From Gemmatimonadota bacterium (lineage in GTDB: Bacteria; Gemmatimonadota; Gemmatimonadetes; Gemmatimonadales; Gemmatimonadaceae), in contig JANLSF010000657.1 of the NCBI GenBank assembly GCA_031362285.1, positions 1 through 35,861 on the forward strand: 35,861 bases of DNA. Direction: 5' to 3'. Below the pieces are notes generated by a model. The model was not told the DNA's origin and ran no database searches. It saw nothing but the letters and a program-made list of their open reading frames with translations. Both the position numbers and the translations under genes were made by a program. Position 1 is the stretch's first letter, and each line of letters opens with the position of its first letter. Shown here piece by piece: positions 1 through 35,861 of this stretch.

Positions 1-195
1 CTGCGCAGGCGGCCGAAGAGCAGCACCTCCCGTATCGGCCCGGTTCGGCTGGAAGCATGTGATCGAACGCAGAGTAGAGGAGTCCGCTCGGCGCGCTCTT
101 CTCTTCTCCCGCTCATGAGCGGAGGCGTGACGAACTTGAGGGCTGCGCTCCAAGGATTCGGCATACCAATCTGCATGGGGCTTATCCGTCCGGGT

Positions 196-810
196 TCAGT
201 CACGACCCATATCCCCCCACACATTGTGGATCCAGGTCCCGCCCGGTGCTCCCGCGCGGAGCAGGCTCGCCCGCAGCCGCGTGACGTGCGAATCGACCGT
301 GCGGGTCCGTCCCGGGCCCGCGTACCCCCAGACCTCGCGAAGCAGCTCGCCCTTGGTCATGACGCGGGTTGGTTCGCCAGCGAGGTGCACTAGCAGCCGG
401 TAGGTGGTGCGGGTCAGTTGGATGCGGGTCGCGCCGAACCAGGCTGCCTCAGCCTGCAGGTCGATGTGCAGCGCTCCGATGTCGATGCGGTGCCGACCGA
501 CTAGGCCACCGAGATCGTGCGGTGTGTCTGGCACGAGTTCGACCGCCGACAAGAGCGTGCCTTCCAGGCGGGCGACGGTTTGGCTCAGTTCCCTGAGGGT
601 GGCGTCGTCGGGTGGGGTGAGCTCGATCATCCGCCGGACTGCCGTGCCGATCTGCCGGGCGCGCCGTAGCAGGCGGTGGAGTTCTCCGTAGATGCCGTCG
701 GCGATCGCGGCGGCCTCTGACGATGGGGCGCGTCTGTCTTCGCGGCTGTGTTCGCATATGGCTACGACGGTGTTGGTGGTCGGCGGGGTGGGGTGAAGCT
801 TGCTGGTCAC
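196..810 (-). CDS. OmpR/PhoB-type winged-helix DNA-binding regulator lacking a receiver domain
   Basis: ORF track 196..939(-). The C-terminal ~100 aa follow the OmpR/PhoB trans_reg_C pattern (IQLTRTTYRLLVHLAGEPTRVMTKGELLREVWGYAGPGRTRTVDSHVTRLRASL). Start placed at in-frame GTG 810 (residue V44 of the ORF) because GGAGG lies 5 nt upstream (complement of 816-820). The preceding ~100 aa look helical and show no receiver-domain motifs. Confidence 0.7.
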   Translation of the reverse strand: MTSKLHPTPPTTNTVVAICEHSREDRRAPSSEAAAIADGIYGELHRLLRRARQIGTAVRRMIELTPPDDATLRELSQTVARLEGTLLSAVELVPDTPHDLGGLVGRHRIDIGALHIDLQAEAAWFGATRIQLTRTTYRLLVHLAGEPTRVMTKGELLREVWGYAGPGRTRTVDSHVTRLRASLLRAGAPGGTWIHNVWGDMGRD

Positions 811-959
811 GGTCGCCTCCTGTGGGCGCGTGGTTGACGGTCGCCAGCGACGAGGCCATCCGCACACGGGCTGCCGCGTCACCGCGCCACGGCGCGGGGA
901 ACCCCCACCGGGGGTTGACGCGGTGCCCGCGGATGGCACGCTGGCAACGACCGACCACC

Positions 960-1487
960 ACGGCGCCCACCGCCAAGGAGCGGCCGGGGTGGGCGTCAGC
1001 GAACCGTGCCGATCGAAGGTCCGTTGGGGGACGTCGGAGAGAGCCGGAGCGGAGAGCCTCGCCCGCTCTCCGCGTCACGGCGACGTCCAGGAGTACGCGA
1101 CTGCATGCCACGGCGACGCCGAGCGCGACGGCGCCCCCTGCCAGCGCGGCTCGTCCGCGACGGGTGCTGCCCCGCCCGAGAATCAGCGCGGCGGCGGCGA
1201 AGAAGGCGGCCGCGGTTGAGGTGTGTCCGCTTGGGAACTCCGCCGGGGGGAGGGCGCCGCAACCTGCACTGGTGGTTCATGGCCCGGAAGACAGGCCTGC
1301 GCCAGACGGCCAGCGACTCGGTGGTGATCTGGGACGACGTACTGCCGCCGATGCTCGATGACGTCCACTGCGCGAACCTCACGACGGTTGCGGCGACGGA
1401 CGCCTCCACTCCGAGCTGAGCGGCACCCGACCGCCGGGCAGGGCCCCCGTAAAGAAACGTCAGTACGGCATACGGTGGGCCGAACAC
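960..1487 (-). pseudogene. PAP2-like phosphatase, apparently frameshifted (tentative)
   Basis: PAP2-type motifs are split over two minus-strand frames. LAVWRRP (RRP at 1293-1304) lies in the 996..1487 frame and EFPSGHTS (PSGH at 1223-1234) in the 449..1111 frame. The frame switch coincides with a G6 run (1245-1250). The third motif (SRxxxxxHxxxD) is degenerate, and the 3-prime end is uncertain. Confidence 0.25.
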
Positions 1488-1599
1488 GCGAAGGACGCGC
1501 GCGGTAGGTTCCCATGGAGAGAGGAGGTGCCCAGGGGGTTGCCAGCACCGCCGTATACGGTCTTCCCGACGTTGTGGGGGACATCATGACGCTAGTTCT

Positions 1600-1962
1600 T
1601 TGGAGAGCGGGAATGTAGTGGTTGACCCAGACTCCTGGGCCGGTGAGCATGCGGCAGCCGTGGCGGCGATCGCTGAACTCCTGCGCGCCGAGGATCTCGC
1701 CTCCTATCGACAGATGCTCGATGAGCATCCGGTTCTTCGCACAGCGTTGGCCGTCGAGGCGGCTGCCTTGTTGGGTGAGCTGCCGGGCTTCCAGGGGATC
1801 GTCTCTTCGGTGTCTGTGCTGGTTGACGGCGCGCAGGCTGCCGGCGACATCGAGTCGGCGTGGGTCAGCTACCAGCGTCGCCGTGTCGCCGCGGCCGAGC
1901 AAAGTGACCGTCTTGTCCTCTGCTTGCGTCGATCGACGATGCCGCAGAAGCTAGCTAGCTAG
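1600..1962 (+). CDS. hypothetical protein, possibly 3-prime truncated
   Basis: 120-aa ORF with a TTG start. The product is Ala/Leu-rich and helical-looking with no recognisable domain. It stops inside the CTAG palindrome (1950-1963) that abuts an IS3 remnant. Confidence 0.3.
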   Translation: MESGNVVVDPDSWAGEHAAAVAAIAELLRAEDLASYRQMLDEHPVLRTALAVEAAALLGELPGFQGIVSSVSVLVDGAQAAGDIESAWVSYQRRRVAAAEQSDRLVLCLRRSTMPQKLAS

Positions 1963-1965
1963 CGA

Positions 1966-2170
1966 CCATGCACGCGTGTGCGAATCAGCGTTCGCGACGT
2001 TGAAGTGCGAGTTGGTTCACCGCCGCACGTTCCGGACCCGCGACCAGGCCCGCGAGGAGATCTTCCGGTGGATCGAGGGGTGGTACAACACCCGCTCCAG
2101 CCTCGGGACGCGCAGTTGCGCGTTTCGGCCATTGATCGCCGCAGGCGGCCTGGAAGCCGGTAGGGGGTCC
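1966..2170 (+). mobile_element. IS3-family transposase (OrfB/rve) C-terminal remnant
   Basis: The translation CESAFATLKCELVHRRTFRTRDQAREEIFRWIEGWYNTRSSLG matches the extreme C-terminus of IS3-family integrase-core transposases. No N-terminal or catalytic part is present upstream. Confidence 0.7.
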
Positions 2171-2198
2171 CGGACTCCGTCAAGGCCTATCCCGCAAG

Positions 2199-2235
2199 AA
2201 GACTTAGGTCGACAGGGCCCAGAGACCTAAGTCTT
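2199..2235. repeat. perfect 12-bp inverted repeat (hairpin) with a 13-nt loop
   Basis: aagacttaggtc (2199-2210) pairs with gacctaagtctt (2224-2235); the loop is gacagggcccaga. It lies at the distal edge of the IS3 remnant, ~600 nt upstream of the RHS gene. No T-tract follows. Confidence 0.4.
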
Positions 2236-2840
2236 GTAACTGGAGTAGCTAATGGTCAGAATGCGGCCACTAGGTCGGCACGGTCGCAATGGCGTTGGGA
2301 GAGCGATGTCCAGTACGTCACTACCGTTAGCAGTGGAGCGACTGGGACGGGGCCAGCGGACGCAGGGACGCGATTCGGTGGCGGGGGGGGGCGAGTCTCT
2401 CTTTGCCGTCCTGTCGCTCTCATTTGCGGTGCCTGCGTCGGACGTGTCTTTGAACTCGACCGTCGTCGCGCCGGCAGTTGTTGGGGCTCTGCCTCCTGAT
2501 CGCGTCGATGGCTCGAATTGCTTCCGCTTCTTGATCCACTGGCTCCGACCACCCCGGATGCCTCCTATCGCGATGAGCAGACATCCAGGTGCGCCCACCG
2601 GGGCGTATTCACCTCGCGAACCCGAAAAGCGCCTGGACACCGGGCGATGAACAAACATTCGCCTCCGTTTGAACCGCCCGGCACCGAAGTTCCAAGACGA
2701 ATGGGACAACCTCGTCGCGCCGTAGCTGCGAGATGGACTTCGACTCGAGGAAAGAAGGAGTATCCGCCATTCTCGAGGAGAGGTGTTTGAAGGATGAGAC
2801 CTAAGGTGTTCCTCGCAGCTGCTAGTGGTGTGACATCGAA

Positions 2841-5800
2841 TTGTTGATGCGCATGCCTCTCCCTGGTCGGGGGCGCCCCGACGCCCACTGCGGCGTCCGC
2901 GCCACCTGGGGCAGATCCCGCGGAGTGGCGCGCCATTTCGCTGTCGCACCACTAGCTCGCATCGAGCCAGGTGCCAGCGCCGTGAACTGTTCAGTGCAGG
3001 CATGCAAGGATGGGCGATCGTCGATCGGTATCGGGCGAGTTGTGGCGGGGCTCTCGGTCATTTTTCTTGTAGTGCTCGCCGGTACGGCAGGAAAAGCATT
3101 CGCTCTTCCTGGTAGGGCACCTCAGCGACCGATAAACGAAGCACTTCACGCGCTGAATCCGACTGGACCACTCATCGCGGCAGATGGCATTACCAGCGAT
3201 CCGTACAACGCGACGGTACGGAGTCTCACACCGACATTGAGCACAATCCCCGCCGCGTTCGCCGGCGGTGGTCAACCTCCCGTTAGCTACACGTTTGCGA
3301 TCTGCACGGGCGCAGGTTTGACTGGAAACTGTCACCTCGCAGAGACCGCGACTCCGACCTACACGATACCGGCGGACGCTCAGTTCACGGATGACTTCGG
3401 CAATCCGACTAGCACGGGGCTGTCAGACCTTGGCTCCTATTACTGGGCTGCGACAGCGGAATGGGAAGACGATTGGTGGGAATCGAGCGAGTATGAATTC
3501 CATGTAGATATCGTCCCGCCCGTTCGCGGGGTGGGCCCGCTCGGCTGGCTGGGACACGGGACCACCCAGCCTCAATTCCAGGTGGCATTCACTCAGCAGC
3601 CGGAGCAGGGGGTTCAGTTCGCATATACCTATCGCATCTACCGATGGGACGGCTCCCTCTACACCACAACAACCTCACCTAGCGGACCGGCGCTCCCTGA
3701 ACCATCAACCTCGGTCGTCTGCAGTCCTCACCCCGATTGCCAACGAGTGTGGTTTTGGGACGCGACTGTCCAATACACGGGGCCGGGCGCCCAACCCGGA
3801 TCAACTGAGGCAACGGCTGCCACGCCCCTTGCGCGCGCGCGCATTGTCTCGGCTCCACAGTTCGTGAGAGAGCCAACCAATCTCAAGCCATCCGGGCTCG
3901 TCAATACGACCGTGACGGTAGCTAATCCGGCGATCAACTTCAGTGGGACCGCCCGTGACCCAGCGGGAGGCCTGTGTCTGGTCGGTATTGCTCCCGAAAG
4001 TTGTCGCTGGGGTATTGGAGTAAGTACTGATCGGACGTTGCTCACTTCGTACACGTTCCCGCAGGGCTTCCTAAATTTCCCCAACGTGATACCGACACAG
4101 AATCGCTGGTCGACGATATGGGGTGACAGTCCCAATCTTGCCTTTGCGACCACGCTTGGGAGTACGGCATGTATACCCTTTGCGTGCTCGTGGGCGACAG
4201 GGCTGACGAACGGTCAAAGCTACTATTGGAATACCGTGGCGAAAGGACAATCCGCGTCACTGGCGTACGGGTTTTGGTTCAAGACCGAGCCAACGGGCTT
4301 TACCTTGTTGCTGGACGACCACGCGCCATGCCCCGTTGGGCCTCGCTTCCAAACGCCAAACGGGACAGAGCCGAACGCTACTTTTCTGACCGCCGCGATT
4401 GACGGCACCGTCTCCGGAGTGACGGGCTGCACGACGGTACCATTGAACGATTCAAGACGAACCTATCGTTGGACGATCTACAAGGGGCCGGGGGCGACCG
4501 CGAAGCAAGCTTGGCAATCGGCTTGGGGGCCAGTGACGGTCAACGGGAATCTCGCGGAGATGAAGGTGCCGCAGGGCGTCGTCGAAAACGGGACACAATA
4601 TCAATATACATTGCAGTCGGCACTCGACGGTGTGCCTGGTACCCCAAGTGCACGATATGCGTTCACGGCCATGATTCAGGCGCAAGTGCCAGAGCCGATG
4701 AGCCCTGGGCAAGGGGCCGTAGTTCCTGCAACCACTCCGACGCTCACCGCGGTCAGCGGCCCTTCCAGTAGAAGCGCTCCGATCGCGTATGCGTTTGAAG
4801 TTTGGGCAAGTGTCGCGACGGATCCAGTGAACCCAGACTGCGGCAACACTGGCAACACGCGAGTCGGTGGGAACAGTCTGAACGGGAGTGACGTGGCCTG
4901 GACGCGTGGCAGTGCGTTCAGCGTCCCAGACGGTTGGCTAACCGACGGGCGAGTGTACTGCTGGCGCGTCAAGGCGATGAATGCATATCAACCGTCGACT
5001 GCATGGTCGAGTTGGCGCGCGTTCAAGGTGAGTCGCCCGATGTTGGGGTCGGGGGACTGGGCGATGTGGTCGCGTGGTCCCGCGTCGGTGAACCTGAAGA
5101 CAGGGAATCTGGTGGTGGGTGTTCCCGGCCCATCGTACCCGACAGCGGTCGGATCGATGGGCGTCGGCCTCGCGTACAATTCCGCGAATAGTCGCGACGA
5201 GGGGTTTGGCCCCGGCGTAACGTTCTCGGTGCCGGCGGGAGCTGACGACGAGGCGGCGCCATCACAGCTGGTGGACTGGAACCTCCCTGCCGGCGGCGCT
5301 CAAGCTGAGAATGTGGTCGAGATCACTGGCGCGGACGGCTCGCCGGAGTTTTTCCTGCCGTTGGCTGATGGGTTGACGTTTGTGCCGGAGGAGCGTGGCG
5401 GGTCGGTTCTGCGTAAGCGGGGGCCGAACGTCAAGCCTGGCACGAATCCGGCTCCGTGGACGTTGACCCGCGGTGACGGCGCGGTCTACACCTTTGGGTT
5501 GGCTGACCCGGTGACGGGGGAGGCGCCGTTGTTGACGGCGCAAATCACGGCGAGCACGCGGGCCGGGGTACGGCTCGTCTATCAGAGTGACGCCTTCGGT
5601 CGGGTCACGAGTGTGACCGACCCCGCGGGTCGCGCGCTGACGTTCAATTGGGGGAGTTCCGCGGTTGGGGCGGTGTGTCCTGATGCGATCGTGTGTGTCA
5701 TCGGCCCCGATCAGGTCACGACGAAGTACGTGGGGGAAGGCGATGCCGGGCGCGCCGGCCCGCTCGTCCAGGTCAAGAACGCGGTACGTCCTGTTGTGGA

Positions 5801-8800
5801 GGTCTCGTGGGAGTACCCGACCAGTGCGCTGGGCGGTCCCGACACGTCGAAGCGTAAGCGCATCGCGAGCGTCCTTGATGCGAACACGATCGCCGCGCAA
5901 GGCCGGGGGCCTGCGGCTGGACTGACCCCGGGGCACAACGGGACTTACAAGCTCGCGTTCGGGTATGCGGACCCTGTCGATAGTTACCGGGCGACCCGGT
6001 TGACGGAAGGGCCGATCACAAGCGCCGGGAGTCAGGTCTCGTCGGTGTGGACGCTCACCTACAACACGGGTGGCACGACCCAGGCGACGGTGAATGCCCA
6101 CCTGCCGCACATCGCGGCAGGCCAGACTCGGCAGGCGGCAGGGAACACCCAGATCACCGGGCCGCGCCACCAGGGCGCCTCCCCAGCTGTGGTCGAGACG
6201 GTGTGGTTCGATGAGTTCGCCCGCCCGATCCAGACGCGCGACAGAGCGGGCCGAACGACACAGGGTGGGTGGAGCACCGACAACCTGCCCGTATGGTCGG
6301 AGGACCCGATCGGCGCGCCAACCGACACGACCTACGAACTCGTCAACAAGACGCCGGTTAGTGTGCAGGGCCCAGACCCCGACGGAGCTGGGACGGCGTT
6401 CACTCAGCGACCTGAATCGCTGTCGTTCTACGACGAGATCACCCCGGGGACCGGACGGGCCACCGGGCCGGTGCTCCACGGGGTGCAAGCGGCGTACTTC
6501 GATAACCGGAACACCGCTGGGCGACCGTACGCGATGCGGCTGGACCCGACAATCGACTTCGACTGGGGTGCTGGGACCGCCACGCCGCTGGCGTCGTTGC
6601 CAAGCGGGCCGCCTGTCGACAACTTCTCGGTCCGGTGGAACGGGGTCCTCGACATCCCTGACGACGGGCAGCCCGGCGACCCCCGCTACGTGTTCACGGC
6701 GGTTGCCGACGGTGGCGTGCGAATGACCATCGACGGGGTCCTTGTCGTGGACAGCTGGGTCGATCCACAAGGAGCCGGGCCCCAAACTTCTGTGTCGGAG
6801 GAGTTGACCATCGCGCCGGGACCGCACCGCGTTGAGGTGAGCTACTTCGATGGGGACAAGTCCAACGCGGCGATCACACTGAAATACCGGCTGACGTCGC
6901 CGACGACGACCTTGGATGCAGTGTTGCTGGCGAGCACGCTCCGACCCGCGTACCTCAACCAGACCTCGACCGTCGGACCGCAACCCGACAACCGCAGGAC
7001 GTTCAGCCACTACGCGACACCCGAGCGCGGCCTACCCGACGACACCCTAGTCAAGGGCCCGGGTGGGCAGGACATCATCACGAGCTTCACTTACGACGAC
7101 CTCGGCCGTACCACCAGCAAGACGATGCCGCGCGGCAACGCCGCCCGGACGATCGACCCGGCGACTGGGAACCTCAACGGCACCCCGGACTCAAGGTTCA
7201 CGACCGAGTGGGCGTACTACGGACTCGTCAGCACCGACGCGAACTACACCGCCCAAATCCCCACAATCTGCGGCGGGACCACCGGTGTCCTCACACCGCA
7301 AGCCGGGGGGTTGCGTGAGAAGCGCGTGCCCGGTCTTGCCGTCGTCACGAGCATCGCTGATGAGGCCGGACGGCCGCGCGCCGATACCCGCGGTCGCGGC
7401 ACGACGTGCTTGAACTACGACGCCGAGGGGCGACTCACGTCCTCCAAAACCAAGGCAGGAAGCGCGCAGCAAGAGGTCACGAACTACACCTACGACCCGA
7501 ACGGTGCGACTCGGATTGTCAGCACCCCCGCGAAAGGCGTCGTAACGACCGAGTACGACGAGGCAGGACGTACCCGCCGGACTCTCGACTCGCAAGACAC
7601 CCCGCCGCCAGCGCCGCCCGGCACCGCTCCGGCGGACGCAAGCGCTCCGACTGCCACGTTGATAAGCCCCGCGGCCGGCGGCGTGACAGGAACACAGGTG
7701 TCGGTAGCCGCGACGATCACCGACGACATCGGCGTGGTCGGCGTCCAGTTCAAGCTCGACGGGGTCAACCTCGGGTCCGAAGACACGCGCCCACCGTACC
7801 GGGTGCTATGGGACGCCACCCAGTCCGGCAACGGCAGCCATCAGCTCACCGCCGTTGCGCGTGACGCAAGCGGCAAGAGCACCACCTCACCCGCAGTCGC
7901 GGTCACCGTTACCGGGGGCCTGAACACCGCACCGGCGGGGCTCGTTGCCGCATACAACTTCAACGAAGGCACCGGCACAATCCTCACCGACCGCTCCACC
8001 ACCGGGAACACCGGTACCCTCATCAACGGCCCCACGTGGAGCACGACCGGCAAATACAGCGGCGCACTGCAGTTCGACGGGGTGAACGACCGCGTCAACA
8101 CTCCTGACGCCAACAGCCTCGACTTGACCAACCGCATGACCGTCGAAGCGTGGGTCAACCCCAGCGCCGGCTCCGCACAAAAGACAATCATCGAGAAGGA
8201 AAACGCGAGCAACCTCCGCTACGGCATCATCCACGACAGCAGCCGCAGACCTCAAGGACGCATCTACAACGGCGCCACCCAGTCGGCAAACAGCGGCACC
8301 GCCCTGCCCACAGGGACCTGGACCCACCTCGCCGTTACCTTCAACGGCAGCGTCGTCACCCTCTACACCAACGGCGGTTCGCCGGTAACACTCTCCACGT
8401 CCACCGCGATGACCGCCGGGACCGGTGTGTTAAGCATCGGCGGTAACACCGTCCGCACCGGAGAATGGTTCACCGGCAGCATCGACGACATGCGCATCTA
8501 TAACCGAAGCCTCTCGGCCGCGGAGATCACCACAGACCTCAACACAGCCTTACCACAGTACGTCGCCGCACAACCACCAGCCGCGACCATACCTGCCGGA
8601 GACGGAGCAACCGAAACAACCCTTGTCTACGACCAGGAAGGTAACCCCCTGCAGCGCAACGCTGCACCCGGCGCCCTCGGCGCTGGCCAAGGGCACACGG
8701 TCAACTACAGCTACAACGCCGACAACTCACTCGCGACCCAGGAGATTCGTGCCTACGGCGCCACGACCGCGGGGGACACATACACCTACAGCTACGACAC

Positions 8801-10343
8801 CCGCGGAGCTCTCAAGGGCATCCAATACCCAGGAACTGTCGCCAACAGCTGGCGCGTCTACAACCAAGCGGGCTGGCTCACCGGCATCTACAACCGCCAC
8901 GGACCGATGCCGACCGGCACCCTAGCGCCCGACGCGCCCCCAGCGGCAGATCTCAGTCCGATTGCGGACTACCTATATGACTACGCACCTGACGGGCATC
9001 AGCTCAGAGAGCAACTCCGTTCCGACACAGCTGGCTCGCAAACGCGAGAGTATTCATACGATGTCGCAGGACGGCTTGCCACCTATTTCACTCCGGCTCA
9101 GCTCCTCCGCGAGTACCGATATGATCTCGATTCGAACCGTACGGCAACGCTGGAAACTCCGTCCGGCGGCGCGCAGGCGTCGGTCGCCACCTACATTTAT
9201 GATCCCGGCACGGCTGGGAGTCCGAGCGGCGTCGACCAACTGACGAGTAAGCTGGAGGCGGGCCAGACTCGCACATACAGCTACAATCCCGATGGAGAGC
9301 TCCGCACAGAAACCGCAGGCGTTGCTACCGTGCGCGACCTGAGCACTACTGGCGACTGGGATGGTCTCGGGTGGCTCTCTGCAGGCACGTACTCTGGTGT
9401 CCGCGTAGCGACGACACGCGATCCGGCTGGAGCTATTAAGGCGCGCGGGTCGGCCGGTAAGACTATCGAGTACCTAGGCAACGACTTCGAAAGAACCGGA
9501 GGTCAAGTCACTCAAACGACGCCCTCCGGTCCTGCCGGCATCCTTGTCCGCTATGCAGGAGCCGCTCCAACAGGTACCCGCACATTCGTATTCTTTAACG
9601 GTCACGGTGACGTGGCCGCGGTAACGTCTTCGTCTGGAGTGCGGCAGGGTCCGGTCTCGACGTACGATCCGTTCGGAAACATCGAGTCCCAGGCAACATC
9701 CACCAACGGGACGGTTGAGGGCTATCTCGGCCAGTCACGCGCGAAACTCGATACAGTGTCAGGCCTCATCACTATGGGCGTGCGCCCATATGATCCATCC
9801 CTCGGCCGCTTCTTAGCTGTCGATCCCGTCGACGGTGGCTCAAGCAATAACTACGACTATGCCCGTCAGGAACCCTGCGGTAACCGTGACCCATCAGGAG
9901 GAGTGACCGTCGCACCCGGTGCCGGATGCAATTTTGCGGGGGTGAGATTCACTGCGCAAGGCGTGGAGTGGTCTCTTCAGACGAACCCTGTTTCCGGGAC
10001 CGTCCACTGGGGGTATCAGTTTACCCCAGCTACTGCTATTGAAAGACCGGTGATTCTTACTTTTGCCGCCAGTTTGACGATCAACGGTCGCACGAGCGGG
10101 TACAGCTATTTTAAGCCCGCTTTTGGGATACCCGGCCCGTTATACGACTTTCACGGCTCGATCCGCAAGAGGCAAACATACCCTGGCGTCGCTGATCGTC
10201 CGGCGGCGAGCCGCCTTTCGCGGCGGGGAGAGCTATTCGTTCTTGTCTTTACGCTCACTGGCCTGGACACCTCTGGCGATCCCTGGACCGGGCGCGGCTC
10301 GATCACTTGTACCTATCGGCCGCGGACTGGACCACGCGGATAG
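2841..10343 (+). CDS. secreted RHS/YD-repeat polymorphic toxin with PA14-, Ig- and LamG-like inserts and an unassigned C-terminal toxin domain
   Basis: Single 7.5-kb ORF with a Sec-type signal (GRSSIGIGRVVAGLSVIFLVVLAGTAGKAFA/LPG). The real start is probably GTG 2994 rather than TTG 2841. Five W-rich ~100-130-aa beta modules span approx 3207-5040. The shell-opening segment reads VNLKTGNLVVGVPGPSYPTAVGSMGVGLAYNS. YD repeats include FTYDDLGRTTSK, YSYDTRGALKG, YSYDVAGRLAT, YRYDLDSNRTA and YSYNPDGELRT. Inserts are PA14-like (approx 6489-6890), Ig-like (7647-7917) and LamG/ConA-like (7941-8550). The RHS core ends GVRPYDPSLGRFLAVDPVDGGSSNNYDYARQEPCGNRDPSGG (DPSG at 9888-9899), followed by a 147-aa tip (9900-10340). 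Confidence 0.95.
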   Translation: MLMRMPLPGRGRPDAHCGVRATWGRSRGVARHFAVAPLARIEPGASAVNCSVQACKDGRSSIGIGRVVAGLSVIFLVVLAGTAGKAFALPGRAPQRPINEALHALNPTGPLIAADGITSDPYNATVRSLTPTLSTIPAAFAGGGQPPVSYTFAICTGAGLTGNCHLAETATPTYTIPADAQFTDDFGNPTSTGLSDLGSYYWAATAEWEDDWWESSEYEFHVDIVPPVRGVGPLGWLGHGTTQPQFQVAFTQQPEQGVQFAYTYRIYRWDGSLYTTTTSPSGPALPEPSTSVVCSPHPDCQRVWFWDATVQYTGPGAQPGSTEATAATPLARARIVSAPQFVREPTNLKPSGLVNTTVTVANPAINFSGTARDPAGGLCLVGIAPESCRWGIGVSTDRTLLTSYTFPQGFLNFPNVIPTQNRWSTIWGDSPNLAFATTLGSTACIPFACSWATGLTNGQSYYWNTVAKGQSASLAYGFWFKTEPTGFTLLLDDHAPCPVGPRFQTPNGTEPNATFLTAAIDGTVSGVTGCTTVPLNDSRRTYRWTIYKGPGATAKQAWQSAWGPVTVNGNLAEMKVPQGVVENGTQYQYTLQSALDGVPGTPSARYAFTAMIQAQVPEPMSPGQGAVVPATTPTLTAVSGPSSRSAPIAYAFEVWASVATDPVNPDCGNTGNTRVGGNSLNGSDVAWTRGSAFSVPDGWLTDGRVYCWRVKAMNAYQPSTAWSSWRAFKVSRPMLGSGDWAMWSRGPASVNLKTGNLVVGVPGPSYPTAVGSMGVGLAYNSANSRDEGFGPGVTFSVPAGADDEAAPSQLVDWNLPAGGAQAENVVEITGADGSPEFFLPLADGLTFVPEERGGSVLRKRGPNVKPGTNPAPWTLTRGDGAVYTFGLADPVTGEAPLLTAQITASTRAGVRLVYQSDAFGRVTSVTDPAGRALTFNWGSSAVGAVCPDAIVCVIGPDQVTTKYVGEGDAGRAGPLVQVKNAVRPVVEVSWEYPTSALGGPDTSKRKRIASVLDANTIAAQGRGPAAGLTPGHNGTYKLAFGYADPVDSYRATRLTEGPITSAGSQVSSVWTLTYNTGGTTQATVNAHLPHIAAGQTRQAAGNTQITGPRHQGASPAVVETVWFDEFARPIQTRDRAGRTTQGGWSTDNLPVWSEDPIGAPTDTTYELVNKTPVSVQGPDPDGAGTAFTQRPESLSFYDEITPGTGRATGPVLHGVQAAYFDNRNTAGRPYAMRLDPTIDFDWGAGTATPLASLPSGPPVDNFSVRWNGVLDIPDDGQPGDPRYVFTAVADGGVRMTIDGVLVVDSWVDPQGAGPQTSVSEELTIAPGPHRVEVSYFDGDKSNAAITLKYRLTSPTTTLDAVLLASTLRPAYLNQTSTVGPQPDNRRTFSHYATPERGLPDDTLVKGPGGQDIITSFTYDDLGRTTSKTMPRGNAARTIDPATGNLNGTPDSRFTTEWAYYGLVSTDANYTAQIPTICGGTTGVLTPQAGGLREKRVPGLAVVTSIADEAGRPRADTRGRGTTCLNYDAEGRLTSSKTKAGSAQQEVTNYTYDPNGATRIVSTPAKGVVTTEYDEAGRTRRTLDSQDTPPPAPPGTAPADASAPTATLISPAAGGVTGTQVSVAATITDDIGVVGVQFKLDGVNLGSEDTRPPYRVLWDATQSGNGSHQLTAVARDASGKSTTSPAVAVTVTGGLNTAPAGLVAAYNFNEGTGTILTDRSTTGNTGTLINGPTWSTTGKYSGALQFDGVNDRVNTPDANSLDLTNRMTVEAWVNPSAGSAQKTIIEKENASNLRYGIIHDSSRRPQGRIYNGATQSANSGTALPTGTWTHLAVTFNGSVVTLYTNGGSPVTLSTSTAMTAGTGVLSIGGNTVRTGEWFTGSIDDMRIYNRSLSAAEITTDLNTALPQYVAAQPPAATIPAGDGATETTLVYDQEGNPLQRNAAPGALGAGQGHTVNYSYNADNSLATQEIRAYGATTAGDTYTYSYDTRGALKGIQYPGTVANSWRVYNQAGWLTGIYNRHGPMPTGTLAPDAPPAADLSPIADYLYDYAPDGHQLREQLRSDTAGSQTREYSYDVAGRLATYFTPAQLLREYRYDLDSNRTATLETPSGGAQASVATYIYDPGTAGSPSGVDQLTSKLEAGQTRTYSYNPDGELRTETAGVATVRDLSTTGDWDGLGWLSAGTYSGVRVATTRDPAGAIKARGSAGKTIEYLGNDFERTGGQVTQTTPSGPAGILVRYAGAAPTGTRTFVFFNGHGDVAAVTSSSGVRQGPVSTYDPFGNIESQATSTNGTVEGYLGQSRAKLDTVSGLITMGVRPYDPSLGRFLAVDPVDGGSSNNYDYARQEPCGNRDPSGGVTVAPGAGCNFAGVRFTAQGVEWSLQTNPVSGTVHWGYQFTPATAIERPVILTFAASLTINGRTSGYSYFKPAFGIPGPLYDFHGSIRKRQTYPGVADRPAASRLSRRGELFVLVFTLTGLDTSGDPWTGRGSITCTYRPRTGPRG

Positions 10344-10412
10344 GAGTCGGCCACACAGACCCAGCGCGCGGTGGGCCGGGAGACGGTGAGCTAATTCTGG
10401 TCAACGCCAGGT

Positions 10413-10868
10413 GTGTTGTGCAAAGTCCAATTCGACGATAGCGGGAACAACGGTAACATGGAACCATCCAGACTCAGTACAGTAGTCAAGGCCGCAATGG
10501 AGGATATCCCTGGTCATCTGGTGACCCCCCTTGCCGAGGAGCGAGTGGGTGCCGAGGCGTTCGCGGTGATCGGAGTTTCTGGGAACACAGGTCTCTTCCC
10601 GATTGCAACCCATTGCGTGGCTATTGGCCGTAGGTGGACGGCGACGGCGTCGTGCCCGGCCGAAGGTGGAGGCGCGTTATGCGGTTGGGCATATCTCTGC
10701 GACCGGGTCTCTGAGGGGACCACCGAAGTGCTCGTGGAGTGGAGCGGCGAAACACACGCCTGCGCGGTTGTGGACGGATGGTTCGCATTCGTGACGAAGA
10801 GCGGTAATCAACCAACGCTGTTGCCTCGCCTGATCGCGGCCGACATAAACAGCGGTGAGGAGTCGTGA
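10413..10868 (+). CDS. candidate cognate immunity protein of the RHS tip (no recognisable family)
   Basis: First same-strand ORF, 70 nt after the RHS stop. It lies in visibly lower-GC sequence (29 G+C of 60 counted by hand for 10381-10440). The start is ambiguous (GTG 10413 or ATG 10458). The call rests on position, as is usual for polymorphic-toxin loci. Confidence 0.45.
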   Translation: MLCKVQFDDSGNNGNMEPSRLSTVVKAAMEDIPGHLVTPLAEERVGAEAFAVIGVSGNTGLFPIATHCVAIGRRWTATASCPAEGGGALCGWAYLCDRVSEGTTEVLVEWSGETHACAVVDGWFAFVTKSGNQPTLLPRLIAADINSGEES

Positions 10869-10940
10869 GACACGGTCACGAAGGGCATTCCCGCAAACAA
10901 GGTCGCTCGCGACCTCTTGACAAACTCGTAGTATCCGCTC

Positions 10941-11243
10941 ATGAGGGAGGCGAATGCCGGGGAGCCCACGCCGAGCGCGCCAAGGCCTGCCGGACATCGG
11001 CTTCGTTCGCTCTTGGTGCTGTGCGCTGGTATGGGCGTCGGTGTTGCAGTGGTTTTAGGATGGCAAACCGTTGCAGCTGATGGGCTGACCGTCGTCACCT
11101 GCTCCAAAGAGGGCCGCGGCAACAGCACCCCGGTCACATGCACCCGAGCTGAATTCAAGGAACCCGGCGGGCAAGTGCGCTCATTGTCGAGCTGCGTTCG
11201 CGGTCGCCCATCGAGCGGCGTAGGTCCCTGCCGCCTCGACTAG
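10941..11243 (+). CDS. small membrane-anchored Cys-containing protein (hypothetical)
   Basis: 100-aa ORF with one hydrophobic segment (LLVLCAGMGVGVAVVLGW) and four Cys in the remainder. There is no clear SD. It could be a second or orphan immunity-type gene. Confidence 0.3.
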   Translation: MREANAGEPTPSAPRPAGHRLRSLLVLCAGMGVGVAVVLGWQTVAADGLTVVTCSKEGRGNSTPVTCTRAEFKEPGGQVRSLSSCVRGRPSSGVGPCRLD

Positions 11244-11334
11244 AAACAGAGTATGCCGTTTAGGCCCATTCGAGCCGCCCGGCAAAGCGCTCGGGTTGAG
11301 GGCAGTCGAGGACCGCAGATCCCTCTGAAACGAA

Positions 11335-11354
11335 CATAACAACAATTTGCGTGC
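11335..11354 (+). repeat. copy 1 of the 20-nt motif CATAAC-N5-TTTGCGTGC
   Basis: cataac aacaa tttgcgtgc. It is intergenic, 3-prime of the minus-strand gene ending at 11421. Confidence 0.6.
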
Positions 11355-11420
11355 ATTCCGTAAAGCGAGACGAAGCTGCCGGGAAGGCACCTGAGTCTGC
11401 CGGGCGCGTGTTGCACCAGA

Positions 11421-11933
11421 TCAGGTCGCCGATCCGAGCTCTCCGCGGACGAGGAGTTCCAGCTCTCCGACCTTTTCGTCATAGCGTTCGCTGAAAGTAT
11501 GCATATCCATCCGAGCGGTGACGGTCTGCTGGTCCGTGTCACCGAGTTGAACCTTCACGCATCGGTAGATACCCACGCTCGCTCGCCACTGTCTGGAGGC
11601 TGCCAGGCAGGCGTCGGGGGCGGCGTTCAGCTCGGACGACCCGAGCGCGCTCGTCATCGCCCCGAGTCTGATGCCGTCCTCCTCGCTCGGCATGTCCGGG
11701 ACAGGGGGCGGGCCGGCCGCTGGCACGACGAACGGCTCGGTGCGCGCTATTAGAAGCTTCAGGCGGTGGAAGTAGGCGAAGATATCGACGTAGAGGTCGC
11801 GGCGAGCGTCGTAGCTTCGCCCTGCGCGCACCATCCACTCCTCGTGGCGACGTCCATCCCGTGCGATCCACAAGCCCGACCCGATGCCGGCGAGCCCGAG
11901 GACTGCGCTGGAGATGATCGCGGTATCGGCCAT
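11421..11933 (-). CDS. hypothetical protein with an N-terminal TM anchor
   Basis: ORF track 11421..12044(-). I prefer ATG 11933 (MADTAIISSAVLGLAGIGSGLWIA...) because it opens directly with the hydrophobic helix and leaves a 53-nt gap to the upstream gene. No known domain recognised. Confidence 0.45.
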   Translation of the reverse strand: MADTAIISSAVLGLAGIGSGLWIARDGRRHEEWMVRAGRSYDARRDLYVDIFAYFHRLKLLIARTEPFVVPAAGPPPVPDMPSEEDGIRLGAMTSALGSSELNAAPDACLAASRQWRASVGIYRCVKVQLGDTDQQTVTARMDMHTFSERYDEKVGELELLVRGELGSAT

Positions 11934-11953
11934 GTCACGCGATTCTAGACCCG

Positions 11954-11973
11954 CATAACGGTAGTTTGCGTGC
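11954..11973 (+). repeat. copy 2 of the 20-nt motif CATAAC-N5-TTTGCGTGC
   Basis: cataac ggtag tttgcgtgc. It lies in the 53-nt gap between the two minus-strand genes 11987..12382 and 11421..11933. Confidence 0.6.
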
Positions 11974-11986
11974 CTCAAGAAGCGGT

Positions 11987-12382
11987 TTAGGCGCGTCCTT
12001 CCTCCGCCGGGTCTGGGGCCTCGGACCGGATGTTTGCCAGCCATTTGTCGACGCTGCTCGCGTACTCGGCGTGGAGAGGAGGTGCCGCGAGCTCAAGCGC
12101 CGATAGGCTTTCGTCCAGGCGCTGCCACGCGAGCGGCTCGTCGGCGACTATTGGTAGGCGAAGCATGGTCAACACCGCAGCGACGCGTATGAGCGCCATG
12201 TCAACCTCACCCAGTTGCAGGTGCGAGGTCATCTCGGCGAGCAGTTGGTCGACATCGGTCACGCCCTGGGCATGCCTCCGCAGGCCGGGCAGCATCTGGT
12301 TGAGCATGGCGAGAGCTTCATCGAGGGGCTGTTTCGATGCTGCCCAGAGCAAGTTCGCGCTGCAAAACCGACAGGTCCGCAA
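11987..12382 (-). CDS. hypothetical helical protein
   Basis: 131-aa ORF with no recognisable domain. An overlapping frame (12318..12584) reads MANVAGNAMMWRAIRFADL..., which could be its real N-terminus if there is a frameshift near 12340. This is unresolved. Confidence 0.4.
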   Translation of the reverse strand: MRTCRFCSANLLWAASKQPLDEALAMLNQMLPGLRRHAQGVTDVDQLLAEMTSHLQLGEVDMALIRVAAVLTMLRLPIVADEPLAWQRLDESLSALELAAPPLHAEYASSVDKWLANIRSEAPDPAEEGRA

Positions 12383-12647
12383 AGCGGATCGCTCTCCACA
12401 TCATGGCGTTCCCGGCTACGTTAGCCATGGCTCCGCGCAGCTCCTGGTCTCCACCATCAGTCGCTGTCACAGAACACTCCTCCCGCCCTTGTGCTGACGG
12501 TCTCCTGGCTCGCCCTTCGGCTCCTGAGACCGGCTGGTCGGCGGACGATAGCTGGCGACTCAGCCTTGGCTCCGACCCTGGCACCCGGCGATCGGGCGAG
12601 ACAGGACCGCAGTTGATTCACGGTTCGTCCGGGCGTGGTGCCATTCT

Positions 12648-13208
12648 TTGGGAGGCATGGCGAGCGATGATCCTCAGCACAACGACGCGATCGAGTCGGG
12701 AACCGTTGAGCTGCTCTTGGACACGGTGAGAGGCCTGCTCACCGCGGAGAACGACCGCAGCGAGAGCTTTAACGCGCGCGGCTCAGGGGTCGCAGGCTTC
12801 GCGGGCATCGTGGTTTCGGTCTCGGCAGCGACCGGTCCGACGATCCTGGGCGACAAGTCCGCTGGTGCGGCTCGCTGGGCGGCCGCTGTCTTGCTTGCGC
12901 TGGGCCTGACCGCATTGTTGGTGGCGGTCGGGATCGTCGTGTTCCGGGTGCTCTGGCCACGTGGATTTACGACGTTGGCGATGAGCGAGATCCGAAGGTA
13001 CCCGTCATGGGAGTCCGTGACCCGCCCGCCGGTCATGGTTCAGGGATCGCTCCTAGCCGCCTACGTCGAGATGCTCGCCGTCGAGCGAGACCTCGCTGAC
13101 GCGAAGTCGCGGGCCCTGCGGGTGGCCTACGGTGCACTGGCCGTCGGGATTGCCTCGATTGGCGCGCTCGCGGCTATACTCGGCCTCCACGAGTTGGGAG
13201 TTTCGTGA
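12648..13208 (+). CDS. three-TM membrane protein with SLATT / Pycsar-TM (DUF5706)-like topology (tentative)
   Basis: An N-terminal amphipathic helix (VELLLDTVRGLLTAENDRSESFNARGS) is followed by TM1 (GVAGFAGIVVSVSAATGPTIL) and TM2 (WAAAVLLALGLTALLVAVGIVVFRVLW). A soluble stretch and a C-terminal TM3 (VAYGALAVGIASIGALAAILGL) follow. The family assignment rests only on remembered topology. Confidence 0.5.
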   Translation: MGGMASDDPQHNDAIESGTVELLLDTVRGLLTAENDRSESFNARGSGVAGFAGIVVSVSAATGPTILGDKSAGAARWAAAVLLALGLTALLVAVGIVVFRVLWPRGFTTLAMSEIRRYPSWESVTRPPVMVQGSLLAAYVEMLAVERDLADAKSRALRVAYGALAVGIASIGALAAILGLHELGVS

Positions 13209-13327
13209 GCGATAAACCTTCTACCCCACCGTCGTCCGCTCCGCCTCCGTCGGGGTCACCGTTCGAGGCCCACCCTACTGAGCCCAGCACCAGAGGCGAC
13301 GACCCACCCGGGAAGGAGACGCGGTGA
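13205..13327 (+). CDS. small Pro/Ser-rich ORF (40 aa), overlapping coupling
   Basis: GTG 13205 overlaps the preceding TGA (GTGA), with GGGAG 4 nt upstream. Product: VSDKPSTPPSSAPPPSGSPFEAHPTEPSTRGDDPPGKETR. It is too short for the ORF track and is weakly supported. Confidence 0.2.
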   Translation: MSDKPSTPPSSAPPPSGSPFEAHPTEPSTRGDDPPGKETR

Positions 13328-13503
13328 GCACAACCACTGTGAAGACCCCGGCGATCGCCGCCGCCGCGAGCCCGTTCTCGCCGGCTGAGATCACGACTCT
13401 CTATCCCCTCCAGCCATCGGAGCGGGCCGTCATCGACTCACTCCTCGAGAAGCGCGCAGCGGCGCCGCCGGACCTCCCCTCCTCCCCAACGAGCGCCACG
13501 TAG
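13324..13503 (+). CDS. small ORF (59 aa), overlapping coupling
   Basis: GTG 13324 overlaps the previous TGA (GTGA) and is preceded by GGAAGGAG (13311-13318, 5-nt spacer). Product: VSTTTVKTPAIAAAASPFSPAEITTLYPLQPSERAVIDSLLEKRAAAPPDLPSSPTSAT. Confidence 0.3.
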   Translation: MSTTTVKTPAIAAAASPFSPAEITTLYPLQPSERAVIDSLLEKRAAAPPDLPSSPTSAT

Positions 13504-13691
13504 CGCCGGAGCCCACCGGTCCGGATTGGGTATCGCCCGCGACGTAACGTGCGAGGTGACCGTAGATCAGTAGGCCCTGCCCCGGCGGCATTTCGCGCAA
13601 GGCGTTTGCCGGGGCGAGGCTTCGGTACATGACCGACTCCGTCCGCGAGCTACGGCCCTCGGCGCCGCTCGTCGACGCCGTCCGGCGACCT

Positions 13692-21939: not shown

Positions 21940-21968
21940 ATCCTCTCGCGCGGTCGGCGAATTGTCAA
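21940..21968 (-). promoter_or_regulatory. candidate sigma70-type promoter of the RHS/phosphoesterase operon
   Basis: The minus strand reads TTGACA (complement of 21963-21968), a 17-nt spacer, then GAGGAT (complement of 21940-21945). The start ATG at 21916 lies 23 nt downstream of the -10 element and is preceded by AAAGGGTG. This is sequence pattern only. Confidence 0.35.
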
Positions 21969-22320
21969 CGGCGGCGGCCGCACTGACAGCGAGCACCGCG
22001 GCGCGCCACACCCTCGACAGGCCCCGCGCAAGAGTTCTCACGCGCGGGGGTGGGTGGCGTCGGCTCTCCGCGTCGGCTCCGATCGCGTCGCGCGCGTGTG
22101 CGAACGGAAGGGAGCTAACGAGCCGTCACGGTCACGGGCGAGAGCGCCCTCGATAAAGAGCTGCGCCGTGTCTTCACCAACGCGGAAGAGCCGAGGCCGG
22201 TGTTTCGAGGAATACCGCATACACGCGCCGCCACCTGAACGTCGAACGCGGAATGTGGTCCGGCAACCATCGCGAAGCGAAACCGGTCCTCGTTCGGAGA
22301 TCTCCACTCGGGTCAAATTA

Positions 22321-22340
22321 CATAACCGCACTTTGCGTGC
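22321..22340 (+). repeat. copy 3 of the 20-nt motif CATAAC-N5-TTTGCGTGC
   Basis: cataac cgcac tttgcgtgc. It lies in the decayed region right of the RHS operon. Confidence 0.6.
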
Positions 22341-22421
22341 GGCGCGGCGACGCGGCATCCGCCAGGTGACGCGACCGCAATCGTCACGGTGACCGGCGAG
22401 ATCTCTGAGGGAGTGTGCTGC

Positions 22422-22703
22422 GGGGAGATGGATCCATCCTTCGGTTTCCGCAGCAGCGCTGATCTCCGGAGGAGGTGCGTCTGTGAATCCGAGTGCGGCT
22501 GCGCGTGCAACAAGCGCGGCGATGAGCGCATCGAATGCATCGTCCGAGCGACGGCAAAGCTTCCGGGCGTCTTCGGTGAGCTGAAGCCAGGGAACCTGCT
22601 TCTCCAACGAGTTCTGGTCACTTGACACCCCACGAGCGATCGCCTCCCAAAACCGCTGGCGATGCTCACGCCGTGCCACCGGCGGTCGACCAGGCGACCG
22701 CAT
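22422..22703 (-). pseudogene. chimeric debris: IS30-type transposase N-terminal HTH fragment joined to a DUF429-like C-terminal fragment
   Basis: One minus-strand frame holds two unrelated fragments. MRSPGRPPVARREHRQRFWEAIARGVSS (22620-22703) is typical of IS30-family N-termini. DARKLCRRSDDAFDALIAALVARAAALGFTDAPPPEISAAAETEGWIHLP (22422-22577) is typical of a DUF429 C-terminus. Neither is full length. Confidence 0.5.
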
Positions 22704-22773
22704 CGGCGGCCGCAACGCACGATCAGCCGGGCGACACTTCCTCGACCCCATCGCAACCCCTCACATCGAAGCG

Positions 22774-23953
<1,180 letters not shown>

Positions 23954-24362
23954 AACACGGCGTCAGTCGTAAATTGCGGTCATACCCCAGGGCCGTCAAC
24001 GCCAACCATGGCAGCAACCAACAAGATTGATTGCATTTCGAGACTCACAGTTCGCTCGCGGGATGTCACCCCGGATCGGAACCTCCCTCATCCGCGCGCA
24101 GCCAGCACCCCTTTTAGCGGCTGAGCCGCGTGGATAGCGGTCCGGACGCCGAATCGATCCGCTCCGAGCGAAGTCGGGGATTGTTCTGGACTGGTGATCG
24201 GCAGGAACGGCGGCGCTTCGATGTACGTGTTAGATGGGATGACCTGGCGAGCCTGAGCCTCACCCAGCGAGACGGACACTCGGGTGCGCTTGACGCCAGA
24301 AACGCGTCCATCTAGCTTCGACTGTGAGGCGCGGCGTATGCCCTGCCCGGATCGGAGGCTTT

Positions 24363-24585
24363 GTGCCCGGGCCATACATCCACATCAGCTCAATGTGGCA
24401 TGTGGCTGCGGACCCGGGTAGTGGGGGGCCCTACTCGCCGCTCGCCCAGCGATCGGCTCGACCCGGGGCGGGCGGGACCGAGGGCGGGCGAGCTCTCGGC
24501 GATCCTTCGAGCCAAGCCGAACTACGCCGCGCTCGGCGCCATCGGTCCGGATCTCTCCTTCTTCCTCCCCGACTTCCACGACTGA
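24363..24585 (+). pseudogene. N-terminal fragment of a zinc-dependent phospholipase-C-like protein (tentative), frameshifted and truncated
   Basis: GGAGG (24354-24358) precedes GTG 24363, giving VPGPYIHISSMWHVAA... A second frame continues with LRAKPNYAALGAIGPDLSFFLPDFHD and then stops. This resembles only the first ~70 aa of that family. Confidence 0.3.
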
Positions 24586-24736
24586 TCCTCCCGGGCGGCA
24601 CCCGGATACGTGTCTCAAGCGTGTTGACCGACGTCTGTCTTCGCCACAGCGAATCTCGCGCGATTATCAAAGGCTCCACGTCGGCTTCCACGTCAGCGCC
24701 CGGGACCTCGGCGAGGACTAGGGCCAGGTCCTGCGC

Positions 24737-25756
24737 GTGCGCCAGGTCCTGGAGGGAGGGACGATCGGCGGATACACTGTCGTGCTGACGGGGCCCGTTC
24801 CCCTGGTACGTGCGTCCGCGGCACGCCGGGCTCGCGTCCTCCGACGGCAGGCCGGCTTCGCCGGCCGACTGGCTCGGCGCGAGAGCCGGCGGGAGGTGGC
24901 CATCGGGTTCATCGACGGGTCGATTGCGGAGGGTCATCCCAGCCTGGCATCCGCCCGGATCCTCGTCGTCGACGAGGCTGCTGCCCGCCCGCTGCTCGCG
25001 CCTACCGCGACGGAGCACGCGACGTTCACCGCCTCGATGCTTGTGGGACAGGGAGAGGGCGTCCTTGGTCTCTGTCCGGACGCCCTTCTGCTCAGCCTCC
25101 CGGCAGTGAGCGCACCGATGCTCAGCGGCGCCATGCTTCCGGGAGAGGTCGCCGAGCGTCTGGCCGAGGCGGTGCGAGCCGCCGTGCGGGCGGGAGCAGA
25201 CGTCCTGCACATGGGCCTCGAGTTCGACGCGATGCCCACTCGCCACGCGGCTCCCCTCACCGAGGCCCTCCGCGAAGCGGTCGGGCGCGGGGTGCGAGCG
25301 GTGCTCGCCGCGGGGAACTCAGGCCTCCCGGCCGCGTCCTCGGTCCTCGCCGCCGATGGGGCTGTGCCCGTCGCGCTCGGCGGCCGGGCCGGGGATCCTC
25401 ACCCCCTCTCCACGTGGGGGCTGACGATCGGGAGACGCGGGCTCACCGCGCCTGGCGTCGATGTCCCCGGAGCCGTCCCTCCGGACGGGTACGCCCTGAG
25501 GTCCGGCAGCAGCTTCGCCGCCGCCTTCGTGACTGCGGGCTTCGCGCTCCTGCGCGCGGCCGGCCATGACCCCGATGCGGCCTGGGCAGCGCTGCTTGAC
25601 TCCGGCGGGCGCGGCGCGACGCTCTTTCCGCCACCGCTCGACGCAGAGGCCGCCGATGCAAGGTTGTTCACATCTCAAAGGAGGGCTCATGAATACGCAG
25701 GACATCGGGCTGCCACAGGACATCGGGCTGCCGCAGGCCCTCGCGGACGTGGATAA
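24737..25756 (+). CDS. subtilisin-like S8 serine peptidase, PatA-like
   Basis: D/H/N/S motifs occur in subtilase order: VAIGFIDGSI, EHATFTASMLVGQGEGVLGLCP, AAGNSG and GSSFAAAFVTAGFALL. The HxxxxASxxxGQ context resembles cyanobactin PatA/PatG proteases. GTG 24737 is the first possible start, and the real start may lie further downstream. Confidence 0.8.
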   Translation: MRQVLEGGTIGGYTVVLTGPVPLVRASAARRARVLRRQAGFAGRLARRESRREVAIGFIDGSIAEGHPSLASARILVVDEAAARPLLAPTATEHATFTASMLVGQGEGVLGLCPDALLLSLPAVSAPMLSGAMLPGEVAERLAEAVRAAVRAGADVLHMGLEFDAMPTRHAAPLTEALREAVGRGVRAVLAAGNSGLPAASSVLAADGAVPVALGGRAGDPHPLSTWGLTIGRRGLTAPGVDVPGAVPPDGYALRSGSSFAAAFVTAGFALLRAAGHDPDAAWAALLDSGGRGATLFPPPLDAEAADARLFTSQRRAHEYAGHRAATGHRAAAGPRGRG

Positions 25757-26633
25757 GCCGTGCTGCGACGAATGCGCGGCGCGAGATGCGGCGGCGGGCG
25801 AGACCTACGTCTACGCTTTGGGTCAGCTCGACGTTCGGTTCCCCACCATCGGCATCGAACGCGAGTACCAGCAGCGCCAAGCGCGCCTCCCGGCTCCTCC
25901 GAGCGACACGTCTCGCGGCGCCCGCATGCGCCGGGTGCTCGAGGCCAACCCACACCTCGCGGCGCGGGTCTGCTACCTCCTGGTGGTCTCCGGCGTGCCC
26001 GCCTACGTCCTGTCGCCCGGTTCGCCGCATCTTCGGGACAGCCTCTTCGAAGCCGTCGAGAACGCCGGCTCTCCTGAGCACTGGTGCCTGCTGATCGGCC
26101 GCCGGGGGCCCATCGCCGGGCCGGGCGTGTGCGCCGGGGTGCTCGCACCGATCGCGCTCTGCGATCAGCTCTACACCTTCTCGAGCGACGACTGGCTGGA
26201 TAGCCTCGAGGCCAGGGTGAACGGTGCGCTCGGTCCGAGAAAGGTGCCCGTCGAGGCCTTCCGCGCCACCACGCAGGAGCTTTTCGCCCGCATCGCGCGG
26301 TCCACTGAGAACATGGGGGCGACCGACGCGCACCGCGCACTCAACTACCTCCTGTTGCAGCACCCCGGCCTCTTCTTGGCCGGGGCGGAGCGGGCCGGGA
26401 CCAAGGATCTCTCACGGGTCGAGACACGTCTGGTGCAGGGACCCGGAGCCCGCCGCGTCGTGGCGGTCATCCTCACGTTCGTCGAGCTCGCTACGGGGGT
26501 GCCGGAGCGGCTCTTCACGCGCGTGGACGTCAGCGAGGAGTGGCCCTTCGTCGCGGATTCCTCCGACGGCGAGCGCGGCCCGCTCGGCCTCATGCCTTTC
26601 GTGGAGAACGAGTTCGTCGGGATGGCCTTCTAG
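25689..26633 (+). CDS. protein resembling the non-catalytic C-terminal modules of PatA/PatG-type cyanobactin proteases
   Basis: ATG 25689 is preceded by AAGGAGG (25677-25683, 5-nt spacer), and the ORF-track start 25566 is probably too long. YVYALGQLDVRFPTIGIEREYQQ ... NPHLAARVCYLLVVSGVPAYVLSPGS ... WCLLIGRRGPIAG parallels the remembered PatA/G pattern VYALGTIGYDFGTEARRDSF ... LIWTLNLELTPIYAIEP ... It overlaps the S8 gene by 68 nt in another frame. Confidence 0.65.
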   Translation: MNTQDIGLPQDIGLPQALADVDKPCCDECAARDAAAGETYVYALGQLDVRFPTIGIEREYQQRQARLPAPPSDTSRGARMRRVLEANPHLAARVCYLLVVSGVPAYVLSPGSPHLRDSLFEAVENAGSPEHWCLLIGRRGPIAGPGVCAGVLAPIALCDQLYTFSSDDWLDSLEARVNGALGPRKVPVEAFRATTQELFARIARSTENMGATDAHRALNYLLLQHPGLFLAGAERAGTKDLSRVETRLVQGPGARRVVAVILTFVELATGVPERLFTRVDVSEEWPFVADSSDGERGPLGLMPFVENEFVGMAF

Positions 26634-26635
26634 GT

Positions 26636-27547
26636 ATGCCGCTCCTTTCGCCGTCCGCCGCCTACCTCCGCCATTTCGGGGCGGCCGCGCACGCGAGCAT
26701 CGAGTACAGCTTCGACGCGAACCTGGACCGTCATGGCGTTACCGTGCGCGGCGGCGACGGCTTCGCAGGGGTCGTCGGCGAATTCGCGCGCTCGACGCCG
26801 TTCGCGGCCCAATGGGCGTGGGCGATCCAGCGCTTCGATCGCCGCGTGCAGCCCGACTCGTTCCTGTTCAGGGTCGACTGGTGCGCCGACGCGGTCCTCG
26901 CCCTCTCGCTGTACTGCCGGTTCCGCCACGAGCCCTCGGACGAGGCCTATGCAGACGCTATGCAGGCGGCCCGGCCTCACGTCTGGCAAGGCCCCGCGCC
27001 GGGCGTCCTCGCCGCGGTTCTCGGCGTTCCGGGACCCCGTGGGGTCGGATTCCGCGTCCATCGCTCCGGCGCCCTCCGTGTCTCCGCCTATTTCCGGGTC
27101 GATTCCCCCGTCACGATCCTTGGGCCCGATGCGCTCGACCGGCTCATGGACGCGAGTTCCTTCCCCGCGGAGGTTGCTGACCGGATTCTCGCCGACCTGG
27201 AGCAGATACATCCCGTCGGCCTCGCCGGCATCGTGGGGGTGGACGCTGGGTCGCCTGAGCGCGGGCATGCCCTCAAGTTCAACTCCCCCGACGTGCCGCT
27301 AGCGAACGCCCTGGCCTTCCTGTCGTCTAGAGGCGCCGAGCCCGCGGCGCTCGCCCGTCTGGGGATCGTCTCACGGGCGCTCCGGTCGCCGTCCGTGAGC
27401 TACCTCGGCACGCGCTACGACGCCGCGGGCTTCACCGGGTGGCGAGCCTACTTCTCGGCCGAGCCCGCACAGCATGCGACGGCGGAGGCACCCCGCGTCG
27501 TCGCCACCAACGTCACGGCGCAGCCGATGCGCCGCTCTCATCGCTAA
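26636..27547 (+). CDS. ABBA-fold (PT-barrel) protein, possible PatF/LynF-like peptide prenyltransferase
   Basis: ATG 26636 lies 2 nt after the upstream stop. The 303-aa product shows five beta-beta-alpha-alpha units. Strand pairs are IEYSFDAN/VTVRGG, FLFRVDW/LALSLYCRF, VGFRVHRS/LRVSAYFRV, GIVGVDAG/ALKFNS and VSYLGTRY/WRAYFSA. The fold and function call comes from this pattern only. Confidence 0.65.
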   Translation: MPLLSPSAAYLRHFGAAAHASIEYSFDANLDRHGVTVRGGDGFAGVVGEFARSTPFAAQWAWAIQRFDRRVQPDSFLFRVDWCADAVLALSLYCRFRHEPSDEAYADAMQAARPHVWQGPAPGVLAAVLGVPGPRGVGFRVHRSGALRVSAYFRVDSPVTILGPDALDRLMDASSFPAEVADRILADLEQIHPVGLAGIVGVDAGSPERGHALKFNSPDVPLANALAFLSSRGAEPAALARLGIVSRALRSPSVSYLGTRYDAAGFTGWRAYFSAEPAQHATAEAPRVVATNVTAQPMRRSHR

Positions 27548-27560
27548 AGGAGGTACTCCG

Positions 27561-27803
27561 ATGCTCCCAGGATTCACAGGCCTCTCCACCGCCCCCGTCC
27601 ACGGCGCAGGCCCCTCTGCCAACGCGGCCGTCCGACTCGCGCTTTGGGACACGCCGAGCCCCGAAAGGTGCCGCTACGCGAGGACCATCACGAAGTGCAC
27701 AGGAGTGGTGCTCTGGTGCACAGAGGTCTTCGTCTGCGTCAACGGCAGCGAGGAGCGCAAGACGCCGTACCCATGCGGAGGTTGCATCGGGTTCGATTGG
27801 TGA
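27561..27803 (+). CDS. 80-aa Cys-rich precursor-like peptide
   Basis: ATG 27561 is preceded by AAAGGAGG (27546-27553), starts 13 nt after the upstream stop, and ends 4 nt before the next ATG. By hand count about 65 of 80 third codon positions are G/C. Product: MLPGFTGLSTAPVHGAGPSANAAVRLALWDTPSPERCRYARTITKCTGVVLWCTEVFVCVNGSEERKTPYPCGGCIGFDW. It has no signal-peptide-like hydrophobic N-terminus, and all 6 Cys and 2 of its 3 Trp lie in the C-terminal 44 aa. Confidence 0.6.
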   Translation: MLPGFTGLSTAPVHGAGPSANAAVRLALWDTPSPERCRYARTITKCTGVVLWCTEVFVCVNGSEERKTPYPCGGCIGFDW

Positions 27804-27807
27804 CCGG

Positions 27808-28770
27808 ATGAACGCGTCGCTCGCCGGCTCCTGCTGGCCGGCGCTCCGCCGGGACGTACTGACGGCCGTCTCGGGAGGCGTCGCCTACCTCATCGACCAC
27901 CAGTGCGACGACGGCTTCTGGCGGGAGTACGATCTCGCTCCCGGCCAGAGCGAGGCATGGACGACGTCCTGGGTCGGGTCGGCAATCCTCGCTACCGCGG
28001 CGTCCAGCGACCACCGCACCTCTCTCGCCCGGGCCGCTCGGGCCGTCGCCGGCGCGGCCGCCGACGGCGGCTGGGGTTACAACCGCGCCTCGCGACCCGA
28101 CGCCGATTCCACCGCGTGGGCGCTCGCGTTCCTCAGCGCGATGGGGGTCGGCCTCGGTCGCGCGGGTCTGTGCTGCATGCGTGCCTACCTCGACGCCGGC
28201 GGCAGCGCGCACACCTTCCTTGATGACGACGCGGGTGGGTGGGGTGAGGCGCATCCCGACGTGACGCCGATTGCCGGACTGGCCCTGTTGGGCCTCGGTG
28301 CTCCGGCCTGCCTCGTCGACCTCGTCCGTGCCGCCGTCCTCGGATCGCCCCGCCCAGATGGCATTTGGACGTCCTACTGGTGGTCGACCGATACCTACGC
28401 GACGGCTTGGTCACTCAGATTCCTGGCCAGGTCGGGGGGTGTGCCCGCCAGTTGCGCCTCCAGCGGCGAGCGCTGGCTTGCACGCCTAGAGGAGGGTGGC
28501 ACCAGCCCGTTCGAGAGCGCCCACCGGCTGCTCGCCGCCACAGCGCTCGGCCTGCACGCAGCCGACCTTGCCGTGGATCTCGTCGACGAGGTTCTTCGGG
28601 GAGCATCGGCCGGGGGTGCCTGGCCACCCTCGGCCGCCCTCATGGTCCCGTCGCGCCGCAACGAGCCCGGGTCGGGTCCCCATGCCGACACCAGAGGGAT
28701 CATGACTACGGCCATCTCATCCGCGGCGCTCTGCGCATGGATGAGGGCCGCTGACGCGGTGCGTGTGTGA
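27808..28770 (+). CDS. single-barrel prenyltransferase/squalene-oxidase-repeat protein, class-II terpene-cyclase-like
   Basis: ATG 27808 is in frame with ORF 27439..28770, giving 320 aa. QW-type repeats are GGVAYLIDHQCDDGFW, AARAVAGAAADGGWGY, VRAAVLGSPRPDGIW and VLRGASAGGAW. The segment DGGWGYNRASRPDADSTAWAL (DADSTA at 28099-28116) parallels the squalene-hopene cyclase GGFAFQ...YPDVDDTAVVVWAL catalytic region. Confidence 0.8.
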   Translation: MNASLAGSCWPALRRDVLTAVSGGVAYLIDHQCDDGFWREYDLAPGQSEAWTTSWVGSAILATAASSDHRTSLARAARAVAGAAADGGWGYNRASRPDADSTAWALAFLSAMGVGLGRAGLCCMRAYLDAGGSAHTFLDDDAGGWGEAHPDVTPIAGLALLGLGAPACLVDLVRAAVLGSPRPDGIWTSYWWSTDTYATAWSLRFLARSGGVPASCASSGERWLARLEEGGTSPFESAHRLLAATALGLHAADLAVDLVDEVLRGASAGGAWPPSAALMVPSRRNEPGSGPHADTRGIMTTAISSAALCAWMRAADAVRV

Positions 28771-29123
28771 CCCCGTCGCGGTAGCGGTATGCCGTCGATG
28801 TCCGACGGGCGCGTGACCCTGGCTCGCACAGTACGGCGACCCGTTGGCGGCCGAGGTGTCGTAGAAGTAGCCGCGTTCGAGTACGACGTTTTGTCGCGCC
28901 CGCGGCTCAAACGGCTCCGCACTCTCCGTTTCCGTCGATTTGGCGAGCCCGACCCTCGTCGTCTCCGGTCATATGCACGATCGGGTAGCTGCCTCGAGAG
29001 CGGGCTGCTCGAACGTGTCGACGATCGTCCGACCCCTTTTGCCGCCTCGTCTTCAAGAACGCACTCGGCACCGACTTCGGCGATCGCGCTAGCTATCCGT
29101 TCGACGATGAGGGCCTAGACGGC

Positions 29124-29905
29124 TCAGGAGCCGATGAGGACGACTGTGTAGCCGCCGAAAACTTGACCGTCCTGACTTGCGCTGAGCCGGTAGACGTGCG
29201 CCTCCCCTGCGGCGGGTGGCGCATCAGTTGTCGTGCACGCGACCTGCTGGTCGTCACCGACAACGTGCTGCTGGTCGGCTCCCGCGCCCGTTGGGCGGCC
29301 GCCGCCGACAGCACCTGGCGGTGAGAGCACAGCAGCCCCGGTGGGCACGGCTTGATTCGGGAACTGGCCACGCGTGCCGGTGTGCAGCTGAAGCCACGGC
29401 ATGGCGCTCGGCGCGACGCGGGTCGCGGTCACCTGTGCGGACGCCCCGTAGAGCGGCCCGACCTTCAAAACCACCGGGGCGTGTGCCCCGGGAAGCGCCT
29501 GCAAAGGGAGACCCCCGCCAAGGGCCTGATCATCATCATCTGGCCGCCCACAGCGGGGACGACGTGGATGTTGCGCTGGCCGATGTGGCGGTTGAGAGAC
29601 GCATCCCAGGGCGGGTTGCCGAGCGCGTCGGAGGTGTAGTCCCAGGCGCGTACGAGCAGGCATTCGTGCCCGCCGTTGAGGAACATCGGCGTCCACGCTT
29701 CGGGGCACTTGACGACCTTATGCGACCAGCCGCTGCCTTTCGCTCCGAGCGACGCGACAGTCTGGCCGATGAGGTGTGCGCTGCCGGGCCCAATGCCGAG
29801 CGACGGGTCACACCAATAGAACTCGACGATGACTTCCAGGGCTTGGGCCTGCCCGAAGTTCCAGACATGCGCGTAGACGGTGACCCCTTCAGCTCGTTCG
29901 AATAC
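29124..29905 (-). pseudogene. 5-prime-truncated and frameshifted gene for an unassigned beta-rich protein
   Basis: One minus-strand frame reads EGVTVYAHVWNFGQAQALEVIVEFYWCDPSLGIGPGSAHLIGQTVASLGAKGSGWSHKVVKCPEAWTPMFLNGGHECLLVRAWDYTSDALGNPPWDASLNRHIGQRNIHVVP with no start codon. A second frame continues after the (ATG)3 / gatcatcatcatc tract (~29520-29535) with APVVLKVGPLYGASAQVTATRV...HVYRLSASQDGQVFGGYTVVLIGS. Its upstream end abuts the IS remnant. Confidence 0.5.

Positions 29906-35861: not shown

Follow-up and report, generated by a model that had tools for sequence, protein, structure and literature searches.

A five-gene cassette joining a split PatA-type protease and a Cys-rich peptide to an ABBA-fold protein and an MstE-like cyclase: a probable RiPP-type pathway

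The stretch of DNA analysed here (the window, 35,861 nucleotides from a Gemmatimonadota bacterium, GCA_031362285.1 JANLSF010000657.1:1-35861) carries five tightly packed ORFs on its plus strand, spanning positions 24737-28770, whose products are hypothetical in the public annotation. Do these ORFs constitute one biosynthetic pathway and, if so, what would it make?

Layout and coding signal of the five ORFs

In all five reading frames (g1 to g5, Table 1) the in-frame GC3 is 0.77-0.88, the excess that is expected of real genes in a genome of 67% GC. Homologues of the five genes occur in the same order at many other loci, which is far beyond chance, and by the standard of full length that these homologues set, all five ORFs of the window are complete.

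The first-pass annotation, made from sequence alone, had described five same-strand genes separated by a few nucleotides or slightly overlapping. The common strand and the short gaps hold (2 nt between g2 and g3, 13 nt between g3 and g4, 4 nt between g4 and g5), whereas the g1 ORF and g2 overlap by 68 nt rather than by a few, because g1 continues for about 22 codons beyond the point at which its homologues stop. The strong Shine-Dalgarno sequences claimed for two genes are also present: AAAGGAGGG (25677-25685) lies 3 nt ahead of the g2 ATG, and AAAGGAGG (27546-27553) lies 7 nt ahead of the g4 ATG. The start of g1 is uncertain (GTG at 24737 or GTG at 24782), and the locus gave no match to a promoter or terminator.

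Table 1. Coordinates of the cassette genes and of the flanking remnants in the window
Feature	Position	Strand	Evidence
g1: PatA-type subtilisin-like (S8) leader protease, putative	24737..25756	+	Pfam, TIGR03895, profile versus PDB
g2: stand-alone PatG_D + PatG_C protein	25689..26633	+	Pfam, TIGR03895, homologues, Shine-Dalgarno
g3: divergent ABBA-fold (PT-barrel) predicted prenyltransferase	26636..27547	+	AF2 model, Foldseek, conservation
g4: candidate precursor peptide, 80 aa	27561..27803	+	Shine-Dalgarno, homologues, conserved residues
g5: single-domain class II terpene cyclase, MstE type, predicted	27808..28770	+	AF2, Foldseek, profile versus PDB
Upstream: IS3-type transposase, C-terminal fragment	22774..23091	+	Pfam rve_3 9.7e-14
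Upstream: class-V aminotransferase pseudogene, frameshifted	23491..23953	-	Pfam Aminotran_5, two adjacent ORFs in different frames
Downstream: truncated, frameshifted gene copy	29130..29881	-	tblastn versus a 487-aa protein of locus L010
Downstream: DDE transposase remnant	~29907..30309	-	Pfam DDE_Tnp_1 3.3e-11

A split PatA-type protease and a conserved Cys-rich peptide

The identities first called for the five genes were each borne out, with one reservation on g3 that is given below. Specifically, g1 had been read as a PatA-like S8 protease, and it matches Pfam Peptidase_S8 (1.6e-8) as well as the TIGR03895 PatA/PatG protease model (1.8e-15), where its score of 56.8 bits falls far under the 421-bit cut-off because g1 represents the protease half only. 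When the g1 family profile was compared with the PDB, the best matches were the PatA/PagA N-terminal cyanobactin proteases (4h6w, 3zxx; E 9e-40), with the PatG macrocyclase (E 3e-29) and the subtilisins ranking behind (140 bits for PatA, 106 bits for the PatG macrocyclase domain). The triad residues D60, H94 and S259, together with N194, are invariant in 7 homologues.

The second protein, g2, is the best conserved of the cassette, being 46-61% identical to its homologues with many invariant columns. The PatA/PatG C-terminal modules suspected in it were found by Pfam HMMs, namely PatG_D (3.1e-15, 57.1 bits against a gathering threshold of 27) and PatG_C (9.4e-14, 51.8 bits against 25.9), and the protein covers positions 326-524 of TIGR03895. 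By its domain matches, g2 corresponds to the C-terminal, non-catalytic half of PatA/PatG, so that g1 and g2 together amount to a PatA split in two; g2 may serve in leader binding or scaffolding.

The third element is the peptide g4, for which conservation of the small ORF and of its Cys pattern across homologous loci had been proposed as a check. Both are conserved: the homologues of g4 form 103 peptide clusters in public data, and in every complete locus the gene has the ABBA gene on one side and the cyclase gene on the other. The peptide opens with an MLPGF leader motif, from which a variable spacer leads to an LA(G)xWD box; a six-Cys region carrying TPYPCGxCxG follows, and Trp is the last residue. 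Across 46 sequences there is no variation at P3, F5, the six cysteines, P71, G73 or the terminal W; the terminal Trp is present in all full-length homologues read except one, and the short stretch upstream of it ranges from none to 4 or more residues. No Pfam model matched g4 or 45 relatives, and no NCBIfam model matched g4. Judging from this conservation, g4 is a real gene. Its 'core' is unusually long, at about 50 aa, and strongly conserved, resembling a folded mini-protein more than the hypervariable core that is usual in RiPPs.

In addition, the S8 and PatG_D/C pair elsewhere precedes 1-3 tandem hypervariable Cys-rich ORFs, and an M.(L/M/V)PGF leader is common to the Cys-rich ORFs of six such loci (L052, L054, L056, L057, L058 and L021). 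This association of S8, PatG_D/C and leader-sharing hypervariable ORFs is typical precursor-peptide genetics. The terminal Trp is found in peptides of the ABBA-plus-cyclase type and in close variants (L058, L062) and is missing from those of the subfamily that is free of ABBA genes. The cassette presents the arrangement by which a RiPP locus is recognised: modifying enzymes and a leader protease beside a short precursor gene whose leader is conserved.

A divergent ABBA-fold protein and an MstE-like cyclase

The protein encoded by g3 gave no sequence match in Pfam, NCBIfam or the PDB. Its family comprises 92 representative clusters among 1.84 billion proteins, and none of the 55 members scanned matched a prenyltransferase model of NCBIfam or Pfam at E<=1. 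Although g3 had been placed in the PatF/LynF size class, by sequence it does not belong to the LynF/TruF/PatF family; the ABBA fold itself is supported by structure prediction. The AF2 model (pLDDT 92.9) displays 10 strands in five alpha-beta-beta-alpha units with alternating helix pairs, and the best 50 Foldseek matches in the PDB are all aromatic or peptide ABBA prenyltransferases (probability 1.00, query-normalised TM-scores 0.52-0.62, E 2e-8 to 4e-6). On the evidence of the predicted fold, g3 is a member of the ABBA prenyltransferase superfamily, and its own family has no model in Pfam or NCBIfam.

Like the known enzymes of this fold (NphB/Orf2, DMATS/CymD, FamD1/AmbP, KgpF/PirF), g3 is modelled as a 10-strand PT barrel of five such units; it shares only 8-14% identity with them and matches no sequence model. 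Within the best 50 Foldseek matches it is no nearer to the cyanobactin branch (KgpF at rank 36, PirF at rank 45) than to small-molecule enzymes. Across the 55 sequences (18-43% identical), E23, Y93, Y152, Y256 and Y272 are invariant and D81, R95, R140 and K214 nearly so; all of these residues map to predicted strands, where the Tyr and basic ones may bind the prenyl diphosphate. Distant relatives of g3 are present without any peptide at two loci (L005, L020), and in two MAGs (L010, L012) the ABBA gene is split across two reading frames.

As for g5, a class II cyclase bearing an acid motif had been proposed, and MstE proved to be its closest relative. MstE is a single-domain class II terpene cyclase of Scytonema (PDB 6sbb-6sbg) that takes part in the biosynthesis of merosterolic acid. 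The AF2 model of g5 (pLDDT 86.7) has MstE, the small myxobacterial 'SHC' entries 8pak/8paj and the 'prenylcyclase' 6ij1 as best Foldseek matches, with query-normalised TM-scores of 0.75-0.82 against MstE, 8pak and 6ij1, and the profile comparison with MstE gives E 1e-25 over residues 11-299. In this alignment WGYN..DADsTaWAL of g5 pairs with MstE WGYNYILCGDADTTGWAL, so that D100 of g5 corresponds to D109 of MstE, the residue changed in the PDB trap mutants that yielded substrate and product complexes (6sbe, 6sbd); the MstE numbering offset was verified through the Y157F entry. The acid motif of g5 reads D98-A-D100-S-T, and D98-A-D100-S101 is invariant in 6 homologues.

By profile alignment and predicted structure, g5 is a homologue of MstE within the class II terpene cyclase family, and the central Asp of its motif, which has the form D-x-D-(D/T/S)-T, is the putative proton donor. 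The two proteins have in common a single alpha/alpha-barrel domain of about 320-350 aa (TM-scores near 0.8), the WGYN...D-A-D-(T/S)-T motif, in which their acid Asp residues align, and an expected substrate in which a prenyl chain is already attached to an aromatic group. Unlike MstE, g5 is only about 21-26% identical, is without the insertion carrying R337 (the residue mutated in PDB 6sbg), and resides in a peptide cassette instead of a small-molecule meroterpenoid cluster; its substrate would therefore be a prenylated peptide.

Distribution, proposed pathway and alternative readings

The order S8, PatG_D/C, ABBA, peptide, cyclase was found in 24 distinct loci, 18 with all five genes and 6 that start inside g2 and continue with ABBA, peptide and cyclase; in 24 distinct loci the cyclase gene lies directly 3' of the peptide gene. 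The cassette is kept in at least six bacterial phyla, with loci from Actinomycetota, Chloroflexota, Nitrospirota, Acidobacteriota, and Alpha- and Betaproteobacteria; hosts include Telluria, Massilia, a Burkholderiaceae MAG, an Alphaproteobacteria MAG, Nitrospira, Bryobacterales, Vicinamibacterales, Chloroflexia and Solirubrobacterales. Massilia and Telluria are cultured. Around the cassette no further gene is common to most loci, and none of the loci has a second protease. An ABBA gene without a detectable cyclase occurs in L021 and L062, and in L021 it still comes after S8 and PatG_D/C. In L010 a cobW metallochaperone gene adjoins the cassette.

Among known systems the cyanobactin pathways (PatA/PatG, PatE, PatF/LynF/TruF) offer the closest comparison, the nearest kin being the linear, prenylated types that need only a PatA-type protease. 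The cassette shares with them an S8 protease closest to PatA/PagA, PatG_D and PatG_C, an ABBA-fold gene beside a precursor peptide gene, and a compact same-strand operon. In contrast to them, separate genes encode the protease and the PatG_D/C portion, g4 bears an M-x-PGF (LPGF) leader unlike that of PatE and a six-Cys region of about 50 aa where PatE has short core cassettes, the sequence of g3 falls outside the LynF/TruF/PatF model and all other prenyltransferase models, the cassette has a class II terpene cyclase in addition, and no cyanobacterium is among the named hosts. There is a single S8 gene and no PatG-type macrocyclase, and the Pfam/NCBIfam scans of the five proteins returned neither a heterocyclase (YcaO) nor a second, PatG-type protease, in agreement with the absence first claimed, nor an oxidase, PatB or PatC. 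The cassette also holds no transporter, isoprenyl-diphosphate synthase or disulfide-forming enzyme.

We propose the following pathway. Translation of g4 would give the 80-residue precursor, whose N-terminal LPGF leader may be recognised by the split PatA machinery (g1 protease and g2 PatG_D/C). With an isoprenyl diphosphate as donor, g3 would place a chain of at least C10, most likely farnesyl or geranylgeranyl, on a nucleophilic side chain within the Cys-rich core, the invariant C-terminal Trp being the best acceptor candidate and W29 of the LAGxWD box the second. By homology, g5 would protonate the distal double bond through Asp100 (D-x-D-S-T) and fold the chain into a polycyclic terpenoid. 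The leader would be removed by g1, probably near the LA(G)/xWD box, and the six cysteines may pair in three disulfides once the peptide is exported, or may bind metal. Prenyl transfer followed by acid-catalysed cyclisation on the peptide would thus be the chemistry of the cassette.

Inactive ABBA-fold proteins can occur in RiPP clusters, PatF in cyanobactin clusters being an example. Accordingly, the protease could process the peptide while g3, g5 or both are not catalysts on it, g3 being inactive like PatF and g5 a cyclase-fold protein with a role in binding, in immunity or as a chaperone. Systems of S8, PatG_D/C and LPGF peptide that occur without g3 and g5 genes, and the loci with an ABBA gene and no detected cyclase, fit such a reading. 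We nevertheless hold it to be unlikely, given the invariant Glu and Tyr and the conserved Arg and Lys on the g3 barrel strands of so divergent a family, the invariant D-A-D-S of g5 aligned with the MstE acid, and the retention of the cyclase gene right after the peptide gene.

It is also rather improbable that the Cys-rich, possibly Zn-binding mini-protein is a scaffold, presenting its genetically encoded C-terminal Trp or a short C-terminal tail for prenylation and cyclisation before S8 release of a small indole-terpenoid amino acid or oligopeptide, by the logic of pearlins, crocagin and mycofactocin. The C-terminal Trp is indeed the most invariant residue of g4, the conservation of the Cys-rich part is that of a folded recognition domain while the stretch before the Trp varies in length, the spacing is of CxxC type (YPCGxC), the cobW gene adjoins one cassette, and there is no exporter that would serve a product of 50 aa. 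However, g1 is nearest to the PatA-type N-terminal, leader-removing proteases, neither an amidase nor a second protease is available, and systems without ABBA and cyclase genes combine the same leader with different Cys-rich regions, which suggests that the Cys-rich part is the product.

The surroundings of the cassette raise a further question. Decayed IS and pseudogene sequence had been reported on both flanks, and rve_3, Aminotran_5 and DDE_Tnp_1 matches (the last to residues 76-209 of ORF 29536-30534) and a frameshifted minus-strand gene confirm it. This last gene copy matches the L010 protein in two frames at 61-71% identity (E 2e-86); a homologue adjoins the cassette in two other phyla, and in L012 it lies upstream. 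That the window copy is a decaying, non-functional remnant amid this debris would accord with the unclear start and extended 3' end of g1 and with the lack of a promoter or terminator match at the locus, but it is very unlikely, since the ORFs are full length, their invariant and catalytic residues are all intact and the coding GC3 signal is retained. The IS flanks and the patchy distribution over several phyla are consistent with the horizontal acquisition previously suggested.

Most improbable is a role for g3 and g5 in the synthesis of a small-molecule meroterpenoid, on the model of the MstE pathway, with an unrelated protease/peptide module as a neighbour only: PDB titles list small aromatic substrates for MstE and most ABBA enzymes, and distant g3 homologues lie outside peptide contexts, but the peptide gene separates g3 from g5 in every complete locus across phyla, no aromatic-acceptor or other small-molecule-step gene is conserved nearby, and the ABBA family follows S8 and PatG_D/C even in the cyclase-less L021.

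In conclusion, the five genes probably form one self-contained RiPP-type biosynthetic cassette gained by horizontal transfer, and a ribosomal peptide bearing a cyclised terpene group is its likely product. RiPPs with cyclised geranylgeranyl groups were reportedly described by Hubrich et al. ('Ribosomal peptides with polycyclic isoprenoid moieties', Chem 2024), from cyanobacterial pathways said to have been located by genome mining; the pathway proposed here shares with them the concept of a long isoprenoid placed on a ribosomal peptide and then cyclised by a terpene cyclase. Beyond this cassette, the LPGF leader on otherwise unrelated Cys-rich peptides next to the S8 and PatG_D/C pair marks a wider, RiPP-like superfamily.

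Enzymes encoded by the cassette

The five same-strand ORFs of the window, which the first-pass annotation had read as a candidate cyanobactin-like RiPP operon with ABBA-type and terpene-cyclase-like partners, were recovered with small corrections by ORF reading, by intergenic gaps of 2 nt (g2/g3), 13 nt (g3/g4) and 4 nt (g4/g5), and by an in-frame GC3 of 0.77-0.88 in the proposed frames, on a complete contig of 35,861 nt with ~67% GC. The tight packing held for these short gaps of 2-13 nt and was corrected at the g1/g2 junction, where the two genes overlap by 68 nt because g1 extends ~22 codons beyond the stop point of its homologues. Shine-Dalgarno sequences precede g2 (AAAGGAGGG) and g4 (AAAGGAGG), and a promoter and terminator scan of the window returned nothing informative. 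Close to its 5' end, g2 contains an 18-nt tandem duplication (CAGGACATCGGGCTGCC[A/G] twice), so that a peptide, QDIGLPQDIGLPQ, is repeated in the non-conserved N-terminal stretch.

Specifically, g1 has a match to Pfam Peptidase_S8 and a partial one to the PatA/PatG cyanobactin protease model, and its catalytic Asp60, His94 and Ser259, plus Asn194, are invariant in seven homologues. The best PDB matches of the g1 profile were the PatA/PagA N-terminal cyanobactin protease structures (E 9e-40, 140 bits), with PatG macrocyclase domains (106 bits) and ordinary subtilisins (80-89 bits) at lower scores. The g2 protein carries PatG_D and PatG_C, both above Pfam thresholds, and spans positions 326-524 of the PatA model; a sequence search of the PDB with g2 gave chance-level matches only. 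These data bear out the proposed PatA-like S8 protease and PatA/PatG C-terminal modules and indicate that PatA is split into two genes, g1 being the protease half. The best-conserved protein of the cassette is g2, with 46-61% identity across phyla. The Massilia proteins carry the NCBI names "S8 family serine peptidase" and, for g2, either "cyanobactin maturation protease PatG family protein" or hypothetical, whereas the homologues of the peptide, g3 and g5 are all called hypothetical; one UniRef entry names g5 "Squalene cyclase C-terminal domain-containing protein".

The g3 protein has no sequence match in Pfam, NCBIfam or the PDB (chance-level PDB hits only), and 55 family members scanned singly likewise matched no sequence model. 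HMM and sequence comparison gave no match to the LynF/TruF/PatF family. In 1.84 billion proteins, an exhaustive profile search retrieved only 92 representative clusters, most members by far being ~300 aa long. The predicted fold agreed with the expected ABBA-type prenyltransferase: in the AlphaFold model (55 sequences; pLDDT 92.9) ten strands form five alpha-beta-beta-alpha units, and the best 50 PDB fold matches are all ABBA prenyltransferases (E 2e-8 to 4e-6; TM-scores normalised to query 0.52-0.62), including DMATS1, FamD1, NphB/Orf2, AmbP1/3, AtaPT, CymD, EpzP, TleC, FunA and the cyanobactin enzymes KgpF and PirF. On the modelled strands lie the invariant E23, Y93, Y152, Y256 and Y272 and the near-invariant D81, R95, R140 and K214, the pattern that a diphosphate-binding prenyltransferase barrel would be expected to show. 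We conclude that g3 is an ABBA-fold protein of a family without a curated model.

A g3-pattern scan of the genome collection found nothing; the broad g3 alignment was too diverse for a usable pattern. In the actinobacterial GCA_050700915.1, a distant g3 homologue follows a 462-aa Gly/Asp-rich protein and a 117-aa ORF, with no peptide, protease or cyclase nearby, so that this ABBA family is not confined to peptide cassettes. In addition, the ABBA gene of the Bryobacterales and Chloroflexia MAGs is read across two overlapping frames (in the former called as genes of 142 and 145 aa); either the assembly contains a frameshift or the prenyltransferase is inactivated there.

As for g5, no Pfam model recognises it. 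Its six-sequence profile matches MstE, the single-domain class II cyclase of merosterolic acid biosynthesis, with E 1e-25, and the AF2 model (pLDDT 86.7) matches in fold MstE, the small myxobacterial "squalene-hopene cyclases" 8pak and 8paj, and the Actinoplanes "prenylcyclase" 6ij1 (TM-scores normalised to query 0.75-0.82). The invariant motif GWGYN...D98-A-D100-S-T-A-W aligns with WGYNYILCGD-A-D-T-T-GW of MstE; since the Y157F entry places the chain index at residue number plus one, D100 corresponds to MstE D109, which is mutated to N or A in the complexes with substrate and product. Judged by sequence, g5 is a true homologue of MstE, as the proposed class II terpene-cyclase-like protein with an acid motif implied. 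It lacks the MstE insertion bearing R337. A LanC-like protein or a protein-prenyltransferase beta subunit was rejected, the fold and sequence matches being terpene cyclases and the acid motif being present.

The g4 peptide and the LPGF leader family

With a profile built from four syntenic peptides, 103 clusters of g4 relatives (76-108 aa) were retrieved, all unnamed or "hypothetical". Across 46 aligned sequences, P3 and F5 of the N-terminal M-x-P-G-F motif (the LPGF leader), six Cys, P71 and G73 of TPYPCGxCxG, and a Trp as last residue are invariant, and W29 in a (V/I)xLAGxWD box is nearly so. All but one of the full-length homologues read end in Trp, the exception ending in Phe, and one branch has eight Cys instead of six. 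Pfam scans of the 46 members gave no match, and neither did an NCBIfam scan of g4. The homologous clusters and invariant positions rule out a chance ORF; the small Cys/Trp-rich reading frame is real, and its six Cys are conserved across the aligned relatives.

The leader also occurs outside the five-gene arrangement. In a second g2 subfamily (35-37% identical; loci L052, L054, L056 and L057), the S8 and PatG_D/C pair has no ABBA or cyclase gene, and behind it lie small Cys-rich ORFs, one to three in tandem. Nearly all begin with M.(L/M/V)PGF(T/S/A)AE or something very similar, beyond which they are hypervariable. A (V/I/L)(V/I)PQ box, analogous to the LA(G)xWD box, precedes their Cys-rich part, and the C-terminal Trp, which goes with ABBA/cyclase-type peptides, is absent. 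Locus L021 combines S8, PatG_D/C and a distant ABBA gene, without cyclase; nearby are an ATP-grasp (MvdD-type) gene and a pair of Cys-rich ORFs whose products start with MKLPGF and MNLPGF. At L058 two tandem LPGF peptides, ending ...PCGxCVGAW and ...PCGGTCVGW, follow g2. The N-terminus shared across these loci thus acts as a leader travelling with the split PatA, and this classic precursor-peptide genetics is the strongest argument for g4 as substrate. The ABBA gene, and the ABBA and cyclase pair, appear to be tailoring add-ons to the split PatA/LPGF system, which looks like an undescribed RiPP-like superfamily defined by its leader.

Distribution and genomic surroundings

Loci found through g3, g5 or g4 contain the same five genes in the same order throughout, and a g2-anchored metagenome scan added 42 more. 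All loci were subjected to an HMM census, with duplicates removed at 97% identity. The syntenic clusters sought were thereby recovered: among 47 distinct g2 loci, the five genes are complete and in order in 18, six begin inside g2 and continue with ABBA, peptide and cyclase, and 12 are cut at a contig end and consistent as far as readable. A scan of the genome collection with the peptide pattern found the cassette in nine of 185,579 species representatives; it is therefore rare and patchy. The named genomes are Telluria antibiotica, Massilia frigida and Burkholderiaceae, Alphaproteobacteria, Nitrospira, Bryobacterales, Vicinamibacterales, Chloroflexia and Solirubrobacterales MAGs. In the window, the anticipated IS and pseudogene flanks were found on both sides as transposase remnants and frameshifted genes. 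Together with the patchy spread, they support the suggested horizontal acquisition. Searches for inverted or direct repeats flanking the cassette gave chance-level matches only, and the plasmid collection yielded no match by DNA or by tblastn with g3 or g5.

Coordinates of the cassette genes and of features in the window and in loci of other genomes or metagenomes (L numbers)
Feature	Sequence	Coordinates	Strand	Remarks
Cassette g1-g5	window	24737-28770	+
g1, PatA-type S8 protease	window	24737-25756	+	339 aa as read; start uncertain
g2, PatG_D/PatG_C	window	25689-26633	+	314 aa
g3, ABBA fold	window	26636-27547	+	303 aa
g4, peptide	window	27561-27803	+	80 aa
g5, MstE-like cyclase	window	27808-28770	+	320 aa
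18-nt tandem duplication	window	25698-25733
rve_3 transposase fragment	window			cassette flank; Pfam domain
Class-V aminotransferase	window			cassette flank; frameshifted
DDE_Tnp_1 remnant	window			cassette flank
Truncated gene	window	29130-29881	-	cassette flank; frameshifted
g1-start echo	window	24728-24794	+
Phospholipase-C-like stretch	window	24361-24585	+
RHS-repeat protein	window	2841-10343	+	2500 aa; PA14, Laminin_G_3, Big_7
RHS-repeat protein	window	16856-21916	-	1686 aa; DUF6531, many RHS repeats
DUF4474 protein	window	13692-16859	-
DUF4474 protein	L001	6446-8914	-
Lipoprotein-like ORF	L006	4706-5209
Lipoprotein-like ORF	L007	4702-5199
Lipoprotein-like ORF	L011	6194-6724
Lipoprotein-like ORF	L017	1338-1964
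Lipoprotein-like ORF	L019	1693-2253
DUF8243 protein	L001	1718-2200
DUF8243 protein	L062	1711-2187
cobW/COG0523-type gene	L010	4210-5199
Region with the genes of the 487-aa protein and the phospholipase-C-like protein	L010	191-4201		Bryobacterales MAG
Relative of 487-aa protein	L012	3-1319		Chloroflexia MAG
ABBA gene in two frames	L010	7024-7966
ABBA gene in two frames	L012	3417-4986
Region of the distant g3 homologue	L005	4717-7617		GCA_050700915.1

No sixth gene common to most loci was found around the cassette. A lipoprotein-like ORF (~165-200 aa, no Pfam match), absent from the window, adjoins it in Massilia, Telluria, Burkholderiaceae and Vicinamibacterales loci and may serve Gram-negative hosts as an accessory for immunity or export. 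Two unrelated loci have a neighbouring gene for a DUF8243 protein with CxxC pairs: in L001 it lies upstream of the cassette, and in the low-GC L062, whose remaining 900 nt gave no cyclase, it lies downstream of the peptide gene. The S8 gene of L010 is immediately preceded by a metallochaperone gene, which hints weakly that handling of metal (zinc) is relevant to the Cys-rich peptide or the PatG_C domain. The window also encodes a large DUF4474 protein, ~8 kb upstream of the cassette; in L001, the locus with the closest cassette, such a protein is encoded immediately downstream of the cyclase gene, which could reflect shared lineage or a functional link. Two RHS genes of polymorphic-toxin type make the contig look like a variable, mobile region.

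The truncated gene downstream of g5 corresponds to the C-terminal part of a 487-aa protein (61-71% identity; no Pfam match) whose gene sits just upstream of the L010 cassette, and a relative lies upstream of that in L012. Over its first ~20 codons (…GGTIGGYTVVLTG), the g1 ORF echoes the C-terminus of this protein (…GQVFGGYTVVLIGS, then stop) in one weak protein-level match. By eye, a further upstream stretch (…YAALGAIGPDLSFFLPDF) looks similar to a Zn-dependent phospholipase-C-like gene in L010 (…FTAIGAIGPDLFYFCQDY), with no tblastn match at E<=1e-3. Both sides of the cassette may therefore bear relics of a second, sometimes-linked module.

Proposed pathway and its significance

In the scheme that we consider fairly probable, g4 would be made as a precursor whose LPGF leader is recognised by g2, perhaps with g1. 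The g3 enzyme would transfer an isoprenyl chain long enough for cyclisation, most likely C15 or C20, to a core side chain, the invariant terminal Trp being the first candidate and W29 the second. By analogy with MstE, which cyclises an aryl-bound geranylgeranyl group, Asp100 of g5 would protonate the distal double bond and the chain would be cyclised. Finally, g1 would cut g4 to take off its leader, probably close to the LA(G)xWD box, and the six Cys would form disulfides after export or bind metal. As far as computation goes, the reading given in the first-pass annotation is supported.

Set beside the conserved barrel residues of g3 and the acid motif of g5, a non-catalytic role of one or both proteins seems unlikely to us. 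A route in which the peptide is a scaffold releasing a small Trp-terpenoid would also involve the terminal Trp, and we give it equally little credence. A dead copy in this window, where decayed genes flank five intact reading frames, is improbable, and so is a small-molecule meroterpenoid pathway merely adjacent to a peptide module.

Compared with cyanobactin pathways, the precursor-processing and prenylation scheme is alike at the leader-processing and prenylation steps, whereas the cassette has neither a PatG-type protease nor a PatE-like precursor. Known cases of ABBA enzymes that prenylate peptides come mainly from cyanobactins. The Piel laboratory reportedly described RiPPs bearing cyclised geranylgeranyl groups in 2024, and to our knowledge cyclised terpenes on ribosomal peptides are known from one recent study. 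A wider joint reading, which we put forward tentatively and hold at somewhat less than even chances, is that the LPGF peptides which a split PatA serves form an undescribed RiPP class that spans several phyla of soil bacteria; in the window's branch, a Cys-rich mini-protein would receive on its invariant C-terminal Trp a farnesyl or geranylgeranyl group from a previously unrecognised ABBA family, folded to a polycyclic terpenoid by the MstE-like class II cyclase, with enzymes and precursor unlike any published peptide-terpenoid hybrid.

In conclusion, the cassette is a real, well-defined, uncharacterised system with experimentally tractable predictions and cultured carriers (Massilia frigida CCM 8695, Massilia sp. 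DJPM01, M. pseudoviolaceinigra and Telluria antibiotica TW-1). The new ABBA clade, the predicted peptide-acting terpene cyclases and the LPGF leader motif offer handles for genome mining and engineering, which could serve late-stage lipidation and terpenylation of peptides. If the scheme is true, cyanobactin-type leader processing, a new prenyltransferase family and a small class II cyclase would act together on a large six-Cys peptide, in a prenylation and cyclisation cassette of bacteria outside the cyanobacteria. In addition, the cassette suggests a clue to the role of the long enigmatic PatG_D/PatG_C domains, since they are its best-conserved part and travel with the LPGF leader.

Follow-up and report, generated by a model that had tools for sequence, protein, structure and literature searches.

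The window, by which we mean the whole 35,861-nucleotide stretch of DNA analysed, carries a cassette of five genes on its plus strand. These encode, in order, a PatA-like S8 protease, a stand-alone PatG-DUF protein, an orphan protein of about 300 residues, a small peptide and a protein of about 315 residues. The peptide gene (27561..27803, plus strand) opens with an ATG at 27561, closes with a TGA at 27801–27803 and comprises 80 codons. An earlier note on this DNA had proposed the ORF as a six-Cys RiPP precursor, and both its coordinates and its translation are exactly as quoted there. The six cysteines are at positions 37, 46, 53, 59, 72 and 75; the three tryptophans are at 29, 52 and 80. The Shine–Dalgarno sequence AAGGAGG (27547..27553, plus strand), read directly from the DNA, is separated from the ATG by 7 nt. 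The upstream gene ends with a TAA at 27545–27547, leaving a gap of 13 nt, and the downstream gene opens with an ATG at 27808, 4 nt after the peptide stop codon. The strong ribosome-binding site, the two short gaps and the high third-position G/C content (GC3 0.80) were all found as the note had described them.

The peptide gene and the five-gene cassette

The window has a GC content of 67% and 113 ORFs of at least 60 residues over 16 kb. With so many chance ORFs, an 80-codon ORF by itself proves nothing, and conservation is the real evidence. Word-indexed searches with the peptide and with the 303-residue upstream protein gave only two to five relatives each; the family was recovered by an exhaustive profile search and DNA-pattern scans. 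A protein search identified two 80-residue relatives (48% and 54% identity), both with the same gene context, and the exhaustive profile search over 1.8 billion representatives gave 30 matches. A genome scan located the cassette context in a Bryobacterales (Acidobacteriota) MAG (L008). Six-frame translations from a metagenome scan that used the downstream protein as seed were then searched with an HMM, which revealed further peptides immediately upstream of the genes for the nearest cyclase homologues. The precursor has at least 12 distinct homologues, from soil metagenomes and one Bryobacterales genome, all in one slot of one five-gene cassette. They are 80 to 91 residues long and sit at the equivalent position in independent loci. 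Comparison of this slot, which the note had suggested as a check, located a conserved small ORF in all 12 homologous loci that reach it (L001, L006, L008, L010, L012, L033, L046, L022, L015, L011, L049 and L051). The lack of such an ORF, which the note would have taken as refutation, was not observed.

The view that there is no gene here, only an ORF that arose by chance in GC-rich DNA or a 109-residue basic protein translated from an ATG at 27474, draws on the frequency of ORFs of this size in the window. It draws also on the 109-codon ORF from 27474, which does exist and contains the 80-codon ORF in frame, as the note had recorded. The comparative data refute both forms of this idea. At least 12 distinct homologues keep the length, the N-terminus and the Cys framework. 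Between the 44 core codons of L001 and L006 there are 28 nucleotide differences, 24 of them at third positions, and the changed codons comprise 22 synonymous changes and three replacements. The predominance of synonymous change indicates, as far as sequence comparison goes, that purifying selection is acting on the coding frame. The extension (27474–27560) has a GC3 of 0.62 and a GC2 of 0.83, the signature of the overlapping prenyltransferase frame upstream. It is not conserved and the homologues begin at MLPGF, so the start at 27474, which the note had named as a finding that would count against its reading, is unsupported. In L006 and L008 the MLPGF start is preceded, three to eight codons upstream, by in-frame stops. 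These stops, the conserved N-terminus and the codon-position GC of the extension support the start at 27561, which is also the one preceded by the strong Shine–Dalgarno sequence. We regard the absence of a gene as extremely improbable. Judged from the homologues, the 80 codons form a genuine and conserved gene, and we are highly confident that it is a precursor-type gene within a RiPP cassette. A promoter and terminator scan of the window gave nothing informative.

The five-gene cassette occurs in eight independent loci and, in part, in five more. It is complete in the window, L001, L006, L008, L010/L020, L012/L013 and L051; the L033 cassette is truncated at both contig ends, and L011, L015, L022, L046 and L049 are partial. 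In all loci the prenyltransferase and the cyclase have separate genes, with the precursor gene between them. The gaps in the window are 2, 13 and 4 nt, and L001 and L006 show stop/start overlaps. The genes flanking the cassette vary from locus to locus. No isoprenyl diphosphate synthase, exporter or oxidoreductase is shared among the flanks of L001, L010 and L012, and the cassette itself has no isoprenyl diphosphate synthase or exporter. Nor does it include a conserved gene for an aromatic acceptor substrate. By inspection, none of the five cassette proteins has a signal peptide. Neither the peptide nor the prenyltransferase has a model in Pfam (2025) or NCBIfam (June 2026), which suggests that the family is not yet curated.

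The four neighbouring proteins

The first gene (24737..25756, plus strand; start codon uncertain) encodes a subtilase (Pfam Peptidase_S8, 1.6e-8) and is probably the leader peptidase. Its 3′ end overlaps the PatG-DUF gene by 68 nt. Against the NCBIfam PatA/PatG family TIGR03895 the protein gives 1.8e-15 and 56.8 bits, far under the cut-off of 421, and so is a distant relative. Its best PDB sequence matches are PatA/PagA, the N-terminal proteases of cyanobactin pathways (3zxx, 4h6v and 4h6w, about 1e-13), compared with 3e-9 for the PatG macrocyclase 4aks. The Asp, His and Ser residues are conserved across six homologues and the triad is intact; the S8 protease that the note had placed nearby is, by sequence, PatA-like. 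The oxyanion Asn is replaced in L010 and L012. The Asp-to-His spacing in the PatG macrocyclase is about 70 residues owing to its capping helices. The corresponding spacing in the window protein is 34 residues, which indicates that the PatG-type capping insert is missing.

The second gene (25689..26633, plus strand) encodes a stand-alone homologue of the C-terminal DUF of PatA/PatG. AAAGGAGGG precedes its ATG at 25689. Both Pfam domains score above their gathering thresholds (PatG_D, 3e-15 and 57 bits; PatG_C, 9e-14 and 52 bits). Of the five cassette proteins it is the most highly conserved, at 46–54% identity between loci. We infer that it may bind the leader or serve as a scaffold.

The 303-residue product of the third gene (26636..27547, plus strand; start set by homologue alignment) has no match among Pfam, NCBIfam or PDB profiles when searched with profiles of three and of ten sequences. 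It was therefore assigned from its predicted structure. The AlphaFold2 model, built from six sequences, has a pLDDT of 82 and a pTM of 0.83, and DSSP located 10 strands in five alpha-beta-beta-alpha units. In a Foldseek search of the PDB with this model, all 50 of the 50 matches listed are aromatic or peptide ABBA prenyltransferases, with probability 1.0, TM scores of 0.5–0.63 and identities of 10–16%. They include DMATS1, FamD1, IptA, LimF, CymD, PriB, NphB, CloQ and KgpF, of which LimF and KgpF are peptide prenyltransferases. Structure prediction thus supports an ABBA-fold (PT-barrel) prenyltransferase, in agreement with the ABBA-like neighbour of the note. No link by sequence to the PatF/LimF, NphB/CloQ or DMATS subfamilies was detected.

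The fifth gene (27808..28770, plus strand) encodes a protein of 320 residues. A profile of its homologues searched against PDB sequences matched 8pak (5e-22), 8paj (2e-20), 6ij1 (‘Prenylcyclase’, 6e-20) and MstE (6sbb, 1e-17). The cyclase-like character that the note had given to this neighbour can therefore be narrowed, on profile evidence, to an MstE-type monodomain class II terpene cyclase. In the alignment, the D98-A-D100-S-T of this protein, invariant among its homologues, falls on the DADST of 8pak, 8paj and 6ij1 at the DxDD position; the acid motif of MstE is reported to be DxD (PMC12414744). The homologues also share many invariant Trp, Tyr and Phe residues. In distant homologues a prenyl-transfer-type gene adjoins the cyclase gene; L037 and L043 carry a ‘FDSxVDD’ motif gene and L016 an ABBA-like gene. 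Candidate prenyltransferase–cyclase fusions in L032 and L045 were rejected, as the long ORFs have Arg-rich, out-of-frame-looking N-termini.

Leader, core and proposed pathway

The family alignment divides the peptide into a putative leader (residues 1–36, 27561..27668, plus strand) and a core (residues 37–80 with the stop codon, 27669..27803, plus strand). The leader has the motifs MLPGF(T/S) and (A/L)G.WD.P. The core reads C-x4-T-x-T-x-C-x6-C-x5-C-x12-C-G-G-C-I-G-F-D-W. Cassette-linked peptides begin M[LVA]PGF, except for one with MVSD. The pattern (A/L)G.WD.P is followed by C-x4-T-x-T-x-C-x6-C-x5-C-…-Y-P-C-G-x-C, and the end is nearly always D/S-W. Across 30 family members five of the six cysteines never vary; the first, like T42, T44 and Y70, is nearly invariant. 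An AlphaFold2 model from 23 family sequences shows no secondary structure for residues 1–30 (pLDDT 43–58) and four beta strands for residues 31–80 (pLDDT 78–90). A predicted disordered N-terminal third followed by a folded Cys-rich part fits a leader plus core. The note had read the first 36 or so residues as a leader; their conserved motifs, predicted disorder and lack of signal-peptide character favour that reading. With the conserved cassette of modifying enzymes and protease, they lend support to a RiPP precursor.

Strong conservation of the core sets this peptide apart from most RiPPs. The peptides of L010 and L012 carry eight cysteines, the two extra residues occurring together; such paired gain typically points to disulfides. 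The C-terminal Trp is kept in 11 of 12 cassette-linked peptides (L010 ends WG). Trp52 is retained in 10 of 12, with Phe in its place in the other two. In a structural search with the core model the best matches were the three-disulfide, defensin-like bacteriocins laterosporulin 3 and laterosporulin (PDB entries 6lwy and 4ozk), with a TM score of 0.65 over the whole 49-residue target, an rmsd of 2.8 Å and a probability of 0.97–0.99, but with an E-value of 0.25–0.5 that is not significant. A profile of the peptide family detected no sequence similarity to laterosporulin.

The six-Cys module, including the terminal GFDW, also terminates several large proteins that carry signal peptides (P0015, P0021, P0023, P0025, P0028 and P0030), a setting that speaks for disulfides as well. 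Two of their neighbourhoods were inspected, those of P0025 and P0030, and none of the four cassette enzymes is near either. The module is an autonomous extracytoplasmic fold. Its presence on secreted proteins that lack such enzymes indicates a fold that the pathway would decorate, not a core that the pathway defines. The version with the MLPGF leader is the form tied to the enzymes, including a WDWLTGG subtype (L049).

From the four adjacent enzymes, we favour the reading that the product of the ORF is most likely a precursor, matured to a prenylated, chain-cyclised and leader-cleaved ribosomal peptide. That the peptide is itself prenylated and its chain cyclised in the manner set out here we think probable, with appreciable room for doubt. 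In this pathway the leader, through MLPGF… and …WD.P, would dock the precursor to the enzymes, possibly via the PatG-DUF protein. The ABBA enzyme would move an isoprenyl chain from a diphosphate of primary metabolism to a side chain of the core. A C15 or C20 chain is most plausible, since the substrate of a class II cyclase must be a polyene. Asp100 of the cyclase DxD motif would then protonate the distal double bond, and the chain would become a polycyclic terpenoid while still attached to the peptide. The subtilase would cut off the leader between WD.P and Cys37, and the six cysteines would form three disulfides after export. No fixed order of prenylation, cyclisation and leader removal is implied by this listing. 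The expected product is a lipidated, defensin-like mini-protein of about 44–50 residues, probably active on membranes or envelopes as an antimicrobial or a signal.

Among the candidate acceptors we favour the C-terminal Trp80, followed by Trp52. No other core Trp is as well conserved in the cassette-linked peptides as Trp80, and the peptide always ends at this residue, L010 with its WG end apart. Trp is the residue modified by all the characterised peptide prenyltransferases that use long chains, NctPC, ChrPC, ComQ and PalQ, the first two according to a review (PMC13290415, PMC10853753), and PalQ demands a C-terminal Trp (PMC10853753). The modules on enzyme-free proteins retain the terminal GFDW, so conservation of Trp80 need not reflect prenylation and its assignment as the acceptor is weak.

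The autonomy of the module is also a ground for separating the peptide from the terpenoid chemistry. The peptide could be no more than a disulfide-rich protein, bacteriocin- or defensin-like, with a leader and with the subtilase for its maturation, while the prenyltransferase and cyclase make a small-molecule meroterpenoid of their own. The modelled core is confidently folded and resembles the unmodified laterosporulins. MstE, the founder of the cyclase clade, acts on a small aromatic meroterpenoid (PMC12414744), and small aromatics are the usual substrates of ABBA enzymes. Yet the peptide gene lies between both enzyme genes in every locus, with gaps of 13 and 4 nt or overlaps, and the cassette offers no conserved gene for an aromatic acceptor. 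The pairing of a PatA-like protease with a PatG-DUF protein is a RiPP hallmark, and prenylation of a peptide Trp followed by MstE-like cyclisation is now documented, as a review describes it (PMC13290415). We therefore consider separate products unlikely, although a serious alternative to a terpenoid-bearing peptide.

Two further schemes would keep the peptide as substrate and change its chemistry. The PatA/PatG-family subtilase, the PatG_D and PatG_C domains and the ABBA-fold prenyltransferase would all fit a genuine cyanobactin, with a core excised at both ends, macrocyclised N-to-C by a PatG-type enzyme and then prenylated. There is, however, a single subtilase, nearer to PatA, whose 34-residue spacing excludes the capping helices. 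The core reaches the stop codon in all family members, so there is no follower with which to form an acyl-enzyme. The missing follower and the missing macrocyclase insert together exclude N-to-C macrocyclisation. The motifs RSII (G[LV]E[AP]S) and RSIII (AYDG) are absent from the sequence, as the note had remarked, and no PatE-type precursor model matched. A YcaO heterocyclase and an oxidase are likewise absent, and cyanobactin pathways have no class II cyclase. In the other scheme the 320-residue protein is a LanC-like thioether cyclase, and the six cysteines form lanthionine-type bridges with the conserved Thr42 and Thr44. LanC and terpene cyclases have the alpha/alpha-toroid architecture in common, which, together with these conserved Thr and Cys residues, speaks for this idea. 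The 320-residue protein has no invariant Cys, though, and so lacks the Cys-Cys-His zinc site; its sequence matches are class II terpene cyclases (1e-17 to 1e-22), whose DxD acid it retains. Dehydratase, kinase and lyase genes are absent in or near the cassette, and the paired gain of cysteines fits disulfides. Classification as a lanthipeptide was rejected on the lack of a dehydratase gene and of a LanC-type zinc site in the toroid protein. We hold the cyanobactin route to be very improbable and lanthionine-type bridging to be just as hard to credit. 

Relation to known systems

We tentatively suggest that the cassette represents an undescribed RiPP–terpenoid hybrid family, a possibility that we would put at somewhat below even. 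In such a family an autonomous, defensin-like three-disulfide module would have been captured by a leader-dependent pathway. The orphan ABBA prenyltransferase and a separate MstE-type cyclase would install a polycyclic terpenoid, probably on the C-terminal Trp, and a cyanobactin-derived PatA and DUF protein would carry out the processing. The concept itself is already known. The gene layout and the disulfide-rich core look like an undescribed variant of terpene-cyclised RiPPs. What is new and can be tested is the architecture, the type of substrate and the stand-alone DUF protein.

If the proposal is correct, a folded disulfide-rich domain would be the substrate of a terpene-cyclised RiPP pathway whose cassette has no lanthionine synthetase. 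The stand-alone prenyltransferase and cyclase would then serve to lipidate mini-proteins. The PatG DUF would acquire its first functional context as an independent, highly conserved protein, and the PatA/PatG DUF thereby a testable role. A new six-Cys domain of secreted proteins would be tied to a modified natural product. A second, widespread, split-enzyme architecture would show that this chemistry was assembled more than once from different parts. Acidobacteriota and soil bacteria are little explored as producers.

We found one study, from 2024, that joins peptide prenylation to class II cyclisation, with fused enzymes according to the accounts available. Peptide–terpene hybrids were first described there (Hubrich et al., Chem 2024, as reviewed in PMC13290415). 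According to that review NctPC, an ABBA-barrel prenyltransferase fused to an MstE-like cyclase, adds a geranylgeranyl chain to a peptide Trp before cyclising that chain, and ChrPC is a trans-IDS-like prenyltransferase fused to a cyclase. Other accounts name the product steromaze (PMC13647313) and tie the work to lanthipeptides, with rings formed before prenylation (PMC12715784). As summarised in these sources, the NctPC/ChrPC type and the window both combine a prenyltransferase and a monodomain class II cyclase like MstE with a peptide precursor. The prenyltransferase part of NctPC is likewise described as an ABBA barrel of low similarity to cyanobactin prenyltransferases. Cyclisation of the chain while attached to the peptide is reported for NctPC and would be expected for the window cassette.

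Set against those same accounts, the window has prenyltransferase and cyclase as separate genes that flank the precursor, and no fused PC. Its processing genes are cyanobactin-like (a PatA-type protease and a PatG-DUF protein). It has neither a lanthionine synthetase nor a Nif11/NHLP-type leader, whereas the published systems are described as lanthipeptide-linked (PMC12715784). Its core is a conserved, folded six-Cys module, and the hosts are Acidobacteriota and soil bacteria. It is thus secondary descriptions that set the cassette apart from NctPC and ChrPC, and the genome survey of Hubrich et al. (2024) may list the family.

The cyanobactins (PatA, PatG, PatF and PatE) likewise place a PatA-like subtilase, PatG_D/PatG_C, an ABBA-fold prenyltransferase and a precursor in one operon. 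The window differs in having no PatG macrocyclase, oxidase, heterocyclase, RSII/RSIII motifs or follower. Its DUF is a separate protein, its prenyltransferase has no detectable sequence kinship with theirs, a terpene cyclase is present, and the core is 44–55 residues long compared with 6–20. Three defining features of cyanobactins were tested and are lacking, so the cassette is not classed with them.

The window cyclase resembles MstE (6sbb), 8pak, 8paj and 6ij1 in having a single beta domain, about 320–365 residues, the DxD(S/E) motif and an aromatic-rich cavity. At 320 residues it is shorter than MstE. The substrate of MstE is a small geranylgeranylated aromatic acid, whereas that of the window enzyme would be a prenylated 80-residue peptide. 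PalQ/PalX and ComQ/ComX provide ribosomal peptides with a prenylated conserved Trp, as we infer for the window. PalQ prenylates specifically a C-terminal Trp (PMC10853753), the last residue, as is Trp80. PalQ and ComQ are, however, all-helical trans-IDS-like enzymes and not ABBA proteins, and these systems have neither a terpene cyclase nor a Cys-rich core. The laterosporulins (4ozk, 6lwy) are defensin-like class IId bacteriocins of about 49 residues, with six cysteines, three disulfides and a four-stranded beta fold. The window core has six cysteines too; its modelled part of 49 residues is predicted to have four beta strands, and three disulfides are proposed for it. They differ from it in being leaderless and unmodified and in having no detectable sequence similarity to the window core.

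A six-cysteine module shared with secreted proteins

Large secreted proteins (family members P0015, P0021, P0023, P0025, P0028 and P0030; locus L050:18-1526) also carry, at their very C-terminal end, the six-Cys module that forms the core of the peptide. The peptide core and the secreted proteins have the pattern …C.F.HT.TKC……WC…..C…PCG.C.GFDW in common. One carrier is a 561-aa protein with lectin-like repeats, another a 502-aa PLL beta-propeller/DUF346 protein. In the neighbourhoods inspected, those of P0025 and P0030, the prenyltransferase/cyclase cassette was not found. The module appears to be an autonomous Cys-rich domain that has not been described before.

Gene structure within the cassette

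The S8 protease ORF extends 68 nt into the PatG-DUF gene (25689-25756) and the last ~24 residues of the S8 protein are without counterpart in the homologues; this is either a true overlap of the two genes or a slightly altered S8 3′ end. In two homologous loci (L010:2797-3744 and L012:2819-3787) Gly or His takes the place of the subtilase's oxyanion-hole Asn (AAGN), with the Asp-His-Ser triad retained; the same two loci encode the eight-Cys peptide variants. We note that an 18-nt tandem duplication, perfect but for one position (caggacatcgggctgcc[a/g]), is located at 25698-25733 and gives DIGLPQDIGLPQ close to the N-terminus of the PatG-DUF protein. The prenyltransferase gene of the Bryobacterales MAG (L008:7965-8889) lies in two pieces in different reading frames (7965-8414 and 8284-8889), either because of a frameshift or through an assembly error.

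Surroundings of the cassette

In L008 and the homologous locus L001 the S8 gene is preceded by a cobW/COG0523 GTPase gene and two further genes, the window copies of which appear decayed or rearranged. The first, encoding a protein of unknown function, lies upstream of the cassette in L008 (61–71% identity) and L001; fragments of it in two reading frames are located at 29127-29980 (−) and 24328-24582 (+) of the window. The second encodes another protein of this kind (774 aa in L001), and the window likewise keeps a 47-aa remnant of it. Integrase/transposase-like (…DYRVLASIGSVGDAYDNALAESF…) and cysteine-desulfurase-like fragments, identified by eye only, sit immediately 5′ of the cassette at 22774-23091 (+) and 22994-23953 (−). 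Their presence suggests that this stretch is a rearranged or mobile region.

Three ORFs elsewhere in the window encode giant proteins: one of 2,505 aa with LamG, PA14, Big_7 and RHS-repeat domains (2826-10343, +), an RHS/YD-repeat protein of 1,686 aa (16856-21916, −) and, overlapping the gene of the latter, a DUF4474 ORF of 1,233 aa (13692-17393, −). This region looks like a polymorphic-toxin locus, with no relation to the peptide cassette.

Distant cyclase loci

More distant MstE-like cyclase loci (27–35% identity; L037:4889-5908, L043:4902-5879 and L016:4900-5988) have other prenyl-transfer-type genes directly preceding the cyclase gene. In L016 the product of this gene shows ABBA-like K.Y/R.Y strand motifs; in L037, which also has a B-lectin protein upstream, and in L043 it is a helical protein with an aspartate-rich ‘FDSxVDD’ motif. 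The L037 and L043 gene pairs resemble ChrPC, a fused prenyltransferase-cyclase, in combining a trans-IDS-like protein with a cyclase, but differ from it in their split arrangement.

Follow-up and report, generated by a model that had tools for sequence, protein, structure and literature searches.

A single-domain class II terpene cyclase homologue as the probable last enzyme of a compact, cyanobactin-like peptide cassette

The window analyzed here, a whole stretch of 35,861 nucleotides of Gemmatimonadota DNA (contig JANLSF010000657.1), carries on its forward strand a cassette of five genes, which encode, in order, a PatA-type S8 protease, a PatG_D/PatG_C protein, a predicted ABBA prenyltransferase, a precursor-like peptide, and a cyclase homologue. 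The features of the cassette are as follows.

24737..25756, + strand: PatA-type subtilisin-like (S8) protease (Pfam, NCBIfam, and PDB matches)
25689..26633, + strand: stand-alone PatG_D + PatG_C ("cyanobactin DUF") protein (Pfam)
26636..27547, + strand: predicted ABBA-fold prenyltransferase, 303 aa (AF2 model and Foldseek)
27547..27561, + strand: strong ribosome-binding site AAAGGAGG before the peptide gene (direct sequence reading)
27562..27803, + strand: precursor-like peptide, 80 aa, its gene flanked by those of the prenyltransferase and the cyclase at every cassette locus
27808..28770, + strand: single-domain class II terpene cyclase homologue, 320 aa (sequence, profile, AF2, and Foldseek)
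28099..28116, + strand: DADSTA, a DxD(S/T)(S/T) general-acid motif, D98-A103 of the cyclase (alignment with MstE, 6IJ1, and 8PAK)

The peptide frame runs from an ATG at 27562 to a stop codon at 27801-27803, and the cyclase frame opens with an ATG at 27808 and closes with a stop codon at 28768-28770; the cyclase therefore begins 4 nt past the peptide gene, as the original prediction had it. That prediction had also placed a DADSTA motif at 28099-28116 of the 320-aa protein, and both coordinates and translation agree, the bases gac gcc gat tcc acc gcg encoding D98-A99-D100-S101-T102-A103; the segment DGGWGYNRASRPDADSTAWALAFL is found in the same protein. The four QW-like repeats that had been described hold loosely, as inspection revealed only one canonical QxxxGxW repeat (HQCDDGFW, residues 31-38), and the other three or four are degenerate (DGGW 86-89, AGGW 142-145, PDGIW 183-187, and AGGAW 268-272). 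The CHG and WCxG zinc motifs, which the protein had been said to lack, are both absent from its sequence.

A phmmer search of PDB sequences with the cyclase as query matched the "prenylcyclase" 6IJ1 (E=2e-12) and MstE (E=6e-11), and the profile of the cyclase family matched 8PAK (2e-31), MstE (2e-28), 8PAJ (9e-28), and 6IJ1 (2e-25). HMMER placed the motif in register, column by column, with EDADSTGW of 6IJ1, GDADTTGW of MstE, and ADADSTA of 8PAK, so that the earlier likening of DADSTA to the class II catalytic loop is borne out by alignment with the DxD(D/T/S)T of solved class II cyclases. D100, the proton donor predicted from the sequence, aligns with the MstE Asp called D109 in PDB titles, a position that we take to be that of squalene-hopene cyclase D376; according to the same titles, the MstE D109A and D109N crystals contain product or substrate. 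At E≤0.1, no Pfam model matched the cyclase, SQHop_cyclase included, neither terpene-cyclase model reaching threshold, and in NCBIfam only the SCO2321 and hopene cyclase models responded, both far below threshold.

The AF2 model of the cyclase (pLDDT 86.7, pTM 0.89) is a single all-helical domain with 12 helices of at least four residues and two short strands. Its top Foldseek matches, 8PAK, MstE, 6IJ1, and 8PAJ, extended over the whole length (E ~1e-13, TM 0.75-0.82); after these four came drimenyl-diphosphate synthases and the squalene-hopene, copalyl-diphosphate, and oxidosqualene enzymes, and ranks 1 to 33 were occupied by class II cyclases only. Sequence and structure comparison thus gave class II terpene cyclases as the best matches, not LanC or unrelated toroids, so that the outcome named earlier as refuting the idea did not arise; neither LanC nor a protein-prenyltransferase beta subunit occurred among the 50 best Foldseek matches or among the PDB sequence or profile matches. 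The description of the protein as a single-barrel, half-size class II cyclase likewise has solved precedents in MstE, 8PAK, 8PAJ, and 6IJ1, which are 346-367 aa long. The beta-gamma class II cyclases (squalene-hopene and oxidosqualene cyclases, copalyl- and drimenyl-diphosphate synthases) share with the 320-aa protein the QW repeat, GG(W/F), a ...PDxD(D/T)T acid loop, and presumably a chemistry started by protonation. In Foldseek they rank as secondary matches (E 1e-9 to 1e-5), and they consist of two barrels with the active site in between, whereas the cyclase has one barrel, and the target-normalized TM between them is just 0.31-0.48.

Conservation of the acid motif was then followed at two depths. 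Ten cassette homologues of 36-52% identity all retain D98, D100, S101, and W104, and invariance of the GWGYN...DxDS.AW segment at this level of identity argues for selection on catalysis. The wider cyclase family comprises at least 1,868 representatives; in the best 149 of these, DxD was present in all 134 sequences that cover the region and DxD[ST][ST] in 125 of them. No conserved Cys was found in the alignment of cassette homologues, and because the family lacks an invariant Cys, a Cys-containing zinc site is unlikely. Its sequence matches and predicted fold place the 320-aa protein with MstE among the single-domain, acid-type (class II) terpene cyclases.

The Scytonema enzyme MstE (merosterolic acid synthase, PDB 6SBB-6SBG), itself a class II terpene cyclase with a single domain, resembles the cassette enzyme in having one alpha/alpha barrel of ~320-370 aa (profile E=2e-28, TM ~0.78) and an acid motif of DxD(T/S)T instead of DxDD, in which the second Asp is aligned. 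Both enzymes probably use a prenyl chain borne on an aromatic acceptor rather than a prenyl diphosphate. However, identity between the two is just ~21-23%, and the MstE substrate is, by PDB titles, the small molecule geranylgeranyl-dihydroxybenzoate, with R337 among the head-group-binding residues, whereas the genomic partner of the cassette cyclase is a ribosomal peptide, accompanied by a predicted ABBA prenyltransferase and a leader protease. The other best profile and structure matches (E=2e-31 to 2e-25, TM 0.78-0.82) are the single-domain "squalene-hopene cyclases" of Cystobacter fuscus (8PAK) and Archangium gephyra (8PAJ) and the "prenylcyclase" of Actinoplanes (6IJ1); 8PAK and 6IJ1 have a motif identical to that of the cyclase, DADST, and the PDB titles of all three indicate no peptide link.

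The peptide encoded directly upstream starts with MLPGF, followed by a variable spacer, RLALWDTP, a six-Cys region, TPYPCGGCIG, and a C-terminal DW. It is conserved over almost its full length and has 6-8 invariant Cys; W29, W52, Y70, W80, and six Cys are invariant in 11 sequences. Clustering at 90% identity gave 104 peptide clusters, all unnamed or "hypothetical"; nearly all of them start with M[LVI]PGF, 99 end in Trp, and 90 end in DW. The peptide matched neither NCBIfam nor Pfam, and it carries no C-terminal recognition sequence, its end being ...DW. In this it resembles a small protein that folds or binds metal more than the hypervariable core typical of cyanobactins. A tandem pair of peptide genes is present at one locus (L064).

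The prenyltransferase gene upstream of the peptide gene had been overlooked in the earlier reading of this DNA. The 303-aa protein matched no Pfam or NCBIfam model (E≤0.1) and no PDB sequence, and sequence similarity to known peptide prenyltransferases was undetected. Its AF2 model, built from three sequences as input and of moderate confidence (pLDDT 76.5, pTM 0.78), shows five (beta-beta-alpha-alpha) repeats, and the strands of its predicted barrel carry invariant Arg, Lys, and Tyr residues. The 50 best PDB matches by Foldseek were all ABBA prenyltransferases (E 1e-7 to 1e-5), including DMATS1, LimF, KgpF, PagF, PirF, NphB/Orf2, FamD1, AmbP1/3, and CymD, and the TM to LimF, KgpF, and PagF was just 0.45-0.54 for this model of pLDDT 76. 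The 303-aa protein thus models as an ABBA prenyltransferase.

Two further genes, lying upstream, recall cyanobactin pathways. The S8 protease matched Pfam Peptidase_S8 (E=1.6e-8) and the NCBIfam PatA/PatG cyanobactin protease model (TIGR03895, E=1.8e-15), the latter with a score well under the full-length cut-off because the model spans further domains too. Among PDB sequences, the PatA/PagA N-terminal proteases (3ZXX, 4H6V, and 4H6W) were its best matches (E ~1e-13), and the PatG/PagG macrocyclases matched more weakly (E ~2e-9); the PatA type is the protease that cleaves the N-terminal leader of cyanobactins. Inspection located the D/H/S triad motifs FIDGS, EHATF, and GSSFAAAF. The start codon is uncertain, the homologue alignment beginning at about residue 30. 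The next open reading frame opens at 25566, with a likely start at ATG 25689, and its product contains PatG_D (E=3e-15) and PatG_C (E=9e-14), both over the Pfam gathering score. This protein, which matched no PDB sequence, is the best-conserved member of the cassette (50-61% identity across loci L001-L007).

Besides this window, at least 13 loci, spread over six or more phyla, have the complete five-gene cassette, its hosts belonging to Gemmatimonadota, Verrucomicrobiota, Acidobacteriota, Nitrospirota, Actinomycetota, and Betaproteobacteria (cultured Massilia, among them Massilia pseudoviolaceinigra GCA_030846505.1, with cassette genes at L062 7030-9214). Gene order and tight spacing are kept across these loci, each cassette has one S8 gene, and the cassette cyclases cluster together in a neighbor-joining tree. 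The flanking genes vary, encoding DUF8243 (L001), PAP2 (L002), a 165-aa lipoprotein-like ORF (Massilia), or DUF4474. The cassette contains no gene for a polyprenyl-diphosphate synthase, transporter, macrocyclase, heterocyclase, oxidase, or alpha-subunit-like protein, and none for making an aromatic small-molecule acceptor.

A PatA-type protease, cyanobactin PatG domains, and duplicated peptide genes are hallmarks of ribosomally synthesized and posttranslationally modified peptides (RiPPs). With the prenylated cyanobactins, the cassette shares a PatA-type S8 protease, PatG_D/PatG_C, an ABBA-fold prenyltransferase by prediction, and a ribosomal precursor; of the cyanobactin-type prenyltransferases, Trp is the residue that KgpF prenylates, and geranyl diphosphate is the donor for PirF and LimF (in part from PDB titles). 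It differs from them in that its PatG domains stand alone as a protein of their own, that a PatG-type macrocyclase, heterocyclase, and oxidase are absent, and that the hosts are not cyanobacteria. Unlike PatE, the precursor is conserved, Cys-rich, and Trp-ended, with no flanking recognition sequences around a variable core, and the prenyltransferase can be compared with the cyanobactin F-type enzymes (LynF/TruF/PatF) through the ABBA fold that Foldseek supports, whereas the NCBIfam/Pfam models are unmatched. We know of no terpene cyclase in a cyanobactin pathway. ComX of Bacillus is another ribosomal peptide that carries geranyl or farnesyl on Trp, with a ring formed at the indole; its modifying enzyme ComQ is isoprenyl-diphosphate-synthase-like, and the ring closes within prenyl transfer. 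Unlike the cassette, the ComX/ComQ system has neither an ABBA prenyltransferase nor a class II cyclase.

We therefore consider it probable that the cyclase is the last enzyme of a compact cyanobactin-like RiPP cassette, in which the peptide is prenylated and the prenyl chain is then cyclized by acid catalysis. Homology and gene context are the grounds on which we infer each of the chemical steps and their order, the residue that is prenylated, and the length of the prenyl chain. The ABBA prenyltransferase would put a C10-C20 chain (geranyl, farnesyl, or geranylgeranyl), its donor drawn from the cell's own pool, on a peptide side chain, most likely that of one of the three invariant Trp residues, with W80, the near-universal C-terminal Trp, as the leading candidate. 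The lipid tail would then be held in the alpha/alpha barrel of the cyclase, where D100 of the DxDS(T/S) motif may protonate the terminal C=C, and the ensuing cation-olefin cascade would yield a mono- to tricyclic terpene moiety that stays peptide-bound throughout. The N-terminal part of the peptide would be cut off by the PatA-like protease. The proposed cyclization parallels the action of MstE on geranylgeranyl-dihydroxybenzoate. Protonation-initiated cyclization of a prenylated peptide had been raised earlier as a possibility, and it gains strong contextual support from the ABBA prenyltransferase next door; it is further favored by the prenyltransferase-peptide-cyclase order, which is conserved across phyla together with the PatA-like protease and the PatG_D/PatG_C protein. 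Against it speak the near full-length conservation and invariant Cys of the peptide, the 303-aa protein's lack of sequence similarity to known peptide prenyltransferases, the missing genes for a polyprenyl-diphosphate synthase, transporter, and macrocyclase, and related cyclases that have no peptide partner.

Ribosomal peptides and terpenoids are the two largest natural-product logics, and an acid-type cyclase acting on a peptide-bound prenyl chain would, if the proposal is true, unite them in a new way. To our knowledge, the characterized class II terpene cyclases all use free isoprenoids or small prenylated aromatics, the known prenylation of RiPPs goes no further than a linear prenyl chain or a ring closed during transfer, and a ribosomal peptide with a cyclized terpene, as predicted here, has no earlier description. 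If true, the cassette would represent a new subclass of RiPPs whose precursors fall into about 100 unnamed clusters and would offer protein engineers an enzyme pair to put rigid polycyclic lipid anchors on peptides. Because the cassette is limited to five genes and cultured strains of Massilia carry it, the prediction is directly testable.

A sister clade of cyclases (31-40% identity) bears both on this proposal, which its pairing of enzymes favors, and on the alternatives. In these loci, a DMATS-type prenyltransferase is encoded directly upstream of the cyclase or fused to it, and no peptide gene accompanies the two; pairing of a prenyltransferase with a cyclase is thus general. A profile-profile comparison that set the cassette prenyltransferase against its DMATS-like counterparts from the sister clade gave no significant result, and a common origin of the two prenyltransferase partners is therefore without support.

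One unlikely alternative is that the C-terminal Trp is prenylated and cyclized on the peptide, after which the protease frees an indole-terpenoid, the Trp leaving alone or with a few residues, and the remaining peptide serving as a reusable or discarded scaffold, in the manner of the mycofactocin and pearlin-type pathways. It would agree with the Trp end of 99 of the 104 peptide clusters, with a remainder that is conserved like a folded domain and not like a variable core, with the DMATS-type (Trp/indole) prenyltransferases that the sister clade teams with its cyclase, and with the protease present in every cassette. However, the S8 protease is nearest to the PatA enzymes, which remove a leader by cutting on the N-terminal side of the core, there is no sign of cleavage near the C terminus, and the cassette has no tRNA-dependent ligase or any further feature typical of the known scaffold pathways. 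We hold it doubtful that a polycyclic indole-terpenoid is built on the invariant Trp at the end of a Cys-rich, conserved scaffold peptide, and then freed by the PatA-like protease, by a cassette that has spread horizontally among soil bacteria of at least six phyla. If true, it would represent a ribosomal-scaffold route to terpenoid small molecules, with a class II cyclase working on a protein-bound substrate.

A small-molecule substrate stays a candidate because the sister clade works without a peptide. The prenyltransferase and cyclase might, with low probability, make a free meroterpenoid in the way of MstE and the sister clade, the Cys-rich 80-aa peptide then being accessory, regulatory, or metal-binding and the protease and PatG-domain genes serving otherwise. 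Every characterized single-domain cyclase with a PDB entry binds a small molecule, as the titles indicate, sister-clade loci pair the two enzymes in the absence of a peptide, and conservation of the peptide spans its full length, all of which is consistent with such a product. Yet the five genes keep a fixed order and tight spacing in six or more phyla, the peptide gene invariably lies between both enzyme genes, and no aromatic-acceptor gene is present, whereas duplicated peptide genes, the PatA-type protease, and the PatG domains point to a RiPP.

It is very unlikely that the cyclase is an inactive relic, acting as a mere binder of the prenyl tail, a chaperone, or a substrate presenter; nothing specific speaks for this beyond the two Pfam terpene-cyclase models that stay below threshold, and the acid motif and its surrounding segment are invariant at 36-52% overall identity. 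Scarcely credible is the other option raised originally, a protein-prenyltransferase-beta-like or LanC-like toroid that performs zinc-dependent alkylation of peptide Cys thiols: although the peptide has six invariant Cys and an alpha/alpha toroid fold is broadly common to these enzyme families, neither is among the 50 best Foldseek or the PDB sequence and profile matches, the cyclase family lacks an invariant Cys as zinc ligand, the protein has no CHG or WCxG, no alpha-subunit gene is present, and the cassette already has a separate ABBA prenyltransferase.

Among the fusion proteins, P0055 matched only Trp_DMAT with its N-terminal half, below threshold, and no PDB entry. The case for fusion is therefore made by P0119 and L009, both homologous to a profile that does match DMATS enzymes. 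Further fusions, P0067, P0072, and P0081, carry DDxxD-like motifs.

The 320-aa protein is encoded by the last gene of a five-gene cassette, as follows.

24737-25756: protease of the S8 family, nearer to PatA and PagA, which remove leaders (E about 1e-13), than to the PatG macrocyclases (about 2e-9)
about 25689-26633: stand-alone PatG_D plus PatG_C protein
26636-27547: 303-aa protein without family match, an ABBA prenyltransferase by structure
27562-27803: 80-aa peptide
27808-28770 (+): the cyclase, an ORF coding 320 aa, with sequence, profile and Foldseek matches

As the original prediction stated, bases 28099-28116, within DGGWGYNRASRPDADSTAWALAFL, encode DADSTA and translate to D98-A-D100-S-T-A103. 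The 80-aa ORF upstream has a strong ribosome-binding site, AAAGGAGG, and the coordinates confirmed that 4 nt separate its stop from the cyclase ATG. The four QW-like repeats described were also recognized, as one canonical (QCDDGFW) and three or four degenerate (D/G)GxW copies.

A Pfam search of the 320-aa protein gave no match, and an NCBIfam search gave far-sub-threshold matches only. Family models were thus of little help, and searches against solved structures, run also with a family profile built from ten clade members, were decisive for its identity.

Matches of the cyclase to solved single-domain class II cyclases (single-sequence E; ten-member profile E)
6IJ1, 'prenylcyclase', Actinoplanes: 2e-12; 2e-25
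MstE, merosterolic acid synthase, Scytonema: 6e-11; 2e-28
8PAK, myxobacterial single-domain cyclase: 4e-9; 2e-31
8PAJ, myxobacterial single-domain cyclase: 3e-6; 9e-28

Far weaker scores in the profile search went to the two-domain drimenyl-diphosphate synthases, to squalene-hopene cyclase and to copalyl-diphosphate synthase. The AF2 model of the cyclase (pLDDT 86.7, pTM 0.89) matched 8PAK, MstE, 6IJ1 and 8PAJ at E about 1e-13 and TM 0.75-0.82. Class II terpene cyclases filled all of ranks 1-33 of its Foldseek list, and neither LanC nor a protein-prenyltransferase beta subunit occurred among its 50 best matches. The best matches were class II terpene cyclases and not LanC-like or unrelated toroid proteins, which the original prediction had named as the result that would count against it. 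Taken as an enzyme, the 320-aa protein adds a member to the MstE-like single-domain class II cyclases, all of whose testable features it shows. On the fold level, an unexpected resemblance to the single-barrel model was found for AprG, the 'transaldolase' of apramycin biosynthesis (9LFQ, 9C95 and others; ranks 34-50, E about 2e-5, TM about 0.6).

The proposal that DADSTA mirrors the class II catalytic loop was borne out by HMMER alignment, in which PDADSTAW paired with GDADTTGW of MstE, EDADSTGW of 6IJ1 and ADADSTA of 8PAK. PDB titles list MstE crystals of the D109A mutant with product and of D109N with substrate, marking D109 as the catalytic acid, as the MstE paper is also reported to conclude. 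By alignment, D100 is the counterpart of MstE D109, and it corresponds to D376 of squalene-hopene cyclase. Across the cassette clade, at 36-52% identity, D98, D100, S101 and W104 do not vary. When 1.84 billion representatives were searched with the profile, 1,868 relatives of the cyclase reached E<=1e-3, 324 of them with E<=1e-30. The motif region is covered by 134 of the best 149; DxD is found in every one of the 134, and DxD[ST][ST] in 125. This conservation supports a function.

Upstream, AF2 modelled the 303-aa protein (pLDDT 76.5) with five beta-beta-alpha-alpha units. ABBA prenyltransferases make up all its 50 best PDB matches, among them DMATS1 as well as LimF, KgpF, PagF and PirF, which prenylate cyanobactin peptides; from the model, it is predicted to be an ABBA prenyltransferase. 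The peptide belongs to a family of 104 clusters in a profile search, with no name beyond 'hypothetical', of which 99 have Trp at the C-terminal end, 83 have six Cys and 16 have eight. Eleven aligned peptides share, in order, M-x-P-G-F, a variable spacer, (R)LAGLWDxP, six Cys, TPYPCGxCxG and a C-terminal DW, with W29, W52, W80 and Y70 invariant. The conserved (P)xVRLAGLWD segment (residues 22-30, window 27625-27650) may resemble the PVIRLTAGQL of PatE-type cyanobactin leaders.

The five genes occur in identical order in loci L001, L002, L003-L007 (Longimicrobiaceae, Verrucomicrobiales, Bryobacterales, Nitrospira and Solirubrobacterales), L028, L029 and L046. The cassette is also present in cultured Massilia pseudoviolaceinigra (L062) and in L064, where two tandem precursor genes (6001-6252 and 6296-6532) are similar but not identical, their products starting MSPAF and MTPAF and ending SSW and SDW; the shorter contigs L032, L033 and L065 hold parts of it. 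No flanking genes were conserved among the cassette loci compared. This patchy, cross-phylum distribution suggests horizontal transfer, which fits the presence of a DDE transposase gene (DDE_Tnp_1, 29536-30534 (-)) some 770 nt past the cyclase gene.

Cyclases at 31-40% identity, from which the cassette clade is set apart in a neighbour-joining tree, have no peptide or protease gene beside them. Instead, a DMATS-type ABBA prenyltransferase lies directly upstream (L008, L010, L036, L040-L043, L049-L053) or is fused (L009, P0119), and its profile matches the DMATS enzyme 6ZRZ (E=1.4e-6). This pairing, together with the tree split, indicates that 'prenyltransferase then single-domain cyclase' is a general module, of which the cassette would be the peptide-directed version. 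Some relatives are 500-870-aa fusion proteins (P0119, P0130, L009 6672-9110; P0055, P0082; P0067, P0072, P0081), partnered in some by a DMATS-like prenyltransferase domain and in others by a helical domain with DDxxD-like motifs, possibly isoprenoid-synthase-like. In L008, which has the DMATS-like pair, a cytochrome P450 gene (8821-10044 (-)) is convergent to the cyclase gene, suggesting an oxidised meroterpenoid product.

As a system, the cassette resembles prenylated cyanobactin pathways but differs in several defining features: there is no macrocyclase, the precursor does not resemble PatE, the prenyltransferase falls outside the F-type family models, and a terpene cyclase is added. We know of no terpene cyclase in any RiPP pathway. 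From the homology, fold, motif and synteny observed, we infer a chemistry of three steps, which we regard as the best explanation and somewhat probable. The ABBA enzyme would put a C10-C20 prenyl chain on the peptide, probably at a Trp residue, perhaps the C-terminal one; the cyclase would cyclise the attached chain by a cation-olefin reaction that D100 initiates; and the PatA-like protease would trim the N-terminal region. Two other routes each seem unlikely: the peptide may be a scaffold from which an indole-terpenoid is released, or the pathway may make a small molecule, with the Cys-rich product as an accessory protein. That the cyclase is an inactive relic is very improbable. A zinc-dependent, Cys-alkylating toroid enzyme is hardly credible; the LanC-type CHG and WCxG motifs are, as originally noted, absent from the 320-aa sequence.

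Several other genes were also observed. The window encodes a large DUF4474 protein (13692-16859 (-)) that is 58% identical to one in L001 (6446-8914 (-)), whose gene is convergent to the cyclase gene; since DUF4474 is absent from the other cassette loci, the likeness is probably a sign of kinship between the two hosts, not of a cassette role. Two giant RHS-repeat proteins in the window (2841-10343 (+), 2,500 aa; 16856-21916 (-), 1,686 aa), with PA14, Laminin_G_3, Big_7 and DUF6531 domains, look like polymorphic toxins. In L062, the cyclase gene is followed after about 500 nt by a large NRPS gene (9724-16267), and a MalT/BTAD-type regulator lies upstream. In L002 only, the S8 protease gene is immediately preceded by a PAP2-family phosphatase gene (6027-6686), whose product might act on prenyl diphosphates.
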